From NCBI GenBank assembly GCA_014189685.1, contig DVAB01000023.1, positions 15,346 to 79,345 of the forward strand: a stretch of DNA of 64,000 nt, written 5' to 3'. This DNA comes from Candidatus Naiadarchaeum limnaeum (GTDB lineage Archaea > Undinarchaeota > Undinarchaeia > Undinarchaeales > Naiadarchaeaceae). How positions within the stretch are numbered: the first letter of the stretch is position 1; each line of letters starts with the position of its first letter. The notes beneath the pieces were generated by a model that worked only from the letters and a program-made list of their open reading frames with translations, was not told where the DNA came from and searched no databases. Positions 1 through 64,000 of the stretch are shown here, piece after piece. Both the position numbers and the translations under genes were made by a program.

Positions 1-455
1 CACTGGGAATTGTTACTGAAAAGGATTTCACAAATGTTATTTCTAAGGGTAAAAATCCTCTTGCGGTGAAAGCCGGGGATGCGATGTCCTCTCCGCTTAT
101 AACAATAGATCCCGAGCAGAGCATTCTTGATGCTGCTCGTTTGATGACAAAGAAAAAAGTTAGAAAGCTTCCTGTTAAGAGCAAGGGGAAACTAATTGGC
201 ATAATTACAGCAGAAGATATTGTTCGCGTTGCCCCAAAAGAAATTGAATTGCTATTGGAGCTTGCCTCAATAAAAGCTCAGGATGTTATGGAATCAGCTG
301 GCGTCCCAGAGGAGTTTGCAGAGAAGGGAAGCGAGGGCGAATGCGAAATTTGCGGAAATTATTCTGATTATTTGTATCACTTAGAAGACGGAACATATGT
401 ATGCGGCGAATGCCGCGAGACTGAGGAAGGAAAAGAAGAGGAAGAAGAACTTTAA
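1..455 (+). CDS. CBS-domain pair protein with C-terminal CxxC...CxxC zinc ribbon; 5' end lies upstream of the window (reading frame is open from base 3)
   Basis: Translation shows CBS motifs (GIVTEKD..., LIGIITAEDIVR) and a terminal C-E-I-C-G...C-G-E-C zinc ribbon. The frame is open to the window edge, so the GTG at 66 is probably not the true start. Confidence 0.6.
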   Translation, partial: LGIVTEKDFTNVISKGKNPLAVKAGDAMSSPLITIDPEQSILDAARLMTKKKVRKLPVKSKGKLIGIITAEDIVRVAPKEIELLLELASIKAQDVMESAGVPEEFAEKGSEGECEICGNYSDYLYHLEDGTYVCGECRETEEGKEEEEEL

Positions 456-464
456 GTCCTAATA

Positions 465-1238
465 ATGAAAGTTAAAGATATTGTATTTACTAAAACCCCC
501 GCTGTTTCTAAAAGTGATTTAGCTTTGAGAGCACGTGCGCTTATGCGACAATACAACGTTCGTGCACTTCCAGTTTTTGACAATTCAAAATTAATTGGCG
601 TTATTACAAGAAGCGATTTGGTCAAAATTACATCTACTAAATCAAGCATAACTGTTGGTGGGCTTCTCTGGAAGCCTCTCATAGTTTTAGATCCAAACGA
701 GGATATGCTAAAAGCTGCAAAAATTTTGCTCCATGAAGATTTAAAGCAGATCCCTGTTCTTGAAAATGGGAAATATGTCGGAATGATAAGGGATATTGAT
801 ATTCTTAAGGCAATTCTTGATTTAAAAATTAAATCCAGAAAAAAAACTGTGAGCGAGGTTATGACCTCTCGCGTGAGATCTTTTTCAGTTGATGATGAAA
901 TTGAAAAAGTTTGGGGCGCTGTCAAGGAACACTCTGGATTTCCTGTTACACAAAAGGGAAAAATTGTTGGAATTATTTCAACAAGAGAACTGCTAGAGTC
1001 AAAACGCGCTAGAATTGAGCGCGAATCTCGAGCAATTAAGACGCCTGCAAAAATCGGGCATGTTATGCGAATAATAATCGGAGAAGAGGATAAGTTTTTA
1101 ATTCGTCCTTCTGATGGGATTGAGACGGCCATTAAAAAAATGCTTGATTTAGAACTAAGCGTTTTGCCAGTCGCTGTGAATCATGATAAACTTGTTGGAA
1201 TTGTGACAAGAAAGGATTTATTAAAGGCTTATCTCTAA
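465..1238 (+). CDS. CBS-domain protein (four CBS repeats)
   Basis: Repeated CBS signatures (LPV...KLIGVITRSDL, IPVLENGKYVGMIRDIDIL, KIVGIISTRELL, KLVGIVTRKDLL) in a 257 aa ORF. Confidence 0.65.
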   Translation: MKVKDIVFTKTPAVSKSDLALRARALMRQYNVRALPVFDNSKLIGVITRSDLVKITSTKSSITVGGLLWKPLIVLDPNEDMLKAAKILLHEDLKQIPVLENGKYVGMIRDIDILKAILDLKIKSRKKTVSEVMTSRVRSFSVDDEIEKVWGAVKEHSGFPVTQKGKIVGIISTRELLESKRARIERESRAIKTPAKIGHVMRIIIGEEDKFLIRPSDGIETAIKKMLDLELSVLPVAVNHDKLVGIVTRKDLLKAYL

Positions 1239-1255
1239 AGTTTTCCTATACTAAA

Positions 1256-2149
1256 ATGAAAAATTTACCGCAAAAATTCAGGACATTCCGCGATAAAGTG
1301 AGAAATCTCGATTTAAGTCCGAGAGAGTTTGTGCAGGCAAAGGGAAAGAGAGATGGAACAATAATGAGTATTGCCCATCGCCAAATAATTTCTCTTAATA
1401 AAACTGCTACTATTAAGCAAACTGCTGATAAAATGTCTGTTAATCGCGTAAGAAGACTTTTTATTACTGACATAAAGCAAAACTTAGAAGGAATGGTAAG
1501 TGCAACAGATATTGTTAATTTTTTGAGTGGTGGCGATTTTTACAAAATCGTAAAAAACAAGCATAATGGGGTTTTAGAAGCTGCTGCGAATGAACACATT
1601 CGTTTGTTGATGACAGAAAATCCAAAGACAATTAAATATTCTGAAAATATTGAAGATGCCTTAATAAAAATGCACGAAGATAATGTCGGATCGTTGCCGA
1701 TAATCGATGGGAATAAAGTAATTGGAATAGTGACAGAAAGAGATTTTGTGAATCTGCTCTCAAAATATTATACGAATGAAAAAGTTTCTGCATATATGAC
1801 AAAGGACCCCATAATTGGAACTCCTGGAATGGTGCTGGGTGATATTGCAAAAGTAATGATTAGAAATGGATTCAGGCGTCTTCCCATAGTTCAGGAAGAT
1901 ACATTGATTGGAGTTGTTTCAACAATTGATATTGTAAGCACTTTTTCCCATTATCCGAAAACTGAAATTCTGGAATGGGCGGTTTCAAAAATAATGAATC
2001 GCCCGATAACAATTCCCTCTGAAGCAACACTACCAGACGCCGCAGAGGTTATGCGCAAAAACAGCATTGGCGGACTTTCGGTCCTAAATGGCAATAAGAT
2101 GGTTGGAGTTATAACAGAGCGCGATTTGCTAAAAGTTCTCAGCGCATAG
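1256..2149 (+). CDS. CBS-domain protein (four CBS repeats)
   Basis: Four CBS-like repeats (MVSATDIV, KVIGIVTERDFV, TLIGVVSTIDIV, KMVGVITERDLL). Third member of a tandem CBS array. Confidence 0.65.
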   Translation: MKNLPQKFRTFRDKVRNLDLSPREFVQAKGKRDGTIMSIAHRQIISLNKTATIKQTADKMSVNRVRRLFITDIKQNLEGMVSATDIVNFLSGGDFYKIVKNKHNGVLEAAANEHIRLLMTENPKTIKYSENIEDALIKMHEDNVGSLPIIDGNKVIGIVTERDFVNLLSKYYTNEKVSAYMTKDPIIGTPGMVLGDIAKVMIRNGFRRLPIVQEDTLIGVVSTIDIVSTFSHYPKTEILEWAVSKIMNRPITIPSEATLPDAAEVMRKNSIGGLSVLNGNKMVGVITERDLLKVLSA

Positions 2150-2289
2150 CGATTTTGCTTCGGAAGCAAAGCTCGAAAATGGAACAAAACCTTTTTATAC
2201 CCATTTATCTATATATTCAGAAGTCCTGCTCAATACAGGGTTACCCGGCAGAGGACGAGCTTTCTCAGCCATTGAAAACCGGGGGTTAG

Positions 2290-2420
2290 TACTGAGCTAA
2301 GGACATTCATTAACAAATCACACCTCAAAAATCACAAAATCAGAACTCACAGGTCATCTGAAATAAAGTATAAATGCATCAATATCACAACTCACAAACT
2401 TACAACTCACATATCAACTT
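2290..2420. repeat. Direct repeats of (A)CAACTCACA plus related ATCACA motifs upstream of the Toprim/dnaG genes; candidate regulatory or ncRNA region
   Basis: AGAACTCACA at 2343-2352 and ACAACTCACA at 2387-2396 and 2402-2411. A TATAAA-like box sits at 2361-2366 inside the array. No ORF with homology. Confidence 0.4.
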
Positions 2421-2424
2421 TGAC

Positions 2425-2886
2425 ATGCTCATTAGTGAGTTAAGTTTGCTAAGGGAATTAGCAAGCTCTTCCGCAGTTGTTGTGGAAGGGAAGCGGGACG
2501 CAGAAGCTCTGCGCTCTCTTGGAATTGATGCTGAGTTTTACTTTATTTCTGGGTCAGTGAGTTCTGTAAATCAGCTAGCCGAATCACTTTCCAAACTCGG
2601 AAAGGAAGTTATCGTGCTAACTGACTTTGATAAAAAGGGCCGCGAACTTGCCTCGCGCTTAATTCGCGAATTGCAAAGTTGTGGTGTAAAAGTAAAAATC
2701 AACACAGAAGTGCGCAAAAATTTGATGCGTGCTTTCAATGGTATAAAAATCGGAGAGATCGAAGATTTAGCATCTCTCTTTGAAAAATTCAATATTGGTG
2801 ATCAAAATGGGAAAAATTGGAATAGCAGCGACAAAATACGTAATAAAAGCAAAGCTTACCGCAACAGGAGTGGTAGAAAAGCCTGA
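2425..2886 (+). CDS. Small Toprim-domain protein (primase-like, COG1658-type)
   Basis: VVVEGKRDAEAL...VIVLTDFDKKGRELA is a Toprim signature. The start was moved to the in-frame ATG at 2425 because the ORF's N-terminus runs through the repeat region. The 3' end overlaps dnaG by about 80 nt. Confidence 0.5.
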   Translation: MLISELSLLRELASSSAVVVEGKRDAEALRSLGIDAEFYFISGSVSSVNQLAESLSKLGKEVIVLTDFDKKGRELASRLIRELQSCGVKVKINTEVRKNLMRAFNGIKIGEIEDLASLFEKFNIGDQNGKNWNSSDKIRNKSKAYRNRSGRKA

Positions 2887-4105
2887 TATAATTGGTGCTA
2901 TTTTTGGGCAAACAGAAGGTTTGCTTGGAGAAGAATTAGAACTCCGCGAATTACAAAAATCAGGAAGAATCGGAAGAATTGAAGTTGAGGTAACTTCTAC
3001 TGAGGGGAAATCTGAAGGAACTATCGAAATACCAACTTCTCTCAATAAAGAGGATACGGCACTGATAGCAGCCGCCCTTGAAACAATAGAGCGAATAGGA
3101 CCATGCGATGCAAAAGTTGAGGTGCTAAGTGTTGATGATGTTCGCTCAACTAAGCGCGATTATGTTATTGAGCGCGCAAAATCAATTCTTGGAGTTATGA
3201 CAAAAGAAACTCCTGAATCCCAGGAATTGACTGAGATGGTAAAAGAAAAAGTAAGAGTTGGCGAAATTTCAGAATATGGGGTGGACAAGCTTCCTGCTGG
3301 CCCAGATCTAGAAAGTTCAGAAGAAATTATTTTAGTAGAGGGTAGAGCTGACGTTGTTAATCTCTTAAAACATAATATTACAAATGTCATCGGTTTGGGG
3401 GGTACATCAATTCCACATAGCATAAAGGAGCTATGCTCACAAAAGACAGTGACTGTGTTCTTAGACGGAGATAGAGGCGGAGATTTAATCCTAAAAGAAC
3501 TATTGCAGATAATTGACGTAGACTTTGTTGCGCACGCTCCGCCTGGAAGGGAGGTTGAGGAACTAACAAGCAAGGAAATCCTAAAGGCACTGCGCACAAA
3601 AATCACAAAAGAGGATGCAGTTAAAGCTTTTGAGCAGCAAAAAATTGCGTATGAGCAGTCTCAATCCCGGACTCAACAATTGCCAGCTCGTCGCGTATAT
3701 AGGACTTCTGGAGAAACTTATGGTGGAAGGAGCCACGCTACAACTAAGAGTGCACGTATTGAAGTCAAGCCCGAACTTGAGGAGCTTTCAAAAATTTCAA
3801 CAGGCCTGATTGGAACAGGGCAGGCAGCTCTTTTGGCACAATCAGGGACAACTTTCAAAGAAGTTGGCCGTGTTCCGAAATCAGATATCTCAAGTGTTTT
3901 GAAAAATTTGCAAGAAGGAAAGGCTCAGGCATTAATTGTTGATGGCGAAATCGATCAGAGTTTAGTAAATGTGACAACTGCAAAAGGAATTACATATGTC
4001 ATAGGCTCAAAAAAGCCACGCTTTCTTAAAAGGAAACCAGGAATTTATGTTTTGGATTCAACCTTTTTAAGAAAAATAGTTTCAGAGCAGGGTAGAAGCA
4101 AATGA
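2807..4105 (+). CDS. dnaG: Archaeal DNA primase DnaG (Toprim-containing)
   Basis: N-terminus MGKIGIAATKYVIKAKLTATGVVEKPDIIGAIFGQTEGLLGEELELRELQKSGRIGRIEVE is the conserved archaeal DnaG opening. Toprim motifs IILVEGRADV and FLDGDRGGD are present. Confidence 0.8.
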   Translation: MGKIGIAATKYVIKAKLTATGVVEKPDIIGAIFGQTEGLLGEELELRELQKSGRIGRIEVEVTSTEGKSEGTIEIPTSLNKEDTALIAAALETIERIGPCDAKVEVLSVDDVRSTKRDYVIERAKSILGVMTKETPESQELTEMVKEKVRVGEISEYGVDKLPAGPDLESSEEIILVEGRADVVNLLKHNITNVIGLGGTSIPHSIKELCSQKTVTVFLDGDRGGDLILKELLQIIDVDFVAHAPPGREVEELTSKEILKALRTKITKEDAVKAFEQQKIAYEQSQSRTQQLPARRVYRTSGETYGGRSHATTKSARIEVKPELEELSKISTGLIGTGQAALLAQSGTTFKEVGRVPKSDISSVLKNLQEGKAQALIVDGEIDQSLVNVTTAKGITYVIGSKKPRFLKRKPGIYVLDSTFLRKIVSEQGRSK

Positions 4106-4440
4106 TGCCAGGGCTTGATCCACGAGCTTTAAAGAAGATGATGAAGCAAATGGGAATGGATATGCAAGATATTCCTGCTAGTGAAGTTATAATTAAGAAG
4201 CCAGAGGGTGGACAGATTGTAATTAAAAATCCGCAGGTACAAAAGATGAAAGTTCCGGGGCAAGGGGAGAGCTTTCAAGTCATGGGCAATGCTACTGAGA
4301 GCTCTGAAATTGAAATTTCTCAAGATGATATTAACTTAGTTGCAGAGCAGGCAAAAGTTCCTATGGAAAAGGCAAAAGAAGCTCTTGAAAAAGCAGGCGG
4401 AGATATAGCAAAAGCTATATTAAGCCTTGAGCGCAAATAA
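4102..4440 (+). CDS. nac: Nascent polypeptide-associated complex alpha subunit (NAC domain plus C-terminal UBA)
   Basis: ALKKMMKQMGMDMQDI...VIIKKPEGGQIVIKNPQV is a NAC domain. The C-terminal EKAKEALEKAGGDIAKAI is UBA-like. Confidence 0.75.
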   Translation: MMPGLDPRALKKMMKQMGMDMQDIPASEVIIKKPEGGQIVIKNPQVQKMKVPGQGESFQVMGNATESSEIEISQDDINLVAEQAKVPMEKAKEALEKAGGDIAKAILSLERK

Positions 4441-4501
4441 AAAAGGCATATAAACTATTTTTCAATAATTTTTTCATTAGCGGGAGCGTGGCTAAAAAAT
4501 T

Positions 4502-5683
4502 ATGACGGGAATCGTAATCGTTGGAGCACAATTTGGGGATGAAGGAAAAGGAAAAATTGTTGATTATTTAGTTGACAGACTAAAGATTGACTATGTTGTT
4601 CGTTTCCAAGGCGGAAATAACGCCGGGCACACAGTTGTAGTTGGAAATGAAAAGTTCAAACTTCATCATGTTCCAAGCGGAGTTGTTCAGGGCAAGCAAT
4701 GTTTTCTTGGAAATGGGATGGTAATTGATCCAAAAGTTTTGATTGATGAAATCAATAATTTAAAAGAGCGCGGTATTAATCCAAAATTAACAATAAGTCC
4801 TCTTGCGCATGTAATAACAGAAAAGCACAAGGAATTAGATGCAGCCGATTCCAAAATCGGCACAACTAAAAGAGGAATCGGGCCTGCGTATTCTGACAAA
4901 ATTTCCCGCAGCGGCACGCGTTTTTCTGAACTGAATTCTGTTTATCCCAACTATTATTCTGAGCTCTCAAAATATATTGGAGACGTTTCTCTTAAAGTAA
5001 ATCAAGCTCTTGAGAAAAAGAAAAAAGTTTTATTTGAAGGCGCACAGGGAACTCTCTTAGACATCGATTTCGGAACATATCCATTTGTGACAAGCAGCAA
5101 CACAATTGCAGGCGGTGCTTGCGTGGGCGCAGGAGTTTCTCCAAAGAAAATCTCTTTAATTATTGGAGTTTCAAAAGCATATACAACTCGCGTTGGAAGT
5201 GGGCCATTTCCAACAGAATTAAAAAATGAGGTCGGTGAACAAATTAGAAATAAAGGCGCAGAATTTGGCACAACAACTGGCCGGCCGAGAAGATGCGGGT
5301 GGCTAGATGCGGTTATGCTTAATTATGCAATTCGTCTGAATGGCATTGATAGCATTGCTCTGACTAAGCTGGATATTCTTTCCGGATTAAAAGAATTAAA
5401 AATTTGCACTGCCTATGGATATAATGGAAAAATCTTGCGAACATTCCCTTTTGATGCAAAAATTCTTGAAAAATGCGAACCCATCTATGAAACTTTACAC
5501 GGTTGGCCAGAATTCAGTCACGAAGAATGGCAAAAATTTGCAAAATTGAAATTTGAAAGGTTGCCAAAAGAAATACGCAACTATATTTTGCTAATTGAAA
5601 GGCTTACCAAAACTCCAATATCACTCGTGAGCTTCGGCCCAGACAGGAACGATACTTTTATAAGGCACAAAATTTTAGTTTGA
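4502..5683 (+). CDS. purA: Adenylosuccinate synthetase
   Basis: GAQFGDEGKGKIVDYL, GGNNAGHTVV, GTTKRGIGPAY and GTTTGRPRRCGWLD are hallmark PurA motifs. Confidence 0.85.
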   Translation: MTGIVIVGAQFGDEGKGKIVDYLVDRLKIDYVVRFQGGNNAGHTVVVGNEKFKLHHVPSGVVQGKQCFLGNGMVIDPKVLIDEINNLKERGINPKLTISPLAHVITEKHKELDAADSKIGTTKRGIGPAYSDKISRSGTRFSELNSVYPNYYSELSKYIGDVSLKVNQALEKKKKVLFEGAQGTLLDIDFGTYPFVTSSNTIAGGACVGAGVSPKKISLIIGVSKAYTTRVGSGPFPTELKNEVGEQIRNKGAEFGTTTGRPRRCGWLDAVMLNYAIRLNGIDSIALTKLDILSGLKELKICTAYGYNGKILRTFPFDAKILEKCEPIYETLHGWPEFSHEEWQKFAKLKFERLPKEIRNYILLIERLTKTPISLVSFGPDRNDTFIRHKILV

Positions 5684-5695
5684 GCTGTGGGACTC

Positions 5696-6001
5696 ATGGT
5701 AAAAAAATTTTATATAATTCGTTCAGGAAAAAATCCAAAAAATTCTAAGGATACTGAACATGTTTTTACAGGAGCGAGCCCGAGACAGGCTGCTCTAAAA
5801 GCAGCAAAGCGCGGCTATACTAATTTTATGTTCCGTGAAAGAGGAAGGAGAAATTCTGATGGCACAGTTACAATCCATGTTTTTAAGGGAAGCTGGAAAT
5901 TGGTTAAATATCCGCGTGAAAATAAACCTTCATGGTTGCCTGATAAAATAAGAATGCCAGTTGTGAAGAAAGTGCAGACTGCAAGGGTTGAGGAAATCTA
6001 A
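5696..6001 (+). CDS. MC1-family archaeal chromatin protein
   Basis: HVFTGASPRQAALKAAKRG...IHVFKGSWKLVKYPRENKPSWLPDKIRMPVVKK closely resembles Methanosarcina MC1 as I recall it from memory. ATG at 5696 chosen inside the GTG-started ORF. Confidence 0.6.
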   Translation: MVKKFYIIRSGKNPKNSKDTEHVFTGASPRQAALKAAKRGYTNFMFRERGRRNSDGTVTIHVFKGSWKLVKYPRENKPSWLPDKIRMPVVKKVQTARVEEI

Positions 6002-6003
6002 TT

Positions 6004-6579
6004 TTATATCCCAAGCAATTTCGCACCCAAATAAATTATTATCAAATAATTTGCAATTATATGCACCACTGAAAATCTCACAACGCTTACGATTCCATAT
6101 CCCATAAAGAAATAGAAAAATCCTGTAAAAACATCATAACCAACTGTTAAAGCAATCGCAGTTAATCCTAAATTTTGCGCAAAGAATGCATAAGAAAGCG
6201 GCGCAAAATAAGCTATCCCAATAAATCCTAGAGCCGCAACCAAAACATCCTGCGGCCTCTCAATTGTGAAATATCCTGATAGTGTAAAAGCAGCTGCTCC
6301 AACTATTGCCCCGACTAAACTTCCATATCTTATTGAGGAAACAATTGTGAAAACACTAATCAATTCAATTCCAAGCGCAACTGGCATAAATCGTTCTGGA
6401 AAACGCGCAGCCGCACCTATTAAAATAAATCCGACAACAATTCCAAAGTCGCGCAGCGTGAATCTTGTAGTTGTAATTATATATGCAATAAAAATTAGCG
6501 CCGCAACTGTAACCGCGAGATATTTCAGCGTATCTTTTGTTAGTGGTAGTTGCGCCTTGTATCTTTTTGCTTTTGCCAT
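6004..6579 (-). CDS. Polytopic membrane protein of unknown function (paralog of the 49840-50409 and 54171-54713 genes)
   Basis: Five to six hydrophobic helices and no catalytic motifs. Similar size and topology to two other tRNA-adjacent genes in the window. Confidence 0.4.
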   Translation of the reverse strand: MAKAKRYKAQLPLTKDTLKYLAVTVAALIFIAYIITTTRFTLRDFGIVVGFILIGAAARFPERFMPVALGIELISVFTIVSSIRYGSLVGAIVGAAAFTLSGYFTIERPQDVLVAALGFIGIAYFAPLSYAFFAQNLGLTAIALTVGYDVFTGFFYFFMGYGIVSVVRFSVVHIIANYLIIIYLGAKLLGI

Positions 6580-7043
6580 TAAATTTTTTTCAACTCCTTT
6601 TGGTATTCAGGAAATTCAAGCATGAATTCATTTAGTCTCCATATTGGAACTATTGGAATTTTGTCCGCAAACACAATATTTTCCTCAAGAAAAGTTACAA
6701 TTAACGGGTAAATAGCCTTTTTCTTTAACTTTTTAAATTTTTTATAATTTTTTGCGCGCGCAGTTTGATCCTGTGCGGCCTTTTTGAGCGCAGTTGTTTT
6801 TCCAGGTCTCATATTCCACTTTTTGCAATCAATGCAAAGAATTTCATTAAAGCGCGCAGCAATGATATCAACCTCATGCCTTTTTTTATTTAAAGTAAAG
6901 CGCATATTTCTCTGAACCTCGAACCCATGCTCTTCCAAAATGCGCGCAACTATTTGTTCAAATTCCTGCCAAGCGTGCTCCTTTAAAATTTCTTCAATAT
7001 CTTTTCCGCTTGCAATCAAATTTTGAAGTTCTTGGAGGTCCAT
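6579..7043 (-). CDS. PD-(D/E)xK nuclease, Holliday-junction-resolvase Hjc-like
   Basis: E...HEVDIIAARFNEILCIDCKKW reproduces the Hjc E..D(12 aa)(E/D)xK spacing in a 154 aa protein. Confidence 0.45.
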   Translation of the reverse strand: MDLQELQNLIASGKDIEEILKEHAWQEFEQIVARILEEHGFEVQRNMRFTLNKKRHEVDIIAARFNEILCIDCKKWNMRPGKTTALKKAAQDQTARAKNYKKFKKLKKKAIYPLIVTFLEENIVFADKIPIVPIWRLNEFMLEFPEYQKELKKI

Positions 7044-7049
7044 AGAGAA

Positions 7050-7062
7050 CTCTTATATAATC
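7050..7062 (+). promoter_or_regulatory. TATA-box-like element (CTTATATAAT) about 25-35 nt upstream of the tRNA-iMet 5' end
   Basis: Archaeal-style TATA at the expected spacing from the tRNA start at 7086. Confidence 0.3.
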
Positions 7063-7085
7063 AATAGGTTATTAAAAATATCCGC

Positions 7086-7185
7086 AGCGAGGTAGGGCAG
7101 CCTGGAGTGCCCGTCGGGCTCATAGACACACCTTAAAGGGTGTTGAGGGACCCGAAGGTCGTTGGTTCAAATCCAACCCTCGCTA
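7086..7185 (+). tRNA. Initiator tRNA-Met (CAU) with a 25-nt intron at the canonical 37/38 position
   Basis: Acceptor AGCGAGG/CCTCGCT with A1:U72. D-stem GGGC/GCCC. Anticodon stem TCGGG/CCCGA has three consecutive G:C pairs (archaeal initiator hallmark). Loop CTCATA|intron|A. Intron GACACACCTTAAAGGGTGTTGAGGG contains a CACC/GGTG hairpin. T-arm GTTGG-TTCAAAT-CCAAC. CCA not encoded. A T-tract follows. Confidence 0.75.
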
Positions 7186-7854
7186 CTTTTTTACTACATC
7201 CAAAAAATTCTTAAAAATCTGCCACTCCACATATTCTTTTGGCTTTAACTTCACTGCCTCGTGGAAATCTGTGCAGTGCGGATCGTATTCCAGATAAGCA
7301 GTTCCGCTTTTTGGACTTTCCTCTGCATGGAATTGAACTCCATAAGTTATATCATTATAGCGCACAGCCTGAATGCAGTCTGGCGTTTTTGCTAAGACAT
7401 GGTATGACGTTTCTCCGTTGAAGCGCACAGCTTTTGTATGGTACTGGAAAACTATGAATGGGTTTGGTAAACCGAAAAATAGTTTATCATTTTTTCCAGA
7501 AGGCGTTATCTCAACTTGCCTCCATCCTATTTCAGCGTTTTCAAGCTTGTAAACTTCTGCGCCAAAAACTTCTCCAACAATCTGAGAGCCAAAACAAATT
7601 CCAAGCAGCGGCTTTTTTGCCTGAATTATTTGTTCTATCTGCTCTCTTAATTGCCTTGCATATGCGTGCCTTTCAGAGCTTGTATCTGCACCGCTTATTG
7701 CAAAAATATCATACTCATCTATACTTGGAAATTCAAACTTGCGCGCCTCAACAATACTCACTTTCAATGTTTTGTCAGCTAGGAGAAAAGCATCCCTAAT
7801 CTTTTCTGATTCCACAATTTTATTTTTATGGCAGTCGTAAATTAAAACGTTCAT
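7183..7854 (-). CDS. Class I glutamine amidotransferase-like protein (GATase1 / peptidase C26 fold)
   Basis: Nucleophile elbow GICFGSQ and YGVQFHAEE (His-Glu) in a 223 aa protein. It is the last gene of the LysW operon, in the position usually occupied by lysK. Confidence 0.55.
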   Translation of the reverse strand: MNVLIYDCHKNKIVESEKIRDAFLLADKTLKVSIVEARKFEFPSIDEYDIFAISGADTSSERHAYARQLREQIEQIIQAKKPLLGICFGSQIVGEVFGAEVYKLENAEIGWRQVEITPSGKNDKLFFGLPNPFIVFQYHTKAVRFNGETSYHVLAKTPDCIQAVRYNDITYGVQFHAEESPKSGTAYLEYDPHCTDFHEAVKLKPKEYVEWQIFKNFLDVVKK

Positions 7855-9014
7855 TTTGCAAAAGAATTTATAATAACTTTACTCACAGTTTCAACTTCTT
7901 TCTCGTTTATTATGAGAGGCGGCAAAAGTCTAATTGTGCTCATCCCAGATGTTTGCGCCAAAACTCCATTTTTCAAAGAAAATCCTAATTGTTCCTTAAC
8001 AGGAAACCTTGACTCAACAGCGATCATTGCTCCAATTCCACGCACTTCGCGGATTTTTTCATTTCCATTCAACTGCTCAAGATTTTTTCTCAGCTTTTCT
8101 CCCATCTTTGCGCCTTTCTGTACTAATTTTTCTTTTTCTAGAACATCTAAACATGCAGTTCCTGCTGCACAAGCAAGTGCATTTCCTCCAAAAGTCGAAG
8201 CATGCTCACCAACTTCTAATTTATCAAAAATTTCTGTTCGCGCAGCGCAAAGTCCTATTGGAACTCCGCCTGCCAAACCTTTTGCAACTGTTAAAATATC
8301 AGGCTCAATTCCGAAAGTTTGTGCTGCAAAATAATTTCCGGTTCTTCCAAAAGTTTGTATCTCGTCCAGAATCATTAAAACTCCTTTTTCATCGCAAAGT
8401 TCGCGAACTTCTTTCAAATAGTTTCTGTCTGCGAGTACTACTCCTGCTTCTCCCTGAACAGCTTCTAAAATTACTCCTGCGGTTCTTTCTGTAATTGCAT
8501 TTCTTAGCTCATCAATATTGTTAAAGCTAACGTGGGTAAACCCCGGAACTAAAGGCTCAAAAGGCTTTCTATATTTTGGCCGAAATGTTGCGCTCAGCGC
8601 TCCGAGTGTGCGGCCATGAAACCCATTTTTCATTGCAATAAAGTCTGTTTTGCCAGTTGCTTTTCTTGCAAGTTTTATTGTGCACTCAACAGCCTCTGTT
8701 CCGCTATTTCCAAGAAATATTTTTGAATTTTTAATTGGCAAAATTTTTGTAATCTTTTCAGCAAAGTTTGCCCGCGCCTCTGAATAAAAAATTCCAGGGG
8801 TTGTTATAATTTTTTGCGCTTGCTCTGAAACAGCTTTTGCAATATCTTTATTTCCGTGCCCAAGCAGTGCAACCCCATTTCCTGTTACGCAATCGATGTA
8901 CTCTTTTCCATTTTTATCATAAACAATCGCACCGCTGCCGCGAACAATTTCAACATCCCTCTTTGCGTATGTGTTCGCAATTAAATTATCCTCAATTTCT
9001 TTGAAAGATTTCAT
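7851..9014 (-). CDS. argD: Acetylornithine / LysW-gamma-lysine aminotransferase (class III PLP aminotransferase)
   Basis: GNSGTEAVECTIKLARK, FHGRT, LDEIQTFGRTG and TVAKGLAGG are class III aminotransferase motifs. Operon context. Confidence 0.8.
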   Translation of the reverse strand: MKSFKEIEDNLIANTYAKRDVEIVRGSGAIVYDKNGKEYIDCVTGNGVALLGHGNKDIAKAVSEQAQKIITTPGIFYSEARANFAEKITKILPIKNSKIFLGNSGTEAVECTIKLARKATGKTDFIAMKNGFHGRTLGALSATFRPKYRKPFEPLVPGFTHVSFNNIDELRNAITERTAGVILEAVQGEAGVVLADRNYLKEVRELCDEKGVLMILDEIQTFGRTGNYFAAQTFGIEPDILTVAKGLAGGVPIGLCAARTEIFDKLEVGEHASTFGGNALACAAGTACLDVLEKEKLVQKGAKMGEKLRKNLEQLNGNEKIREVRGIGAMIAVESRFPVKEQLGFSLKNGVLAQTSGMSTIRLLPPLIINEKEVETVSKVIINSFAK

Positions 9015-9826
9015 TGTTCCACTACTGTTCCCTCTCCATCCAGAGCTTTTGCAATTGGATTTTCAACCACTCCACTTGCTATTACAAATCTTTTCACTCC
9101 AAATTCCATTGCTTCTTTTGCTGCAAGCAATTTCATTACCATTCCCCCTGAGACTTCTTTCATTTTCTGCTCCAACTGCTGAGCAGGAATGCGCCTTATT
9201 ACTTTTTTGTTTGAATCATAAACTCCTGGAACATCGCTAAAGTTCAAAACAATTTCAGCCCCAAGCTCTTTTGCAATAAAAGCAGCTGCTCTATCAGCAT
9301 TTACATTTACAATTTCATTTTGTTCAGTAAGAGCCATCGGCCCTATAACTGGAACAAACTTTCTTTCAATCAAATCAGCAAACCTTTTTTTATCAATGCC
9401 TGTAATCTTTCCAGTATAGTCTCCTTCAAGTATCATTTTTCTTCCACTCTCAATTATTTTTATTCTGTCTTTTCTCTGAGCGTAAATTGCATTGCTTAAA
9501 CCAATCGCAGTAATCCCTTCTTTTTTAAAAGTTGAAACAATTTCATTGTTCAAATCATTTGCAGCTCTGTTAAATATTTCAACAGTTTCTTTGTCAGTAT
9601 ATCTGCTTCTTATTCCCTGAACAGATATGACCCATCTAGGTTCTTTTCCTAATTTTCTTGTCAATTCATCAGCCTGGGGGCCAACTCCATGCACCAAAAC
9701 GCATGGCTCATTCAAACTCTTTAAATCCCTTGCAATATTTTCAATGCCGTCTGCAATGCTTCCCCCAACTTTAATAACAATAGTCATTTTCAGAAAATTA
9801 AATCGGGTGCAACCCAAAAAATTCAA
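9011..9826 (-). CDS. argB: Acetylglutamate kinase / LysZ (amino acid kinase family)
   Basis: MTIVIKVGGS...VLVHGVGPQ kinase N-terminus, about 270 aa. Operon context. Confidence 0.8.
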   Translation of the reverse strand: MNFLGCTRFNFLKMTIVIKVGGSIADGIENIARDLKSLNEPCVLVHGVGPQADELTRKLGKEPRWVISVQGIRSRYTDKETVEIFNRAANDLNNEIVSTFKKEGITAIGLSNAIYAQRKDRIKIIESGRKMILEGDYTGKITGIDKKRFADLIERKFVPVIGPMALTEQNEIVNVNADRAAAFIAKELGAEIVLNFSDVPGVYDSNKKVIRRIPAQQLEQKMKEVSGGMVMKLLAAKEAMEFGVKRFVIASGVVENPIAKALDGEGTVVEQ

Positions 9827-10844
9827 GCCCTTCTGTTTCTTTAAATCCAGAAATTATGTTCATTGCCTGAACTGCTTGTCCAGATGCGCCCTTCATTAAA
9901 TTATCAAGTGCGCTCATGACAACAAGCCTGTTTGAATTTTCATCGCGCTCAAAACCAACATCGCAATAATTTGTTCCGGTTAATAATTTTGGCTCAGGAT
10001 ATCTATAAATTCCATCTTTCTCTTTTACAATTCTTACAAAAGGCTCTCCTGAGTAATATTTTCTGTAAACTTGCCATATATCTTTTTCAGTTAAATTTTT
10101 ATTTAAGAAAACATGGCAAGTGCTTAAAATACCTCGGACTAAATCAACAGCATGTGGACTAAAAGAAATTACTGGCCTATTTCCATTAAAGTTTAGCTCC
10201 TGCTCCATTTCGCCCGTGTGCCTGTGGAAACTTGGCTTGTAAGCTCGAACAACATTTGCGCGCTCAGCATGCATATCTGCTAGGTCTGCTTTGCTCCCGC
10301 TTGCAGAACTTCCAACTTTTGAATCAACAACAATATGTTCTGTTTCAATTAAACCCTCTTTTGCTAATGGATATAGAGCAAGAATTGCACTTGTTGCTAA
10401 ACATCCTGCTCCTGAAATATAATTTGCCTTTTTCATCTCTTCCCTGTGTAATTCTGGAATTCCATAAACAAATTTTTCAATTAATTCAGGGCATTCGTGC
10501 TTGTGTCCATACCACTTCTCATATTCTTTTGGATTTTTTAATCTGAAATCTGCGCTCAAATCAACAATTTTCTCAGCATGCTTTATGTAAGTTCTCATAT
10601 TTTTCATTGCAACACCATGCGGAACTGCTGAAAAAATTAAATCGTAATTTCCAAGCTCTGAATTTTTTATGAATTTTAATTCAGTTTTTTTTCTTAGATT
10701 TGGATGCACCTTTGAAACAGAATGGCCCGCATTTGAATCAGAAGTTACAGCTTTAATATCAAATTCTGGCTGATTTAATCTTTTCCCCATTAAATTTCTG
10801 CCAGTATATCCACTTGCCCCGACAATTGCCACTTCAATGCTCAT
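9798..10844 (-). CDS. argC: N-acetyl-gamma-glutamyl-phosphate reductase / LysY
   Basis: [20 protein letters not shown] Rossmann N-terminus and catalytic-Cys region [13 protein letters not shown]. Confidence 0.8.
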
Positions 10845-11692
10845 CTTTTTGCTACCCTCAAAACATAATCGATAATTAATTTTGGAAGCTCAGGATTGCT
10901 CTTTATAGTATTTCTGAATTCAGGAGTGTGGTTTATTTCATGGACTAAAAATTCCCCTTCCTTTGCATTTTCCATTAAATCAACAGCTAGAACTCCCCCT
11001 CCAACAGCTTCTGAGGCTTTTGCACAAATTTCTTTTAACTCATTAGTTATTGGGCATGGCTCTGCTCCCCCTCCTCGAGCTGTATTTGTAATCCAGTGCT
11101 TAGAGATTCTGTAAATCGCTGCAACTACTTCATTGTCAATTACAAATGCTCTTATATCGCGGCCCGGTTTTTTTATATACTCCTGTATGTAGAAAACTGA
11201 GTGCACAAATTCCCCAAGGCTCTGCTTGTGTTCTAAGAGAGCTTCTGCTGCCTCTCTATCAGACGCTTTTGCAATCAATCTTCCCCAGCTTCCAGAAACC
11301 GGCTTTAGCACAACAGGATATCCAAACTCTTCAATTGCTTTTAGTGCGCTTTCTTGAGAAAACGCAATCACTGTTTTTGGAGTTGGTACGCCAGCTTTTT
11401 TTAAGAGTAAAGAGGTCCATGCTTTATCTCCACATATAGACGAAACTTTAAAGTTATTCACAGTTGGAACATTGCACTGCTCATAGCATGCGACTGAATA
11501 CAATCCGCGAATAAAAGAAATACTTCTGTTTAAAACAACATCAAACTGAATATTGCAAACTGCAGGATCAATATCGAAAGAACATTCTCTATCGTCCACC
11601 ATTGTAACTTTTGCATTTCTTTTTGCCAGTTCCTCAAGTAGCATTTTCTCTTCTTCTCTTATCCTCGAATATAGGAAGCCAACCTTTGTCAT
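10841..11692 (-). CDS. lysX: LysX / ArgX, RimK-type ATP-grasp ligase that loads the amino-acid precursor onto LysW
   Basis: ATP-grasp motifs ([22 protein letters not shown]). Size of about 283 aa. Sits between argC and the homoaconitase genes next to lysW. Confidence 0.75.
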
Positions 11693-12177
11693 AATTTGAA
11701 TCCTTTGTTTTTCTTTATGTGCGCAATCAAACCGCCATCATTTAGAATTTCAAGCATTACAGGCGGAAGTGCAAACGCTTTTAATTTATTTCCTCTTGTT
11801 TGATTATTAATTATCCCATTTTCTAAATAAACTTCTAATTCGTCTCCGTCGTTTATTTGAGAAGTATCAGCTTCTAAAATTGGCAATCCGATATTTATTG
11901 CATTTCTATAGAAAATTCTTGCAAAACTTTGTGCTATCACAGCTTTTACTCCTAAATGTTTTAGAACAATTGCAGCATATTCCCTACTAGAGCCTGTTCC
12001 AAAACCAATTCCTCCTGCAACGAAATCTCCCTGCTTTACATTTTTTGCAAAATCAGGATTAACATCGATTAAAGTGTATTTAGCAAGCTCATCCAAATTG
12101 TTTCTTAAGTGATAAACTCTGCCAGGGCAGAGCAAATCTGTGCTTATATTATCTCCAAATTTCCAAACTCTTCCCAT
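11689..12177 (-). CDS. Homoaconitase / 3-isopropylmalate dehydratase small subunit (LeuD family)
   Basis: [22 protein letters not shown] is a LeuD-type N-terminus. Paired with the large subunit. Confidence 0.75.
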
Positions 12178-12178
12178 T

Positions 12179-13435
12179 TTACAAATACTCCCGCGGGTCT
12201 GTTATTATTCCCTCAATTATTGTTGCAGCTGCTGTTGCAGGACTGCCAAGATAAACTGAAGCATTTGGATTTCCCATTCTTCCCTTATAATTTCTATTCT
12301 GCGTTGAAAGACAAACCTCTCCATCCCCTAAAATTCCTGCATGAATTCCAGGGCAGGCTCCGCATCCTGGCGCTGTAACAACTCCACCTGTTTCCATGAA
12401 TATATTCACTAAGCCTTCTTTTGCAGCTTGCATGTAAACCTCTGCAGATGCAGGGCAAACAATAAATCTAGTTCCTTTTGCTCTTTGTTCGCCTTTTAAA
12501 ATTTTTGCAGCTATTCTTAAATCTTCAATTCTTCCGTTTGTGCAAGTCCCAATATAAACTTGATTTACTTTCACTTCTCCAATTTCTGAAATTTTTTTAA
12601 CATTTGCAACTGAATGCGGAGCCGCAACAACTGGTTCTAACCCACTTGCATTTATTTCAATTACTCTTTCATAATTTGCATTTTCATCAGCTCTAATTTC
12701 CCTGAACTGATTTTCACGGTCGTGTGCTTTCAAATAAGTTCTTGCAGTTTTATCTGTTTCAATCAATCCAACTTTTCCTCCTGCCTCAACCGCCATGTTG
12801 CTCAGTGTAAATCGAGATTCCATTGAAAGATTTTTAATCGTGCTTCCTCTGTATTCAAGAGATTTGTAATTCGCTCCATCCTCCCCAAGCATTCCAATCA
12901 AAGTTAGTATGATATCTTTTGAGTAAACACCTTTTGATAATTTTCCATCAACTTGTACTCTAATTGTTTCTGGAACCCTAAGCCAAGTTTTTCCCAAATG
13001 CATTGCAACTGCAACATCTGTACTCCCCATTCCTGTTGCAAAGCAAGAAAGTGCTCCTGCTGTAACTGTGTGTGAATCTCCTCCAATTAAAACAGTTCCA
13101 GGCATAGCATAATTCTCAACTAAAACCTGATGGCAAATTCCGCTTCCAGCCTCGTGGAATTTTGACCCTGTTTTTTCTGTGAATTGTCTTAGAACAACCT
13201 GAGCATTTGCCAATTCAGCCCGTGCTGCCGGAGCGCTATGGTCAACAAAGAAAATTGTATTTTTCGGGTTTGAGAGATTAAACTGATTGTCCTCTATTCT
13301 TTTTATTGCCAAAGGCCCGCTTCCATCATGGGCCATGGTTGTTCTAATTTTAGCTATTACTATGTCTCCTGCTCTCGCATTCTTTTTTGTGAGAGAGTTT
13401 GCACTGAGTATTTTTTCAGCTAATGTTTGTTCCAT
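12179..13435 (-). CDS. Homoaconitase / 3-isopropylmalate dehydratase large subunit (aconitase family)
   Basis: GICHQVLVEN, GGDSHT, GTCTNGRIEDL and CPGCGACPG Fe-S cluster ligand motifs. Confidence 0.8.
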   Translation of the reverse strand: MEQTLAEKILSANSLTKKNARAGDIVIAKIRTTMAHDGSGPLAIKRIEDNQFNLSNPKNTIFFVDHSAPAARAELANAQVVLRQFTEKTGSKFHEAGSGICHQVLVENYAMPGTVLIGGDSHTVTAGALSCFATGMGSTDVAVAMHLGKTWLRVPETIRVQVDGKLSKGVYSKDIILTLIGMLGEDGANYKSLEYRGSTIKNLSMESRFTLSNMAVEAGGKVGLIETDKTARTYLKAHDRENQFREIRADENANYERVIEINASGLEPVVAAPHSVANVKKISEIGEVKVNQVYIGTCTNGRIEDLRIAAKILKGEQRAKGTRFIVCPASAEVYMQAAKEGLVNIFMETGGVVTAPGCGACPGIHAGILGDGEVCLSTQNRNYKGRMGNPNASVYLGSPATAAATIIEGIITDPREYL

Positions 13436-13450
13436 AATCTATAATGAAAA

Positions 13451-13615
13451 TTATTCTCCCCAATCTTCTCCAGCAACTTCTGCAACTCTTAATTCTCCTG
13501 ATTGCGGATTCACAACTTCAAGCTCCACCCCACATTCTGGGCAATCAATTATTTCACCCTTCATTGCTCCGTTTGGAATATTTATTTGAGCTCCGCATTC
13601 AATGCATTCTGTCAA
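13451..13615 (-). CDS. lysW: LysW amino-group carrier protein (54 aa, TTG start), not present in the supplied ORF track
   Basis: Reverse-strand translation gives (M)TECIECGAQINIPNGAMKGEIIDCPECGVELEVVNPQSGELRVAEVAGEDWGE*. Two CxxC pairs and the diagnostic C-terminal EDWGE. The start abuts the homocitrate synthase stop. Confidence 0.65.
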   Translation of the reverse strand: MTECIECGAQINIPNGAMKGEIIDCPECGVELEVVNPQSGELRVAEVAGEDWGE

Positions 13616-13616
13616 C

Positions 13617-14738
13617 TCAAATCACCTCATCCTTTCTTATTTTTTCAACTAACAAAACTAGTTCTGAATCTCCAATCTCCCCGCTTGTTTCTGCAGCCTC
13701 TCTAACACTTTCCGCAAGCATAGATATTTGCTCTTCCTGCAATTTTATCCCTAATTCGTTAAGCTTATGCCTTATTAAGTTTTTGCCACTAAATTTTCCC
13801 AATACCAATCTCCTCTTATTTCCAACAGATTCTGGGGGAACTGGCTCATAAGCGTGCGGATTTTTTAGAACAGCTGCTGTGTGAATTCCTGCTGTATGAG
13901 TAAAAGCATGTCTTCCAACTATTGGAGATCGGTTGCTTAAAGGAATTCCACTTGCTTCTGCAACATATTCTGAAATTTCCTTTAGCATTTCTGTTTTCAC
14001 ATCTAATTGAACATTGTAAGCATATTTCAAAGCCATCACAGTCTCTGCTAACGGGCATATTCCAACTCTCTCCCCAAGCCCGTTAACTGTACACTGAATC
14101 TGGTCAGCGCCTGCCTGCACTCCTGCAATTGCATTTGCAATCGCTAATCCAAAATCATTGTGGCAGTGCAAGTCTATTCCAACTTTTAAGTATTGCAGAC
14201 TTTCAACCAGTTGTACTATTTTTTGCGGAGTTGCAATTCCAACAGTATCTGTAATGCTTATTCTGTCGGCCCCGGCGTTTACAGCTTTTTCAATTATTCT
14301 TCTCCAGACATCGTTTGGTGTTCTTGAAGAATCCTCTGGGGTAAATCTAACTTTCAGGCCCCTGTTTAGTGCATAAGATATTGAGTTAACTAAAATTTCC
14401 TCTAGATATTCTCTAGTTACGTTTAATTTGCTCTCAATCTGGATATCGGATGTTGGCATGTTAATTACAACGCGATCGCAGCCAGCTTCTGCAACAGCAT
14501 CTATATCCTCAGTCTTTGCTCTTGCATATCCAAGTGTCTCAAAATCATATCCCAATTCGCAAATGGCTTTTGAGGCTTCCATAGCACCCTTAGAACTTGA
14601 TGGAAATCCAACTTCTATTGAATTAACTCCAAACCCTCCAAGCAAGCTTGCAATTTTTATTTTCTGCTCTATGCTGAAAGCTACCCCGGGTGTTTGCTCT
14701 CCCTCGCGCAGTGTAGTATCCAATATCATAACCTTCAT
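13617..14738 (-). CDS. Homocitrate synthase (short LeuA/NifV-family, no LeuA regulatory domain)
   Basis: ILDTTLREGEQTPGV, HCHNDFGLA and HTAGIHT DRE-TIM motifs in 373 aa. First gene of the LysW operon. Confidence 0.7.
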   Translation of the reverse strand: MKVMILDTTLREGEQTPGVAFSIEQKIKIASLLGGFGVNSIEVGFPSSSKGAMEASKAICELGYDFETLGYARAKTEDIDAVAEAGCDRVVINMPTSDIQIESKLNVTREYLEEILVNSISYALNRGLKVRFTPEDSSRTPNDVWRRIIEKAVNAGADRISITDTVGIATPQKIVQLVESLQYLKVGIDLHCHNDFGLAIANAIAGVQAGADQIQCTVNGLGERVGICPLAETVMALKYAYNVQLDVKTEMLKEISEYVAEASGIPLSNRSPIVGRHAFTHTAGIHTAAVLKNPHAYEPVPPESVGNKRRLVLGKFSGKNLIRHKLNELGIKLQEEQISMLAESVREAAETSGEIGDSELVLLVEKIRKDEVI

Positions 14739-14834
14739 AGAACTCTAAAATGTGGGCAAAAAGCTATATATAAGTATTGTACAAAATCTATATAAATAAG
14801 ACAATATTGTTAAAAATTAATATATTTTGTTAAA

Positions 14835-15512
14835 ATGACTGAAAAAAAAAGCATTTCGCGCGCAGTGGAGAAATTTATTCTAGACGAACCACTGCTGGAG
14901 GATTTTCTTGCACGTAATTTAATTAACCAGAGTGCTCTTGCTCGAACTTTAATCCCTCGCGTAGAGAAAGAAATTGGGCAGAAAGTAAAGCCACAAGCTG
15001 TTATAATGGCAGTCAAAAGATTTGCAGCAGACTCGAAGGAACATATTCAAACTAAAAAAATGCGCGAAGTTCTTGGAAAAAGCACGATTAATTTGAAGAG
15101 TGGAATAGCAGATATCGCAGTTGAGAAAACAGATGGGCTTTTTAGTTTGCTTGAGGACTTAACAAGGAAAGTAAAAACACACCGAGGCGAAGTTTTGAGT
15201 GTTGTTGAAGGCCAAACAGAAGCAGCAATTATAACTGAAGAAAAATATGTTGACGATATAATCAAAAAATTGCCGAAAAAGTCTGTTCTAAAAGTCGAGC
15301 GAAACATTGTGGATTTGCATCTCCTTTGCCCCCCGGACTTTTGGAACGCTCCTGGAATAATTTATTTTGTCACAAAAAGACTTGCGCTTTCAAATATAAA
15401 CATAATTGATCTGCTCACAACTCCAACTGAATTTTCAATTTTAGTTAGAAAGGAAGATGCTTCAAGAGCATTTGAATCAATTAGTAATTTGATTGAGGAG
15501 TGCAAAGCATGA
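14835..15512 (+). CDS. Conserved hypothetical protein, possibly an ACT-domain regulator
   Basis: 225 aa ORF with no strong motifs. Preceded by an AT-rich TATA-containing intergenic region. The stop overlaps the rnhB start. Confidence 0.3.
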   Translation: MTEKKSISRAVEKFILDEPLLEDFLARNLINQSALARTLIPRVEKEIGQKVKPQAVIMAVKRFAADSKEHIQTKKMREVLGKSTINLKSGIADIAVEKTDGLFSLLEDLTRKVKTHRGEVLSVVEGQTEAAIITEEKYVDDIIKKLPKKSVLKVERNIVDLHLLCPPDFWNAPGIIYFVTKRLALSNINIIDLLTTPTEFSILVRKEDASRAFESISNLIEECKA

Positions 15513-16177
15513 AAATATTGGGTATAGATGAAGCCGGCCGCGGAGCAGTAATTGGACCGCTTGTGATTTGCGGCGCTTTAATTGATGAAAATAAGTTGAG
15601 CGAATTAGTTAAGCTCAAAGTCAAGGATTCTAAACTGCTCACAGAAAACCAGCGTGATATATTAGCTCCTCAAATCCGTATAGTTTTGCATGCCTATGAG
15701 ATAGTTAAGATAAGTCCAAAAGAAATCGATTCGCAAAGAAATAGTGGAATTTCTCTAAACGATATTGAAGCTGAAAAAATGGCGCATCTGATAAATGAGT
15801 ACAAGCCAGACATTGTTTATGTCGATGCAATAGATTCTGACTTGAAAACTTTTCGCGCGCGCATGAACAAATTTTTGCGTTTCACTCCAAAAAAATCTAT
15901 TTTTGAGCACAAAGCAGATGTAAAATACCCAATAGTTTCTGCTGCAAGCATTTTAGCGAAAGTTGAAAGAGACGAAGATGTAAAAGCTCTCGAGTTGAAT
16001 TACGGAACAATTGGCTCAGGGTATCCTTCTGATCCGATCACAGTAAGCTTTTTAAAGGACTGGCTAGAAGAACATGGAAAGCTTCCTGTTGAAATTATAA
16101 GAGAAACTTGGAGCACAGCCGAAGCATTTAAAACAAAGGGAAAACAAAAAAGCCTGCAAGATTGGCTTTCAAAATAA
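15500..16177 (+). CDS. rnhB: Ribonuclease HII
   Basis: MKILGIDEAGRGAVIGPLVICG and DSK motifs typical of RNase HII. Confidence 0.85.
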   Translation: MQSMKILGIDEAGRGAVIGPLVICGALIDENKLSELVKLKVKDSKLLTENQRDILAPQIRIVLHAYEIVKISPKEIDSQRNSGISLNDIEAEKMAHLINEYKPDIVYVDAIDSDLKTFRARMNKFLRFTPKKSIFEHKADVKYPIVSAASILAKVERDEDVKALELNYGTIGSGYPSDPITVSFLKDWLEEHGKLPVEIIRETWSTAEAFKTKGKQKSLQDWLSK

Positions 16178-16470
16178 TGGATATCACACTTGAGCAAAAA
16201 TCAACCGCAGTTCATGTTGTAATTGGAATTGTAATTGGCTTAGTCTCAGGATTTATGACAAAGGATCCCTATCAAATTGGGAACGGAGGAATTTTGTTGT
16301 TTATGCTAGGAATTTTAGCACTTGTTTATTTTGTTTCGCAAAGAATTTTCAACCTGCGCGGCCAGGAAACCACAGATAAAAAATACGGCGCAAAGTGGTA
16401 TTTATCAAACGGAGTTTATCCATATGCAATTTTTTGGCTGCTCGCGTGGTTAATAATTTATAATATTTGA
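16162..16470 (+). CDS. Small membrane protein (2-3 TM)
   Basis: Hydrophobic segments VVIGIVIGLVSGF and ILLFMLGILALVYFV. Confidence 0.3.
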   Translation: MAFKIMDITLEQKSTAVHVVIGIVIGLVSGFMTKDPYQIGNGGILLFMLGILALVYFVSQRIFNLRGQETTDKKYGAKWYLSNGVYPYAIFWLLAWLIIYNI

Positions 16471-16473
16471 GAA

Positions 16474-16935
16474 TTATTTCTTTTCTTCATCCTGAGTTCT
16501 AATATTTATCAATCCCTCTGGCGGCTTGCTCTCATCAACCGTTTCAACTTTTTTCACAATTGTTGCCGCGGCCAATTTTGGCGGCGGGAAATATTTTTCA
16601 ACAGCCTCGTTCCTTTCGCCCCACGGATCAAGAATAAAAAATTCAGTTCCAGGTGTTTCGACTTGCAATTTTGCCTTTTGAATTTTTTCCAAATCTTTTC
16701 CTGTTATTCCAACTACGCGTGCCTTAAATTTTTCAAAAAGTTTCCTAACATCGTGCTCAAACTTTTCTCCGTACTTCCAGCTGCGTTTTGCGAGAAAACC
16801 TTTTTGAGCCTCTTTCTGATATTGCAAAACCTCAGTAAGGCTCATTAACTGCAATCTTATGCCTAATTTTTTTACCTCTCCTGTGAAAGTGTAGCCTGCG
16901 TTGAAGATTAAGAGATATTTTTCCATATTGAGCGG
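16474..16935 (-). CDS. Hypothetical protein
   Basis: The ORF was trimmed to the internal MPLNMEKY start because the upstream part (MCRCHFEF...) looks like read-through. No recognised motif. Confidence 0.3.
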   Translation of the reverse strand, partial: PLNMEKYLLIFNAGYTFTGEVKKLGIRLQLMSLTEVLQYQKEAQKGFLAKRSWKYGEKFEHDVRKLFEKFKARVVGITGKDLEKIQKAKLQVETPGTEFFILDPWGERNEAVEKYFPPPKLAAATIVKKVETVDESKPPEGLINIRTQDEEKK

Positions 16936-16986
16936 CATATAATAAATTGCGGGGTATATTAAGGTTTTGAAAAAGAATTTATATTT

Positions 16987-17559
16987 ATGAATAGTAATAT
17001 GGTTATTATGAACAAGAGGGCAGAGGGAAAGTTCAATAATTTGTTTGTTTTTTTTCAGCGCGTTTGCTACTTCTGGACTCGCGAATTCGAAATGACACCG
17101 GCACATTTAGTGACTGCTGCGGAAAAGGCATTCAGCAAATCTGGAAAAATAAAAGAAGCTTCCGTTCGAATATCAGAATTAGATAGAGCAGTTGGTTTCT
17201 ACTTACTTGCATCTTTTAAGATAGCTTTCGAGGAAAAGCTAGATATAAAAAAGCTCAAAGAAATTCTTTTGGCCACATTTACAATTGTTAATAATGAGTC
17301 AATTCCAACTATTGAAGTTGTGATAAATCAAGTAGCTGGAATAGATATACGCCGCTATACTCCAAAAACCGACGAAGAATTGTTACTTGAGGAGTTAAGA
17401 AAAGAAGATGACAAAAAAAGAAATGCAAAAGAACTGCGCGAAGAACTTATTCAATTAGACAACCTAAAAATTGCTCTGAAATTCTTTTTGCGCAATCTGT
17501 CTCAATTTGTTGCTCTTGCTAAACAGCGCAGAATAAAAATTCTCCAATCTGGTTATTAG
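16987..17559 (+). CDS. Hypothetical protein (start uncertain; the alternative is Met at 17092)
   Basis: 190 aa ORF with a charged coiled-coil-like C-terminal half. No motif recognised. Confidence 0.25.
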   Translation: MNSNMVIMNKRAEGKFNNLFVFFQRVCYFWTREFEMTPAHLVTAAEKAFSKSGKIKEASVRISELDRAVGFYLLASFKIAFEEKLDIKKLKEILLATFTIVNNESIPTIEVVINQVAGIDIRRYTPKTDEELLLEELRKEDDKKRNAKELREELIQLDNLKIALKFFLRNLSQFVALAKQRRIKILQSGY

Positions 17560-17604
17560 CTAACGAAGTAATTAATAAATACCTTAACTTGTTACTATCC
17601 TTCT

Positions 17605-18921
17605 ATGGAACTCGACAATCTAGAGAACTGGCGCAAATCCCACTATGCTAATGAAATTACCCCAAAATCAGACGGAAAAAAAGTTGTTCTAATGGGTTGG
17701 ATGCGCGAAATTCGTTTGCACGGGAAGCTTGCTTTTATAGTTTTAGCAGACCGAAGCGGAGATTGCCAAATAACTATAAAAGAGGAAGAAAATTCAAAAT
17801 TTTTTGAAAAAATCCGCTCCCTAAATAGAGAAGATGTTATCGCAGTAAAAGGAACTGTTAAAAAAACAAAGCAAACTGTCCGCGGAGTTGAAGTTTTGCT
17901 TTCTGATTTTAAGCTTTTAAACCGTGCGCAAACACCTCTGCCCTTGGATGTTGCTGAAAAAACCCCAGCGCTTTTTGATACTCGTTTAGATAATCGTGTC
18001 TTGGATTTAAGAAAGCCAAAAGTTCTTGTGATTTTTAAAATTCGCGGCGAGATTTTGCGCGCAGCACGCGAATATTTTGCAAAAAACAATTTTATGGAAA
18101 TCGAAACCCCAAAAATTATTGCAACTGCAACCGAGGGAGGCGCAGAACTATTTCCAGTTTCATATTTTGACAAAGCCGCGTTTTTGAGACAAAGCCCGCA
18201 ATTATACAAAGAATTGATGACAGCCTGTTTTGAAAAAGTTTTTGAAATCGGGCCGATTTTTAGAGCAGAGCCTTCTGAAACCACGCGCCATATAGCAGAA
18301 GTAACCCAAATGGATATTGAAATAGGCTTTGCAACAGAAGAAGATACTTGGGAAGTTTTTGATGATTTAATTCCTTATATTTACAGCAGTGTGAAAAAAA
18401 ATTGCGCAGACGAACTAAAAATTTTGAGCGCTGATTTAAAAGTTCCAAAAGCTCCTTTCAAGCGGGTTTCATATACAGAAGTTTTAGAAGCACTTTCTAA
18501 AAAAGGCTTAAAATTAAAATGGGGTGAGGATACTCCACCGCATGGAGAAAAACTAATCACAGAAATTTACAAAGGACCAGTAATTGTTTATGGCTACCCA
18601 TCCGAGCTTAAGCCGTTTTATATTGCTATCCATGAAAAAGACTCAAAAATCTCGCATGGTTTTGATTTAATTATGGAAGGGCTCGAGATTGCTTCAGGCG
18701 GCCGCAGAATTCACGATCCAAAAATTTATGAGTCTCGATTAAAAGCAAAAGGTTTGAATCCAGATAATTTTAAAGAGATCACAAAATTCTATCATTTGGG
18801 GATGCCACCGCACTCTGGATGGGCTATTGGGGTTGATAGATTAGTTCAAGTTATTTGCGGATTGCAAAATGTGCGCGAGGCTGTTCTATTTCCAAGGGAT
18901 GTGAAAAGGTTGACGCCTTAA
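17605..18921 (+). CDS. aspS: Aspartyl-tRNA synthetase (archaeal type, class IIb)
   Basis: OB-fold N-terminus, FRAEPSETTRHIAEVTQMDIE (motif 2) and GGRRIHD/GMPPHSGWAIGVDRL (motif 3). Confidence 0.85.
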   Translation: MELDNLENWRKSHYANEITPKSDGKKVVLMGWMREIRLHGKLAFIVLADRSGDCQITIKEEENSKFFEKIRSLNREDVIAVKGTVKKTKQTVRGVEVLLSDFKLLNRAQTPLPLDVAEKTPALFDTRLDNRVLDLRKPKVLVIFKIRGEILRAAREYFAKNNFMEIETPKIIATATEGGAELFPVSYFDKAAFLRQSPQLYKELMTACFEKVFEIGPIFRAEPSETTRHIAEVTQMDIEIGFATEEDTWEVFDDLIPYIYSSVKKNCADELKILSADLKVPKAPFKRVSYTEVLEALSKKGLKLKWGEDTPPHGEKLITEIYKGPVIVYGYPSELKPFYIAIHEKDSKISHGFDLIMEGLEIASGGRRIHDPKIYESRLKAKGLNPDNFKEITKFYHLGMPPHSGWAIGVDRLVQVICGLQNVREAVLFPRDVKRLTP

Positions 18922-20003
18922 ATTAAAACCCCAAAGCTCTGCTCTGCATTCCCAATCCCAACCCCTAAGTCTTTTTCTGTTATTTTTTTGCCTGTTTTTT
19001 TATCAATAAATTCGAATTCTTTAATTGTTGCAGGATACTCATGCCAAGTGAAAGTTGATTTTGCTGGCAATACTCCTTTTATTTTTTTCCTGAACTTCCA
19101 CCACGAATCTGAATAAGTCTCAACTGTAAAGCTAATTTTTTCAGTTTTATTTTCCCCCGAAACAAGGAAAAAAGGATGATCCTCTCTTTCTATTCTCTTT
19201 ATTTTTATATCAAAAATTCTATGTATTTTTCCTTTAAAATAAAATTCAATGTCTTTTTTCAAGGGCAGCTCTCCTGTTATCCTCCCCATATGAATTTTAA
19301 AATAAGTTAATGCTGCGCTTTTTTTGAAGTGGAAAATTCCCCAATACCATGGTAAAGCTGGCGCATTGAGGAAAACTCTCTGGAAATAAGCAGAGCCTTT
19401 TACTCTTTTTCCATGAACAACTCCCGTGAGGTTTAATTTGTTCATTCTCAAAAGCTTGTAATTAAAGCCAAACATTTCCTTGCTATTATGCGTGGGCATT
19501 GTAAACTGATTTAATTCCTTTAAGCTAAGTGCAAAATTAATGCCTTTCAACACCTTTACAAAGAGTTTTTTTCCTTTCAGCGAAAGCTCAGTATCGGGAT
19601 TTTCTGTTTTCAATCCATGTTTGGAAAAGCATAATGGAGTGTGATGCCTTAAAAAATTATGGTGCATTTTTTCTCCATCATAATACCACGCGGCAACTGC
19701 ACCATCTCTAATTTTTCCTCCACTAGTTCTTTCCAAATCGTGGTTTAAAACAATATTCAGGTCATTGCATTCAATTTCGACGTCTTTTTTTGTGCTCCAG
19801 AGTATCATCAATTGCCGCGGTTTTTCAGGATTTTTAGGGTTATTGAACATAAAGAGGAAAAACCACCACCACCAACTACCTTTTCTAGGCGTGGTTTTGC
19901 TCATATCAAAAACCTCTTTCTGTATTTCAAAAGCCCTTTTTGAATTAAATCTGTGTTCCATTGTGAGGAGATAGGTAGGATTGTTTTTAATACTTTTGAA
20001 CAA
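18918..20003 (-). CDS. Hypothetical protein, Trp-rich, possibly CrtC/AttH-like
   Basis: 361 aa with a SWWWWFFLF segment. The family assignment is a guess from memory. Confidence 0.3.
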   Translation of the reverse strand: MFKSIKNNPTYLLTMEHRFNSKRAFEIQKEVFDMSKTTPRKGSWWWWFFLFMFNNPKNPEKPRQLMILWSTKKDVEIECNDLNIVLNHDLERTSGGKIRDGAVAAWYYDGEKMHHNFLRHHTPLCFSKHGLKTENPDTELSLKGKKLFVKVLKGINFALSLKELNQFTMPTHNSKEMFGFNYKLLRMNKLNLTGVVHGKRVKGSAYFQRVFLNAPALPWYWGIFHFKKSAALTYFKIHMGRITGELPLKKDIEFYFKGKIHRIFDIKIKRIEREDHPFFLVSGENKTEKISFTVETYSDSWWKFRKKIKGVLPAKSTFTWHEYPATIKEFEFIDKKTGKKITEKDLGVGIGNAEQSFGVLI

Positions 20004-20053
20004 ATTTAAATACCCAAACTCTTAAATACTTTGAATTCTACATTTTCCGAAAC

Positions 20054-21298
20054 ATGGTAACAGAATATGATGCGATTATTGTTGGAGCAGGCCCTGCAGG
20101 CGCAACAGCAGCCATGTACTTAGGAAGAGCAGGCAAGAATGTTCTTCTTGTTGATATGGCAAAGTTCCCAAGAGACAAAGTATGTGGGGATGCTCAAGGA
20201 AGAAGAGCTGCTTCAATAATGAGGGAGCTTGGAATTTACGAGGGCTATACACAGCTCCCTGGAAAAGGAATTTATGGAATGACGTTGAGCTCCCCAAAAG
20301 GGTTTGTTGTTCACTTAGATGTTGAAGATCGCAATAACCCGCCACAGGGATATATACACAGGAGAGTTGATTTTGATAACTATCTTTTTGAAAATGCAGT
20401 TAGAATGTGCCCCAACTTTAAAATTTTTAAAGTGACTGATCTTATTATTGAGAACAATTTTGTAAAAGGAATTATTGGAGTTAATGAACAAGGGCAAACT
20501 GAAGAGATACGATCAAAAGTCGTTCTTGCTGCTGATGGGGCAAACAGTGTTGTTGCTGCAAAGTTTGGCTTGAACAAAAATCCACTTGCCCACTTTATTG
20601 TTGCAATTCGTGCTTATTACAAGAACGTCGAAGGAATGTCAGACCGCATTGAGATACATCTTGTCGAGCGAGTCATTCCTGGCTATTTCTGGATTTTCCC
20701 AATGCCAAATAAGGAGGCAAATGTTGGAATTGGAATGGTAGTTGAGGATATGAACAAGAAAAAACTTAACTTACAGGAAGCAATGCTCCGCGAAATAAAA
20801 GAGAATCCACTCTTCAAGGATAGATTTAAAGACGCATTTATAGAAACCCCTCCTGGAATAAGAGGGTGGAGCTTGCCCGTTGGAAGCCACCACAGGAAAT
20901 GCTATGGGAATGGATTCATGCTGCTTGGAGATGCGGCTTCTCTGATTGATCCCTTGAGCGGAGAAGGAATTGGAAATGCACTGATTTCTGGAAAAATTTC
21001 AGCTCAAATTACAATGGAGGCTCTTGAGAAAAACGACTTCAGCGAGAAATTCCTAAAGAAATACGATACTGAACTCTGGAAGATAGTTGAACCAGAAATG
21101 AAATTAAATTACAAGCTACAGAAAATTGCAAAGAGGTTCCCTGGCCTAATAGACAAGCTTTTGGAAAAGGCAAATAAAGATGATAAGTTCAAAAAGAAGC
21201 TGGAAAAGCACGTGCCTTACACAAGCAACCGTGATGAGCTTCTAAAGAAAGATTTCTTAAGTGAACTTGGATTAGCTGCGACTTTTCTTGGAATATAA
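20054..21298 (+). CDS. Geranylgeranyl reductase family FAD-dependent oxidoreductase
   Basis: YDAIIVGAGPAGATAA FAD-binding fold, GDAAS and LSGEGI motifs, 414 aa. Confidence 0.8.
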   Translation: MVTEYDAIIVGAGPAGATAAMYLGRAGKNVLLVDMAKFPRDKVCGDAQGRRAASIMRELGIYEGYTQLPGKGIYGMTLSSPKGFVVHLDVEDRNNPPQGYIHRRVDFDNYLFENAVRMCPNFKIFKVTDLIIENNFVKGIIGVNEQGQTEEIRSKVVLAADGANSVVAAKFGLNKNPLAHFIVAIRAYYKNVEGMSDRIEIHLVERVIPGYFWIFPMPNKEANVGIGMVVEDMNKKKLNLQEAMLREIKENPLFKDRFKDAFIETPPGIRGWSLPVGSHHRKCYGNGFMLLGDAASLIDPLSGEGIGNALISGKISAQITMEALEKNDFSEKFLKKYDTELWKIVEPEMKLNYKLQKIAKRFPGLIDKLLEKANKDDKFKKKLEKHVPYTSNRDELLKKDFLSELGLAATFLGI

Positions 21299-21356
21299 AA
21301 CTAGGCTCCTTTTAGGCTGAAAAGTTAAATAACTGCAAGCCTTATTCATATTTAAA

Positions 21357-23852
21357 ATGATTAAGAGCATAGAACTTCAGGGCTTCAAAAGTTTTGATAG
21401 ACGAATCTCAATTCCCTTATCCAAGGGCATAACTGCTATTGTGGGCCCCAACGGCAGTGGAAAATCAAACATAGTTGATGCTTTTTGTTTTGTTCTCGGT
21501 CGAACTTCAGCAAAATCTATGCGTGCTGACCGCTTAACTCACCTGATTAACAATGGCGGAACGAAAAAGCAGCCTGCTCCATTCTTAGAAGTTGCACTTG
21601 GCTTTGATAATTCTGATGGTAAATTTGCAGTTGATTCTGAGGAAGTTAAGATTACTCGCCGTTTAACAAGAAACGGAACAATGACTTATAAAATTAATGA
21701 TGACAAATGCACCCGTTCACAATTAATAGACATATTATCGCTTTCTCGTTTGAATCCAGAAGGCTATAACATAATTTTGCAAGGCGATATCACAGCTTTT
21801 ATTGATATGGATCCAGTACAGCGCCGTGGGATCATAGATGAGATCTGTGGAATTGCAGAATACGATGCAAAAAAGATTGAGGCACAAAAAGATCTTACTC
21901 GTGTTGAAGAAAATATTAAGGAAATTGTAATAATGATGAGCGAGCGCAAGAAACGCATTGATGATCTTGCAAAAGAAAAAGAAGATGCTGAAAGATATCA
22001 GCTATACAAAACAGATCTATCAAGAGTTGAGGCAAATCTAGCATACTCAAAAACAAAGAAAATTGAAGCAGAAAGTTTGCAAATCTCAAGCGAGCTCAAA
22101 GTAAGGGAAGATGAAGAAAAAGAAGTTCTAAAAAATCTGCGCGCAGTTGAAAGCGGGATTTCCAAAAAAGAGCGCGAATTAAATGAATTAGATAAACGCT
22201 TAATTCGTGAAGGTGGGGAAGAACAATTTAATATTCGCGCTGAAATTGAAAATTTAAAGACACGCGTTCAAGTGGCCGAAAGCAAAATTGCTTCCAAAAA
22301 AGCCGAGATTTCTGGCATAGATTCAATTATCTCAAGATTGCAGAGCATTGCTGAGGAGGAAGAGGATACAAAAGTTCTTACTCTGAAACAAAATGTTAAA
22401 GGAATACATGGAACTGTTTCAAACTTGTACAAAGTTGATGCAAAATATGCAGCGGCAATCGATTCTTCTGTTGGAGGTCGCGCGAACTACATTGTTGTTG
22501 AAAATGAAAATGTCGCTCTTGAATGCATTGAGTTTTTAAAAAAGAATCAAATCGGCCGCGCAACATTCTTGCCCCTAAGTTTAATTAGGGGGCAGGAATT
22601 GGAGCATGCTAAGGAAAAGGGAATTTTAGGACTAGCGATTAATTATGTAAAATTTGATTCAAAATATAAAAAGATTTTTGAGTATGTTTTTGGAAACACA
22701 TACGTTGTTGAAGATTTAAGAAAAATCAAACCTTTGCTTGGAAAATATAGATTGGTTTCTTTAGACGGGGATCTTGCAGATAAAAGCGGTGCAATTTCTG
22801 GCGGATACAAACGATTGCAACAATCAAAGGCAAGTACTGAGATTGAAAATTACATACAAAAAAGAGATTCACTTCTAGATGAGATTGAAGCGCTTAAAAT
22901 TGAAATTAATGATTTGAATGGGCGTTTAAAAACTTCCAATGAAAAAGAAACAAAATTTGGAACTGAATTTCAGGGATTAAGAACAATGCGCGATTTAATC
23001 GAGGGCGAACTTGAAAAGATGCGCAGTGAAAGAGAAAATATTTCAAATGAGCATGATGCGGTTGTTAGAAAAGTTGGCGATTTGCGAGTGATAAAAGCAA
23101 CCGTAGATCAAAGATTGGATGATGCAAGAATAAATCTGAAAAGATTTGCTCAGCAAAAGTTTGAAGAAATAGAAGTCGGGCAAGCTGAAAGACAGGTCGA
23201 TGAGTTTATGCGCAAAATTACTGCTCTAGAGCCAGTGAATATGAAGGCAATGCAGGAGTACGAACTAGAAGTACAGAGCTTTAAGGAGTTTGAGGGGAAG
23301 TTTAACAAATTACAGGAGGAGCGAAAATCTGTTCTGAACTTCATAGATGAGATTGAGGGCCGCAAAAAAGAGGTTTTTTTTGGAACATTTAACAAAGTTG
23401 CGGAGGAATTCTCAAAAATATTTCCAAAATTAAGTCCAAGTGGGGAGGCAAAGCTAATTCTCGAAAAGCCAGAAGATCCATTGAATGGAGGGATGCTTGT
23501 TGAATCGCGGCCGGCAGGAAAAAAATTCCAATCTCTCGAACTTCTGAGCGGCGGTGAGAAAGTTTTAACAGCACTTGCATTCCTCTTTGCCCTTCAGAGA
23601 TTTAAACCAGCACCGCTGTACATTCTTGATGAAGTAGATGCAGCTCTAGATCAACACAATTCACTAAGATTTGTTGAGCTTTTGCGCGAAAATATTGGAA
23701 ATGGGCAAATGCTAATTATTTCCCATAATCCTGCAGTTATCAAAAAAGTTGATAGGTTATTTGGAATATCAATGACAGCGGAAGGAGCCTCAAGATTAAT
23801 TGGATTGGATTTGACTGAGTATCAAGCTGCTCCAATTCCAAGGGCTGAATAA
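21357..23852 (+). CDS. smc: SMC chromosome-segregation ATPase, unusually short at 831 aa
   Basis: Walker A GPNGSGKSN. Hinge ANYIVVENENVALECIEFLKKNQIGRATFLPL. Signature LSGGEKVLTALAF. Walker B LYILDEVDAALD. The coiled-coil segments are each about 160-200 aa. Confidence 0.75.
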   Translation: MIKSIELQGFKSFDRRISIPLSKGITAIVGPNGSGKSNIVDAFCFVLGRTSAKSMRADRLTHLINNGGTKKQPAPFLEVALGFDNSDGKFAVDSEEVKITRRLTRNGTMTYKINDDKCTRSQLIDILSLSRLNPEGYNIILQGDITAFIDMDPVQRRGIIDEICGIAEYDAKKIEAQKDLTRVEENIKEIVIMMSERKKRIDDLAKEKEDAERYQLYKTDLSRVEANLAYSKTKKIEAESLQISSELKVREDEEKEVLKNLRAVESGISKKERELNELDKRLIREGGEEQFNIRAEIENLKTRVQVAESKIASKKAEISGIDSIISRLQSIAEEEEDTKVLTLKQNVKGIHGTVSNLYKVDAKYAAAIDSSVGGRANYIVVENENVALECIEFLKKNQIGRATFLPLSLIRGQELEHAKEKGILGLAINYVKFDSKYKKIFEYVFGNTYVVEDLRKIKPLLGKYRLVSLDGDLADKSGAISGGYKRLQQSKASTEIENYIQKRDSLLDEIEALKIEINDLNGRLKTSNEKETKFGTEFQGLRTMRDLIEGELEKMRSERENISNEHDAVVRKVGDLRVIKATVDQRLDDARINLKRFAQQKFEEIEVGQAERQVDEFMRKITALEPVNMKAMQEYELEVQSFKEFEGKFNKLQEERKSVLNFIDEIEGRKKEVFFGTFNKVAEEFSKIFPKLSPSGEAKLILEKPEDPLNGGMLVESRPAGKKFQSLELLSGGEKVLTALAFLFALQRFKPAPLYILDEVDAALDQHNSLRFVELLRENIGNGQMLIISHNPAVIKKVDRLFGISMTAEGASRLIGLDLTEYQAAPIPRAE

Positions 23853-23853
23853 A

Positions 23854-24573
23854 ATGGAAGAAGATAAAATTGAAGAAGAATTTGTTGCTGAGAAGCCAAC
23901 GTTCAATATAGAACAGATTTTGCAGAGTGAGCGCGCTTGGGAATATATTTTGCTTGATATTGTAAAATCTGAAGAGCTTGACCCTTGGGATATTGACATT
24001 ACAAAATTAACACAAATTTATCTTGATAGGATTCAAAAAATGAAGGAACTAGATTTAAGAATTCCTGCCAGAATTATTTTAGCAGCAGCAATTCTTTTGC
24101 GGTTAAAATCTGAAACTCTTTCACTAACCAAATCAGAAGAGGGTATGTTTGAGGAATTATTTGGGCAAGAAGAGGAAATTCCAGCAGAAGAGCCAGAGCC
24201 TGTTCCTCTTTTAGATTTAAGATTGACACGAAAGCCATTGCGCAAAATTACGCTTGCAGATTTGATCGAAACGCTTGAAAAAGCAATGGAAAAATCACAT
24301 CGTGAAAGAGCTCTGCCATACCAAGTTGCACTAAATTTGCCAGAGGTTGATATTTCTGAAATGATTGAAACTTTATACAGAAAAATTTATAACATGCGCG
24401 AGGAAAAAATTCCTTTCAGGGCATTGTTGCCACAAAATACCACAAGCCATGCTGTTGATACTTTTCTCCCTCTACTGCATTTGGCAAATGAACAAAGGAT
24501 TGATTTAGAACAGGAAGGAATTTTTTCAGAGCTTTTTATTTTAAAGCAGAAGATAAAGGCTAACGCTTCATAG
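23854..24573 (+). CDS. scpA: Segregation and condensation protein A (kleisin)
   Basis: Begins 2 nt after the smc stop. ELDPWDIDITKL and acidic linker typical of ScpA. Confidence 0.65.
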   Translation: MEEDKIEEEFVAEKPTFNIEQILQSERAWEYILLDIVKSEELDPWDIDITKLTQIYLDRIQKMKELDLRIPARIILAAAILLRLKSETLSLTKSEEGMFEELFGQEEEIPAEEPEPVPLLDLRLTRKPLRKITLADLIETLEKAMEKSHRERALPYQVALNLPEVDISEMIETLYRKIYNMREEKIPFRALLPQNTTSHAVDTFLPLLHLANEQRIDLEQEGIFSELFILKQKIKANAS

Positions 24574-25864
24574 CTTCGCTTTGTAGATTTCTTGGCACCC
24601 TGATACGGTATTTGTCAATAATGTACGCACATCTTCCTAGGGGGCTACCAAAGATGAATTTTTCCTTTTCTTCTTCTGGAAACTTTATTTGTTGTATTTT
24701 TCTTTTAGAATCTTTGTTATAAGCGGCACATACGCTCCTTAATTCTCTTGGTGCTCTAAAAACATTGATAATTATTGGAATTCTATAGTGTGTATCCATT
24801 TTCTGCCGGAACGTTTCTATTATATCCCTATCAAAATTGTACATCTCATCTCTAAAAACTTCAAATAGCCCATTTAATTTGTCAAAATGTGGTTTGTCCG
24901 TTACTATAAATGTCTTAGAAGGTCTCCCATGAAACAAACTTTGAACAGCCTCCTTAGGAGTTCTTGGTCCGAATGCAACAACTAACCTCTTTTTAATTTC
25001 TTGTATGAACCCTATCTTTGCTAGTTCATCAACAGCTCTTGATGCATCTCCATCCATTCTTTCTGCAATATCTTTCACCTGTGCAGCCGCTTCTAATGGT
25101 TTTGTGGTAAATCTGTAGACTACAAGCCCCTCGCTTGAGGCGTACATCCCACGAAGACTTGCTTTTAAAAATCTGCTCATCCATTTATTTCTCATCTCAC
25201 CAACATTTGGCGCACTTTCATAAAGCCTTTCATATACATGAGCAAAAACTCCTTCGGGATTTGAAAGCATTCTTTTGAAATCTTTCGAACTCTTCTTTGT
25301 GCATTCTTCAAAAACAAACTTTAGTAGTAGTTTTGCGGCTGCAATTGCACAGTAAATATTTTTCTTACTTGGGTTTTCGGGATAGATGTTCTTTTCAAAT
25401 ACATTACAAATATCTGCAATTGTTCCACCTCTAAAGTGACTGGGCTCTACTCCACCTTTTAGCAATATACAAATCTCTTCTATTTTTTTCTTTGGTATTC
25501 TCGCATTTCCATAGTAGTGATTTATTTCAAAAAATGGTAAAAAACCATAGACACCTATGTCTCTGGCGCCATTGTAGTTTAATTCATTCCCAAAAACAAA
25601 GCCGAAATCTTTAAGGGCATCTGCATCCTTAAGATAATCGTACATTTTTTTGCGCTCATCTTTTGATTCATCCTTTTCGTCTTCATGGATATGATAGAGG
25701 TATTCTATTTTTCCTGTCCACAAAGGGATGACTACAAAATTAGTCTTTAACCATTTAGCGAATTTTTTAAGAGGTGTTTTTGTTATAGAATAAATTTGAT
25801 AAATAAGTTTAAGAAGTTCTATTATGGACATCTGTCCTGTCCTATCGCTTCTGAGACTTGGCAT
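24560..25864 (-). CDS. Hypothetical 434 aa protein with no recognisable domain
   Basis: Long ORF with good coding character. No catalytic or fold motif identified by eye. Confidence 0.35.
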   Translation of the reverse strand: MPSLRSDRTGQMSIIELLKLIYQIYSITKTPLKKFAKWLKTNFVVIPLWTGKIEYLYHIHEDEKDESKDERKKMYDYLKDADALKDFGFVFGNELNYNGARDIGVYGFLPFFEINHYYGNARIPKKKIEEICILLKGGVEPSHFRGGTIADICNVFEKNIYPENPSKKNIYCAIAAAKLLLKFVFEECTKKSSKDFKRMLSNPEGVFAHVYERLYESAPNVGEMRNKWMSRFLKASLRGMYASSEGLVVYRFTTKPLEAAAQVKDIAERMDGDASRAVDELAKIGFIQEIKKRLVVAFGPRTPKEAVQSLFHGRPSKTFIVTDKPHFDKLNGLFEVFRDEMYNFDRDIIETFRQKMDTHYRIPIIINVFRAPRELRSVCAAYNKDSKRKIQQIKFPEEEKEKFIFGSPLGRCAYIIDKYRIRVPRNLQSEAMKR

Positions 25865-25900
25865 GAGAATATCTGTAACTTATTTAATTAAAATATCTTC

Positions 25901-26989
25901 CTATACTCCTATGTCCGCAATTTGAACTCGCCCAAGTTGAAATTTTCCAATTAAACCTTTTTTAAACCTTCCTAAACAAATCACTAAATCCGTATTTACA
26001 ACTACATTTTTTTCTTCTCCAGAATCTGGATTTAATCCAGACGGAACATCAATTGCAACTTTTATTTCAAATTCATTTAATTTTCTAATTGCAGATGCAA
26101 ATGGCTCTCCAATCTCTCCTCTAACACCTGTCCCAAAAATTCCATCAACTACAATTTCACCACTTGTGCTTTCTAAATCTTTTATTTCAATTCCATCATT
26201 TTGTGCGCGCTTGAGATTCATTTTTGCTTCCCAAGTCTGCGGCTGTACAAGCAAGACAATTGAAACTTTTGCTCCCAAACTTTTGAAATAGCGCGCAGCA
26301 ACTAATGCATCGCCGCCATTATTTCCAGGGCCTGCAAAACAAACAACGTTTCTTCTTATTACAGGAAAGAATTCATTTGTTATTCGTGCGATTTCTTTCC
26401 CTGCGTTTTCCATTAATTTTTCAATAGACAATCCTTTTTCAATTGCTTTTTTCTCTAATTCGTGCATTTCATCTCTTGTAACAAAACTTTCTAACTCCCT
26501 ATGCTCTAGTTTTAATCGTTCAACAGTACCACTTTTTAAACCGAATTTTTGCTCAAACGCATGCAAAGTTTCCTGAAAAGAAAGAATTTTTTGGCCAGCA
26601 ACTAAATTATCTCCGTATGAAACAATTTTTTCCTCGACTGTTACTGGAAGCAAATCCTGCACAGGCTCAATTTTTAATGCAAGCGTTTCCTCTTTTGTTA
26701 TTCCAGCGCCAACATGATACTTTGCAATTTTTCTAATTTCCTCTGGCACTGAATAATTTTGCAAAATTTCATATCCAGTTATTCCCTGCCTTACTGAATG
26801 ATCGCGCGCTCGGCCGATATCGTGCAGAAGCGCTCCATATTTTACAAAATCTAAATTAACTTTTACTCCTTTTTGAGTCAATCTATTTGCTAACTCAAGC
26901 GCGGCCTTTTCAACAGTTCTACAGTGCTCTCTAATGTTTTCAGCTAAGCCTTCTTTTTGCCAAATTTTCTGAACTAATTCTTCATTCAT
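25901..26989 (-). CDS. Fusion of HD-domain phosphohydrolase with YjeF_N (NAD(P)H-hydrate epimerase-like) domain
   Basis: The N-terminal ~150 aa carry H...LLHDIGR (HD motif). The C-terminal part carries VVCFAGPGNNGGDALVAAR and GIFGTG, typical of YjeF_N. Confidence 0.6.
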   Translation of the reverse strand: MNEELVQKIWQKEGLAENIREHCRTVEKAALELANRLTQKGVKVNLDFVKYGALLHDIGRARDHSVRQGITGYEILQNYSVPEEIRKIAKYHVGAGITKEETLALKIEPVQDLLPVTVEEKIVSYGDNLVAGQKILSFQETLHAFEQKFGLKSGTVERLKLEHRELESFVTRDEMHELEKKAIEKGLSIEKLMENAGKEIARITNEFFPVIRRNVVCFAGPGNNGGDALVAARYFKSLGAKVSIVLLVQPQTWEAKMNLKRAQNDGIEIKDLESTSGEIVVDGIFGTGVRGEIGEPFASAIRKLNEFEIKVAIDVPSGLNPDSGEEKNVVVNTDLVICLGRFKKGLIGKFQLGRVQIADIGV

Positions 26990-26998
26990 TTTGAAAAA

Positions 26999-27093
26999 TA
27001 GCCCCGAGCAGATTCGAACTGCTGTCTCAGGCTTTCTCTCTCAATCTTTTTGAGACCAGAGGCCCGTATCCTTGGCCGCTAGACGACGGGGCT
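26999..27093 (-). tRNA. tRNA-Gln (CUG) with a 22-nt intron at the canonical 37/38 position
   Basis: Reverse complement: acceptor AGCCCCG/CGGGGCT (A1:U72), D-stem GTCT/GGAT, anticodon stem CGGGC/GCCTG, loop CTCTGG|intron|A, intron TCTCAAAAAGATTGAGAGAGAA with a TCTCAA/TTGAGA hairpin, T-arm AGCAG-TTCGAAT-CTGCT. Confidence 0.65.
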
Positions 27094-27126
27094 AATATTA
27101 TATTTAGCGGGACTTATTTTATAATC

Positions 27127-27399
27127 ATGCAGCTTAAAGACATTTTCTCATTATACCGATTTGGAAGAGGGAAGAAACTTTCTAATTTGAGAGTTACAAT
27201 TATCCACCGCGGCGCGCCGCAGGATAAAAAAACAATTAATTTTGCGAGAACTGAAGTAAAAATTTTCCGCAGCCATTTTGAATATTTTGATAGGGCGGAA
27301 AATGATTTTATTTATATCCCCTTTCATAGAATTCTTGAAATTAGAGCAAAAGCAAAAATTATTTACAGAAAGCGTATGCCTATGCAGCGCGGTCAATGA
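27127..27399 (+). CDS. Small conserved hypothetical protein (IPFHRI motif, possibly UPF0248/DUF504-like)
   Basis: 90 aa ORF. The family guess comes from the YIPFHRIL motif only. Confidence 0.25.
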   Translation: MQLKDIFSLYRFGRGKKLSNLRVTIIHRGAPQDKKTINFARTEVKIFRSHFEYFDRAENDFIYIPFHRILEIRAKAKIIYRKRMPMQRGQ

Positions 27400-28369
27400 C
27401 AACTTCTGCAATTTCTCCACTGTATTCAATAATTCTTAATCCACTATCAAGAGCTAGAGCAATATTCAAAGCTGCCTCTCCCTTCAATCTAAGCGCGCTC
27501 TGAGCCATTTCTTTCAGTTCTTCTCTTATCGACTCAGAGTTCTCAATGACAGAGTTCGCCATCACTGGATCGTTTTTAAAGAAGGCGCGCATTGATGTGT
27601 CAAATAGCTCATTAATTCTCAAATTAACTTTTTTAATGTTCTCAACAAGATTTTTTGGGAGCTTTCTCTGATCAACTCTGCTTAAATATTTAGCGATCCC
27701 CTTTGCATGATCTGCTACTCCTTCAAGTTTTTTAGTTGTCGATTGATAAAATAGGCATTCCTTTGCGGAAATATCAATATCAGAAGACGCTCCCGGAGTT
27801 GTTGCAAGATTTAGATAGCGCATTGATAAATAATGCAATCGATTTATTGTCGAATCTCTCTCAATAACAGTTTTTGCAAGAATTTTATCGCGCTGGAACA
27901 AAACATCAACAGCGTCCTTGTGCATATCCTTTGCAAGCAAATACATTCTGCGAATTATTTTATCAATGGGAAGTTCCCCTGGTTTTACAAGGCATTCAAT
28001 CGAAATACGTTTCATCCCTTCCTCAACAACCTCCAAACCAATAAGTGAACTTGATACCCTTGAAATTTCCTCTCGTAGTTTTGGAGAAAGAATTTCCTTG
28101 CCTTCAATATCAATGCGCTCGAACCCTGTAAGATATTTGCTGACAAGTATTCTTTGCAAATAATCAAAATCTATTTTATTGTCAAGCTGTAGGGTTACCG
28201 TTCGCATCTGTGGTGCAGAGTTTTCAGAGCGCAGCAAAAGCCCGCCATTTGAAAAATCATCTATGTAAACATTGTTCCCTGGTTTTAATTTTGTAGAATC
28301 AATCCATTTTTTCGGCAGCGAAACAACACAGCTGCTCTTTCCCATCTTAATTAGCTTTCGGACTTCCAT
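27380..28369 (-). CDS. Phosphate uptake regulator, PhoU family with N-terminal AbrB/SpoVT-type domain
   Basis: KMGKSSCVVSLPKKW swapped-hairpin N-terminus followed by two helical PhoU-like repeats. Confidence 0.55.
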   Translation of the reverse strand: MEVRKLIKMGKSSCVVSLPKKWIDSTKLKPGNNVYIDDFSNGGLLLRSENSAPQMRTVTLQLDNKIDFDYLQRILVSKYLTGFERIDIEGKEILSPKLREEISRVSSSLIGLEVVEEGMKRISIECLVKPGELPIDKIIRRMYLLAKDMHKDAVDVLFQRDKILAKTVIERDSTINRLHYLSMRYLNLATTPGASSDIDISAKECLFYQSTTKKLEGVADHAKGIAKYLSRVDQRKLPKNLVENIKKVNLRINELFDTSMRAFFKNDPVMANSVIENSESIREELKEMAQSALRLKGEAALNIALALDSGLRIIEYSGEIAEVVIDRAA

Positions 28370-28479
28370 TTTCTCGAGCCTCGCGAGAGAAAATAAGCGA
28401 GCTTAATTTACTTCTTCCACTTCGCGCATTTTCCCACTAAATATATACACAAATTCAGAAGTATATATTCCTTGTCTTT

Positions 28480-29271
28480 TTATAGGTCAGATGTTGTTAA
28501 GTATGGAACGTTTAGTTTTTCTAGGACAGAAAGTACTTTATTTCTGGCGTCGCTTTTTATTCCTTTCCAATCGATAACAGCTTTTTTTGCAAAATTTTTT
28601 TCAACTGCCTGCCTTACTGTATTTTCATTCAAAAATTCAGAGGCATATCTAGCTGCGACATGCCCAATGGCGGCTTTTTCATTTTCAATTTGGATTCTAT
28701 TAAAGGAAGCGCAGTAATGTGTCCCTCCAAAAGCTGCATATTTTTCAAATTTTGCGGAAGGCGCTTTTTCGTAAATCTCTTTGATTGCGCGCGCAACTAT
28801 CTCCCCGAGGTCTTTTCTTGACCATTCTTTTTCTGTGCTTCCAATTTCAATAAAAATTAATGGCTTTTCCCAGTTTGTTGGGCCGTGATGAGTGGCTTCC
28901 ATTGTAATATCAAATCCCTCCGGAGCATTTTGTGAAAAATATTGCAGGCCGATTTTTAATGCAGCTGGCCACGTATATGAAAGAGCATTTGGCGCTCCGC
29001 CCAGATCTGCGCTTCCAAAATTACCTGTTGAATGAACAGTTAAAGCAGGTTTTTTTGTTTCGCTTCTGTGTGTTGAAGCGACTATTAAATAATCGGTATC
29101 ATTTACTTCTTGGAACATTTTTTCCAATTCTTTTTGAGTTGTGAACAAAAGAGATTTTGGGGATTGAACTAATAAATTACCTAATCCAATTTCGCGCAGA
29201 TTGTTTGCAATGTTTGTTGCCGCTGGATCATCTCTCCAATAAAGGACTTTTACAGAACTCATTTTATACAA
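28480..29271 (-). CDS. dtdA: D-aminoacyl-tRNA deacylase, archaeal DtdA type
   Basis: ASTHRSETKKPALTVHSTGN, MEATHHGPT, FIEIGSTEKEW, GGTHY and VIDWKG align with archaeal DtdA as I remember it. Confidence 0.75.
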   Translation of the reverse strand: MYKMSSVKVLYWRDDPAATNIANNLREIGLGNLLVQSPKSLLFTTQKELEKMFQEVNDTDYLIVASTHRSETKKPALTVHSTGNFGSADLGGAPNALSYTWPAALKIGLQYFSQNAPEGFDITMEATHHGPTNWEKPLIFIEIGSTEKEWSRKDLGEIVARAIKEIYEKAPSAKFEKYAAFGGTHYCASFNRIQIENEKAAIGHVAARYASEFLNENTVRQAVEKNFAKKAVIDWKGIKSDARNKVLSVLEKLNVPYLTTSDL

Positions 29272-30049
29272 GCCTTTTTACAACTCCATTCTCCAAAATT
29301 AAAGGAAGTGTATAAGGTGATAAGCCATCTAAAATTTCTATATCATCCAAAGTTTTCAGCCCCATTTTTTCAGCCGTTTTTTCTAGTCCAAGCTCAACCT
29401 CATGATCAAGTTTTAAAATATAGCAGTGCATTTTCTCCACACCCTGCCGCAGCGCGCCTAATGCTCTGTGGTGGCCATCAACCAAAACATATCGCTGGCC
29501 GTTTTGGACAACAAGCAGCGGCTCTGCAAGCCCAAGCGTTATTTCATATTCTCTCGCAGAGAGTTCATCTTTGTAGATTTTCCCTTGGGTAGGGATGAGA
29601 TTTCTCAGCAGCAGATTGTCCTCTAAAAAAGTAACTTTAACATTGTGCAAGCTCTCAAGAGTTTTCTTCAGAGTCTCAACTTTCAAAGGAGTAACTCTTT
29701 CAATATGGGCCCGGATAACATCTGAGTTAGTAACTAATCCCAACAAATTTCCTTTATCATCAACAACAGGGAATCGTGAGTGTCCAGATCTGAACATTAA
29801 ACGGGCAATTGCTTCCATATCCATTTCAGGCGGAATTGCAACAACACGGCGTTCCATAACTTCTTCAACTTTTTTATCAAGCGGTTGCAATATTATATCC
29901 TCATATGCAATAATACCAAAAACCTTTCCACCCTCAATAACAGGAAACCCGTCGTGAGCAGTTTCTTTCATTATTTTTATCACTTGCTCAACAGTCATAG
30001 CCTTAGTTACAGTTGTTGGATGCGAATTCATAAATTCATGCGCCTTCAT
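29264..30049 (-). CDS. CBS-pair domain fused to a ParB/sulfiredoxin-like nuclease domain
   Basis: N-terminal CBS repeats (VFGIIAYEDII, LLGLVTNSDVI). C-terminal VLVDGHHRALGA is the ParB/Srx motif. Confidence 0.6.
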   Translation of the reverse strand: MKAHEFMNSHPTTVTKAMTVEQVIKIMKETAHDGFPVIEGGKVFGIIAYEDIILQPLDKKVEEVMERRVVAIPPEMDMEAIARLMFRSGHSRFPVVDDKGNLLGLVTNSDVIRAHIERVTPLKVETLKKTLESLHNVKVTFLEDNLLLRNLIPTQGKIYKDELSAREYEITLGLAEPLLVVQNGQRYVLVDGHHRALGALRQGVEKMHCYILKLDHEVELGLEKTAEKMGLKTLDDIEILDGLSPYTLPLILENGVVKRLV

Positions 30050-30091
30050 AATACAAATAAATGTAACACACTTATTATAAGGTTTATTAAA

Positions 30092-30439
30092 ATGGCCATT
30101 AAGTATTATTCAGCCCCTGACATAAAGCGAAAAATTTCCGAGCTTATTCAGAATAACGGCTTTCATAATGTGAGTGCTGAAAGAATTTACTGTTTCAGAA
30201 GCAAGGGTTCAAGTTCAAGAAGAATTTTGGCGCGCATTTGGAGCTTTCCAAAAATATGGCAGCAGGCTTTGTACATGGAGCCGCGGTATGTGATTGAGGT
30301 TTTGTCTGAAAGATTTGATAAACTAAGTCCTGAAAAACAGGAGGAAGTTTTGATTCACGAACTAAAACATATTCCAAAAAAATTTTCAGGCGGATTGCGA
30401 AAACACGATCATAAAAATCCGAGGTCGATAAGATTATAG
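30092..30439 (+). CDS. Putative zinc metallopeptidase, SprT/DUF45-like HExxH protein
   Basis: LIHELKHIP HExxH motif in about 115 aa. Start set at the ATG at 30092 inside the longer ORF. Confidence 0.4.
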   Translation: MAIKYYSAPDIKRKISELIQNNGFHNVSAERIYCFRSKGSSSRRILARIWSFPKIWQQALYMEPRYVIEVLSERFDKLSPEKQEEVLIHELKHIPKKFSGGLRKHDHKNPRSIRL

Positions 30440-30464
30440 CCTTAACTTATCACGAATACTAACG

Positions 30465-31142
30465 ATGACATTAAATTATTCAGATAAAAATGTTGTAATT
30501 GATGATTTTGTCGGAGGGAAAAAAGGAACTCAATTGATAAAAGAGCTGAGAGCTGTTGGTGCATTAATGTACGTCGATTCAGTTCAACTAACACTTGATG
30601 AAATTAGAAGAAGCATTATAGAACAAATAGTCAATAAGCAATATGGTTTAATGATTTTTATTGAAAGCGGCGGACTGCTAATCCTAGGAACCACAGAGAT
30701 AGTGTCCCATGCTAGGAGAACGGCTGTGCTTCCAGCCAGCAGCCATGTCATAGACTCTTATAAGGAGATAGAAACCTTTCTAAGCTTAGCAAAGCAGATT
30801 ATTAAATCAAGCAAAAGAATTGCGATAGTTGAAGGTGATGTAGGTGAGGCTAGTCACTCTTATAATAGATTGAAGGATTTGAAGAACAGAATTATTGGCC
30901 TTAATAGGAAAGCATCTGTAGAAATTATTGTTGGAGTTGTTGCGCGAAAATTTGCGAATAGAAGACTTTTTAATGTTATAGGAGTTATTGTGAAAAATAT
31001 AGATAAATTATCTGATATTGTTCATGAAATTCGTGATGTCAACTATCGCTCTGCTCCTATGCGAAAGCTTCGGGCTCTCTGGAAGCACAGAAAAAGAAGA
31101 AAACCTACTTCATTTCTTCAATCTGTTTCAGGGCGTCCTTAA
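30465..31142 (+). CDS. Hypothetical protein with a basic C-terminal tail
   Basis: 225 aa with no motif recognised. The C-terminus overlaps the thrS 3' end. Confidence 0.3.
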   Translation: MTLNYSDKNVVIDDFVGGKKGTQLIKELRAVGALMYVDSVQLTLDEIRRSIIEQIVNKQYGLMIFIESGGLLILGTTEIVSHARRTAVLPASSHVIDSYKEIETFLSLAKQIIKSSKRIAIVEGDVGEASHSYNRLKDLKNRIIGLNRKASVEIIVGVVARKFANRRLFNVIGVIVKNIDKLSDIVHEIRDVNYRSAPMRKLRALWKHRKRRKPTSFLQSVSGRP

Positions 31143-32805
31143 CAAATTCCTCGATCTTTACTCCGTACTGAACTTTTCCCTCTTTGTGCGAGCGCACAGC
31201 AATTGTTTTCTTTTCCTCTTCTTTTTCCCCGCAAACTAAAATGTAATTTATTTTTTGTAACTCTGCATTTCTTACCTTGTAATCAATTGTGTTCGGCTCA
31301 AAATCAGAAATAACTTTCAATCCAGCTTCTTCCAATTTTTTTCTAACTCCTTCTGCGTACTTTACATTTTTATCACTCATAGATAAAACAGTAACTTGGG
31401 CAGGAGCAAGCCATAAAGGAAATGCTCCTTTGTAATGCTCAACTAAAATTCCAATAAAACGCTCAATGCTTCCATAAATAACTCTGTGAATAATAACGGG
31501 CATTTTTTGCTTTCCATCTCTATCCACATAGCTTAGATCAAATCTCTGCGGCTGCTGGAAGTCAACTTGGACAGTTGCGCACTGCCAGTTTCTTCCAAGA
31601 GAATCTTTTATGTGAAAATCAATTTTCGGGCCGTAAAATGCGCCCTCGCCTTTATTTACTTTATACTTTAGTTTTAAGTTTTTCAAAGCATCTTCCAACC
31701 CTTTCTCAGCCTTTTTCCACTGCTCATCTGTTCCCATTGATTTTTCAGGCCGAGTGGAAAGTTCAACATAATATTCAAACCCAAATTTTTTGTAGAAATA
31801 GTCCGTTAGCTTTACAACCCTTTCAATTTCTCCCTCAACTTGCTCCTCTGTTGCAAAAATGTGAGCATCATCTTGCGTAAAGCTTCTCAATCTGAACAAT
31901 CCTGCAAGAACTCCACTCAATTCATTTCTGTTTACTAATCCAAGTTCCGCTAATCTCAAAGGCAATTCCCTATAACTTCTGTACGAAGACTTATAAACTA
32001 AAATCGCGCCAGGGCAGTTCATCGGCTTTAATGCAAATTCCCTGTCCTCATCTTTTGTGAAAAACATTAAATCTTTGTAATGCTCCCAATGACCAGAGAC
32101 TTGCCATAAACTTTTATCAAGGATGATTGGAGTGTTAATTTCCTGGTAATCTGCTTTTTTATGCTCTGCGCGCCAAAATTCGATTAACTTATTTCTAATT
32201 ATCATTCCCTTATTATGGAAAAAAACAGTTCCAGGCCCAACTTCCTGAAAACTAAATAGTCCTAATTTCGGCCCCAAAATTCTGTGGTCGTTTTCAGATA
32301 ATTTTTCTTTATCAATTCGCGCTGTTTGTTTTGCAAGTTTCTTTGTAATTGGGTTTTCCTCTTTTCCTGCTGTGATTACTCTACTAAGTTCGCTCAGCGG
32401 ATGGCCCTTACATTTCATCTCAAACATTTTATAATATCCAAAAGGAGCGTGTTCAACTTCGATATCTTCTTTTTTTAATTGTTCCTCAAGCATGTCCATA
32501 ATTTTCAGAGCTGTTTGCGGGCTCGAGGGCTCAGTTCCATACAAAAGGTGCACATACGGATAGAGAAAAACCTTTTTGCAATTAATTTGCTTTAGAACAT
32601 CTTTTAAATCTGCGATAGTTTTTTCAACAATTTCCTTTTCATTGCCTTCATCCGATTTTTCACTTGCAAAACGAACAAACAAACATTCCTCCATCGCACC
32701 TTTTTTTTCTTTTTCAGAAATTTTCTGCGCTAATTTTGTCTCTCGAGTTACCTCATATCGAATGTAATCAACATGCTGGAGCAGAGTTTTCATATTAGCT
32801 TTCAA
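31105..32805 (-). CDS. thrS: Threonyl-tRNA synthetase, archaeal type with N-terminal DTD-like editing domain
   Basis: Class II catalytic motifs (FRLRSFTQDDAHIF, GPKIDFHI, QCATVQVDF) and an anticodon-binding C-terminus. The N-terminal ~140 aa form an archaeal-type editing domain. Confidence 0.85.
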   Translation of the reverse strand: MKANMKTLLQHVDYIRYEVTRETKLAQKISEKEKKGAMEECLFVRFASEKSDEGNEKEIVEKTIADLKDVLKQINCKKVFLYPYVHLLYGTEPSSPQTALKIMDMLEEQLKKEDIEVEHAPFGYYKMFEMKCKGHPLSELSRVITAGKEENPITKKLAKQTARIDKEKLSENDHRILGPKLGLFSFQEVGPGTVFFHNKGMIIRNKLIEFWRAEHKKADYQEINTPIILDKSLWQVSGHWEHYKDLMFFTKDEDREFALKPMNCPGAILVYKSSYRSYRELPLRLAELGLVNRNELSGVLAGLFRLRSFTQDDAHIFATEEQVEGEIERVVKLTDYFYKKFGFEYYVELSTRPEKSMGTDEQWKKAEKGLEDALKNLKLKYKVNKGEGAFYGPKIDFHIKDSLGRNWQCATVQVDFQQPQRFDLSYVDRDGKQKMPVIIHRVIYGSIERFIGILVEHYKGAFPLWLAPAQVTVLSMSDKNVKYAEGVRKKLEEAGLKVISDFEPNTIDYKVRNAELQKINYILVCGEKEEEKKTIAVRSHKEGKVQYGVKIEEFVKDALKQIEEMK

Positions 32806-32880
32806 TAACGTGCTTTAATTTATATTTCTTTGTGATTGTCACAGAATACTTTATAAATAACCAACAAAAATGTCATAACT

Positions 32881-33390
32881 ATGAAACTGCTGATATCACT
32901 TCTGTTGCTTTCTGCGATTCTTATAAGCGGCTGTATCCAGCCTCAGCAAAATGGGACTGCTGGAGCCACTGAACCAGGAAAAGAACTAACTACAACTATT
33001 TCGCCTGCAAGAGATTTAACTGGAATTTGGGAAGGGCCAGCACAGTGGCGCAATAATGTTGGCAATCCTGCTTGTTCTTATGAAGGAAGATTGAGATTAA
33101 ATTTCCAGCAGAATGGCAATAATTTGGCAGGGACAATGCAGGCTACAATAACAAAAAATAATCAGCTAATAGCAGATGTACCCTGCAGCCAGCCAGGAAC
33201 TTTCCCTCCAGCTGCTGGTGTTGGTACAGTGAGCAGCTCCTCTTTCAAATTTATAGTAGGGGTTATAGAATACTCTGGGACTTTTACAAGCGATTTAATG
33301 CAGGGCACCTTTGAGAGCTGCCCCAATCAGGTTTGCAATGATGGCTCTGGTGCTGTAGGCGCTATAGGAAGTTTTAGCTTAATGAGGTAA
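32881..33390 (+). CDS. Secreted/lipoprotein-like hypothetical protein
   Basis: Signal peptide plus lipobox-like LISGC. Cys- and Gly/Asn-rich mature part. Confidence 0.4.
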   Translation: MKLLISLLLLSAILISGCIQPQQNGTAGATEPGKELTTTISPARDLTGIWEGPAQWRNNVGNPACSYEGRLRLNFQQNGNNLAGTMQATITKNNQLIADVPCSQPGTFPPAAGVGTVSSSSFKFIVGVIEYSGTFTSDLMQGTFESCPNQVCNDGSGAVGAIGSFSLMR

Positions 33391-33395
33391 TAAAA

Positions 33396-33842
33396 TTATT
33401 TTCTCTTTACTTTCCCCTCTTCCTCATCCATTTGTATTATTTTAAAGTCCTCAACTATCGTTTCGTGATCAAAAGCAAGCTCAAGATTTTCAATTTCTTT
33501 TAAAGTTTTATAGCCAACATCCTCTGTCTCTGTTGAGCCACTTATCTTGCCTTTTTTTGGCGTTGCAAAGAAAACTAGTGACACCGTGTGGCCGCGCGGA
33601 TCTCTGTCCGAATCTGAATAAACTCCCAAAATTCCTTCAAGCTCAACATCCAAACCAGTTTCCTCTTTCACTTCCCTTACTGCAGCCTTCTCAACGGTTT
33701 CTCCATACTCCACCATTCCGCCTGGCAATGCATACCTTCCCTTAAAGGGCTCTGTTTTTCTCTTTACTAATAGGATTCCCTTTGTTTCATCAGCAATCAG
33801 GACATCAACTGCAAGTTTTGGATATTTTTCAGACATTTTCAA
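33396..33842 (-). CDS. NUDIX hydrolase
   Basis: Nudix box GGMVEYGETVEKAAVREVKEETGL. Confidence 0.75.
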   Translation of the reverse strand: MKMSEKYPKLAVDVLIADETKGILLVKRKTEPFKGRYALPGGMVEYGETVEKAAVREVKEETGLDVELEGILGVYSDSDRDPRGHTVSLVFFATPKKGKISGSTETEDVGYKTLKEIENLELAFDHETIVEDFKIIQMDEEEGKVKRK

Positions 33843-33859
33843 ATCGCCTCATTTATTTC

Positions 33860-34336
33860 TTATTTGAAAATCAAGCGACTTTTAGTCGCGCAGATTTTAA
33901 TCAGCTTCTTCCTTTGGGGCGGGGCCTTGCCATGAATTATATGCCAGATTTTTTCCTTTGGCAATCTAAATTTTAATGCGAGCGAATCCAAATTGTGATC
34001 GCCGCGTGCATATAATTTTTTTATCGCATCTGCAATTTTTGGCGGAACTCCGTGATGCGTGAACTCCCCCTCGATTGCAATATGATAAATTTCGGCATTT
34101 AAATAATCTCTCACTTCTCTTTCAGTCAGATTAAAAGCGTTCCCAGAGAAAATAATTTTATCTAATTCTCTGCATCTTAGAACAATTTCTTTTGCAGCAT
34201 GCATTGCCAATCCACAATCAATTCTTAGAACTTTTGTCTCGGGAGGAATTTTCCAAATATCTTCTCTGTTCTCTATGGTAAACTCTATTAGCTCTTGCAT
34301 AAATAATTTTAAGCACTGGTTATTAATATAGTTCAA
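33860..34336 (-). CDS. Hypothetical protein, paralogous over its N-terminal half to the 34567-34797 gene
   Basis: VLRIDCGLAMHAAKEIVLRCRELDKIIFSGNAFNLTEREVRDYL aligns with VLRIHYPINVQDAVNIMRQCRTLEEVVFERKAFERTDPEAKQYL. Confidence 0.3.
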   Translation of the reverse strand: MNYINNQCLKLFMQELIEFTIENREDIWKIPPETKVLRIDCGLAMHAAKEIVLRCRELDKIIFSGNAFNLTEREVRDYLNAEIYHIAIEGEFTHHGVPPKIADAIKKLYARGDHNLDSLALKFRLPKEKIWHIIHGKAPPQRKKLIKICATKSRLIFK

Positions 34337-34337
34337 C

Positions 34338-34476
34338 CATGGACTTGTTCAAAAAGAAGTGTTCGCGCTGCGAAAAAAGAGGCCAGGCTAGATATATGGA
34401 AAAAGTGGTTTCTACTGAAGGAAAAAAAGAGTGGCGCTGCACCGTGTGCAACTATTTTGAAGACAGAATTTTCTAA
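34338..34476 (+). pseudogene. Small CxxC...CxxC zinc-ribbon gene interrupted by a +1 frameshift (or a sequencing error at the G-run near 34378-34382)
   Basis: Frame A reads MDLFKKKCSRCEKRG then stops. Frame B continues ...MEKVVSTEGKKEWRCTVCNYFEDRIF*. Together they form a 45-aa zinc ribbon. Confidence 0.3.
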
Positions 34477-34566
34477 GCTATTTTCGTTCAACCCAGTGTC
34501 TGTCAATCTCTTCTTTTACAGTTTCAACTACCCAAAACACCAATGGAAATGCCTTCTTTATTCTTT

Positions 34567-34797
34567 TCATTCTGTTTCAACAAAAACCCATTTATCAAGA
34601 TACTGCTTTGCCTCAGGGTCAGTTCGCTCAAAAGCCTTGCGTTCAAAAACAACCTCTTCAAGGGTTCTGCACTGTCTCATTATGTTTACAGCATCCTGAA
34701 CATTAATCGGATAATGAATTCTCAGAACTCTCGCTCTACTTGAGACTTTATTCAATTCTGTCCTATTTTTAATGACAAACTCATCAAACCCTTCCAT
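34567..34797 (-). CDS. Small hypothetical protein, paralog of the N-terminal half of the 33860-34336 gene
   Basis: See the alignment under 33860-34336. Confidence 0.3.
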   Translation of the reverse strand: MEGFDEFVIKNRTELNKVSSRARVLRIHYPINVQDAVNIMRQCRTLEEVVFERKAFERTDPEAKQYLDKWVFVETE

Positions 34798-34843
34798 ATT
34801 TTCAACTACCTCTGCTCACTTCAGCACTGCATCGTGTAGCAAG

Positions 34844-35689
34844 TTACTTTTTCCCTACAACGCTCTCCAAAAGCTGCTCAAGCCTTTCTTTTGGCATATT
34901 TCCGCCAAGTCCGCTTGCTAATTTTTCAGCAACTCTTGTGAGCTCCATCGGGAATATGATTTTTGTTGCTTTTCCATCTGCAACATCTTTCAATGCTTTC
35001 AAGTAAAGATATGCGATTGTTGAATTGCTCAATCCACCTGCAGCTTCCTCAAGTGCGCGGATTCTGATTTTTGTTGATTCTGCTTCCTGAACAGCTGCGT
35101 TCTTATACAACAGCGCAACTTCCTCTGCTTTCATTGCTTCTACAACATCTTCAGGCGGAGTAACTCTTTGCAATTCAATGGTAATTATATCAACTCCCCA
35201 CTCTGCTGTAAGTTTTTGAGTCTCATCTTTTAACTGCTTGTTTATCTCTGTAATTCGTGCATACAAATCCTGCAATTCTAAGTTTCCAACAACGTTTCTT
35301 ATTCTGCTCTTTACATGCTCCTCAACCGCTTTTCTGTAATCCTCTTCAACAACCAACTCAGCTTTTACAGCGTCTTCAACTTTCAAATAAATAACAGCAT
35401 CAATCGTTAACTTTACAGCATCTTTTGTAATAACTTCCTGAGGCGCAACATCTATTGTCTCAACCCTCAAATCATACTTCGCAAAAGTCTCGATTATTGG
35501 GATTATAAAAACCCACCCCGGGCCAACTAATCTATGATACTTTCCAAATCTAAACACAACTCCGCGCTCGTACTGTTTAAACTCAAAAATAATCTTCCCA
35601 AGGACCCAATGCCTTGGGTTCTTAATTAGCAAACCGAGTCCTGCAAATATCAAAATTACTGGAATTGCTACTACAAGGAATAATACCAT
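34844..35689 (-). CDS. SPFH/band-7 (stomatin/prohibitin-like) membrane protein
   Basis: N-terminal TM then an SPFH core (VFRFGKY..., DLRVETIDV, coiled-coil C-terminus). Confidence 0.8.
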   Translation of the reverse strand: MVLFLVVAIPVILIFAGLGLLIKNPRHWVLGKIIFEFKQYERGVVFRFGKYHRLVGPGWVFIIPIIETFAKYDLRVETIDVAPQEVITKDAVKLTIDAVIYLKVEDAVKAELVVEEDYRKAVEEHVKSRIRNVVGNLELQDLYARITEINKQLKDETQKLTAEWGVDIITIELQRVTPPEDVVEAMKAEEVALLYKNAAVQEAESTKIRIRALEEAAGGLSNSTIAYLYLKALKDVADGKATKIIFPMELTRVAEKLASGLGGNMPKERLEQLLESVVGKK

Positions 35690-35747
35690 TACCTCTCCCT
35701 ATGTTACCACTATATAATGGTAAAAAGTAGTATATAAAGATTTTGGG

Positions 35748-36071
35748 CTATAGCGCTTCGCACTCGTGATTCTCAGGAAGCCTGTGCTCCCCACAGAAAA
35801 GTTCAGTACAGAATCTGCACCTAAACGGCAAAGCAACTGCTTTTTTACAATGAATGCACAGTGCTTTTAGAGGGGTTCCTGTTTTGGCTTTTGGAGGCTG
35901 CTGTTCTATTTTCTCCTTTCCACCAAAAGCTTTTGGAAGCGCAACAGGAATCTCAAAATTCTCAGCTTCGCGGCGCTCAGCTGTTTTTGCACTTCTAAAA
36001 AAAGCATGATAAGTAAGAGCCCCTACAGCTGCTCCGATTCCAATCAAAGCTATTATTTGCTCAGCACCCAT
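35748..36071 (-). CDS. Membrane-anchored AN1-type zinc-finger protein
   Basis: N-terminal TM helix then C-x2-C...C-x-C-x2-FC-x-EHR-x5-H-x-C (CIHCKK...FRCRFCTELFCGEHRLPENHEC). Confidence 0.55.
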   Translation of the reverse strand: MGAEQIIALIGIGAAVGALTYHAFFRSAKTAERREAENFEIPVALPKAFGGKEKIEQQPPKAKTGTPLKALCIHCKKAVALPFRCRFCTELFCGEHRLPENHECEAL

Positions 36072-36857
36072 TTACTTGCCTTTTACAAGCTTAGCTAAAC
36101 TACTTCCTATTCCTTTAAATACATTTGTAAGACCAGGCAACAAATTCCCGATGTTTTGCCTTATTTTACCAAAAAGTCCGCTCCCGCCTGCTGGTTTTGA
36201 CCACCTTATCTCAAGCGCGTTAAAAACTGTTTGGTTTAAATTTTGGCAGCTTATCTGGCCGCCGCTTAAAGAACATCCAGATGTTAATGTTTGTACACTT
36301 GCATCCGAGGGAAGTTTAAGCTCATAATTAACTCTCTCAACAGGATAGATTGTCTCAGTTACTCCTCCTGTAACAATTGTAACCTTTGGACTTGATAGCT
36401 GCTTTCCAGGCATGATTGAAAAAGTGCCATTCTCCCCTGCACTAACTAAAGTAAAAGAATCAAATTCTGTTATTATAAAATAAGAGATATCTTCGTCTGT
36501 TAGAAAAATAGGTTTTCTAAATATAACCCCTAGAGTACTTTCTCTTTCCCCTGTTGATGCAGTTGCATAAGCAGGCCCTTCAAGCACTTTCATAGTTCCA
36601 AGATTATCACTTGCTTCAAAATTGCCAACATCAGTTAAAGGTATGTTATACACCATCTTAGTCATCTGTCCAAAGTTTTTAGTTATGTTATGGCAGGAAA
36701 AATACCACGTTGCTTTGCTATGCGTTTTCATGTCAGGGCCAACATCATTTACAACACCAACCGGTCCAAGTGTGCATCTCACTACTTGCGCATTTGCTGG
36801 CTTTGCTAAAAAAATCACCATGCTTAAAATCAGAACAAGAAACAACATTTTTTTCAT
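36072..36857 (-). CDS. Secreted hypothetical protein with signal peptide
   Basis: MKKMLFLVLILSMVIFLAKPANAQ signal peptide. Ser/Thr/Gly-rich mature domain. Confidence 0.4.
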   Translation of the reverse strand: MKKMLFLVLILSMVIFLAKPANAQVVRCTLGPVGVVNDVGPDMKTHSKATWYFSCHNITKNFGQMTKMVYNIPLTDVGNFEASDNLGTMKVLEGPAYATASTGERESTLGVIFRKPIFLTDEDISYFIITEFDSFTLVSAGENGTFSIMPGKQLSSPKVTIVTGGVTETIYPVERVNYELKLPSDASVQTLTSGCSLSGGQISCQNLNQTVFNALEIRWSKPAGGSGLFGKIRQNIGNLLPGLTNVFKGIGSSLAKLVKGK

Positions 36858-37222
36858 ATTTTTTAGCAGGAGTTTAGTGAATCTGCCGATATATAAGCAT
36901 TAGTAAAGTATTTAAAAAGCCAAACTTTATCTGCTCACATGGCAAAAATGCCAATGCGAGCAAGTGAGGAAAAGAAAATAAAGTTTGCTGTCGAGGAAAT
37001 TGTACTGAGTTTTATCGGCGCACTCATACTTTCTTTTGGGGTATTAGTGCTAATGATTTCGCACACACAGGGACTTATTGTTGATTGGCCATCTTTTATT
37101 CTAGTGATTTTCATAGTGTGGCTTGGATTGCTATTGTTCACAGTTCCAATAGTGCGCAAGATTGAACAGTTAATGTAATTTTCCCACTTAATAAATAGCA
37201 GAATTTTCAGCGATTTTCTTAG

Positions 37223-37855
37223 TTAGTATAACCCATGTTTTTTTAGTAATCTTCTGAATTTTCCATATGTAAGTATCCACGGCGGAGTCCAGTTTGCTTT
37301 ATGTATTTTTAATTTTCCTGAGCTGAAATCATTCAAACCTTTTACATAAACAGTTCCATATCCAACTTCCTCAATTGCGTGTGCATCAGATGCTGCTGTT
37401 ATTTTCAAGCCCAATTCTTTTGCAACTTTTTGGGCCTTCCAATTATCTGGCAAAAACGGCGCCCGAGTGTTATAAACCTCAATATAGTCAAACTTAACTT
37501 TTCTAACTAAATCTTTAACGCTCTCTCTAAAATGATCATAGGGATGAGCAGCAATTGCTATTCCCCCTTGCTCATGAATGCGCTCAACAGTTTCTTCTGC
37601 AGAAAGACATTTTGGGATATTCTCTGTTATAAACAGTCCCAAAACATGCCCTTCCAAAGAACTTACCTCGATTCCGGGGACAAAAGTAAGTTTTAATTTT
37701 TTTGCAGCCTCTCTAGCGATTTTTTGCCCTTTAACAGTATTGTGGTCAGTAATTGCAAAGCCATCTATTTTTAGCCTTTTTACTTGCGCTGCCATTTCAG
37801 CTGGCGTGTTTATCCCATCTGAGAAAATTGTATGGAGATGTACATCCAAAATCAT
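37223..37855 (-). CDS. PHP-family metal-dependent phosphoesterase
   Basis: MILDVHLHTIFSDG, ITDHNT and His-rich motifs. Start trimmed to MILDVH. Confidence 0.65.
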   Translation of the reverse strand: MILDVHLHTIFSDGINTPAEMAAQVKRLKIDGFAITDHNTVKGQKIAREAAKKLKLTFVPGIEVSSLEGHVLGLFITENIPKCLSAEETVERIHEQGGIAIAAHPYDHFRESVKDLVRKVKFDYIEVYNTRAPFLPDNWKAQKVAKELGLKITAASDAHAIEEVGYGTVYVKGLNDFSSGKLKIHKANWTPPWILTYGKFRRLLKKHGLY

Positions 37856-37876
37856 GTGAAAATCACCTTTAAGCAC

Positions 37877-37944
37877 TTCCGATTTTCACATATGCGAAAA
37901 GGGAAGTACCTTAAGTCTTTTCGCATCATAGCTGCTCTATTTCT
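37877..37944. promoter_or_regulatory. Near-perfect palindrome TTTTCACATATGCGAAAA flanked by an imperfect inverted repeat, between divergent genes
   Basis: GATTTTCACATATGCGAAAAG is almost self-complementary around CATATG. Lies between the PHP gene start and the 37945 ORF. Confidence 0.3.
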
Positions 37945-38370
37945 TTGAGAACTTTTAAATACTTTCCGAACCATAAATCAAATATGCCAAGAAGAAAAAG
38001 CCCTGCCCAAGATACGCTTTCATTGAGACCAGAGTTTACAACTATTTTTCAAAATATAGCCGATCTTAACTTTTTTGATAGGCACTCATATGTTGCTTAT
38101 CCAAGTCCATATATTGCCATAGTCTATGGTATAGCTGGAAGGATTCCTTCAAATATAGAGGAAGCTTTTAGAGGTATTGCAGCCTTTAAGAATAAAGCAC
38201 ATGTTGAAGTTAGAGAAGTAAATTTAGTTTTACTTTTTAAAAATATAAGAGTTAGAGATGCGTGGCTTAAGCTTTTTCGAAAAATAAAAGATGAACGGTC
38301 AGAATTTGAGGGCGTTTTGAAGAGCGGGCGTAGATTTAAGAGTACTCTAAGTAGATATAAAATAGTTTAG
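37945..38370 (+). CDS. Hypothetical protein
   Basis: 141 aa ORF with no motif recognised. Confidence 0.25.
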   Translation: MRTFKYFPNHKSNMPRRKSPAQDTLSLRPEFTTIFQNIADLNFFDRHSYVAYPSPYIAIVYGIAGRIPSNIEEAFRGIAAFKNKAHVEVREVNLVLLFKNIRVRDAWLKLFRKIKDERSEFEGVLKSGRRFKSTLSRYKIV

Positions 38371-39575
38371 TACTTCTTAATCAGCTTTTCAATCATCTCA
38401 ATCCCTTTATCAGCTGTTTCCCCATCTATGATTAAAGGCGGTGCAATTCTGATTGTTTTTTCGCCGCAACCAAGCAAAAGTAAACCATTCTTAAACGCTC
38501 CATCAATAATTTTCTTTCTTCTTTTTACACTATCTATTTCAACTCCAATCATCAATCCTTTTCCGCGTACATCAATAATTTTTCTTGGATATTTTAATTG
38601 AATTTCTTTAAAGTGCTTAAGCATATAATCTCCCATCCGCTCTGCATTTTTAACTAAATTTTTCTTTTCAATAATCTCAATTACTTTTGCTCCAACTGCT
38701 AAATCAATCACATGCCCACCACCCCAAGTTGATCCAAGTGCGCCGCGCTCTTGTTTTGCCATATCATATTTTTTGCCTGCAATTGTTGCTCCAACTTGCA
38801 AACTTTTTCCAGTGGCCATTATATCAGGGACAACATTGTAATGCTCAAATGCCCACCATTTTCCAGTCCTACCCATTCCCGCCTGAACTTCATCAATAAT
38901 GAAAGCGATGTCATGCTCTTTTGTAATTTTTCGCAGATATTTTACAAACTCTTTGCTCAAAGGGCGATAGCCACCTTCTCCCTGGACACATTCAATAATT
39001 ACAAAAGCAGGCGTGAGTTCTCGAGAAATCAAATCCTCAAGCTCGCGGAAATTACAATACCCCTTTTCTCCACAAAAATCAAGTTCATGATGCGGAAGAA
39101 CAGGGAAAAATTTTTTCTGAATTGCCTTACTTGAGGTATAGCTTAAAACCCCTATAGTCCTCCCGTGAAAAGCTCCTTTAACAGAGACCCCGCCAAGAGG
39201 GCCTTTTTTTAAATAGGCAAGTTTCATTGCATTTTCAACAGCTTCAGCCCCACTATTTACAAAAAAAGATTTTCTCAAGTTCTTTGGCAAATGTTTAGAA
39301 AGTTTTTTTGCCAGAACTAAAGCTTCTTCCAAAATTGTAAGCGTTCCATCAACTTTGTAAATACCCTTTTTTGAATACTCACGAACAACTTCTTTAACTT
39401 CAGGGTTCCCATAGCCTATGTTATTTGTGCTCACATTTGAATGAAAATCCAAATACTTTTTCCCATCCACATCTATCAAATAACAGCCCTCGCCTTTCAC
39501 AGCAGCTAAATTGGATAAACCAACATCTATTCTATATTTCTTACTTTCTGATAGAATTTTTTGCGCTTTTTTCAT
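38367..39575 (-). CDS. Class III PLP-dependent aminotransferase (ornithine / 4-aminobutyrate aminotransferase-like)
   Basis: NSGAEAVENAMKLA, FHGRT, DEVQAGMGRTG and TGKSL motifs. Confidence 0.75.
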   Translation of the reverse strand: MKKAQKILSESKKYRIDVGLSNLAAVKGEGCYLIDVDGKKYLDFHSNVSTNNIGYGNPEVKEVVREYSKKGIYKVDGTLTILEEALVLAKKLSKHLPKNLRKSFFVNSGAEAVENAMKLAYLKKGPLGGVSVKGAFHGRTIGVLSYTSSKAIQKKFFPVLPHHELDFCGEKGYCNFRELEDLISRELTPAFVIIECVQGEGGYRPLSKEFVKYLRKITKEHDIAFIIDEVQAGMGRTGKWWAFEHYNVVPDIMATGKSLQVGATIAGKKYDMAKQERGALGSTWGGGHVIDLAVGAKVIEIIEKKNLVKNAERMGDYMLKHFKEIQLKYPRKIIDVRGKGLMIGVEIDSVKRRKKIIDGAFKNGLLLLGCGEKTIRIAPPLIIDGETADKGIEMIEKLIKKY

Positions 39576-40912
39576 AGAAATTCTTTTTCAAATTTACTAA
39601 TTATTGTTTCAAGATCTGGCTTTCCAATTTCTTTGAGTTCATAATGAACTCGCACAATGGGCTTGTTAACTCGCAATATCCTATCAAGCCTTATTGGAGT
39701 TCCAACAATCACAGAATCACATCTCGCATGATTTATAGTTTTTTGCAGTTCATCAATTTCAACTTTGTTATAGCCCATCGCAGGAAGTATCTCTTTTAAC
39801 TGCTTGTACTCCGCATAAATTTTTTTTAAAGAACCAACTGCATATGGACGTGGATCAACAATCTCTTTTGCGCCGTGATTTTTCGCAGCAATATAACCAG
39901 CTCCGAATCTTGTCCCCCCGTGAGTTAAGGTTGGGCCATCTTCAACAACTAGAATTCTTTTGTCATGAATTAATTCATGTTTCTCAACTTTTATCTCCGA
40001 AGTTGCATCAATAATTATGGCTTTTTTGTTAAAAGTTCTGACATTTTTCTTTACCCTTTCAATATTTTCTTTTGTTGCACTTTTTTCTTTTGCAACAACA
40101 ATAACATCTGCCATAAGCAAATTTGTCATTCCGGGATAATACAAGATTTCATGCCCTGGCCTTAACGGGTCAACTAAAACTATATGTAAGTCAGTTTTAT
40201 AAAAAGGGAAATCATTATTTCCTCCATCCCAAATTATTACATCTGCCTCCTTCTCAGCCTTTCTTAAAATTTTTTCATAATCAACTCCTGCATAAACAAT
40301 GTTCCCGTTTTCAATATGCGGTTCATATTCCTCGCGCTCCTCAATTGTGCAATTGTATCGATTTAAATCCTCATACTTTTCAAACCTTTGTAAAATTTGT
40401 TTTCTCAAATTTCCATATGGCATTGGATGCCTTATAACAACGGCCTTGTAGCCCCTTTCTTTCAGAAGTTTTGCAACTTTTCTAGTTGTCTGGCTTTTCC
40501 CACAGCCAGTACGCACAGCGCAAATCGAGATAAATGGTTTTTTTGATTTGAGCATTGTTGAATTTAATCCCATTAATTTAAAATCAGCTCCCGCTGCAAG
40601 CACTTGTGAAGCTTTTTCCATGACATACTGGAAGCTTAAATCAGAATAAGCCAGAACAGCCTCATCAACTTTTAATTTTCTTATTAGCGCTAATAGTTTT
40701 TCTTCTGAATAAATCGGGATACCTTTTGGATAAAATTTTCCAGAAAGCTCTTTTGGGTATTTTCTTTGGGGGAGTTTTGAAAGCGCCCCTATATTTTGTT
40801 CAGATGCTTGTGTAAATGCAACAACATTATAATTTGAGTTATTTCTAAAGAACGCATTAAAATTATGGAAATCACGGCCAGCAGCCCCCATGATTATAAC
40901 ACGTCTTTTCAT
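39572..40912 (-). CDS. P-loop protein of the cyclic 2,3-diphosphoglycerate synthetase-like (COG2403) family
   Basis: MGAAGRDFHNFN N-terminus and a central P-loop CAVRTGCGKSQTT in 446 aa. Assignment from memory. Confidence 0.4.
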   Translation of the reverse strand: MKRRVIIMGAAGRDFHNFNAFFRNNSNYNVVAFTQASEQNIGALSKLPQRKYPKELSGKFYPKGIPIYSEEKLLALIRKLKVDEAVLAYSDLSFQYVMEKASQVLAAGADFKLMGLNSTMLKSKKPFISICAVRTGCGKSQTTRKVAKLLKERGYKAVVIRHPMPYGNLRKQILQRFEKYEDLNRYNCTIEEREEYEPHIENGNIVYAGVDYEKILRKAEKEADVIIWDGGNNDFPFYKTDLHIVLVDPLRPGHEILYYPGMTNLLMADVIVVAKEKSATKENIERVKKNVRTFNKKAIIIDATSEIKVEKHELIHDKRILVVEDGPTLTHGGTRFGAGYIAAKNHGAKEIVDPRPYAVGSLKKIYAEYKQLKEILPAMGYNKVEIDELQKTINHARCDSVIVGTPIRLDRILRVNKPIVRVHYELKEIGKPDLETIISKFEKEFL

Positions 40913-41832
40913 TTTAATAAAAGGGCAAGTATTCCTTTTTGAACATGCAATCTATTCTCAGCCTCATCCAAAACAATTGAATGCGGCCCATCAATTATAT
41001 CAGCTGTTACTTCATACCCTCTATATGCAGGAAGGCAGTGCATAAACAAATAATCAGGCTTTGCATTTTTTGCAAGTTTTTCATTTACCTGATACGGCTT
41101 AAAAATTTTCAATCGCTTTGTTTTTTCCTTTTCCTGCCCCATTGAAACCCATGTGTCTGTGAATATTACATCAGAATTTTTAACAGCTTCCTTTAAGTTT
41201 TCAGTCCAACTTATTTTGCTTTTTGCATAACTCCCTATGTTCTTCCAAACTTTTTCACTTGGCTTATACTTTTTGGGAGTTGCAACACTCAGCTCAATCC
41301 CTAACTTTGCACAACTATAAATTAGCGAGTTGCAAACATTATTTCCATCACCTGTCCACGCCAATTTCAAGTTTTCTAAACTTCCCTTATGCTCAATTAT
41401 CGAGAAGAGATCCCCAAGTATCTGGCACGGATGCTCAAAATCAGACAATCCATTTATAACGGGAACAGAAGAATTTTTAGCTAGTTCCAAAAGTGTTTCA
41501 TGCTGGTAAGTGCGCGCCATTATAGCGTCCGCATATCTGCTTAAAACTTTTGCAGTATCGGCTATGCTCTCACCTCTTCCAAGCTGCAGGTCGTTCTGGC
41601 TTAGAAACATTGCATGCCCACCGAGTTGAGTCATTGCAATTTCAAAAGAAGCCCTTGTCCGAGTTGAGGGCTTTTCAAATATCATTGCCAAAGTTTTTCC
41701 TTTTAATTCCTCGTGAGAAATTTCTTTTTTCAACTTTTCTTTGAGCTCTTTGCTTTTCTCAAAAATTTTTTCAATATCGACTCTGCTCAAATCGTTAATT
41801 GAAATGAGATGTTTAACTGAAAGCGACCCCAT
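40909..41832 (-). CDS. argF: Ornithine carbamoyltransferase
   Basis: STRTR, HPCQ and HCLPA carbamoyltransferase motifs. Confidence 0.85.
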   Translation of the reverse strand: MGSLSVKHLISINDLSRVDIEKIFEKSKELKEKLKKEISHEELKGKTLAMIFEKPSTRTRASFEIAMTQLGGHAMFLSQNDLQLGRGESIADTAKVLSRYADAIMARTYQHETLLELAKNSSVPVINGLSDFEHPCQILGDLFSIIEHKGSLENLKLAWTGDGNNVCNSLIYSCAKLGIELSVATPKKYKPSEKVWKNIGSYAKSKISWTENLKEAVKNSDVIFTDTWVSMGQEKEKTKRLKIFKPYQVNEKLAKNAKPDYLFMHCLPAYRGYEVTADIIDGPHSIVLDEAENRLHVQKGILALLLK

Positions 41833-41875
41833 GACAAATTTATTTAAGTAATTCTTCTTTATAATTCTATGTTAA

Positions 41876-42790
41876 ATGAAAAAAATAGTTATTGCACTTG
41901 GAGGAAATGCTCTTGTAAAGACTGGCCAGCGCGGGACTTATAATGAAATGCTGCAAAATCTAAAAGCTCCAATCAAACAAATTGCCAGGCTCTCTAAAAA
42001 ATATTCTGTTGTCATAACTCATGGAAACGGTCCACAGGTGGGGAACATTCTTTTACAGCAGGAAGCAACCGGATTAGTTCCAAAGATGCCGCTACAGTTA
42101 TTAGTAGCAGAAACTCAGGGGCAAATCGGATATATGATAGAATCAACTCTAGATCAAGAATTAATGAATCTTGGCATTTCTGAGAAAAAACTTTTTTTGA
42201 CTGTTTTAACTTATGTCAAAGTTAATAAAAATGATCCTGCTTTTAAAAATCCAACAAAACCAATTGGCCCTTATTTTAAAAATAAAATCAAGAATTGGAG
42301 AATGATTAAAACTCCACGTGGATGGAGAAGGGTTGTTGCATCCCCTCGCCCAATTACAATCTACCAGAAAAGAGAGATCAGGAAATTAGTTGATTCCGGG
42401 TTTATAGTTATTGCATGCGGCGGTGGCGGGATTCCCGTGGTTAAGGAAGGAAAAAACTTGCACGGTGTTGAAGCTGTGATCGATAAAGATTTGGCAAGCG
42501 CAAAGCTGGCCCAAGAAATAAAAGCAGATATACTGCTCATAGCGACAGATGTTGAAAATGTTTTTATCAATTTCGGAAAAAAGAATCAAATGGCTTTAAA
42601 GAAGTTAACAATGAGCAAAGCAAAGCAATATATCGATGAAGGACAGTTTGCACAGGGAAGTATGTTACCAAAGATTCAGGCAGCTATTAACTTTTCTAAA
42701 TTTAGAGGAAAGCGAGCAATGATATGCTCGATTAATAAAATTATCCCTGCTTTAGAGGGTAGGGCTGGAACCCAAATTGTGAGGGGTTAA
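41876..42790 (+). CDS. arcC: Carbamate kinase
   Basis: MKKIVIALGGNAL...VITHGNGPQVG amino-acid-kinase fold with typical carbamate kinase length. Confidence 0.8.
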   Translation: MKKIVIALGGNALVKTGQRGTYNEMLQNLKAPIKQIARLSKKYSVVITHGNGPQVGNILLQQEATGLVPKMPLQLLVAETQGQIGYMIESTLDQELMNLGISEKKLFLTVLTYVKVNKNDPAFKNPTKPIGPYFKNKIKNWRMIKTPRGWRRVVASPRPITIYQKREIRKLVDSGFIVIACGGGGIPVVKEGKNLHGVEAVIDKDLASAKLAQEIKADILLIATDVENVFINFGKKNQMALKKLTMSKAKQYIDEGQFAQGSMLPKIQAAINFSKFRGKRAMICSINKIIPALEGRAGTQIVRG

Positions 42791-42822
42791 AGTATATAAT
42801 ATCAATTACATTAACCCAAGTT

Positions 42823-43521
42823 ATGGCGAAATCAGCCGTTCTTACTTTGTTTAAAAGAGTTAAAGCCCAGAAACGCGCAGTTCTAACAGAGGTTGAGGCA
42901 AAGCAAGTTCTAGATTCTTATGGAATACCAACTACAAAAGGAATTTTAGTTAATAAAAAAGAAGATGCAATAAAGGCTGCGCAAAAAATCGGTTTTCCTG
43001 TTGTAATGAAAGTTGTTTCTCCAGAAATTGTGCATAAAACAGAGGCAAAAGCAGTTGCTGTTGGTTTAAAAACTGTTGAAGAAGTTGCTCAGGCTTTTGA
43101 AACTCTGCAAAAAAACGCGCGTGCATATAAGAAAGGCGCAAAAATTCACGGAGTTCTAATTCAGGAAATGGCTTCTGGAAAAGAAGTAATAATTGGGGCT
43201 ATTAAAGATGTTCAATTCGGGCCAACAGTCATGTTTGGAATTGGGGGGGTTTTAGTTGAGATAATGAAAGATGTTACTTTTAGAGTTGCCCCAATTTCAA
43301 AATTGGATGCACAAGAAATGTTGCACGAGCTAAAGGGATACAAAATTTTACAAGGAGTGCGCGGCCAAAAACCAATAAATGAAAGCGCTATTTTAAACAT
43401 TTTATTAAAAGTTTCGCAATTGGTTTCAGAAAATCCTCAAATAAAAGAGCTTGATATAAATCCACTTTTTGTGAATGAAAAAGAAGCAAAAGCTGCAGAT
43501 GCAAGAATAATTTTGGAATAA
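42823..43521 (+). CDS. ADP-forming acetyl-CoA synthetase, beta (ATP-grasp) subunit
   Basis: GFPVVMKVVSPEIVHKTEAKAV...ELDINPLFV ATP-grasp_5 signatures. Confidence 0.65.
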   Translation: MAKSAVLTLFKRVKAQKRAVLTEVEAKQVLDSYGIPTTKGILVNKKEDAIKAAQKIGFPVVMKVVSPEIVHKTEAKAVAVGLKTVEEVAQAFETLQKNARAYKKGAKIHGVLIQEMASGKEVIIGAIKDVQFGPTVMFGIGGVLVEIMKDVTFRVAPISKLDAQEMLHELKGYKILQGVRGQKPINESAILNILLKVSQLVSENPQIKELDINPLFVNEKEAKAADARIILE

Positions 43522-43522
43522 G

Positions 43523-44713
43523 ATGCCCTTGGAACTTGCAACTATCGAGCACGAACTAAGAGAAAGTCCAATTAGAAAAATCGCTGCACTATTAGCAGAA
43601 TCAAAAGCCCACAAAGATATAATTTCTTTTGGCGGCGGTGCCCCTTCTCTTCCACCACCACACGCAGTTGTAGATGAAATTATTTCTTCTCTGAAAAAAG
43701 ATCCTTTCAAATCAATGTCATACACAGCGACTAAGGGAAATCTCTCCCTGCGCGAAGAAATTTGTACTGATCTAAAAAAATATGAAAAACTTTCAATATA
43801 TCCTGTGCAGATTTGTCTAACAACAGGGGCAACAGGAGCAATTGATCTTGCTCTTGAATCTATAATCAATCCAGGGGATGAAATTATTTTAGCAGATCCA
43901 ACTTATGCTGGCTTTCCAGGACCTGGAATAAAAGAAAGGGCGAAATTAAAATTTATCCCTACAAAATGGCAAGAAAATTTTGAGATTAAAACAGAATTAA
44001 TTGAAAATTTAATCTCAAAAAAGACAAAAGCTCTGATTCTATTATCCCCTGATAACCCAACAGGCCGAGTTTTGAGCAAAGAAACAGTAAGAGCAGTTGC
44101 AAATTTTGCAGAGGACCACAATTTTTGGCTCATAACAGATGAAACCTACAAAGATATTATTTATGAAGGAAAACACTGGCCAGCTTACACGTTTGCTCCT
44201 GAAAATACTTTATCTGTTTTCACATACTCAAAGTCCTGCTCAGCTCCGGCTTTTAGGCTTGGTTATATCTATGGTCCGCAAAAAGCAATTGAGGCAATTG
44301 CAAAGTTAAGCCAGTATGTGAATCTCTGCCCCTCAAACATTTCGCAAATTGGTGCAGAGGCATTTTATAAGGTTAAAAAACAATATCTACAAAAAACAGT
44401 TCTGCCAACCTATAGAAAGAGAATGGAAGTAATGGGCAAGATGCTGAAAAAACACTTGCCAGATGCTGGGTTTGTAAAGCCGCATGGCGCGTTTTACTAT
44501 TTTGTTGATTTCTCACTTTATTTAAGAGACCTAAAACTGAATGAAGAAAAGTTTTCTGAAAAGCTTTTGAAAGAAAAACATGTTGTTGTCATTCCGGGAA
44601 GATATTTCGGCCAGTCTGGGAGAAGGCACTGCAGGCTAACTTTTGTCTCTGAAAAGGAAAGCAGAATAAAAGAGGGAATTCAAAGAATTGCTGAATTTGT
44701 TAAAAGAAAGTAA
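43523..44713 (+). CDS. Class I/II PLP aminotransferase (aspartate aminotransferase family)
   Basis: FGGGAPS, YSKSCSAP (Lys-containing PLP site) and ArgR-type C-terminus. Confidence 0.7.
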   Translation: MPLELATIEHELRESPIRKIAALLAESKAHKDIISFGGGAPSLPPPHAVVDEIISSLKKDPFKSMSYTATKGNLSLREEICTDLKKYEKLSIYPVQICLTTGATGAIDLALESIINPGDEIILADPTYAGFPGPGIKERAKLKFIPTKWQENFEIKTELIENLISKKTKALILLSPDNPTGRVLSKETVRAVANFAEDHNFWLITDETYKDIIYEGKHWPAYTFAPENTLSVFTYSKSCSAPAFRLGYIYGPQKAIEAIAKLSQYVNLCPSNISQIGAEAFYKVKKQYLQKTVLPTYRKRMEVMGKMLKKHLPDAGFVKPHGAFYYFVDFSLYLRDLKLNEEKFSEKLLKEKHVVVIPGRYFGQSGRRHCRLTFVSEKESRIKEGIQRIAEFVKRK

Positions 44714-44737
44714 TAAATATCTCCCTCTCCTTAAAAA

Positions 44738-45085
44738 ATGAACATGGAAGAATTCGGTCCAGAAACTGCTAAATATCTAGACAAAAACAAAAATAACCCC
44801 AATTTTAATCTTAATGCCAACCAATTAGCAGCCATAGGAAAAGTTAATTCCGCTATCCATAGCTTTTTTCAATCAATAAAAGGGCAAACGATAGTTTATT
44901 TGCGCCGAGGTATAACTGAGGAACAAGTACAACTTTTGAGAAGATTTACAGCTGTTCTTTATGAGTGTGATGAAGAGATAAGAAAAGCTGGCCTAAACAC
45001 ACTATGGTTTCAGATGTTTCTACGCCCTCTAATAATTAGAGATGCAATTAAACTTTATAATATAAAAGAGGAATTTTCAGCGTAA
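44738..45085 (+). CDS. Hypothetical protein
   Basis: 115 aa with no motif recognised. Confidence 0.25.
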   Translation: MNMEEFGPETAKYLDKNKNNPNFNLNANQLAAIGKVNSAIHSFFQSIKGQTIVYLRRGITEEQVQLLRRFTAVLYECDEEIRKAGLNTLWFQMFLRPLIIRDAIKLYNIKEEFSA

Positions 45086-45112
45086 AAACATTAAAATAGC
45101 CACATCGCTTAT

Positions 45113-46519
45113 TTGTTTCAACTATTTACTCCTATGACAAAAAATTTAGACCTTTTTTTCAACCCAAAATCAGTAGCAATTATAGGCGCATCTAGAAATC
45201 CCCAAAAAATTGGCCATATTGTTCTAAAAAATTTTGTTGAGGAGGGTTTTGCTGGAAAAGTTTTTCCTGTCAACCCAGACGCAGATCAGATTTTAAATTT
45301 AAAGTCCTATCCAACTGTAAAAGACATTCATGATGATGTTGACGCTGCTGTAATTTTGACCCCTGCAGATGTCATTGCAAAAATTTTGAAAGATTGCGGA
45401 GAAAAAAAGATACGAGCAGTCACAATTATCAGCTCTGGGTTTAAAGAAATCGGGTCGCGCGGCGAAAAAATAGAAAGCGAGTTGAAAAAAATTATTGAAA
45501 AATACAAAATAAATGTTATCGGCCCTAATTGTTTGGGAATTTTCGATACAACTTCGCAAGTTGATATGCTATTTTTGCCCGCTTACAGGCTTGGCCGGCC
45601 GCAAAAAGGAACAATTGCTTTTATAACCCAGAGTGGTGCATTTGGAAGTGTTATTTTAGACTGGGCTGCCCAGGAAGGTTTTGGAATTTCTAAATTTATT
45701 TCATATGGAAATGCAATTGATATTGATGAAATTGATTTTTTGGAATATTTAGGCAATGACCAAGAGACAAAAGTAATTACTGTTTATCTTGAAGGCGCAA
45801 ATCGGGCGCGCGAATTAATTGAAATCGGAAAAAAAGTTTCAAAAATCAAACCAATTCTCTGTTTAAAAGCAGGCGGCTCTAAAAGAGGGGCGGCTGCAAC
45901 CCAATCGCACACAGGAAGTTTAGCAGGAAGCGATGAAATTTATTCAGCCGCATTCAAACAAGCTGGAATTATTCGCGTGCAAACAATTGAAGAAATGTTT
46001 GATTATGCGCGCGCATTAGCAACTCAGCCACTCATGAAAGGAAATAGAATTGCAATAATAACAGATGGCGGCGGATTTGGAGTTATGGCAACTGATTATG
46101 CAGAGCAGGAAGGTTTGATTGTTGAAGAAGTTTCTGAGCAAACAAAAAAGAAAATGATGAAATGCACTTTGCCTTTTGCAACTCTGCACAATCCAATTGA
46201 TTTGACAGGAAGTGCAAGCAGCGCAATGTACAGATGTGCGCTTGAGGCAACTATGGCGGACAAAAATATTGATGCCTTGCTTGTGATTCTGCTATTCCAA
46301 CCACCAAACATAGAAAGTGATGTGATTGCTCACTTATTGGAAGTTAAGTCAAAATATCAAAAACCAATGTTGGTTTGCAGTGCAGGCGGGAACTACACAC
46401 AGCTACATAGAGATATTTTAGAGAGAAGTGGCATTCCAACATACCCAACTCCTGATCGTGCAATAAAATCTCTAGCAATTCTCTACAAATATACCCAAAT
46501 AAAAGCGAAGCAGCACTAG
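45113..46519 (+). CDS. ADP-forming acetyl-CoA synthetase, alpha subunit (CoA-binding plus succinyl-CoA-synthetase-like domains)
   Basis: KSVAIIGASRNPQKIG CoA-binding motif and GPNCLGI, with SCS-like flavodoxin domain motifs. Confidence 0.7.
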   Translation: MFQLFTPMTKNLDLFFNPKSVAIIGASRNPQKIGHIVLKNFVEEGFAGKVFPVNPDADQILNLKSYPTVKDIHDDVDAAVILTPADVIAKILKDCGEKKIRAVTIISSGFKEIGSRGEKIESELKKIIEKYKINVIGPNCLGIFDTTSQVDMLFLPAYRLGRPQKGTIAFITQSGAFGSVILDWAAQEGFGISKFISYGNAIDIDEIDFLEYLGNDQETKVITVYLEGANRARELIEIGKKVSKIKPILCLKAGGSKRGAAATQSHTGSLAGSDEIYSAAFKQAGIIRVQTIEEMFDYARALATQPLMKGNRIAIITDGGGFGVMATDYAEQEGLIVEEVSEQTKKKMMKCTLPFATLHNPIDLTGSASSAMYRCALEATMADKNIDALLVILLFQPPNIESDVIAHLLEVKSKYQKPMLVCSAGGNYTQLHRDILERSGIPTYPTPDRAIKSLAILYKYTQIKAKQH

Positions 46520-46565
46520 GATAAGGATTTAAATATCCTTTTACTATAAGCGCATATCCATTTAA

Positions 46566-48065
46566 GTGGGAGTTGGTTGCATGGAGAAAAAATTTTTGTT
46601 CATATCGATAATGCTTTTTACTTTGCTCACCCTCTCTTCTGTAAATGCTGCCACAACAGTTGACATAAAAAGCCCAAAAACAGGTACAACTTACAATGTT
46701 GGCGATCAGTTAGTTGTTGATGGCACAATAACCCTTGACCAAACATTATTAGGGACAACTGTTACTTTTAAAGCATATAGCCAAAAATACAATATTACAA
46801 TTCCTCTTGCGCAGAAAATTTATAATTTTCAGGCAAATGTTCCTGTTACTTTTTCTCAAATAAATAAAGGAAATATTATTTGGATCCTAGCAAGGAATAC
46901 TCAGGTAGGCACTGATTGGCAAATAATAATAGATATTGATAAATCTCCCGCATATGCAACAACATTTGAATCAGGATTTTTCTTTATATCGAAAACGATT
47001 CCGCTTACAACTAGTGTAAATTCCTATATGCTTAATATCGGAGAAACATTGGAAGCAACTGGAACAGCAACTACCTTGCGTGGAACGCCTGCAAATGGAA
47101 CTGGCAATATTTTGCTTGAACACTCTGAGCTTGGAACTATCTACTCAAATAATACTTCCGTAATAGATGGCTTTATAAGCATACGATATCCGTTCGATAA
47201 AGGAGATCCTACTGGAACATACACACTTACTTTCAAAATAGTGGATAGTAATGGAAACATTGGATTTGTTATTTTGACAGGAATAGTACTTTCAGATCAA
47301 TTAAAGCTTACTTGCTCAATCCCCCGAAGCGAATTTTTGCCAGGAGAGAGTTTTGCAGTCACGGGAAATCTAAAAAATATACATGATGCCCCGCTTGAAA
47401 AAATTCCTGTTGTTGCGTATCTCACAAATCCAAACGAAAACACAGCGGTAAATTTTGTTGGAACAACTAATGGAAACGGAAATTTTGAAATTATTGTGGG
47501 AACTCCAAAGCTTGCGCAGCCAGGGCAATATAACCTGCGCCTTGTTGCTGAAGATTCTGATGGAAACGTTGGGAGATGCGAAAAGAACTTTTTCTTGAAT
47601 GTGCAACGCATCTATGTTATTGATTTCAAGCTGGATAATTCATGGTTTTATAATGAAAGCGAGCTTGGAAATGAGGTTGTAATTGTTAACAAAGGAAATA
47701 TTGACTTATCTGGAAAAATTGTTTTGGTTCTTGATGGTGTTGAAGTAACAAGTACTGACTTTTTTGTCCAAAAGGGCCTTGAGGCAACTGTTCGGCCATA
47801 CTGGATAGTGAGCGGGACCGAGGGAACGCACACACTAGAGGCAGTAATACGAGTACAAAATGAGACACTTTATAGAACAGAGCCGCAATTCTTTACAATT
47901 TTCCCAAAGCCGCTGCCCAAGAAAATTCTAAGCCCCTCAGTCTGGCAGGTTTTTATAGTTGCTGGAATTTTTGTTATTGCTATTTTACTTTATTTGAAGA
48001 AAAAGGATATAAGAGATCATTTCTGGCACTGGGAGTTAAAGCGCAAGTATGGAATTGGGAAATAA
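46566..48065 (+). CDS. Cell-surface protein with signal peptide, Thr/Asn/Gly-rich beta-rich repeats and a C-terminal TM anchor
   Basis: N-terminal hydrophobic signal, repetitive T/G/N-rich body, and a C-terminal VFIVAGIFVIAILLYLKKK anchor. Confidence 0.4.
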   Translation: MGVGCMEKKFLFISIMLFTLLTLSSVNAATTVDIKSPKTGTTYNVGDQLVVDGTITLDQTLLGTTVTFKAYSQKYNITIPLAQKIYNFQANVPVTFSQINKGNIIWILARNTQVGTDWQIIIDIDKSPAYATTFESGFFFISKTIPLTTSVNSYMLNIGETLEATGTATTLRGTPANGTGNILLEHSELGTIYSNNTSVIDGFISIRYPFDKGDPTGTYTLTFKIVDSNGNIGFVILTGIVLSDQLKLTCSIPRSEFLPGESFAVTGNLKNIHDAPLEKIPVVAYLTNPNENTAVNFVGTTNGNGNFEIIVGTPKLAQPGQYNLRLVAEDSDGNVGRCEKNFFLNVQRIYVIDFKLDNSWFYNESELGNEVVIVNKGNIDLSGKIVLVLDGVEVTSTDFFVQKGLEATVRPYWIVSGTEGTHTLEAVIRVQNETLYRTEPQFFTIFPKPLPKKILSPSVWQVFIVAGIFVIAILLYLKKKDIRDHFWHWELKRKYGIGK

Positions 48066-48067
48066 TT

Positions 48068-48232
48068 TTATTTTGCGCCCACGACCAATTTTAAAAGCCC
48101 GACAATTATTAAATATGCAGCCACTAAGTAAGCTAAAAGATCCGGCTTCCAGAGTATGAGCGCTCCAACAACAATCATAATAATTGCTGCCGCAGTTTCA
48201 CCTATGCCAAGTTTTTTAAATAGTGCTATCAT
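48068..48232 (-). CDS. Small hydrophobic membrane protein (54 aa), absent from the ORF track
   Basis: Reverse translation MIALFKKLGIGETAAAIIMIVVGALILWKPDLLAYLVAAYLIIVGLLKLVVGAK* gives two TM helices. Confidence 0.3.
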   Translation of the reverse strand: MIALFKKLGIGETAAAIIMIVVGALILWKPDLLAYLVAAYLIIVGLLKLVVGAK

Positions 48233-48275
48233 TTCAGTAAAGACTAATAGTTGAATATTTAAAACCTTTGCGCTT

Positions 48276-49439
48276 ATGGCTAAAAAAATAAAGTACCCAT
48301 ACGAGTTTAATCAAAAAGTAAGAGAGAAAGCAAAAATCTACTCCAGGGGCAGATTTTTTAACAGAATTTTTAGCGGCATTTTTTTGCCATTAGTAGTTTT
48401 GAGCGCATTCTTGCTTTCAGGAATGCATCTTGTAATAAAAAATTTTGCTTTAAATATAAGCGATTTTTTTCTTGTTCAAATATATATAATAGTTTTGCTT
48501 ACGATCTTAAATTTAATTGAATTCCCAGTGGTCTTTTATTTTTCCTATATACGAGAACATAAATTTGGTTTGTCAAATTATAAAATGGGCGGATGGTTTA
48601 AGGATTTTTTCAAGGGACTTTTCCTTGAATATGTAATTTCTCTAATCACAATAACTGCTCTTTACTATATTTTGGCAAACTTTTCTCTTTGGTGGATTTA
48701 TGCAGCTATTCTCTATGCAATTTTTATTTTGGCTTTTCATTACATTTTTCCGATTGTAATTTTTCCGTTCTTTTATAAAGTTAAGCCTTACAAAGATGAA
48801 AAACAAAAGCGCAGACTTTTGGAAATGGTGCATTCAGTAGGGGCAAAAGAAATAAAAAATGTTGTCCTCGCGCTTGAAAGCGAAAAATCAAAGAAAGCAA
48901 ATGCAATGTTCACTGGATTGGGAAATACAAAACAAATTGTTCTTTTTGATACTTTGACAAAAGGCTTCCATCCATCAGAGACAGAGACTGTTGTTGCGCA
49001 TGAACTTGGGCATTATGTAAACAAAGACATCTTGCGCGGAACTTTTTTTGATGCAGTCTTGGCATTTCCGGCGTTCTTTCTTGTTGATTTATCGTTGAAA
49101 ACATTTTCACAAAGCTTTGGTTTGAATGGAATTTCTGATATCGCAGGCCTACCGCTTTTTATGCTCTCCTACTTAATTATAGAAATATTTTTAACGCCCT
49201 TAGAAAATTGGTACTCAAGAAAAGTTGAGGCAGAGGCTGATTGGTTTTCATTAGAAGTAGCGAAAAAACCAGATGCGCAAGTTTCAACAGACAAAAGATT
49301 GGCAGATATGAATCTGTCTGAAACCAATCCGCACCCCTTAGTTGAATGGTACTTTTACGACCATCCTGCAATTAAAAAAAGAATTGAGATGGGCGAAAAG
49401 TGGAAATTAAAAAATAAGCGCAAAAAATCCCGTTCTTAA
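48276..49439 (+). CDS. M48-family (HtpX/Ste24-like) zinc metalloprotease, membrane
   Basis: Multiple TM helices, HELGHY zincin motif and a downstream E ligand region. Confidence 0.7.
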   Translation: MAKKIKYPYEFNQKVREKAKIYSRGRFFNRIFSGIFLPLVVLSAFLLSGMHLVIKNFALNISDFFLVQIYIIVLLTILNLIEFPVVFYFSYIREHKFGLSNYKMGGWFKDFFKGLFLEYVISLITITALYYILANFSLWWIYAAILYAIFILAFHYIFPIVIFPFFYKVKPYKDEKQKRRLLEMVHSVGAKEIKNVVLALESEKSKKANAMFTGLGNTKQIVLFDTLTKGFHPSETETVVAHELGHYVNKDILRGTFFDAVLAFPAFFLVDLSLKTFSQSFGLNGISDIAGLPLFMLSYLIIEIFLTPLENWYSRKVEAEADWFSLEVAKKPDAQVSTDKRLADMNLSETNPHPLVEWYFYDHPAIKKRIEMGEKWKLKNKRKKSRS

Positions 49440-49763
49440 GCTGGAATTCCAAAGGCAATTATAGCTACTGTTGCATGAATTCCAACTGAAGCAAGGAAAA
49501 ACCACCAGTAATAGCAATGATACCTGTAAAAGCTCATGTATTTTTGGTTTTGCGTTAAACGCATTGCCAATCCTGGGATGCATCTACAACTCAAAAGAAC
49601 TAGAAAAATTCCAATTAAGTTTGTTATTCCAAGTATGAAAGCTAGTTTTACTGCGAGCCACGCTGGAATTAGAGCCATGGATTTACTTAATTTTTTCAGA
49701 TATTTATATTCGATGGCAGCTTAAATAAACATATTAAAACAAACACACATTGATTTCAATCCT

Positions 49764-49837
49764 GCCCCTGTGGTCTAACCTGGATATGATGGAAGCTTGC
49801 GGAGCTTTTGATCTGAGTTCAAATCTCAGCAGGGGCA
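49764..49837 (+). tRNA. tRNA-Arg (GCG)
   Basis: Acceptor GCCCCTG/CAGGGGC, anticodon stem GAAGC/GCTTT, loop TTGCGGA, T-arm CTGAG-TTCAAAT-CTCAG, discriminator A. The D-arm is 2 nt longer than minimal and its pairing is imperfect. Confidence 0.55.
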
Positions 49838-49839
49838 TC

Positions 49840-50409
49840 CTATCCAAATACGCTTATCACAGTTGCGGCAAAAGAAGTTAGCAGGAAATAGTTAACACTT
49901 AAATTTAGAAAAGAAAGCATTATATGTTTTATTAAGGGCTCCGGTGAGAAAAAAGCCTTAACAATATTTCCACCGATATATTTACCAACTATTATTCCAA
50001 TCATCCCAAACAGGACAAAATTTTCCACAGGGATAAAAGCTCCAAAAATTCCCAGTGCTGTTAGATAAACCGAATCGTAAATTGTAAGCATTGGCAACGG
50101 ATAACTTCCGCCAAGAATTTTGCTCATTCTCCAAATCAAGATCGTTGATAAAATTCCTACCAGCGCACCGGCCTGCCAACCAAACATGTGCCCTCCAACC
50201 AATGTTAAAAAAGAGTGAAACCCAAGAAGCATATTTCTAGAGAACGGTGTTGAGCGGCTAAAAGTAACCAATAAAATTATTGCAGAAACGCTAAGGGCGC
50301 TTTTTATTCCAAATAGCACTGGAATAACAAAGATAGCTATTAATCCTATTAACTCAATCGCACTGCTTATTTTTATGAACGATTTTTCTTTCATTCTTCC
50401 AAGGGGCAA
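49840..50409 (-). CDS. Polytopic membrane protein, paralog of the 54171-54713 gene
   Basis: 189 aa with five or more TM helices. FSRSTP / LTLVGGHMFG matches FSRANS / IIVIAHLHGA in the paralog. Confidence 0.4.
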   Translation of the reverse strand: MPLGRMKEKSFIKISSAIELIGLIAIFVIPVLFGIKSALSVSAIILLVTFSRSTPFSRNMLLGFHSFLTLVGGHMFGWQAGALVGILSTILIWRMSKILGGSYPLPMLTIYDSVYLTALGIFGAFIPVENFVLFGMIGIIVGKYIGGNIVKAFFSPEPLIKHIMLSFLNLSVNYFLLTSFAATVISVFG

Positions 50410-50459
50410 AGCTATTCCAAAGAAATCGTATTTAATTGTTTCTATTGATGTTAAATGAG

Positions 50460-50533
50460 CGCTGCCGACGAGATTCGAACTCGCATGAGCAGACTTAGGA
50501 GGTCTGTGCCTGTCCAGGTTAGGCTACGGCAGC
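50460..50533 (-). tRNA. tRNA-Arg (CCU)
   Basis: Reverse complement: acceptor GCTGCCG/CGGCAGC, D-stem GCCT/AGGC, anticodon stem CAGAC/GTCTG, loop CTCCTAA, T-arm GCGAG-TTCGAAT-CTCGT. Confidence 0.7.
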
Positions 50534-50645
50534 AAAATTATTCTCGTCAAAGAAGCACTTAAACTTTTACATTCTCACTGGAATCTCAATACCTAGGCTA
50601 CAGGAGCACGATATATATATCACTTTAGCTATAAATTAATTAAAA

Positions 50646-51611
50646 ATGGGTGCTGACTTTAGCGATGCAATAATTCAACAAGCTACATCTATTTCTGAGA
50701 CTTTGGCTAAAGCCAGAAATGCTGTCCCTCAACTAAAAGACGTTAATTCTTTACTTAGGCAGATAATAAAATTATCGAAAGAGACAAGTGCTTTTGGGAA
50801 AAAAGCAAAGCAAATGACGATGAAACATACTTTTGACTTTTATAAAGATATTGTAGTTTATACTCCTGATGCAATTTTTAGGTTAATTAAAGACAAAGAC
50901 GGGCGGTATGAGAAGAGCGAACTTTTGAGAGAGCTATCTTTTTTTGAAAGGCGTGCGGTTCAAAAATATAGCTCAGAATTTTTAAGAATAACAGAAGCGC
51001 TTTCTAAGATTCAAATGCTCGGAGATAAATGGGAAGGACGGAAATTAATCCCAGGAGAACTTAGGAATGTGCTTTATTCAATGATTTTATCTGCAAAGAG
51101 GGCTTACAAAGAAACAAAACCCACGCATGAAAGCAAAAAAGCCTTTGACGACTCTATTATTACTTTCTTGGATAAACTTACGGCTGAACTTAAAAGTGGG
51201 TTAGATAGTTTGGAGATGCAAATAACAAGTGGCACTTTGAGACTAGATAAAAAGTCTGCCGGAGCAGTAAGCGAATTAAATAAATTACTTTCATGGCGTC
51301 TTAAGCTTGAAAGGAATAGGAGATGGGATGATATATTAGGGGCATTTTATTTTCGTATTGGGTCGTATATTATTTGGGCGTTATTGCTTTTTATAATCTT
51401 TCTTGTAATATCAGTGATTGGCTTTTTCATGTACACTTTACAGGGAGTTAATGTAGTTGTTCCTCTTGGGACCTATGCTTTATTTGGTGCTATAGTAAGT
51501 CAAGTACTTTCTTTCGTAAAGCTTATTTATGGTTTTGCTTCTGAGTGGTCTAAGACAAGAAAAGGTAAAAGAATGTCGGCTATCCAATCAAAATACTTCG
51601 GCAATGGCTAG
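50646..51611 (+). CDS. Hypothetical protein: long helical/coiled-coil cytoplasmic domain with two C-terminal TM helices
   Basis: 321 aa. Hydrophobic IIWALLLFIIFLVISVIGFF and LGTYALFGAIVSQVLSF near the C-terminus. Confidence 0.35.
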   Translation: MGADFSDAIIQQATSISETLAKARNAVPQLKDVNSLLRQIIKLSKETSAFGKKAKQMTMKHTFDFYKDIVVYTPDAIFRLIKDKDGRYEKSELLRELSFFERRAVQKYSSEFLRITEALSKIQMLGDKWEGRKLIPGELRNVLYSMILSAKRAYKETKPTHESKKAFDDSIITFLDKLTAELKSGLDSLEMQITSGTLRLDKKSAGAVSELNKLLSWRLKLERNRRWDDILGAFYFRIGSYIIWALLLFIIFLVISVIGFFMYTLQGVNVVVPLGTYALFGAIVSQVLSFVKLIYGFASEWSKTRKGKRMSAIQSKYFGNG

Positions 51612-52176
51612 AAAAAAGGAAGCTTTAGCACAAGCCAAGGCAATTAAAGAAGCTTATTTTGCACAAAAGGTTGGAAAGCTTCCAATTTATGAGTTTAATG
51701 GTTATATGCTCACCATTATTTTCGCGGGTTTAGATGATATAGACTATATCAAAAAAGAATTAGCAAAATTAGGGGTCGAAATCAAAGAAGAGAAGGAACA
51801 GAAATTAATAGGGCTTGTTGATTTTATCAATCGAATTTTAAGTATACTACAGCGCTATTCCGAGCGAAATAAACTTGATATCGGGAAAAGTTTTTGTGAA
51901 AAACTTTTGAAGACTGTATTGAACTACAATACTTTTGTTATGGCATATATTGATTTCCTAGGAAAACAAGGTTTTCTCTCCAATATGAGTTTTCTTTTAG
52001 GTTTTAGTGGGATTTACTCTGCTCAAAGGAAAAATTTAAGTAAGCACATAAAGGAAGCCGGTATAAAAAGAAGACACATAATTGAAATAGGGCGAATAAT
52101 TTTTGGAGATCGAAACAAAAACATAACTAAAATGTTTTCTCTTTTAGAAAAAATCCATCCAAAACCTTTGCCGTAA
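51607..52176 (+). CDS. Hypothetical protein
   Basis: Start chosen at MARKKEALAQ, overlapping the upstream stop by 4 nt. No motif recognised. Confidence 0.3.
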   Translation, partial: ARKKEALAQAKAIKEAYFAQKVGKLPIYEFNGYMLTIIFAGLDDIDYIKKELAKLGVEIKEEKEQKLIGLVDFINRILSILQRYSERNKLDIGKSFCEKLLKTVLNYNTFVMAYIDFLGKQGFLSNMSFLLGFSGIYSAQRKNLSKHIKEAGIKRRHIIEIGRIIFGDRNKNITKMFSLLEKIHPKPLP

Positions 52177-52179
52177 TAT

Positions 52180-53958
52180 CTACATCCTTTCTGGAATCTC
52201 AATACCTAGCAAATAAAGGCAGTTTTTCAAAACATTAAATGTTGCTTGAACTACTGCAACTCTTGCATTTATCAAATCTTTATCAGGCGCGTTTAAAACA
52301 GGCAAATTATTATAGAACAGATTAAACTTTTCTGCCAATTTATGCGCATAGTTTGCAAGCGTATGAACTCTGTAATGCGTTGCCGTCTCTTGAATAATTA
52401 ATGGAAACTTTGCTAAATGCTTAACCAGTTCGTGCTCCTCCTCCTGTTCAAGCAAATTAAATTTAACTTCGCTCAATTTTATTGATTCAGCTTTTTCCAA
52501 AATTCTTTTTGCGCGCACAGCAGCATATTGTATATAAGGCCCTGTTTCTCCCTCAAATTCTAAGGCCCTATCCCAATCAAAGAAAATTGTTTTTGTATTA
52601 CTAATGTTAAGAATTGAAAATTTAATTGCGCCTATTGCAATCTGCATTGCAGTATTCTTCTGCCCCTCAAGGGGAAGCTCAGGATTTCTGCTTGTTACTT
52701 CTGCAAGCGCCTTTTGAAACATTTTTTCTTTTAGCTCTCTGTATGTAATTGTGAGTCCTTCTCTTGAGCTCATTTTTTCCCCTTGCAGAGTAATCAAGTC
52801 AAAAGTTAAGTTGAAAGATTTTTTTACTTGTTTAAATCCCATCAGTTCAAGAGTTTTGAAGAGCTGCTGGAAATAAAGCCTCTGCTCACTTCCTGTAACA
52901 ATAATCGTGCGGTCAATTTTGTATTTCTTGAATTTTTCTTCTGCCAAAGCAAGATCTCGAGTTGAATAAAGAGTTGTTCCATCGCTCTTTAATAAAAGAA
53001 AAGTATCCAAATCATATTTTTTAAGCTCAACAACAACTGCTCCGGCACTTTTTTTTGCAATTTTTTTCTTTTGTAGTTCTTGGACAAGATCCTTTCCACG
53101 CTTATCCATTTGGCTCTCAAAAAAATAATAATTAAATTTGACTCCTAAATCTTTGTAAATCTCTTCATACTCATCCAAACTCCACTGTCTTGTCCTTTTC
53201 CATAAATCCATTAGCTCACTGTCCTTTCCCTCTTCCAATTTTTTCTGTAATTTTTCAACTTCTGCTTTGTGTTCTGGACTTTCTTCCAATTTTTTAGAGG
53301 CTTCTGCATAAATTCTCCCTAACCATTCTCCTCTATTTGAGTTTGGAGTATCTCCTCTGTGGAAAGTTTGATAAGCCCATAGACATTTTGCAACATGCGC
53401 TCCGATATCTCCCTGATAATTCGCGCGCAAAACCTCGTATCCATTATATTCAAGAATTCTGCTCAAACTTTCCCCCAAAAGCGTACCTCTCAAATGCCCA
53501 ATGTGAAAAGCTTTGTGCGTATTTGCTTGGGAAAACTCAACCATTATCTTTTCTTTTCTCTTTTCAGCCCTGCTATAATCTTTTTCAAAAGTTTCTTTTA
53601 TCACTTCTTTTGCAAAAGCTCCTCTATTAAGGAAAAAGTTTACATATGCACCAGCAAGACCAACCTTCTTTGCAATTGAAGGCTTTTTGGTATTTGCTAG
53701 GATTTTCTCAGCAATATCCCGCGGGGAAACTTTTTTTTGCCTTCCAAGCTGAAAAGAAATACTGCAGGCCAAATCCCCCATTTTTGCGCTTGGGGGCTCT
53801 TCAATAGAATTATCTAAATCGCCTGTTTTTACTTTTAACTTCAATTTTTTTAGAGTTCCCTCAAGAGAATTAAAAACATCTTCCCTTGCTTTCATCCAGG
53901 CGGTTTTCATAATTCGTTTATAATGAGACTTTGCTTTTAAACTTTTACAAAATTCCAT
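52180..53958 (-). CDS. argS: Arginyl-tRNA synthetase
   Basis: Class I HIGH motif (FHIGHLRG), DALR-type anticodon-binding C-terminus, 592 aa. Confidence 0.85.
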   Translation of the reverse strand: MEFCKSLKAKSHYKRIMKTAWMKAREDVFNSLEGTLKKLKLKVKTGDLDNSIEEPPSAKMGDLACSISFQLGRQKKVSPRDIAEKILANTKKPSIAKKVGLAGAYVNFFLNRGAFAKEVIKETFEKDYSRAEKRKEKIMVEFSQANTHKAFHIGHLRGTLLGESLSRILEYNGYEVLRANYQGDIGAHVAKCLWAYQTFHRGDTPNSNRGEWLGRIYAEASKKLEESPEHKAEVEKLQKKLEEGKDSELMDLWKRTRQWSLDEYEEIYKDLGVKFNYYFFESQMDKRGKDLVQELQKKKIAKKSAGAVVVELKKYDLDTFLLLKSDGTTLYSTRDLALAEEKFKKYKIDRTIIVTGSEQRLYFQQLFKTLELMGFKQVKKSFNLTFDLITLQGEKMSSREGLTITYRELKEKMFQKALAEVTSRNPELPLEGQKNTAMQIAIGAIKFSILNISNTKTIFFDWDRALEFEGETGPYIQYAAVRAKRILEKAESIKLSEVKFNLLEQEEEHELVKHLAKFPLIIQETATHYRVHTLANYAHKLAEKFNLFYNNLPVLNAPDKDLINARVAVVQATFNVLKNCLYLLGIEIPERM

Positions 53959-54023
53959 TTAATTTGGATTTATCAATTCTCTTGTAATTTTTGCCTGCGC
54001 CTATGAAACTCAGATTAAATGAA

Positions 54024-54138
54024 TGGACCCGAGGGGATATTCAGCTCTGCTGAATACACCGAGCGTCAGCGAGAGCGTTTGAACCCCCATTAAGAGGTCC
54101 GAAGCCTCTTGTCCTAATCCAGGTTAGACCACGGGTCC
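54024..54138 (-). tRNA. tRNA-Arg (UCG) with a 40-nt intron at a non-canonical T-loop (59/60) position
   Basis: Reverse complement: acceptor GGACCCG/CGGGTCC, D-stem GTCT/GGAC, anticodon stem AGAGG/CCTCT, loop CTTCGGA, T-stem GGGGG...CCCCT split by a ~40-nt insert (approx. CGCTCTCGCTGACGCTCGGTGTATTCAGCAGAGCTGAATA) with an 8-bp TATTCAGC/GCTGAATA hairpin. Confidence 0.55.
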
Positions 54139-54170
54139 GTAATAATTAGGGAATAAACGCACTTATCTAT

Positions 54171-54713
54171 TTACCGTAAAAAAGCCATTATCTGCGGCAG
54201 AAAATTTCTCAAAATAAGATAGTTAAATATGATATTTATTACGCTGAGGGGAAGCCTTCTTGTTATAGGGTCCATAAATACATAAACGCGCACAAATCCA
54301 ACAAGCCCATTTCCGAATATTATAATTGTCCACAAACTGTATTCTAAAAGATTTGCAGCCGGGATTAGAGCTGCGATGTAAGATAATATGACTAGATAAA
54401 CAGTATCCAGCAAAATCCATGGCGGCTTTTGAAAACTTCCAAGGTATTTTCCTGTCATGTTTATGAGCGGTGCACTTGCAATTGCAACAAAAGCAGCTGG
54501 AATAGCCCCATGCAAATGCGCTATTACTATTATAAGCACGCTGTGGAATTCTATTTTTAAATTATCATAGAGCGAATTCGCGCGGCTAAAGATTACTAAG
54601 AAAGTTGCGAGAATTGTTATAAAAGCAATTTTTGGGAAAAATAGCAGTGGGACAAAAAGAATTACGAGTAACATAATCAGGTCAAATCTCAGCAAACTTC
54701 TTGCGGTGGTCAT
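54171..54713 (-). CDS. Polytopic membrane protein, paralog of the 49840-50409 gene
   Basis: 180 aa with five or more TM helices. See the paralog alignment under 49840-50409. Confidence 0.4.
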   Translation of the reverse strand: MTTARSLLRFDLIMLLVILFVPLLFFPKIAFITILATFLVIFSRANSLYDNLKIEFHSVLIIVIAHLHGAIPAAFVAIASAPLINMTGKYLGSFQKPPWILLDTVYLVILSYIAALIPAANLLEYSLWTIIIFGNGLVGFVRVYVFMDPITRRLPLSVINIIFNYLILRNFLPQIMAFLR

Positions 54714-54790
54714 TTTTTTTGTAATTTAACATCGGTTTATAAATTCCCTTGCAGTTTGTCCCTGCACCCGCGATGCCGATGTTAAATTAG

Positions 54791-54864
54791 TGCCCCCAAG
54801 GGGATTTGAACCCCTACCAATAGCTTAGAAGGCTATCGCCCTATCCAGGTTAGGCTATGGGGGC
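54791..54864 (-). tRNA. tRNA-Arg (UCU)
   Basis: Reverse complement: acceptor GCCCCCA/TGGGGGC, D-stem GCCT/GGGC, anticodon stem ATAGC/GCTAT, loop CTTCTAA, T-arm AGGGG-TTCAAAT-CCCCT, discriminator A. Confidence 0.7.
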
Positions 54865-54953
54865 ATAAATATTATTGTAACTGTGCGCTTTTATTCCTTG
54901 TGAACGAAGAATATTTAAACACCTTTTTATTACTTAAAAATCCTTTGGGACAC

Positions 54954-55259
54954 ATGGCAGAATTTATTGTTGCAAAGATTGATGAAATTCCTAATGGAAC
55001 CGGAAAAGTTGTATTTGCAGGAGACAAGCCTATAGCACTTTTTAATATAAATGGAACTTTTTATGCTATTGACAATACATGCGCGCACAGAGGCGGCCCT
55101 CTTGGCGAAGGAGATTTGGGTGGTACAATAGTTACATGCCCTTGGCATGGCTGGCAGTTTGATGTAACAACCGGAGTCTCTCCATTTGGGCCAACAGTTG
55201 AGAAGTATGAAGTTAAGCTTGACTCACAGACACAGGAGATAAAAGTTGTTGTTCCATAG
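54954..55259 (+). CDS. Rieske [2Fe-2S] ferredoxin-like protein
   Basis: CAHRGGPL...CPWHGWQF Rieske ligand boxes. Start trimmed to MAEFIV. Confidence 0.6.
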   Translation: MAEFIVAKIDEIPNGTGKVVFAGDKPIALFNINGTFYAIDNTCAHRGGPLGEGDLGGTIVTCPWHGWQFDVTTGVSPFGPTVEKYEVKLDSQTQEIKVVVP

Positions 55260-58200
55260 AATAATAATCTTTCAAAGATTTAACGCTAAATTCGCCTTTT
55301 TGCATTTTCTTGATTGCTTCTAAAGCAGCAAATGCTCCTGAAATTGTTGTTATGCATGGAATTTTTGCAGTTATGCATGCGCGCCTTATCTTAAAACCAT
55401 CTCTACTCGCAATTCCTCCTGTTGTAGGTGTATTTATCACAAGGTCAACCTCGCCATTCCTAATCAAATCAACAATGTTTGGCGCTCCTTCAGAAGCCTT
55501 CAGTACTTTTTTTACATAAATGTTGTCAAGCGAAATTACTTTGGCAGTGTTTCCAACAGAAATTATCTCAAATCCCAACTCTGAAAATCCTTTCGCAAGT
55601 TTTGAAACATATCTTTTGTCATTTCTGTTTACAGCAAAGAATACGCTGCCCATTTTTGGCAGATTAACATACGCCCCTAACTGTGCTTTGTAAAAAGCAG
55701 TTCCGAAATCATAATCAATTCCCATAGATTCCCCTGTAGATTTCATCTCAGGCCCTAATCTTATATCTGCGCCTGGAAGTTTATCAAATGGAAATACAAC
55801 ACTTTTTACAGAAACATGTTTTGGAGTTATCTCTCTGTTTGCCAAGCCTAATTCTTCCAAACTTTTTCCCATTATCGCTTTTGTTCCAATTTTCGCAAGT
55901 TGCACTCCGATTGCTTTGCTGATGAATGGAACAGTTCTGCTCGACCTTGGATTTGCTTCCAAAACATAAACAATCCCCTCCTTAACAGCGTATTGGATAT
56001 TTATCATTCCAATAACTTTTAACTCAAGCGCAATTTTTTGTGTGTATTCTTTTACAGTTTCAATAACTTCTTTGCTCAAAGTTTGCGGCGGGACAACACA
56101 ACTCGAATCTCCAGAATGAATCCCTGCTTCCTCGATATGCTCCATCACTCCGCCAATAAAAACATTTTTTCCATCGCAAACAGCATCCACATCCAATTCA
56201 ATCGCATCCTGCAAAAATTTATCAATTAAAATTGGGTGCTCTTTTGAGACGCGCACAGCTTCTCTCATATAAATTTCCAAATCCTCATCTGTGTGAACAA
56301 TTTCCATCGCGCGTCCTCCAAGAACATAGCTCGGCCGAACTAAAACAGGATACCCCAATTTCCTTACAATCTGTTTGGCTTCAACATAGGAATTGGCAAT
56401 CCCATATCTCGCTTGAGGGATTCTTAATTTTCTTAGAACTTTTGTAAACAAATCACGGTTTTCAGCCTTATCCATATCCTCCGGAGTTGTACCAAGAACC
56501 TTTACTCCAGCTTCTTTGAGTGGGATTGAAAGATTTACGGCTGTCTGACCTCCAAATTGTGTTATAACGCCTAAAGGCTTTTCAATTTCGCAGACCGCGA
56601 GAACATCTTCCAAGTGCAAGGGCTCAAAATACAATCTATCTGATGTATCGTAGTCTGTTGAAACAGTTTCAGGATTGTTATTAATTATAATTGCTTCATA
56701 TCCTAATTCTCTCAAAGCCCAAACTGCATGCACAGTGCAGTAATCAAACTCAATTCCCTGCCCAATCCTTATTGGCCCGCTGCCAAGAATTATTACTTTT
56801 TTCTTTTCAGAGCTTTTTGTGTCAGTTTTTGTTCCATGAGTGCTATAATAATAAGGAGTTTTCGCCTCAAACTCAGCAGCGCAAGTATCAACCATTTTAT
56901 AATTGCGCAAAAATTCTTTTTTCAACTTTTTGTGCGTTATATTTTCAATCTGTTCATAAATAAATCCAAATTTTTTTGCATATTCAGTTATTTGCTTTAA
57001 CTTTTCTCTTCTTGACTTTTTCAAAAGTTTTTCGATTTCAACTATATGTTGTACTTTCTCTACAAACCACCTATCGATCTTTGTTAATTCAGAAATTTCC
57101 TTTACAGGGAATCCTGATTTAAGCGCGCTAACAATATAGAAAAGTCTTTTATGCGTTGGGACGATTAAATGGTGTCTCAACTCTTCTTTGCTTATCTTCT
57201 CATCTTCACGATCTCCAACTAATCCAATTTTATCTATATCCAGAGAGCGAATTGCTTTTTGCAAGGATTCCTCAAAATTTCTTCCAATTGCCATCACTTC
57301 TCCAGTTGATTTCATCTGCGTTCCAATAGTTCGATCTGCAGTTGAAAACTTCTCGAATGGCCAGCGCGGAATTTTTGTTACAATATAATCCAGGGCTGGC
57401 TCAAAACTTGCCTTTGTTTCTTTTGTAATTGGGTTTTGAATCTCATCCAGAGTTAACCCAATTGCAATTTTTGCCGCGATTAAAGCTATTGGATAACCAG
57501 TTGCCTTGCTTGCTAAAGCACTTGAACGAGAAACTCGCGGATTTACCTCAATAACATAATAATTTTCAGAATTTGGATCTAAAGCAAATTGTATATTGCA
57601 TCCGCCTTCAACTCCAAGCGCGCGAATAATTTTAATTGAAGCTGTTCGTAGCATCTGGTACTCATAATCAGTTAAAGTTTGAGAAGGCGCAACAACAATT
57701 GATTCTCCTGTGTGAATTCCAACTGCATCAAAATTTTCCATATTACAAACTGTAATGCAATTATCAGCAGAGTCACGCATAACCTCGTACTCAATTTCTT
57801 TCCAGCCTGCAACACTTTTTTCAATTAAAACCTGGTGAATCCTACTCAGTGCAAGTCCATTCGAAGCAATTCTATCTAAATCAAAGGGATTTTCTGCAAC
57901 TCCGCTTCCAGTTCCCCCTAAAGTGTAAGCAGGCCGCACAATAACTGGGTAGTCTATTTGTTCAGCATAATCCAGGGCATCTTTTACAGTTGTTACAGCT
58001 TTTGAAGGCGGAACTGGCTCTCTGATTTTTATCATTAATTCTCTAAACTTATCTCTGTCCTCTCCAGCGTGGATTGCACTTACTGGAGTTCCGAGAACTT
58101 TTACTTTATATTTTTCTAAAATTCCTTTTTCAGAAAGCTCTGCTGTTAAATTAAGCGCAGTTTGCCCGCCCATTCCAGAAATAATCCCATCTGGCCGCTC

Positions 58201-58440
58201 CTTTGCAATTATTTTTTCAATGCTCTCAATTGTTAATGGCTCAATATAAGTAGCATCTGCCATATCCGAATCAGTTTGTATTGTTGCAGGATTTGAATTA
58301 ACCAATACCGTTTTTACTCCCTCTTCGCGCAAAGACTTCAAAGCTTGGCTCCCTGAGTAATCAAACTCAGCTGCCTGCCCGATTATAATTGGGCCGCTTC
58401 CGATTATCAAAGCTTTCTTTATGTTTTCGCTTTTAGACAT
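55213..58440 (-). CDS. carB: Carbamoyl-phosphate synthase large subunit
   Basis: Duplicated ATP-grasp halves and an MGS-like C-terminal domain, 1075 aa. Confidence 0.9.
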   Translation of the reverse strand: MSKSENIKKALIIGSGPIIIGQAAEFDYSGSQALKSLREEGVKTVLVNSNPATIQTDSDMADATYIEPLTIESIEKIIAKERPDGIISGMGGQTALNLTAELSEKGILEKYKVKVLGTPVSAIHAGEDRDKFRELMIKIREPVPPSKAVTTVKDALDYAEQIDYPVIVRPAYTLGGTGSGVAENPFDLDRIASNGLALSRIHQVLIEKSVAGWKEIEYEVMRDSADNCITVCNMENFDAVGIHTGESIVVAPSQTLTDYEYQMLRTASIKIIRALGVEGGCNIQFALDPNSENYYVIEVNPRVSRSSALASKATGYPIALIAAKIAIGLTLDEIQNPITKETKASFEPALDYIVTKIPRWPFEKFSTADRTIGTQMKSTGEVMAIGRNFEESLQKAIRSLDIDKIGLVGDREDEKISKEELRHHLIVPTHKRLFYIVSALKSGFPVKEISELTKIDRWFVEKVQHIVEIEKLLKKSRREKLKQITEYAKKFGFIYEQIENITHKKLKKEFLRNYKMVDTCAAEFEAKTPYYYSTHGTKTDTKSSEKKKVIILGSGPIRIGQGIEFDYCTVHAVWALRELGYEAIIINNNPETVSTDYDTSDRLYFEPLHLEDVLAVCEIEKPLGVITQFGGQTAVNLSIPLKEAGVKVLGTTPEDMDKAENRDLFTKVLRKLRIPQARYGIANSYVEAKQIVRKLGYPVLVRPSYVLGGRAMEIVHTDEDLEIYMREAVRVSKEHPILIDKFLQDAIELDVDAVCDGKNVFIGGVMEHIEEAGIHSGDSSCVVPPQTLSKEVIETVKEYTQKIALELKVIGMINIQYAVKEGIVYVLEANPRSSRTVPFISKAIGVQLAKIGTKAIMGKSLEELGLANREITPKHVSVKSVVFPFDKLPGADIRLGPEMKSTGESMGIDYDFGTAFYKAQLGAYVNLPKMGSVFFAVNRNDKRYVSKLAKGFSELGFEIISVGNTAKVISLDNIYVKKVLKASEGAPNIVDLIRNGEVDLVINTPTTGGIASRDGFKIRRACITAKIPCITTISGAFAALEAIKKMQKGEFSVKSLKDYYSMEQQLLSPVSVSQA

Positions 58441-59542
58441 TTTTTCCCACCATTTTTAAAAATTTGTCAAACAAATACTTATTGTCCTGCGGCCCTGGCC
58501 CGCCCTCGGGGTGATACTGAACAGAAAAAATTGGCTTATTTTTGTGTGTTAAGCCTTCGATTGAGTTATCATTCAAATTAAACTTTGTTGCTTTGAAATT
58601 CGTACCTTCTAAACTTTGTGAATCAACAGCATATCCATGATTCTGGGTTGTTATATGAACAGTTCCTGTTTCGAAATCTTTTACAGGATGATTTACTCCC
58701 CGATGCCCGAATTTTAATTTGTAAGTTTTCGCGCCTGCAGCTAAAGCTAAAATTTGATGCCCTAAGCAAATCCCAAAAATCGGAATATCACTTTCGTTTA
58801 TTAGTTTGCGAACAGTTTCAATTACATAAGTCGGCTTTGCAGGGTCTCCTGGGCCGTTTGAAATTATAATTCCCTCTGGATTATATCTCATAATTTTTTC
58901 AAAACTAGTATTTGCTGGTACAACAGTTATTCTGCAACCCCTCCTCTCCAAACTTCGCAAAATGTTGTATTTAACTCCTGTATCAATTAAAACAATATTT
59001 CGCGTTCCTTTTTTATTCCAAACTTCTGGCTTTGAGACCGTAACATATGGTAGCAAATCCTCGGAATCCGGATGCGGCCGCAAATTTACTTCTTCAGAAA
59101 CTTTTTTAATATCCACATCTGATTTGCAAATTACTCCTTTCATAACTCCTTTCGTTCTAATCACTTGTGTTAGCGCGCGTGTATCAACATTGTAAAGTCC
59201 AGGAATTTTGTATTCCTTCAAAAACTTGCCCAAAGTTTCAAAAGCCTTAAAGTGAGAAGGCAGTTCACAGAGCTCACTTATTACAAATCCGCGCACTTGA
59301 ACTCGTTTTGATTCAAAATTTTCTTTATTAGTTGCATAATTTCCAACTAAAGGGTAGGTCATTGTTAAAATTTGGCCAGCATAACTTGGGTCAGTTAAAG
59401 CTTCCTGGTATCCAGTCATTGCTGTGTTAAAAACGACCTCTCCAAAAGTGTTAGGGCTGAAAAAACCAAAGGGAATCCCCTCAAAAAAAGCGCCGTTTTC
59501 CAGCACTAAAAGTGCTTTATTTTTGTTTTTTTGCGCAGGCAT
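58433..59542 (-). CDS. carA: Carbamoyl-phosphate synthase small (glutaminase) subunit
   Basis: GICLGHQ and FSVQYHPE GATase triad motifs. 8-nt overlap with the carB start. Confidence 0.85.
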   Translation of the reverse strand: MPAQKNKNKALLVLENGAFFEGIPFGFFSPNTFGEVVFNTAMTGYQEALTDPSYAGQILTMTYPLVGNYATNKENFESKRVQVRGFVISELCELPSHFKAFETLGKFLKEYKIPGLYNVDTRALTQVIRTKGVMKGVICKSDVDIKKVSEEVNLRPHPDSEDLLPYVTVSKPEVWNKKGTRNIVLIDTGVKYNILRSLERRGCRITVVPANTSFEKIMRYNPEGIIISNGPGDPAKPTYVIETVRKLINESDIPIFGICLGHQILALAAGAKTYKLKFGHRGVNHPVKDFETGTVHITTQNHGYAVDSQSLEGTNFKATKFNLNDNSIEGLTHKNKPIFSVQYHPEGGPGPQDNKYLFDKFLKMVGKNV

Positions 59543-59687
59543 AGTTCAGACTCCCACCTAGAACCTGCTGAAATTTATCAAGCATTAGACTAAATAATTA
59601 CCCTGGGCTGTTTATAAATGTTTCTAGCTCTAAAAGATAACTTTTAACAAAACTATTAATATTCTTTTACTCCATTCACACTTTACT

Positions 59688-60926
59688 ATGCAATCTATTG
59701 TTCTTGCTGCAGGCGAAGGCACTCGAATGCTTCCATTAACTAGCACTAGGCCAAAGCCTATGCTCCCAATTGCAAATAAACCAATTTTAGAGCATATTGT
59801 CAATGCCTTAAAAAAAGCCGGTGTAAAAGAAGCTGTTGTTGTCCAGGACCCCTCAAGATTTATTGAAAATTATTTCAAAGATGGAAAGGAATTTGGAATA
59901 AAATTAAAATATATTGTCCAAGCGCAAAAATTGGGAACTGCGCACGCAATTTCACTTTGCGAATCTCTAATTAAAGACGATAATTTTCTTGTTATAAACG
60001 GGGATAATTTTGTGCGCGTGGAAGTTTTAGCAGATTTAGTGAGAAAGCACAAGGGCGATGCAACAATAACTTTGCTTGAAGTGCCTGATCGGGAATTAAT
60101 GGGAACATTGAGCACAGTTAAGTTTGATGCGGACAGGGTTGTTAGGATTATTGAAAAACCGACTCCTGGGCAAATTCTTTCTCCATACGCTTCAATCGGA
60201 ACTTATGTCTTTTCGCAATACCTTTTCGATGCGATTAAAAAAATAAAAAAATCCCCCCGCGGCGAGCTGGAACTTCCAACAGCAATGCAACTCATGCTGA
60301 GCGAAAGAAAAAAAATGTACTACGTGAAAACTCATTATTGGCAACATATTTCCTATCCTTGGGATTTGTTAACCGCAAATAAAATGTTTCTAGATGAAAC
60401 AAAAGCAAAAGTAAAGGGCGGAGAGATTGAAAAAAACGTTACTATTAAAGGAAAACTTTTGCTTGGAAAAAATTCAATAATTAAAAGCGGAACTTATATT
60501 GAGGGCTCTGTTATGATTGGAGATAATTGTACAATTGGCCCTAATTGTTTCTTGCGCTCATATGTTTGTCTTGGAAATAATGTTCGAGTTGGAAATGGAG
60601 TTGAAATAAAGAATTCAATAATTATGGATGGAACTCATGTTCCTCATTTAAGCTATGTTGGCGATTCGCTAATTGGACAGAATGTAAATTTTGGCGCCGG
60701 TGCGATTTTAACAAATTTCAGATTAGACGGGCAAAATATAAAGGTTCTGATAAAAGACAAACTAGTTGATTCTGGATTGAGAAAATTGGGTGCTATTGTC
60801 GGAGATAATGTAAAATTTGGAAGTAATGTTGTCGTAAATCCTGGAAAAAGGATCGGAGCGAATTCACTTATTTGGCCAGGAAGAGTTATAACAGAGGACG
60901 TTCCAGATAGTTCTGAGATAAAATGA
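59688..60926 (+). CDS. Bifunctional sugar-1-phosphate nucleotidyltransferase with C-terminal left-handed beta-helix acyltransferase-like domain (GlmU / ST0452-like)
   Basis: N-terminal MQSIVLAAGEGTRM...GDNF NTP-transferase motifs. The C-terminus has hexapeptide repeats. Confidence 0.7.
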   Translation: MQSIVLAAGEGTRMLPLTSTRPKPMLPIANKPILEHIVNALKKAGVKEAVVVQDPSRFIENYFKDGKEFGIKLKYIVQAQKLGTAHAISLCESLIKDDNFLVINGDNFVRVEVLADLVRKHKGDATITLLEVPDRELMGTLSTVKFDADRVVRIIEKPTPGQILSPYASIGTYVFSQYLFDAIKKIKKSPRGELELPTAMQLMLSERKKMYYVKTHYWQHISYPWDLLTANKMFLDETKAKVKGGEIEKNVTIKGKLLLGKNSIIKSGTYIEGSVMIGDNCTIGPNCFLRSYVCLGNNVRVGNGVEIKNSIIMDGTHVPHLSYVGDSLIGQNVNFGAGAILTNFRLDGQNIKVLIKDKLVDSGLRKLGAIVGDNVKFGSNVVVNPGKRIGANSLIWPGRVITEDVPDSSEIK

Positions 60927-61495
60927 GCAAGGGAAAATTTATTGTTTTAGAAGGGATTGATAAATCCGGAAAATCAACACATTCAAAGCTTTTAGTTAAA
61001 TTTCTGAGGAAAAAATTTTCAACTATTCACACAAAAGAGCCTTCGCGCGGCCCAATTGGATTACTGCTTCGAAAATATTTGCGAAAAGATTCTCTTCCAT
61101 TAATAGATGCGCTCTTATTTACAGCTGACAGAGTTGAGCATCAGAACAGTGTAGTTGTGCCAGCTCTAAAAAAAGGGAAAGTTGTTGTCCAGGAGCGCTC
61201 GTTTTACTCAACAATTGCCTACCAACAAACCCAGGGCTTGAATGAGAAATGGCTGCGTGCGCTCAATTCTTTTGCACTAAAACCAAATTTGGTTATTCTT
61301 TTAGACATAAATCCAAGAATCGCGCTAAAGAGAATTCGTGGAAAAGAAAAATTTGAAACTCTGAATTTTTTATATAAAGTTAGAAAGAACTACCTTGCAC
61401 TTGCGCGTAAAGAAAAATTTACAATAATACGTGCGGATATGTCAAAGAAAGCTGTACAGGCTGAAATCCGGAACGCAGTCGGAAAATTGCTCTAA
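60923..61495 (+). CDS. tmk: Thymidylate kinase
   Basis: FIVLEGIDKSGKST P-loop, DR(V/Y) motif and lid region. Confidence 0.8.
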   Translation: MSKGKFIVLEGIDKSGKSTHSKLLVKFLRKKFSTIHTKEPSRGPIGLLLRKYLRKDSLPLIDALLFTADRVEHQNSVVVPALKKGKVVVQERSFYSTIAYQQTQGLNEKWLRALNSFALKPNLVILLDINPRIALKRIRGKEKFETLNFLYKVRKNYLALARKEKFTIIRADMSKKAVQAEIRNAVGKLL

Positions 61496-61552
61496 TTTTG
61501 TACAAAAGTATATATATTACATTTAAACATCGTACACTCTACTGGGTGGACA

Positions 61553-62026
61553 ATGGCATTTGACAAAAAGGATCGCATGATTTTAATGGGGTTGCAGCAA
61601 AACGCCAAGCAGTCCTCTCGCGATTTATCAAAAAAACTCAATATGCCAGCTACAACAATTCATGAGCGCATAAAGAAAATGGAAACGGAAGGAATTATTA
61701 CTGGTTATCATGTCGCAATTGACTATGAAAAAGTTGGAATGCCAACAACTGCTATTATTCTTGTGCGAAGAATGCCAAGAACAGTTTCTGATAGAAAAGT
61801 ACTTTATAAGAAAATAGCTGACCTTACCGCAAAGATCCCAGATATTCAAGAGGCACACATCGTTACTGGCGAATATGACATGGTTCTAAAGATTCGTGGT
61901 AAAAATGAAAAAGAAGTCGGTGCATTTATTGTTGATACTATTTGGAATATGCCAGAGGTAGAGCGAACTTTAACTTTAATGACATTTTATACAGCAAAGG
62001 ATACTTGCAGATTGGAGCTAAAATAA
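61553..62026 (+). CDS. Lrp/AsnC-family transcriptional regulator
   Basis: HTH (SSRDLSKKLNMPATTIHERIKKM) plus RAM C-terminal domain, 157 aa. Confidence 0.75.
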   Translation: MAFDKKDRMILMGLQQNAKQSSRDLSKKLNMPATTIHERIKKMETEGIITGYHVAIDYEKVGMPTTAIILVRRMPRTVSDRKVLYKKIADLTAKIPDIQEAHIVTGEYDMVLKIRGKNEKEVGAFIVDTIWNMPEVERTLTLMTFYTAKDTCRLELK

Positions 62027-62061
62027 AAGGTTTATTAATTAAAGAGAATACATAATTCTTT

Positions 62062-63648
62062 ATGATTGGTATCAGAGGTTTCCCTGCGGTTGTAGTATCT
62101 ACTAATTTATCGCCTACTGACAGAACAACATATATCAATGAAATTTCTGATAAAATAAAGAGGCCGCCTAGGTTTACAAGCCTTAGAGCTTATTTTGAGA
62201 AACTATTAAACAAAGGCATCTTGAGCAAAGACACCGAATCTTTATACCTTTATCAAATAAAATACCGCTTCCCAGTGGAATACGGATCTACTACATGGAG
62301 TATGCGCACCCTAAACACTTTTGTTGCGCTTTGCAGTACTAGGCAGTTGGAGCCCCACGAGGGTGAGTCAAGAGATGAGATCAAAAAAATGAAACGCTCA
62401 TTTGAAGATGCAAAGATCATTGTTACTCCTATTATGGGAATGGTACAAAGCATAAAGCATATTATTGAAGAATTATACAGCGAATTAAAGCCAGGCGAAA
62501 CAGATGCAACTGTTAAGATTTATGAAGAAACTTTTGAAGAAAACACACCTGAGCCACGCGGTTCAACACACACAATATGGAGAGTAAAAGATCCAAAATG
62601 GATAGAGCGAGTAAGAAGAGGCCTTCAACGTAAAAAATTTGCGATTATAACAGATGGTCATCACAGATATAGAGCTTTAAAGGAGCTCAAAAAGAGGTTT
62701 GGCTATAGGTGGATCCCAACAGTTTTTGTTGATTTAGATGATAATAATTTAGCTTTAATGAGTTGGCACCGTTTGATTAAGGGAATTGGTAAAGATGAGA
62801 TAGCCAAAACAGCTAGACAACTTATGAGTCCTGAATTTCTGCATAGACATAATACTATGCTCTTTAAAGTAGATAGTTTAGATGACCTAAGAAGTGTAAC
62901 GCATCCTGCTGAATCAATTCATTTAAAAGTTAAGAGGAGGGTCTTACCTGAATATGTTTCTCTCGATGCACGAAAAATAAGGCTCCCCGAAACTGAATTT
63001 GAAAGAAGAGTAAGAACCGTAAATGAAAGAGAAGTTGTTGAGTATTTAGAAACACATGATGAACTTGCCATCGAAGATCAAATTCCTGACGAAGTAAAGA
63101 AAATGTGGCCAAGACACGATATCTCAAAAGCTCCTTTTCCTACAGGTGCAAAACTTTTAATAGATCGCCCATTTATTGAAGAAGTTGTTGAATTTCCTGA
63201 AGAAGAAATTATTGCAAAAAGTTGGGAAAAAGGAATTTATTGGGAGCGCGAACCTTTTAAAGGTCACTATCAAAAATTCGTGGTTTTTGGAATATACCTA
63301 ATCGATAAAAAATGGACTGGTGCTAAAGAGGAGAAGTTTTATTTCCTATCAAGTGGCGAAAATATAGCTACTTTTACTCTTACTGTAGACTCCTTGATAA
63401 AAGACATGGTTGGTGAGGAGGATTTAGAAGAGAAGGTTAAATATTTCTCGGAAATAGGTGTAGCGAAAGATCATGTCTACAATGAAAAATTTCGAGTAGC
63501 TATTTTTGTTCCTGTTATAAGAAAACAAGATATATTATACTATATAGCTAGAAAAAGGCCCGAATATGCGTTGCCTGCAAAATTAACCTGTTTTTTACCA
63601 AAACCAGCAACAGCATTGCTTATGTGTGATCTTAATGATTTGAAATAA
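62062..63648 (+). CDS. Large hypothetical protein with ParB/sulfiredoxin-like DGHHR motif (DUF1015-like)
   Basis: FAIITDGHHRYRALKEL motif in a 528 aa protein. No other recognisable domain. Confidence 0.4.
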   Translation: MIGIRGFPAVVVSTNLSPTDRTTYINEISDKIKRPPRFTSLRAYFEKLLNKGILSKDTESLYLYQIKYRFPVEYGSTTWSMRTLNTFVALCSTRQLEPHEGESRDEIKKMKRSFEDAKIIVTPIMGMVQSIKHIIEELYSELKPGETDATVKIYEETFEENTPEPRGSTHTIWRVKDPKWIERVRRGLQRKKFAIITDGHHRYRALKELKKRFGYRWIPTVFVDLDDNNLALMSWHRLIKGIGKDEIAKTARQLMSPEFLHRHNTMLFKVDSLDDLRSVTHPAESIHLKVKRRVLPEYVSLDARKIRLPETEFERRVRTVNEREVVEYLETHDELAIEDQIPDEVKKMWPRHDISKAPFPTGAKLLIDRPFIEEVVEFPEEEIIAKSWEKGIYWEREPFKGHYQKFVVFGIYLIDKKWTGAKEEKFYFLSSGENIATFTLTVDSLIKDMVGEEDLEEKVKYFSEIGVAKDHVYNEKFRVAIFVPVIRKQDILYYIARKRPEYALPAKLTCFLPKPATALLMCDLNDLK

Positions 63649-63659
63649 ATGTGTAAAAA

Positions 63660-63974
63660 TTATTTCTGCGCAGTTTCAAATAGCAATGCAAACTCTCTTC
63701 CTTCAGCATCTTCAAATAAACCATGCTTTACTACTCTAAGTCCTAATGCTTCAAAAATAAAAATAAAATCTTCTTTTCTAAAAAGCTTGTCAGTTTCTAT
63801 AATCAAAACATGTCCTCTTTTATTCAGAAAATTATCCAAAATACCCTTTACAGCAACTAACCATTCTCGTTCATATTGTATACTTGGCGGAACAGCGCGC
63901 AGCGACTTTACAAAAATAATAAGATCAACCGATTTCCTTTTCAGATATTTCTTTAAGGTTTCGTTAATTTCCAT
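63660..63974 (-). CDS. Hypothetical protein (start near the window edge; may be the C-terminal part of a longer gene)
   Basis: 104 aa ORF on the minus strand ending 26 nt from the window end. Confidence 0.25.
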   Translation of the reverse strand: MEINETLKKYLKRKSVDLIIFVKSLRAVPPSIQYEREWLVAVKGILDNFLNKRGHVLIIETDKLFRKEDFIFIFEALGLRVVKHGLFEDAEGREFALLFETAQK

Positions 63975-64000
63975 TGTTAAAAAGTTCCCAACCTCTAGAA

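Follow-up and report, generated by a model that had tools for sequence, protein, structure and literature searches.

The genes described here form an operon for lysine biosynthesis of the LysW-carrier (alpha-aminoadipate) type, possibly used for ornithine/arginine as well, in which the M20 metallo-hydrolase LysK appears to have been replaced in place by a class-I glutamine amidotransferase (GATase)/peptidase-C26-fold cysteine hydrolase, probably with the same function. On balance, we favor the view that lysine or ornithine is freed from LysW by this GATase-like protein, acting as a non-orthologous cysteine isopeptidase; we infer its substrate, its reaction and that these genomes lack a further LysK. 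A preliminary description of the sequence had raised such a replacement, and comparative context together with a predicted fold like that of gamma-glutamyl peptidase 1 (GGP1) supports it, making the predicted activity a somewhat better than even prospect. No published report of a GATase-fold replacement of LysK was found in the literature.

The operon comes from an uncultured archaeon represented in groundwater metagenomes. In the window, the 64-kb stretch of DNA that was analyzed, nine tightly packed ORFs run on the minus strand from 14738 to 7183 in the 5′ to 3′ order homocitrate synthase (HCS), lysW, hacA, hacB, lysX, lysY/argC, lysZ/argB, lysJ/argD and the GATase-like gene (Table 1). The preliminary description had listed nine co-directional, packed genes in this order, and all are ORFs at the coordinates given in Table 1, with families assigned by Pfam/NCBIfam. 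Its reading of lysW (54 aa, TTG start, two CxxC pairs, EDWGE) is borne out, with the Zn_ribbon_LysW threshold passed, as is that of the terminal gene as GATase1/peptidase-C26-type, which matches Pfam GATase and Peptidase_C26 and encodes a Cys-His-Glu triad and both quoted motifs, GICFGSQ and FHAEE. It was mistaken in calling lysW unannotated: gene callers predict the same 54-aa product from the identical contig in ENA. Nor does "complete", its word for the operon, hold: the homoisocitrate dehydrogenase (HICDH) gene is missing, as it had itself remarked, and LysN (2-oxoadipate aminotransferase) is not encoded in the operon. An Iso_dh domain is absent from all ORFs of at least 110 aa in the 64-kb window (Pfam), and tblastn of two HICDH proteins against the same DNA gave no match at E < 0.1.

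Table 1. Genes of the LysW operon and its divergently transcribed neighbor.
Feature	Position	Strand	Product and family matches
Homocitrate synthase (operon gene 1)	13617..14738	-	373 aa; Pfam HMGL-like 253 bits, HCS_D2 88 bits
lysW, amino-group carrier protein	13451..13615	-	54 aa, TTG start; Pfam Zn_ribbon_LysW 58 bits
hacA, homoaconitase large subunit	12179..13435	-	418 aa; hacA_fam 561 bits (cutoff 385.7); Pfam Aconitase
hacB, homoaconitase small subunit	11689..12177	-	162 aa; LEUD_arch 187.5 bits (cutoff 109); Pfam Aconitase_C
LysX, ATP-grasp ligase	10841..11692	-	283 aa; TIGR02144 LysX_arch 331 bits (cutoff 275.6)
LysY/ArgC-type reductase	9798..10844	-	348 aa; NCBIfam TIGR01850 argC 403.6 bits (cutoff 233.6)
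LysZ/ArgB-type kinase	9011..9826	-	271 aa from TTG; NCBIfam NF010662 211.9 bits (cutoff 194)
LysJ/ArgD-type class-III aminotransferase	7851..9014	-	387 aa; TIGR00707 argD family 438 bits (cutoff 410)
GATase1/peptidase-C26-fold protein	7183..7854	-	223 aa; Pfam GATase PF00117 75 bits, Peptidase_C26 33.5 bits
225-aa protein, divergently transcribed	14835..15512	+	weak C-terminal ACT-domain signal

Since the product of the first gene scores below the equivalog cutoffs of both LysS_fung_arch (382 bits) and LEU1_arch (410 bits; NCBIfam), its assignment to HCS versus IPMS rests on operon context. LysW exceeds the Zn_ribbon_LysW gathering score of 27 and lies just under the NCBIfam carrier_LysW_Arch cutoff (72.7 bits vs 75); its CxxC pairs occupy residues 4-7 and 25-28, a GAGGTGA motif precedes its TTG start, and its C-terminal EDWGE is unchanged in 6 loci. 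LysX, the only LysX/ArgX paralog in the operon, combines Pfam LysX_preATP_grasp and RimK domains and is assigned the loading of alpha-aminoadipate, and possibly glutamate, onto the C-terminal Glu of LysW. The LysZ product passes the [LysW]-aminoadipate/[LysW]-glutamate kinase model (NF010662), with an ambiguous start: TTG at 9826 yields the length in Table 1, and the later start chosen by gene callers yields 258 aa. LysJ scores 357-373 bits against the NCBIfam LysJ models, its nearest relatives beyond its own lineage are the LysJ proteins of Asgard and Bathyarchaeia lysW operons, and its gene is joined to the GATase-like gene by an ATGA overlap.

The position directly after lysJ is held by an M20 gene in other archaea. 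Freyarchaeum (Asgard) has the order lysW-lysX-lysY-lysZ-lysJ-M20 and a Bathyarchaeia locus argG-argH-lysW-lysX-lysY-lysZ-lysJ-M20; both M20 genes pass TIGR01902 and have "[LysW]-lysine hydrolase" as their best match (292 and 250 bits, respectively), and the EDWGE tail of LysW is the same in GATase-type and M20-type operons. Because the post-lysJ slot holds M20 in Asgard and Bathyarchaeia and GATase here, the pattern is that expected for an in-place non-orthologous displacement; an M20 and a GATase-like gene were never found together in an examined lysW operon. That no M20 LysK is present at the locus had been claimed at the outset, and this holds throughout the 64-kb window: Pfam finds no Peptidase_M20 domain in ORFs of at least 110 aa, and tblastn of two LysK proteins, which match each other at 1e-82, gave no match at E < 0.1. 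Likewise, the DNA examined from lineages with the GATase-like gene, about 129 kb in all, contains no M20 domain or LysK-like sequence. According to papers from the Nishiyama group, Thermus lysK reportedly lies outside the main cluster, so absence of LysK from the operon is by itself weak evidence.

Among relatives, the GATase-like gene directly follows lysJ in all eight with usable context, at 40-86% identity, and thus in every relative that could be read. Proteins at 80, 75, 52, 49, 45 and 40% identity are all encoded immediately 3′ of lysJ; at one further locus, the contig carries only the first 21 residues (86% identical), preceded by a lysJ with 78% identity. Where readable, the start overlaps the lysJ stop, except in locus L008, where it lies 2 nt downstream. 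At least three operon layouts among the window and its relatives keep this adjacency: HCS-lysW-hacAB-lysXYZJ-GAT, lysW-HCS-hacAB-HICDH-lysX-lysX2-lysYZ-DUF2000-lysJ-GAT and lysW-lysXYZJ-GAT. The lysW-linked proteins, 10 by assignment, form one clade (191/200 NJ bootstraps), with gene context examined for all but P0008 and P0009 (and P0003); the next-closest homologs, at 27-36% identity, are encoded outside lys operons. The family is tiny: among 1.84 billion proteins, only one cluster representative (clustering at 50% identity) exceeds 160 bits.

The divergently transcribed neighbor is also conserved. It reaches 20.5 bits with Pfam ACT_7 and 17.5 bits with DUF7523, both under the gathering score, and is 57% identical to the divergent neighbor of the L005 operon; two further loci (L096 and L101) have comparable ACT_7/ACT_9/DUF7523 proteins in the equivalent position, and L008 has a 224-aa protein without a Pfam match, paired by position, not sequence. 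This conserved neighbor of lysW operons is a candidate amino-acid-sensing regulator.

The GATase-like protein has an intact catalytic triad, Cys87 (GICFG), His176 and Glu178 (QFHAEE), which is invariant in alignments A1, A2 and A5, as are the GxCxG elbow, Gly55 and His139; judged by these active-site residues, it is likely an active enzyme. An AlphaFold2 model (pLDDT 95) has 3l7n, 1o1y and the GGP1 entries 9k7i-l as top Foldseek matches, placing stand-alone GATases, Arabidopsis GGP1 among them, as the closest predicted folds. At position 91, equivalent to Q104 of GGP1, all 44 generic stand-alone GATases have Q, but the lysW-linked clade has Q, H or E (6, 3 and 1 proteins, respectively), and its S1 pocket thus appears altered at this position. 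Residues C8, K10, S16, E17, R38, H63, D191 and C194 are invariant and specific to the clade, as are an N-terminal motif, DCHKNK..ESEKI, and a C-terminal motif, DP.C..F...LKP..Y.EW..F.NF. With pI values of 4.8-6.3, the proteins of the clade are acidic overall, so net charge lends no support to a basic surface docking the acidic LysW.

In the mechanism that we propose, LysX, LysZ, LysY and LysJ would build lysine onto LysW at the gamma-carboxyl of its C-terminal residue, Glu54, and the product, LysW-gamma-lysine, would formally be an N5-substituted glutamine residue. Cys87 would attack the gamma-glutamyl isopeptide carbonyl, lysine (or ornithine) would depart free, like ammonia in the glutaminase reaction, and hydrolysis of the LysW-gamma-glutamyl thioester, for which His176/Glu178 would provide the general base, would set LysW free again. 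In canonical GATases, the glutamyl group bound in the S1 pocket has a free alpha-amino group; as a counterpoint, the alpha-amino group of Glu in LysW-gamma-Lys is peptide-bonded to Gly53. Folylpoly-gamma-glutamate hydrolase (C26) provides a precedent for an N-acylated P1 Glu.

Alternatively, an ordinary glutaminase or amidotransferase subunit could aid the pathway indirectly, e.g., by producing from glutamine the glutamate that LysJ and 2-oxoadipate aminotransferase use as amino donor, with a normal M20 LysK encoded elsewhere in the genome. The protein passes the Pfam GATase gathering score, its best NCBIfam matches are generic "glutamine amidotransferase" models, and it shares its triad and most elements of the S1 pocket with glutamine-hydrolyzing enzymes; furthermore, HICDH and LysN are also missing from the operon, so the missing step need not be filled locally. 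We nevertheless consider this explanation unlikely: none of the operons has an ammonia-using synthase partner, the otherwise invariant substrate-binding Gln91 varies in the lysW-linked clade, and a free glutaminase leaves unexplained both the exact occupancy of the LysK slot and the mutual exclusion of M20 and GATase among operons. This mutually exclusive occupancy is also unaccounted for if, as seems less probable still, a gamma-glutamyl hydrolase acts on LysW conjugates in proofreading or regulation, not in biosynthetic release; it could clear LysW of mis-loaded amino acids or stalled intermediates, or unload it under lysine excess. Such a hydrolase shares the context evidence and the gamma-glutamyl peptidase fold relationship with the isopeptidase that we favor, and the single LysX of the window may load both alpha-aminoadipate and glutamate, creating a need for editing, but it requires an unseen LysK elsewhere, and we know of no proofreading enzyme of this type in characterized LysW systems. 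Very improbable is a chance neighbor with no functional link, GMP synthase subunit A or another housekeeping GATase: even though archaeal GMP synthase subunit A tops the sequence-profile PDB matches (1e-18) and the operon is followed, about 1.5 kb downstream, by purA, the scores fall far short of the PRK00758 (58.9 bits vs 198) and guaA_Nterm (61.4 vs 172) cutoffs, the 188-aa GuaA-A lacks the clade-specific N- and C-terminal elements, the lysW-linked proteins form a separate clade, and, despite operon rearrangements, the gene still starts at or within the lysJ stop in relatives down to 40% identity.

No firm grouping with GMP synthase subunit A was found, and that identity is largely refuted by the sub-cutoff scores, the separate clade, the coupling to lysJ and the lack of a GMP synthase ATP-pyrophosphatase subunit (GuaA subunit B) in the 64-kb window.

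The favored isopeptidase resembles LysK of Thermus thermophilus, Sulfolobus and Thermococcus in its predicted reaction, hydrolysis of the gamma-glutamyl isopeptide that joins LysW Glu54 to lysine or ornithine through the alpha-amino group of the latter, and in the location of its gene directly after lysJ, as in the Asgard and Bathyarchaeia operons. By contrast, LysK is an M20 di-metal hydrolase with no sequence similarity to the GATase-like protein, whose class-I GATase fold is flavodoxin-like and whose Cys-His-Glu triad presumably acts through a covalent thioester intermediate. Arabidopsis GGP1 cleaves the gamma-glutamyl isopeptide bond of glutathione via a Cys-thioester, with Q104 binding the alpha-carboxylate of the gamma-glutamyl substrate (PMC12958103). 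The GATase-like protein is similar to GGP1 in fold (Foldseek E 2e-15, TM about 0.8) at only about 21% sequence identity, and shares the triad and a main-chain oxyanion hole with GGP1, PuuD and folylpoly-gamma-glutamate hydrolase. It differs from this group in its proposed substrate, a protein C-terminus with a peptide-linked Glu alpha-amino group instead of a free gamma-glutamyl group, in the location of its gene inside an amino-acid biosynthesis operon and, relative to GGP1, in the S1 Gln that its clade does not conserve. Finally, GuaA-A and other glutamine amidotransferase subunits have the same fold and triad, but the GATase-like protein is ~35 residues longer than GuaA-A, with its own N- and C-terminal motifs, and is tied to lysW operons instead of a synthase partner.

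The nine co-directional minus-strand ORFs lie exactly where the preliminary description had placed them, from 14738 down to 7183 (see table), and LysX, LysY, LysZ and LysJ, encoded in one operon with lysW, pass or approach their NCBIfam cutoffs. The α-aminoadipate (LysW) pathway is represented by homocitrate synthase (HCS), both homoaconitase subunits (HacAB), LysW, LysX, LysY, LysZ and LysJ. The operon had been called complete, which it is not: homoisocitrate dehydrogenase (HICDH) is missing and no 2-oxoadipate aminotransferase (LysN) is encoded within it, a class-I/II aminotransferase gene of the window being a mere candidate for LysN. The start of lysZ is ambiguous (9787-9826): the TTG of the longest ORF, which overlaps lysY by 29 nt, gives 271 aa, and public gene calls use a downstream start that gives 258 aa. 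At the distal end, the lysJ stop overlaps the ATG of the GATase-like gene as ATGA; the 3' end of a convergent tRNA overlaps the TAG stop of the GATase-like gene by 3 nt. Judging by its sequence, the tRNA would have a CAT anticodon and, after it, an intron of about 25 nt; ARAGORN missed this tRNA in 6900-7400.

Features of the window: the nine operon genes, in operon order, followed by other features
Feature	Position	Strand	Family matches and remarks
Homocitrate synthase		-	Pfam HMGL-like and HCS_D2
LysW	13451-13615	-	PF21344, 58 bits (gathering score 27); NF041070, 72.7 bits (cutoff 75)
Homoaconitase large subunit		-	hacA_fam, 561 bits
Homoaconitase small subunit		-	LEUD_arch, 187 bits
LysX		-	TIGR02144, 331 bits (cutoff 275.6)
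LysY/ArgC		-	404 bits (NCBIfam)
LysZ		-	[LysW]-aminoadipate/glutamate kinase, 212 bits (cutoff 194)
LysJ/ArgD		-	438 bits (cutoff 410)
GATase-like protein, 223 aa	7183-7854	-	Class-I GATase, 75 bits; peptidase C26, 33.5 bits
tRNA, 100 nt	7086-7185	+	Rfam, 52 bits
ORF divergent from the lysW operon	14835-15512	+	Weak C-terminal ACT-domain and DUF7523 signal
Second amino-acid cluster	38367-42790		Class-III aminotransferase (402 aa); overlapping 446-aa protein; ornithine carbamoyltransferase (448 bits); divergent carbamate kinase (382 bits)
Class-I/II aminotransferase	43523-44713		Candidate LysN
carB (1075 aa) and carA (369 aa), overlapping	55213-59542	-	Carbamoyl-phosphate synthase
ORFs of 191-434 aa	18918-20003	-	No Pfam match
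	24560-25864	-	No Pfam match
	6004-6579	-	No Pfam match
	30465-31142	+	No Pfam match
	50646-51611	+	No Pfam match

The 54-aa carrier is confirmed as LysW, a small zinc-ribbon protein, as had been read from its TTG start, two CxxC pairs and EDWGE tail: it scores well above the gathering score of PF21344 and just below the NCBIfam cutoff for NF041070. The protein reads LTECIECGAQ...DCPECG...AGEDWGE, with the CxxC pairs at C4/C7 and C25/C28, and GAGGTGA lies upstream of the start codon. The gene is not unannotated, as had been thought, since lysW is already called on an identical ENA contig; this contig occurs both among ENA re-assemblies of groundwater metagenomes of the Rifle type and in a TPA assembly at NCBI. 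The γ-carboxyl of the C-terminal Glu of LysW carries the pathway substrate, and the acidic EDWGE tail is invariant in six LysW proteins, from operons with the GATase-like gene and operons with an M20 hydrolase alike.

The gene divergent from the operon has no curated family match above threshold. Divergent neighbors of this kind, 199-229 aa long and with the weak ACT-domain and DUF7523 signal, also occur at related loci (L005, 206-895; L008, 1863-2537; L096, 6406-7077) and at the Bathyarchaeia locus L101 (1748-2347); the window protein is 57% identical to that of L005, and the L008 protein, which has no Pfam match, is grouped by position, not sequence. The ACT-like protein may be a conserved lysine/arginine-sensing regulator.

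LysK and HICDH had been reported missing from the operon, and both absences extend to the whole 64-kb window. From 18.9 kb to the end of the window, a Pfam scan of ORFs of 110 aa or more found neither a Peptidase_M20 nor an Iso_dh domain; nor is there one among the existing Pfam calls for the identical ENA contig, which cover most of the first 18.9 kb. Two LysK queries from outgroup operons, which find each other at 1e-82 in tblastn, had no match at E < 1 in about 129 kb, made up of the window and all loci retrieved for the GATase-bearing lineage; two HICDH proteins gave no tblastn match at E < 0.1 in the window.

The second amino-acid cluster resembles a module for ornithine/citrulline catabolism or one of arginine-deiminase-like type; its 446-aa protein, which overlaps the aminotransferase, has no family match and only weak P-loop-like matches. 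Together with ornithine carbamoyltransferase, carAB suggests that the organism handles ornithine and citrulline, which would agree with a LysW operon that makes ornithine as well. Among the ORFs that lack a Pfam match, those of 361 and 434 aa have no NCBIfam match either, and the 191-aa ORF, beside an Mrr_cat gene, is kept downstream of the operon in related contigs.

The assignment of the last gene product to the GATase1/peptidase-C26 fold with a Cys-His-Glu triad is upheld by PF00117 (75.4 bits; threshold 22.8) and PF07722 (33.5 bits; threshold 20.5), with both GICFGSQ and QFHAEE present. The triad motifs, the nucleophile elbow GxCxG (G85-I-C87-F-G89) and HxE (Q174-F-H176-A-E178), are invariant in the lysW-linked clade and kept in at least 98% of 44 generic homologs; Cys87, His176, Glu178, the GxCxG elbow, Gly55 and His139 are invariant in every alignment. 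The protein matches no M20 family in Pfam or NCBIfam and does not belong to NF003367/TIGR01902; it is therefore a functional analog of LysK at most, not a family member. An AlphaFold2 model built from a 52-sequence alignment (pLDDT 95, pTM 0.92) has a flavodoxin-like α/β/α fold, with Foldseek TM scores of 0.78-0.82 to 3l7n, 1o1y and 9k7i. Stand-alone GATases take the first places in the PDB, ahead of GMP synthase subunit A and TrpG/PabA: SMU.1228c (3l7n), TM1158 (1o1y), the Arabidopsis γ-glutamyl peptidase GGP1 (9k7i-l), DnfC and MsGATase.

GGP1 cleaves the γ-glutamyl isopeptide bond of glutathione via a Cys-thioester; in its S1 site, S68, H70, Q104, Q156 and D157 serve the glutamyl α-carboxylate and α-amino group, the α-carboxylate being held by Q104 and main-chain amides (PMC12958103). 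The position equivalent to Q104, residue 91, is Gln in all 44 generic homologs and Gln, His or Glu in six, three and one members of the lysW-linked clade; the window protein itself carries Q91, and the remaining GGP1-type S1 contacts are main-chain atoms. The residues C8, K10, S16, E17, R38, A56, H63, D191 and C194 do not vary within the clade and are seldom found outside it. An altered substrate pocket would agree with the variable S1 Gln and with the residues specific to the clade that follow strand 1. C8, C194 and H63 are essentially absent from all homologs outside the clade, and H9 adjoins C8; C8, H9, H63 and C194 may contribute to a disulfide, to a metal site or to the surface that binds LysW. 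Net charge was taken as a proxy for a basic LysW-docking surface; the clade is acidic overall (pI 4.8-6.3), so such a surface gets no support from it.

The family is small and known from metagenomes only. A word-indexed search of 5.8 billion proteins gave nine clusters at 44-100% identity, one of them a 169-aa fragment of the window protein, and then a cliff to 39% or less; when 1.84 billion cluster representatives were searched exhaustively with a profile, a single one scored above 160 bits and a second tier lay at 128-159 bits. The close group shares an N-terminal DCHKNK..ESEKI motif and a C-terminal DP.C.DF...LKP..Y.EW..F.NF motif. A scan of a genome collection with the clade alignment, one of whose two patterns (..GVQFH.) is generic, yielded, among the matches listed, GATases of 24-40% identity and none from this lineage. 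In a neighbor-joining tree of 67 sequences, the ten proteins of the lysW-linked group, including P0008 and P0009, which were assigned to it without neighborhood reading, are monophyletic in 191 of 200 bootstraps, with the second tier as sister group.

The association with lysW clusters, which the original proposal had named among its tests, is conserved: in every clade member with a readable neighborhood, the GATase-like gene lies directly downstream of lysJ (see table). At readable junctions the lysJ stop and the start of the GATase-like gene overlap, except in L008, where the start comes 2 nt after the stop. The attachment to lysJ has therefore been kept through at least three operon architectures, one of which lacks, over the 12 kb read, any gene for HCS or homoaconitase, and another of which has two LysX paralogs.

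Gene order around the GATase-like gene (GAT) in relatives, with identity to the window protein
Relative	Identity	Locus	Gene order
P0002	80%	L091	lysY-lysZ-lysJ-GAT
P0004	75%	L008, NCBI GCA_053529985.1	nine-gene order identical to window
Relative found in a metagenome scan with an N-terminal-only alignment	86% over 21 on-contig residues; lysJ 78%	L089	lysZ-lysJ-GAT
P0121	52%	L099/L100	lysX-lysY-lysZ-lysJ-GAT
P0006	49%	L090	lysJ (59% identical)-GAT
P0007	45%	L005-L007	lysW-HCS-hacA-hacB-HICDH-lysX-lysX2-lysY-lysZ-DUF2000-lysJ-GAT
208-aa protein	40%	L096, NCBI GCA_043814055.1	lysW-lysX-lysY-lysZ-lysJ-GAT

The most divergent full lysW operon, at L005, has further peculiarities: its second LysX paralog (5649-6704) is extended at the N-terminus by about 85 aa, a DUF2000 gene (8456-8863) is inserted between lysZ and lysJ, and two overlapping genes past the GATase-like gene (10644-12130) encode proteins of 259 aa, with a weak methyltransferase signal, and 236 aa, with a B3_4 domain.

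Linkage to lysW does not extend beyond the clade, whose members are at least 40% identical to the window protein. Second-tier homologs were rejected as lysW-linked: P0131 (28%), P0136 (33%, BLAST) and P0122 (36%), on DPANN-like, small-genome archaeal contigs, lie in unrelated neighborhoods. The sister group (27-36% identity; L094, 10001-10702; L098, 8001-8705; L095, 1540-2208) has LD.H...E..KI and P..Y.EW..F.NF motifs and contexts unrelated to lysW, e.g., between DNA primase and GINS. The S1 Gln is variable there too, and these proteins likewise may not be glutamine-hydrolyzing.

To our knowledge, every studied LysW/AmCP lysine and arginine system releases its product by the M20 metallo-hydrolase LysK. 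The nearest LysJ proteins outside the lineage (52-57% identity) belong to Asgard archaea and Bathyarchaeia. The complete genome of Candidatus Freyarchaeum deiterrae has lysW-lysX-lysY-lysZ-lysJ-Peptidase_M20 and a Bathyarchaeia MAG has argG-argH-lysW-lysX-lysY-lysZ-lysJ-Peptidase_M20; for both M20 proteins the best match is '[LysW]-lysine hydrolase' (292 and 250 bits), and both clear the TIGR01902 cutoff. What follows lysJ is thus either an M20 LysK or the GATase-like gene, and never both in the loci seen. The GATase-like protein is probably the enzyme that releases lysine or ornithine from LysW in place of LysK. That the operon lacks HICDH and LysN as well would suit an ordinary glutaminase or amidotransferase alongside a LysK gene located elsewhere in the genome; this reading is unlikely, as it leaves unexplained both the exclusive occupancy of the LysK slot and the absence of any synthase partner. 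A variant of the releasing role, a proofreading or regulatory LysW-deacylase, is more doubtful still and would require a LysK that is not seen.

In the releasing reaction, LysW-γ-lysine would be, chemically, an N5-substituted glutamine at a protein C-terminus: Cys87 of the GATase/C26 active site would attack its γ-carbonyl, the amine, lysine or ornithine, would depart as leaving group, and the LysW thioester would be hydrolyzed with His176/Glu178, regenerating LysW. By analogy with γ-glutamyl transpeptidases, and given the covalent acyl-enzyme chemistry of the fold, the thioester could instead be passed straight to a new α-aminoadipate or glutamate, coupling release to re-loading without ATP and leaving LysX for priming only. 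Such transpeptidation is highly improbable; we know of no amino-group-carrier-protein pathway in which the carrier is recycled in this way. GMP synthase subunit A is essentially excluded: scores fall far below the equivalog cutoffs (PRK00758, 58.9 bits against 198; TIGR00888, 61.4 against 172), the protein falls in its own clade, and the window has no GMP_synt_C/NAD_synthase-type gene for a subunit B partner. Scores, phylogeny and conserved coupling likewise all but rule out chance adjacency to lysJ.

If the releasing role is correct, LysW product release would have its first enzyme outside the M20 family, a cysteine hydrolase of the GATase fold, and the operon, otherwise conserved, would give a clean example of non-orthologous gene displacement. 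It would extend class-I GATase/C26 substrates from small γ-glutamyl compounds to a protein C-terminus, and might offer a metal-independent releasing enzyme for engineered AmCP pathways. Pathway-reconstruction tools would now score these archaea as lacking the last lysine/ornithine step, possibly as auxotrophs, which the finding would correct. Testing should be easy: the GATase-like protein and LysW are small and soluble-looking, and LysW-γ-Lys is obtainable enzymatically or synthetically. The replacement is not described in the literature searched, outside which most subscription journals lie; in a 2026 GapMind preprint, LysW comes up solely in connection with Thermococcus kodakarensis LysZ (TK0276).

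The finding would be one of an analogous enzyme for a known step of a known pathway, and the proposed chemistry has a precedent in GGP1, which has the same fold and cleaves γ-glutamyl isopeptides. A P1 glutamate with an acylated α-amino group has its precedent in the substrate of folylpoly-γ-glutamate hydrolase; in LysW-γ-lysine, the α-amino group of the P1 Glu would similarly be acylated, by Gly53.

Follow-up and report, generated by a model that had tools for sequence, protein, structure and literature searches.

An arginyl-tRNA synthetase gene surrounded by four tRNA-Arg genes in Candidatus Naiadarchaeum limnaeum, a gene order conserved across the Undinarchaeota

The gene coding for arginyl-tRNA synthetase (argS) in Candidatus Naiadarchaeum limnaeum, a small-genome archaeon of the phylum Undinarchaeota, was surrounded by four tRNA-Arg genes with the anticodons GCG, CCU, UCG, and UCU within 5.1 kb. 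The whole stretch of DNA analyzed, hereafter the window, covers 64 kb of a 97-kb contig; these four were all the tRNA-Arg isoacceptors found within it, and a fifth (CCG) may lie elsewhere. By standard wobble rules the four clustered tRNAs suffice for the six arginine codons, with GCG reading CGU/CGC, UCG reading CGA/CGG, UCU reading AGA/AGG, and CCU reading AGG. The features of the cluster, preceded by a related gene outside it, were as follows.

6004–6579, minus strand: memC, remote third member of an S-component-like superfamily; lies about 500 nt from tRNA-iMet, not in the cluster
49764–49837, plus strand: tRNA-Arg(GCG), intronless (ARAGORN; Rfam, 56.9 bits)
49840–50394, minus strand: memA, 184-aa polytopic membrane protein with an ECF S-component fold, paralog of memB
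50460–50533, minus strand: tRNA-Arg(CCU), intronless (ARAGORN; Rfam, 54.6 bits)
50568–50596, minus strand: orphan copy of the last nine codons and stop of argS, one arm of a 29-nt repeat
50646–51611, plus strand: inserted ORFan, 321 aa, with C-terminal transmembrane helices
51604–52176, plus strand: inserted ORFan, 190 aa, a called gene on the source contigs
52180–53910, minus strand: argS, 576 aa from the conserved ATG at 53910, three ArgRS Pfam domains
53934–53946, minus strand: promoter-like box AAAAGTTTAAAAG, about 24–36 nt upstream of the argS ATG
53952–54021, minus strand: palindromic MITE-like element copy 2, ~68 nt, between tRNA-Arg(UCG) and the argS promoter-like box
54024–54138, minus strand: tRNA-Arg(UCG) with a 40-nt intron (54038–54077) at T-loop position 59/60 (in-silico splicing, hBHBh' motif)
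54171–54713, minus strand: memB, 180-aa membrane protein with an ECF-transporter S-component fold
54718–54789, minus strand: palindromic element copy 1, with a 14-bp perfect terminal inverted repeat, between tRNA-Arg(UCU) and memB
54791–54864, minus strand: tRNA-Arg(UCU), intronless in Ca. N. limnaeum (ARAGORN; Rfam, 69.8 bits)

A preliminary description made from the letters alone had read four tRNA-Arg genes around argS. This reading was correct even for the UCG gene, whose intron hides it from the tools. The GCG, CCU, and UCU genes were called as tRNA-Arg by ARAGORN and Rfam (54.6–69.8 bits, the RF00005 gathering score being 29 bits), but unspliced tRNA-Arg(UCG) was called by neither and gave a partial Rfam match of 24.2 bits, because its 40-nt intron interrupts the T-loop. 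Removal of the intron in silico yielded an ARAGORN tRNA-Arg(tcg) with a full cloverleaf and the canonical T-loop UUCAAAU. An explicit motif finder identified a strict bulge-helix-bulge (BHB) with 5-4-5 bp plus 3-4-3, i.e., hBHBh' with h = 5, H = 4, and h' = 5 bp (GGGGG-UUCA-[AAC]-GCUCU...AGAGC-UGAA-[UAU]-CCCCU); the fold z was -3.3, and the same intron position was found in L083, L003, and L106. The BHB introns of the tRNA-iMet and tRNA-Gln genes in the window were also strict. All four ARAGORN structures had a 7-nt anticodon loop in which U33 precedes an arginine anticodon (NCG or YCU). Several tRNA-Arg genes of the cluster, carrying T-loop, D-loop, or multiple introns, were undetected by default ARAGORN and Rfam; multiple introns in one gene were present in tRNA-Arg(UCU) of L085, and introns were gained and lost rapidly between close relatives. 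A fifth "tRNA-Arg(tct)" reported by ARAGORN at 26998 was rejected, as it became tRNA-Gln(CUG) once a 22-nt canonical BHB intron was removed. The tRNA-Arg(GCG) gene was convergent with memA and inverted with respect to the co-directional layout of L004, L085, L102, and L103, and its orthologs in L083, L003, and L085 were 96–100% identical.

The argS translation contained HIGH (FHIGHLRG) and KMSK-like (KMSSREG) motifs and matched three Pfam domains above their curated cut-offs (Arg_tRNA_synt_N, E = 2.6e-15; tRNA-synt_1d, E = 1.4e-55; DALR_1, E = 1.4e-32). Its start, previously placed at 53958, was corrected to the ATG at 53910, a start codon conserved in six lineages. Ahead of this ATG a BRE/TATA-like AAAG-TTTAAAA box, 24–34 nt upstream, was found in six lineages; its TTTAAAA part did not vary among the window, L098, L083, L003, L099, and L004 and was also present in L106 and L107. 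Each tRNA gene likewise had a conserved A/T-rich TATA-like box in front of it, at a distance of about 25–35 nt. Judged by this conservation, the boxes before argS and the tRNA genes probably act as separate promoters. The preliminary description had raised a co-regulated arginine-decoding regulon as a possibility; the boxes suggest instead that the genes have promoters of their own.

The two membrane-protein genes of the cluster had been proposed as paralogs, which was borne out by 33% identity over 169 aa (BLASTP, E = 3e-20); memA was an exact match to Ca. N. limnaeum HIJ98675.1 and HIK00425.1. The gene at 6004–6579 (memC), which the preliminary description had wanted aligned with them, was indeed a relative but a remote one (BLASTP, E = 3e-4 with memB; profile–profile, E = 3.5e-5). 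The memA/memB family comprised 13 clusters among 5.8e9 proteins and 17 representatives among 1.84e9 and was confined to Undinarchaeota. The proteins showed the characteristic helical S-component membrane fold of about 160–200 aa. The fold was like that of the ECF S-components (RibU, ThiT, FolT, BioY, CbiM, BtuM, and PanT), from which the family differed in its confinement to one phylum, in having no detectable sequence membership (no curated S-component family in Pfam or NCBIfam; no match among PDB sequences at E ≤ 1 with either membrane-protein profile), and in the absence of EcfT/EcfA partner genes from the 64-kb window, where the only ORF with a Walker A and an ABC-type signature was SMC. 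Solitary S-components are known. The sole S-component label was the UniRef name for memC. The membrane proteins are putative S-component-like transporters, forming a phylum-restricted branch that had gone unrecognized. A role as importers of queuosine/archaeosine precursors was rejected, as tRNA-guanine(15) transglycosylase is absent from DPANN bar two other phyla (source-paper supplement), and P0016, a family member between tRNA-Ile and tRNA-Met, was rejected as an ortholog of memC.

Two proteins of unknown function had also been described between the tRNA genes and argS, and gene calls on the source contigs included both ORFs, with 51604 as the start of the second. Neither matched Pfam, PHROG, NCBIfam, or PADLOC, and the 321-aa ORFan had only a 99%-identical self-match among 5.8e9 proteins. 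They lay in an insertion (50597–52180) that was absent from L003, L004, L083, and L085, i.e., species-specific with an empty site in relatives, and that occupied the same site in a second strain. A 29-nt direct repeat (family D4) linked 50568–50596 with the argS 3' end at 52181–52209 (26/29 identical), and the spacer following the orphan argS end was the same as that following argS in L083. From these matches, 50568–50596 is the ancestral argS/tRNA-CCU junction, and the ORFan pair has inserted between argS and the CCU gene, leaving 29 nt from the 3' end of argS in two copies. Site-specific integrative elements insert at the 3' end of a tRNA or protein gene, which is restored by a duplicated att core. 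The insertion resembled such elements in its 29-nt repeat including the argS stop codon, the intact target, and the presence/absence polymorphism between species, and differed from them in its two-ORFan cargo devoid of mobile-element signature: no integrase, recombinase, or other mobile-element protein was found in Pfam, PHROG, NCBIfam, or PADLOC, and composition gave no signal of foreign origin, being host-like. Independent insertions at the argS/CCU junction were present in L095 and L099. Of the two palindromic elements, copy 1 corresponded to the inverted repeat I18 (fold z = -6.0), with further copies in L003 (nested), L098, and L106; the palindromic core motif had two matches in the window against zero expected, copy 2 could be aligned to both copy 1 and the copy in L098, and copy 2 was missing from the UCG–argS spacer of L083, L003, L099, and L004.

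Comparison with other genomes revealed the order UCU–x–UCG–argS–CCU–x–GCG, where x denotes a variable slot, in 11 Undinarchaeota lineages from both orders and in every sampled relative (loci L003, L004, L083, L085, L088–L090, L094–L096, and L098–L107), at ArgRS identities of 54–86% among lineages. The tRNA genes thus stayed linked to argS in relatives and showed none of the dispersal that the preliminary description had named as counter-evidence. Its statement that the linkage is unusual was upheld as well: of 78 argS loci compared from archaea and bacteria outside the phylum, a set with a small archaeal share of about 15 loci, a single one had a tRNA-Arg within 10 kb, so that the clustering far exceeds what chance would give, and an Rfam re-scan of 14 archaeal non-Undinarchaeota argS loci gave no nearby tRNA-Arg. 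An intron-bearing tRNA just upstream of argS in L005 (Aenigmarchaeota) was rejected as a mislabelled tRNA-Arg and was Gln(UUG). Cognate enzyme–tRNA linkage as a general genome habit was rejected because the neighbors of tRNA-Gln and tRNA-iMet in the window were unrelated. The spliced tRNAs clustered as ((UCG,GCG),(CCU,UCU)) with orthologs together, and this grouping of orthologs by anticodon indicates that the set predates the divergence of the lineages and that the cluster is ancestral. The core order was constant while flanking genes varied between lineages, with carAB upstream in the window, downstream and inverted in L103, and absent from the L004 locus. The synteny around the block was nevertheless partly conserved (NTP-transferase upstream, DUF3096 downstream), so selection specific to the linkage is possible at most. 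In L004 (Undinarchaeales-type), the seven genes were co-directional with spacers of 7–159 nt, and very short spacers were found between argS and CCU in L004 (10 nt), CCU and GCG in L085 (8 nt), and UCG and argS in L095 (8 nt). Spacers of this size leave no room for an external promoter, so in certain lineages at least some of the junctions are probably co-transcribed.

These data point to an ancestral, vertically inherited Undinarchaeota gene-order block of adjacent, separately promoted genes that holds the single argS gene and the four tRNA-Arg genes, a reading to which we assign a probability of about 0.7. Under this reading, the ancestral order was UCU–x–UCG–argS–CCU–x–GCG on one strand, and Ca. 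N. limnaeum changed it by inverting the GCG gene and acquiring the 40-nt UCG intron, the two palindromic copies, and the 1.6-kb ORFan insertion. The UCG precursor would be cut at the BHB by the archaeal splicing endonuclease and religated, and ArgRS is predicted to charge all four tRNAs. The x slots would hold passenger genes, which code for S-component-like proteins in the Naiadarchaeales and, in the marine lineage, for an AlaX-type editing protein. Tight packing that leaves few places where a break is tolerated probably maintains the block, and selection for balanced ArgRS/tRNA dosage may contribute.

In mitochondrial transcripts, tRNA genes punctuate polycistrons. This "tRNA punctuation" (reviewed in PMC4394434) offers one rival reading, in which the block would be a polycistronic tRNA–mRNA unit, transcribed from the tRNA promoters as one or a few long RNAs, from which RNase P, RNase Z, and the splicing endonuclease free the argS and membrane-protein mRNAs, coupling ArgRS to tRNA amounts. 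The least rearranged locus, L004, resembles it in alternating tRNA and protein genes on one strand at very short spacing, as do the 8–10 nt junctions of L004, L085, and L095. The protein genes of the ancestral block stand directly downstream of a co-oriented tRNA (UCU to memB, UCG to argS, CCU to memA), no run of five or more T followed the UCU, UCG, and CCU tRNAs in the window, and a co-oriented ORF followed the window's tRNA-Gln at 9 nt. The block is unlike mitochondrial punctuation, however, in the promoter-like boxes before argS (six lineages) and the tRNAs, and in its tolerance of opposite-strand genes: the GCG gene and the two inserted genes of the window lie on the opposite strand, opposite-strand insertions also occur in L099 and L095, and 70-nt palindromes have been inserted between a tRNA and the gene downstream of it. 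Such inversions and insertions are unexpected in an obligate co-transcript, leaving this reading possible but rather unlikely. A different origin, suggested in the preliminary description, is a duplicated module of tRNA-Arg(YCU), membrane gene, and tRNA-Arg(NCG) on either side of argS. The memA/memB paralogy fits this origin and the tRNAs pair as it predicts, UCU with CCU and UCG with GCG; a simple division into AGR and CGN decoders would give the same pairing, which hence does not discriminate. In the L004-type block the four tRNAs keep their order with a single membrane gene, the first (UCU–UCG) slot being taken by an unrelated AlaXM-like editing gene; L085 carries two memB-type copies in tandem and an empty second (CCU–GCG) slot, and L003 has lost most of memA, retaining 38 codons. 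The tRNA scaffold therefore predates the duplication of the membrane gene and does not depend on it, so that the paralogy stands while a module origin of the scaffold is improbable. The L004-type membrane proteins branched outside the memA and memB clades in a neighbor-joining tree with a distant root, a weak placement that tentatively suggests duplication of the membrane gene within the Naiadarchaeales, after the scaffold existed.

The preliminary description had also considered integration at tRNA genes, and a by-product of successive mobile-element integrations would account for the one real insertion with its direct repeat, the repeated use of the argS/CCU junction, the MITE-like palindromes behind two tRNAs, and the orphan tRNA fragments present in L085 and L107. 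This view holds for the two-ORFan insertion but leaves the clustering unexplained: no mobile-element protein was found, the insertion was not distinct in composition, the insertions are lineage-specific additions to a pre-existing cluster, and orthology and synteny of argS and the four tRNAs throughout the phylum show that the core was vertically inherited. As a cause of the cluster, integration is thus very improbable. The linkage could itself be selected if arginine decoding were re-tuned as a unit, with isoacceptors switching or exchanging anticodons and co-evolving with the synthetase. L003, in which the UCG-type gene now has the anticodon UCU and CGA codons are nearly gone from orthologous genes, could then be a snapshot of rewiring; we consider this doubtful.

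The argS/tRNA-Arg linkage is a real gene-order trait and apparently an undescribed one, as no prior description of it or of Undinarchaeota tRNA introns was found in the open-access literature searched. Prokaryotic tRNA arrays, described for bacteria in PMC8421152, likewise hold several tRNA genes within a few kb, but they cover many specificities and are usually pure tRNA runs, whereas the Undinarchaeota block combines the isoacceptors of one amino acid with interleaved protein genes, the cognate synthetase, and phylum-wide conservation. The introns resembled the non-canonical BHB tRNA introns of Thermoproteales and DPANN archaea (PMC4090602, PMC5829648, PMC3239211) in lying outside the anticodon loop, in their hBHBh' form, in occurring several per gene, and in their rapid gain and loss; increased tRNA disruption in DPANN lineages has already been reported (PMC5829648), and the Undinarchaeota introns are new instances with nothing different in kind. 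Nor did the block reveal a new mechanism; the novelty lies in the gene order.

If the linkage holds in complete genomes, it would provide a clean phylum-level gene-order marker for the Undinarchaeota and be among the few cases of a synthetase gene beside cognate tRNAs able to read all its codons. In that case the cluster would also be a natural setting in which to ask whether very small genomes keep genes linked through dosage balance or through synthetase/tRNA co-evolution. A tRNA count of 15 has been given for one Naiadarchaeales MAG (Table 1, PMC7414124), and low counts reported for such genomes may partly be annotation artefacts. The intron-hidden tRNA-Arg genes of the cluster imply that "missing" arginine tRNAs should be equated with codon loss only after intron-aware searches.

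Three of the four tRNA-Arg genes that the preliminary description had placed near argS were called by both ARAGORN and Rfam, the latter with scores of 54.6-69.8 bits. The fourth, tRNA-Arg(UCG) at 54024, received no call from either tool in default runs. A permissive Rfam pass gave a partial tRNA match of 24.2 bits that collapsed in the T-arm, and the minus strand read directly from the sequence contained a full tRNA-Arg(UCG) with a split T-loop. In silico removal of ~40 nt resulted in an ARAGORN call of tRNA-Arg(tcg), vindicating the first reading where default tools miss the gene. The intron lies at 54038-54077, splicing at 59/60 gives back the canonical T-loop UUCAAAU, and an explicit motif finder identified a strict bulge-helix-bulge (GGGGG-UUCA-[AAC]-GCUCU...AGAGC-UGAA-[UAU]-CCCCU).

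tRNA genes of the window called by the tools
49764-49837, + strand: tRNA-Arg(GCG), ARAGORN and Rfam
50460-50533, - strand: tRNA-Arg(CCU), ARAGORN and Rfam
54791-54864, - strand: tRNA-Arg(UCU), ARAGORN and Rfam
7086-7185, + strand: initiator-like tRNA-Met(CAU) with a 25-nt canonical intron (strict bulge-helix-bulge motif)

The permissive Rfam pass over the whole 64-kb window listed five tRNAs and missed UCG, so that the window holds six; it revealed no further tRNA-Arg, and the isoacceptor set is thus that found within 64 kb of the genome, a scope that the earlier wording "every isoacceptor" exceeds. An ARAGORN "tRNA-Arg(tct)" at 26998-27093 (- strand) was a mislabeled tRNA-Gln(CUG), interrupted by a canonical bulge-helix-bulge intron of 22 nt. 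An ORF with HD and YjeF_N domains (25901-26989), in the same orientation as this tRNA-Gln, begins 9 nt past it, behind a TTTTT run, and a D-aminoacyl-tRNA deacylase gene (28480-29271, - strand) lies ~1.4 kb from it. The tRNA-Met(CAU) has A1-U72 and an anticodon stem with three G-C pairs. The 3' CCA was not encoded by the tRNA-Arg genes of the window and was encoded by UCU and GCG of L004 and GCG of L085 (L-numbers denote other contigs or loci).

Related loci were gathered by an ArgRS scan of GTDB species representatives, from contigs coding for homologs of the membrane proteins, and by searching metagenomes with an alignment of ArgRS sequences; the pooled searches recovered 11 Undinarchaeota lineages, whose ArgRS shares 54-86% identity with that of the window. 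Disrupted tRNAs missed by ARAGORN were detected by brute-force deletion of every possible spacer segment followed by re-calling. The complete order UCU - x - UCG - argS - CCU - x - GCG, where x is a protein-gene slot between paired tRNAs, was present in six lineages.

Lineages with the complete order
Window
L083
L003, where the UCG-position gene carries UCU
L085
L004 group (L004, L088, L089, L100, L101)
L102

Each of the truncated contigs (L098, L099/L104, L103, L105, L106, and L107) carried tRNA-Arg in the expected slots, with exceptions at one junction: CCU after argS was absent in L095, and the argS/CCU junction of L099 held an unrelated reverse-strand coding sequence with no CCU up to the contig end. 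The spliced tRNAs clustered as ((UCG,GCG),(CCU,UCU)), and within this grouping every isoacceptor kept its orthologs together; the four-gene set is therefore older than the divergence of these lineages. The flanks of the block varied by lineage, with carAB and a Rieske gene upstream in the window, an inverted carB downstream in L103, and neither carAB nor the Rieske gene at the L004 locus, where an aspartate/ornithine carbamoyltransferase gene was found downstream. Genes of carbamoyl-phosphate metabolism adjoin the block (carA and carB at window 55213-59542; the carbamoyltransferase at L004 10128-11135), an association that may be coincidental or may reflect a loose arginine/pyrimidine neighborhood. 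In L107 (~676-690) and L085 (upstream of 6163), the tRNA-UCG 5' end is repeated in short form (GGGCCTGTGGTC), along with its complement, ~75 nt upstream of the gene, which may be a rearrangement scar.

Outside the Undinarchaeota, a tRNA-Arg within 10 kb of argS occurred at 1 of 78 loci from other DPANN, Patescibacteria, Firmicutes, and Elusimicrobia, the archaeal part of this comparison set being small; re-checking 14 archaeal loci (Rfam re-scan plus manual check of one suspicious call) confirmed the absence of any such tRNA at these. This bears out the view that such clustering is unusual. The literature searched yielded no account of argS linked to tRNA-Arg genes or of such a cluster, and the paper describing the source organism counted the tRNAs and said nothing further on them. 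The block is a tRNA gene cluster like those already known, but differs in being limited to the isoacceptors of one amino acid, in containing the cognate synthetase, and in being kept across a phylum. Non-canonical bulge-helix-bulge introns, abundant in DPANN, are already documented (PMC5829648), and those of this cluster add further examples without differing in kind.

The membrane proteins encoded in the two slots (memA, 49840-50394; memB, 54171-54713) proved to be paralogs as proposed (E=3e-20), memA being an exact match to Candidatus Naiadarchaeum limnaeum and Naiadarchaeales MAG proteins; the window itself was located on an ENA metagenome contig of 97 kb. The family is tiny: a set of 5.8 billion proteins contained 13 clusters, and one of 1.84 billion contained 17 representatives. 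The alignment with Pfam and with the 6004-6579 gene (memC) envisaged in the preliminary description yielded remote kinship between memC and the family (profile-profile E=3.5e-5) and no match for the family in Pfam, PHROG, NCBIfam, or PDB sequences. The memC fold is the same as that of the family and its UniRef name is ECF S component; no ECF ATPase or T component was detected in the window, the sole ABC-like ORF being SMC. Between memC and tRNA-iMet (6579-7043, - strand) lies a 154-aa PD-(D/E)xK-type nuclease matching Mrr_cat, NERD, and Hjc and, weakly, PADLOC CARF_PDDEXK. A further member of the family (P0016, on L092/L093) has tRNA-Ile(GAU) on one side and, on the other, a tRNA-Met(CAU) interrupted by a 60-nt intron, such that genes of this family are tRNA-flanked in three different tRNA contexts.

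The repeated arrangement had been taken as a hint of a duplicated tRNA-gene-tRNA module, and the slot contents of relatives argue against this origin: the UCU-UCG slot of the L004 group holds an AlaXM-like alanyl-tRNA editing protein, L085 has a tandem pair of memB-type genes and just 8 nt from CCU to GCG, and L003 has lost all of memA but its last 38 codons. Since slot contents vary among lineages, the tRNA scaffold is independent of the membrane genes. The other suggested origin, a remnant of integration, held only for the two ORFans between argS and CCU (50646-51611 and 51604-52176), which exactly fill the segment between two copies of a 29-nt direct repeat (26/29 identical) covering the last nine argS codons and the stop.

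Copies of the 29-nt repeat, 1,613 bp apart
52181-52209: copy at the argS 3' end
50568-50596: copy on the CCU side

The spacer after the 50568-50596 copy is that which follows argS in L083, and this copy therefore marks the ancestral tRNA-CCU junction. The segment was absent in L003, L004, L083, and L085 and was present at the identical site in a second strain (L097). It resembles the product of a site-specific insertion in which the 3' end of argS was regenerated; the composition is ordinary, the segment contains no recombinase, and the ORFans had no family or mobile-element match. On the 7.4-kb L097 contig, argS was called at 474 aa only and an M48 peptidase at 135 aa, with a Fic-domain gene nearby; the short calls could reflect strain-level rearrangement or an assembly problem.

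The argS product has all three ArgRS domains. In the UCG-argS spacer, aligned across six lineages, the motif TTTAAAA is invariant, has AAAG before it, and stands 24-34 nt ahead of a conserved ATG. This arrangement places the start of argS at 53910, suggesting for argS a promoter of its own and a nearly leaderless mRNA. In close relatives, each tRNA likewise has a conserved A/T-rich box ~25-45 nt upstream. Both sets of boxes make a strict operon punctuated by tRNAs unlikely, but some junctions in other lineages are 8-10 nt, too short for a promoter outside a gene, and some co-transcription is therefore likely in some lineages. Judged from the boxes, the block would be a row of neighboring genes mostly under independent promoters.

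The intron content of the tRNA-Arg genes shifted fast among close relatives. The UCG 59/60 intron measured 40 nt in the window, about 37 in L083, 49 in L003, and 192 in L106, and was absent in L085, L098, L099, L107, and L004. UCU had no intron in the window, a T-loop intron in L003, and D-loop and T-loop introns in L085; a GCG anticodon-loop intron occurred in L003 and L085 only. The 192-nt intron of L106 tRNA-Arg(UCG) (701-967) is highly structured and without a long ORF. The L085 UCU gene (~4497-4770) has introns of 24 nt in the D-loop (strict bulge-helix-bulge motif) and ~140 nt in the T-loop, with a second, orphan copy of the UCU 3' exon (ATCCCCTCGGGAGCGC) another ~130 nt downstream (~4880).

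The UCG-position ortholog of L003 (9875-9998) has a UCG-type body and the anticodon loop CUUCUGA (anticodon UCU), which could be a sequencing error as MAG coverage is only ~4x. Across four orthologous genes, L003 has fewer CGA (1 against 7) and CGG (3 against 7) codons (Fisher p=0.024). UCG was retained in two neighboring lineages, L106 and L107.

A palindromic, MITE-like element of ~68 nt with 10-14-bp terminal inverted repeats was absent from the same spacers of L083, L099, and L004, and occurred in the window in two copies versus zero expected.

Copies of the palindromic element
Window 54718-54789, - strand: 2-3 nt behind tRNA-UCU
Window 53952-54021, - strand: 2-3 nt behind tRNA-UCG
Relatives: L003 9153-9290; L098 501-572; L106 ~21-86 and ~968-1035

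The arms varied in sequence by copy with pairing retained, and in L003 one copy was nested in another.

Follow-up and report, generated by a model that had tools for sequence, protein, structure and literature searches.

A tRNA-Arg(UCG) gene on the minus strand at 54024..54138 of the window (the whole 64,000-nt stretch analysed here, taken from a 97-kb contig of an aquifer metagenome; G+C 37%) is very likely a functional gene whose T-loop carries a 40-nt archaeal bulge-helix-bulge (BHB) intron between tRNA positions 59 and 60. A gene with an intron of this length and position had been proposed in a sequence-only reading of the region, and in-silico splicing, constrained folding and orthologue comparison agree with that proposal. 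The 576-aa arginyl-tRNA synthetase (ArgRS) encoded next to the tRNA matches HIK00428.1 (UniRef100_A0A832XLW5), from Candidatus Naiadarchaeum limnaeum, at 100% identity, placing the host in the Naiadarchaeales, Undinarchaeota, DPANN. One aquifer Naiadarchaeales MAG has a G+C content of 37.7%, matching the window (PMC7414124).

Exons, intron and splice motif

The gene is divided as follows.

54024..54138, minus strand: pre-tRNA-Arg(UCG), complete gene, 115 nt including the discriminator A; CCA is not encoded
54078..54138, minus strand: 5' exon, pre-tRNA nt 1-61, comprising the acceptor 5' strand, D arm, anticodon arm, variable region, T-stem 5' strand and T-loop 54-59 (UUCAAA)
54100..54102, minus strand: anticodon UCG, pre-tRNA nt 37-39, followed by G37
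54038..54077, minus strand: 40-nt intron at tRNA positions 59/60, sequence CGCUCUCGCUGACGCUCGGUGUAUUCAGCAGAGCUGAAUA
54024..54037, minus strand: 3' exon, pre-tRNA nt 102-115, comprising U60, the T-stem 3' strand CCCCU, the acceptor 3' strand CGGGUCC and the discriminator A

The stems, anticodon loop and T-stem gap described in the sequence-only reading can all be read off the minus strand from 54138 to 54024. The acceptor stem has 7 bp (GGACCCG/CGGGUCC), the D stem is GUCU/GGAC with a D-loop, AACCUGGAUUA, that has G18, G19 and A20, the anticodon stem AGAGG/CCUCU closes the loop CUUCGGA (U34 C35 G36 G37), and the variable region is 4 nt long. Intact pairs were found at 21 of the 21 stem positions. 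The two halves of the T stem, GGGGG and CCCCU, are 47 nt apart in the gene (UUCAAA, 40 nt and U), and removal of 54077..54038 gives the T arm GGGGG-UUCAAAU-CCCCU, the usual archaeal consensus. Arginine identity is conferred by an NCG or NCU anticodon with C35, together with A20 in the D-loop; both C35 and A20 are present, and argS is adjacent. The identical 40-nt insert occurs in two separate metagenome assemblies, ruling out an assembly artefact.

The junctions lie in a strict 3-4-3 hBHBh' motif, with both splice sites inside bulges. Its elements, and a hairpin that competes with it, are listed here.

Pre-tRNA nt 51-55 with 103-107: outer helix h, the 5-bp T stem
54080..54083, minus strand, nt 56-59: 5' strand of the central helix H, T-loop U54 U55 C56 A57, with its partner UGAA at 54040-54043
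54040..54043, minus strand, nt 96-99: 3' strand of the central helix H, intron UGAA; 4/4 pairs
54077..54079, minus strand, nt 60-62: 5' 3-nt bulge A58 A59 C(i1); predicted cut after A59 (54078/54077)
54037..54039, minus strand, nt 100-102: 3' 3-nt bulge U A U60; predicted cut before U60 (54038/54037)
54044..54076, minus strand: inner helix h' GCUCU/AGAGC (5 bp; nt 63-67 with 91-95), a bulged C, GCUGA/UCAGC (5 bp) and a 12-nt loop
54038..54056, minus strand, nt 83-101: 8-bp hairpin UAUUCAGC-AGA-GCUGAAUA, alternative fold, incompatible with the BHB

BHB motifs are cleaved after the second nucleotide of the bulge. Applied to AAC and UAU, this rule places the cuts at A59|C and A|U60, and thus the intron at 59/60. 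The earlier reading had allowed that the junctions might show no BHB-like motif; a strict one is found there, at both junctions. When the 40-nt insert was shuffled, only 118 of 10^6 sequences formed, at the same place, an H of 4/4 pairs together with an h' of 5 bp or more, equivalent to a chance of ∼1.2e-4.

The precursor was folded with ViennaRNA, a check suggested alongside the original proposal. Once the four cloverleaf stems were enforced, the minimum free energy (MFE) structure was exactly the strict hBHBh' motif, at -46.1 kcal/mol, while the cloverleaf combined with the 8-bp hairpin evaluates to -33.4 kcal/mol. With the cloverleaf enforced, or with the T arm folded alone, the pair probabilities were ∼1.0 for h', 0.55-0.73 for H and ∼0 for the 8-bp hairpin. 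In fully unconstrained folding of the precursor, the BHB and the hairpin each reached ∼0.41-0.42 and the tRNA body was misfolded. The hairpin had been noted previously and is indeed present, but it had been regarded as compatible with the BHB, and this part does not stand. The bases of its 3' arm, GCUGAAUA, are in the BHB the partners of the T-loop (UUCA/UGAA) and of the intron's 5' end (GCUCU/AGAGC), and since this arm is needed to build both H and h', hairpin and BHB are mutually exclusive.

It is conceivable that the intron is real but that the precursor adopts the hairpin, which would then be processed as a relaxed bulge-helix-loop motif by a broad-specificity endonuclease. The helix is perfect over 8 bp (9 with a G-U pair), it is in the unconstrained MFE fold with a probability of ∼0.42, and the relaxed motifs of three related genes (the L165 and L167 introns and that of L003 tRNA-Arg(UCU), described below) suggest a tolerant enzyme. 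However, this fold puts the splice sites in or beside a continuous helix or in an open loop, without 3-nt bulges, it requires a misfolded tRNA body, and its probability falls to ∼0, with the strict BHB dominating, both under the cloverleaf constraint and in the isolated T arm. We therefore regard it as very unlikely. The unconstrained, non-cloverleaf fold was likewise rejected as the processing structure, as it requires a misfolded tRNA body and has no splice site in a bulge. The features that mark relaxed motifs, a missing or non-standard bulge or a disrupted H, are not seen in the tRNA-Arg(UCG) intron, whose bulges are 3 nt and whose H has 4/4 pairs.

For the strict BHB, we propose the following pathway. 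The gene would be transcribed from its own A/T-rich promoter box, and the tRNA body of the precursor would fold as a cloverleaf. T-loop nucleotides 54-57 (UUCA) would pair with the intron UGAA to form a 4-bp helix, with the T stem stacked on one side and GCUCU/AGAGC on the other, leaving the 3-nt bulges AAC and UAU. Cleavage by the archaeal splicing endonuclease (EndA) would follow the second nucleotide in both bulges; ligation of the exons by an RtcB-type enzyme would then give the T arm GGGGG-UUCAAAU-CCCCU, and CCA addition would come last.

On the 97-kb contig, neither an EndA nor an RtcB gene was found in the ∼83 kb covered (window ORFs of 150 aa or more and ∼19 kb of flanks). For EndA, the search consisted of Pfam scans of 50 window ORFs and the precomputed Pfam annotation of the contig flanks, with no tRNA_int_endo match; a 154-aa Mrr_cat/NERD/Hjc-like protein at 6579-7043 was considered and is not EndA. 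Three further BHB introns on the contig imply that splicing machinery is present. The position of the intron had been taken to require an endonuclease of relaxed specificity. The alpha4 and alpha'2 endonucleases require a strict 3-4-3 motif, and only relaxed motifs need the (alpha-beta)2 or epsilon2 enzymes (PMC3239211, PMC5829648); since the motif is of the kind accepted by alpha4 and alpha'2, the window intron does not by itself demand a relaxed-specificity enzyme. For strict motifs, cleavage by a typical alpha4 enzyme is limited to the canonical position (PMC3239211), and DPANN lineages with an alpha4 EndA carrying an 'L3' loop have more disrupted tRNA genes (PMC5829648). The relaxed motifs in the relatives hint that the endonuclease of this lineage may be tolerant of deviations.

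Detection of the gene and its place in the argS cluster

The unspliced gene escapes the usual tools. ARAGORN, which had been suggested as a check, did not report it when run on the window or on the sub-region, and Rfam at its gathering threshold found nothing at the site; at a relaxed threshold, the Rfam tRNA model gave a partial, sub-threshold match of 24.2 bits with a false T arm borrowed from the insert. These failures of general-purpose finders follow from the location of the intron in the T-loop. Non-canonical introns are searched by default in the archaeal mode of tRNAscan-SE 2.0 (PMC8450103).

We searched the complete window, on both strands, for strict BHB motifs, removed the intron of each candidate in silico and passed the product to ARAGORN. 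Three of the 4,824 candidates yielded a tRNA with an internal junction: a tRNA-Met, a tRNA-Gln and tRNA-Arg(tcg). The spliced tRNA-Arg product is 75 nt long, with its junction at nt 61, position 59/60. A relaxed BHB scan of the window gave no additional intron-containing tRNA gene. The other two introns are canonical.

7125-7149: anticodon-loop intron of tRNA-Met(CAU), position 37/38, from in-silico splicing
27055-27034: anticodon-loop intron of tRNA-Gln(CUG), position 37/38, from in-silico splicing

Of eight tRNA genes detected on the part of the contig that was examined, four carry BHB introns, and with introns in half of its detected tRNA genes the organism must be able to splice them. The tRNA-Gln gene (26998-27094, minus strand) was labelled tRNA-Arg(tct) by ARAGORN, with a 97-nt span; after BHB splicing (27055-27034), it is tRNA-Gln(CUG) with an A1-U72 pair. 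A tRNA-His(GUG) with a 45-nt canonical BHB intron lies on the same contig ∼5.5 kb past the window end (L163, ∼17490-17609). It precedes hisS by ∼20 nt, so that this contig pairs a tRNA with its cognate synthetase a second time.

The tRNA-Arg(UCG) gene belongs to a cluster at 49764-54864, in the order UCU, UCG, argS, CCU, GCG, in which all four tRNA-Arg isoacceptor genes surround argS.

54790..54864, minus strand: tRNA-Arg(UCU), intronless, upstream member of the cluster
54159..54172, minus strand: promoter-like box AAATAGATAAGTGC, ending 21 nt upstream of the tRNA-Arg(UCG) 5' end, found by sequence comparison
52180..53910, minus strand: argS (arginyl-tRNA synthetase), 576 aa from Met17 of the ORF, immediately downstream of tRNA-Arg(UCG)
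50459..50533, minus strand: tRNA-Arg(CCU), intronless
49764..49840, plus strand: tRNA-Arg(GCG), intronless

The same order is found at the Undinarchaeales loci L004 (3162-6701) and L085 and L086 (both 2162-5701), with 57% ArgRS identity, where the four tRNA-Arg genes are intronless. By sequence comparison, the tRNA-Arg/argS cluster and its UCG slot are conserved across the phylum; the cluster was not seen at the other DPANN argS loci scanned. No second UCG tRNA gene was found in the cluster or in the parts of the contig scanned for tRNAs. The UCG, UCU and CCU genes each have an A-rich box, followed by AAG(T/C)GC, that ends 21-22 nt before the gene, and these boxes would be consistent with a shared archaeal promoter.

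The gene content of the window is ordinary archaeal housekeeping together with many arginine- and lysine-biosynthesis genes, including carA, carB, OTCase, LysX/ArgX, ArgC-like and amino-acid-kinase genes. An ORF at 29885-30439 (plus strand), lying among housekeeping genes, matches the Pfam family 'Putative phage metallopeptidase' (PF18894, E = 9e-26). Paralogous membrane-protein ORFs of ∼180-190 aa at 54171-54713 and 49840-50409 (both minus strand; 33% identity, E = 3e-20) each lie beside a tRNA-Arg gene, and neither was assigned a family by Pfam. The gene is kept in all the related loci, as two tandem copies in L167. A short inverted repeat (TTTAACATCGG...CCGATGTTAAA) around GGYGCAGGCAAAAATTRCAAGRGAATT also forms a module that follows tRNA-Arg genes and precedes the start of the next gene (53973-54001, minus strand; a degenerate copy at ∼54745-54775, minus strand; and L003, ∼3160-3260). 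It may act as a terminator, promoter or regulatory element.

Orthologues and intron turnover in relatives

The UCG slot upstream of argS was compared across related loci, given here in order of ArgRS identity.

L003 (85% ArgRS identity): 49-nt intron at 59/60; H 4/4, bulges AAC/GAU, h' of 2 bp, a mismatch and 9 bp
L164 (81%): T-loop intact; 37-nt intron at the canonical 37/38
L083 (79%): intronless
L165/L166 (78%): 37-nt intron at 59/60, slightly relaxed on the 5' side; from the same samples as the window
L167 (73%): intronless
L084 and L168 (72%): intronless

Intronless tRNA-Arg(UCG) genes thus precede argS in L004, L083, L084, L167 and L168, with ArgRS identities of 57-79%. The nine UCG-slot tRNAs, whether spliced in silico or naturally intronless, fit one cloverleaf, with 96.8% of cells paired. 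Compensatory changes occur at 9 pairs of this alignment, whose register is sharp and whose fit was matched by none of 500 shuffles; the T stem, which the intron spans, is 100% paired and itself shows compensatory changes. This covariation between spliced and intronless orthologues indicates that the intron-bearing copies evolve as working tRNAs and not as pseudogenes.

That the gene is a tRNA pseudogene, put out of action when 40 nt of unrelated DNA entered its T-loop, an alternative already raised in the earlier reading, is accordingly most improbable. The absence of a call by standard tRNA finders would fit such a pseudogene, as would the lack of a detectable relative of the insert among other introns or loci. 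Against this, all stem pairs are intact and covary with those of the orthologues, the perfect 3-4-3 BHB has predicted cuts that restore the consensus T-loop exactly (chance ∼1e-4), the gene is the sole UCG decoder of a phylum-conserved cluster, and the L003 and L165 orthologues have other inserts at 59/60 with the geometry unchanged.

[quoted passage not shown] Introns at 59/60 of 36, 103 and 133 nt are present in L003, L164 (2989-3168) and L167 (∼2011-2250), respectively, and L168 has one at 37/38; the tRNA-Arg(UCU) of the window has none. L167 tRNA-Arg(UCU) carries an additional D-loop intron and so has multiple introns. The six T-loop introns of the window and the relatives all keep the geometry, with 3-4 of 4 pairs in H, 3-nt bulges and an h' helix. 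The motif is relaxed in L165, with an extra U opposite the 5' bulge, and in L003 tRNA-Arg(UCU) and L167, where H has 3/4 pairs.

In pairwise comparison, the window intron has no significant similarity to the other introns (z ≤ 1.3), and no copy was found elsewhere in the window or in viral contigs; among other loci, the only hits were to the same contig. The UCG intron of L165 (1027-1063) and the UCU intron of L003 (3103-3138) are, however, ∼70% identical (z = 7.5), and the T arms of UCG and UCU genes are nearly identical (GGGGUUCAAA/UCCCCU). The occurrence of one intron family in both UCG and UCU genes suggests transfer between neighbouring paralogues, by gene conversion or transposition.

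Among genomes with 72-85% ArgRS identity, the genes thus have unrelated introns of 36-133 nt at 59/60, a 37/38 intron instead, or none. From these comparisons, position 59/60 in the clustered tRNA-Arg genes of the Naiadarchaeales appears to be a fast-turnover intron site, and it may be a hot spot where introns are actively gained, lost and exchanged. If so, it would be a DPANN counterpart of the intron transposition of the Thermoproteales, at species-level resolution.

Some archaeal tRNA-Trp introns contain a C/D box guide RNA, with the C box RUGAUGA and the D box CUGA. That the insert is a mobile-element remnant or an embedded small RNA of this or another kind is extremely unlikely: it has two D-box-like CUGA tetramers, and duplicated tRNA 3' ends near tRNA-Arg(UCU) in relatives resemble integration scars, but 40 nt is too short for a guide RNA, the C box (RUGAUGA) is absent, Rfam gives no match, there is no copy elsewhere in the window or in viral contigs, and the insert has no flanking direct repeats. 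A C/D box RNA specifically was rejected on the absence of UGAUGA from the 40 nt and of an Rfam match.

Two further features of the relatives were observed. A second tRNA-Arg(UCU) 3' end (∼20 nt, ...CGGGAGCGCTTT) lies 150-190 nt downstream of the gene in L168 (3075-3283) and L167 (2228-2395), and the spacer before it is G+C-rich and conserved between the two; Rfam gave no match. The duplication may be an integration (att) scar or a small RNA. The orthologue in the closest relative, L003 (3875-3998), has the anticodon UCU yet keeps G37 (loop CUUCUGA versus CUUCGGA). A G at position 37 is characteristic of tRNAs that decode CGN. The anticodon may have shifted recently, or the sequencing or assembly may be at fault; read as real, it would leave the L003 cluster with two UCU genes and no UCG gene.

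Relation to known archaeal tRNA introns

Archaeal BHB introns at 59/60 have reportedly been described by Marck and Grosjean in 2003 and by Sugahara et al. in 2008, in Thermoproteales, other Crenarchaeota and Nanoarchaeota, and are reviewed in PMC4090602. The tRNA-Arg(UCG) intron resembles these in its site, its 3-4-3 geometry and in being short and non-coding, and in both cases T-loop nucleotides 54-57 act as anticodon-loop nucleotides 32-35 do at the canonical site. It differs in its host, a mesophilic, small-genome DPANN archaeon of the Undinarchaeota. The sequence-only reading held such introns to be confined to a few archaeal lineages, which is too narrow: 59/60 is among the listed recurrent non-canonical intron sites (PMC4090602) and is already represented in DPANN (PMC3239211). 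Compared with the canonical 37/38 introns of tRNA-Met and tRNA-Gln in the window, the motif is the same and the enzyme presumably so; the difference lies in the location, the T-loop rather than the anticodon loop. The intron is therefore of a kind already known and reveals no new mechanism. tRNA introns are not mentioned in the Undinarchaeota description paper, and the present case extends non-canonical BHB introns to another DPANN phylum. Tools that do not search for non-canonical introns may under-count tRNAs in Undinarchaeota genomes.

The closest parallel in host is ARMAN-2 (Ca. Micrarchaeum), like Naiadarchaeum a DPANN archaeon with introns at 59/60. The ARMAN-2 tRNA-Pro(GGG) has strict hBHBh' introns at 53/54 and 59/60, the latter position and motif class being shared with tRNA-Arg(UCG), and the 59/60 intron of ARMAN-2 pre-tRNA-Cys(GCA) is cleaved by archaeal EndA in vitro (PMC3239211). 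The tRNA-Cys intron is 13 nt and relaxed (hBH), whereas that of Naiadarchaeum tRNA-Arg(UCG) is 40 nt and strict. The ARMAN-2 endonuclease is of the epsilon2 type (PMC3239211).

In the Thermoproteales, introns turn over and are shared between tRNA species (PMC4033280, PMC4090602). The Naiadarchaeales resemble them in the presence or absence of introns, in positional turnover and in having an intron family common to two isoacceptor genes. Unlike in the Thermoproteales, the turnover is seen here only in one small gene cluster of one DPANN order, where 59/60 turns over quickly between near-species and so offers a modest natural series for intron gain, loss and movement.
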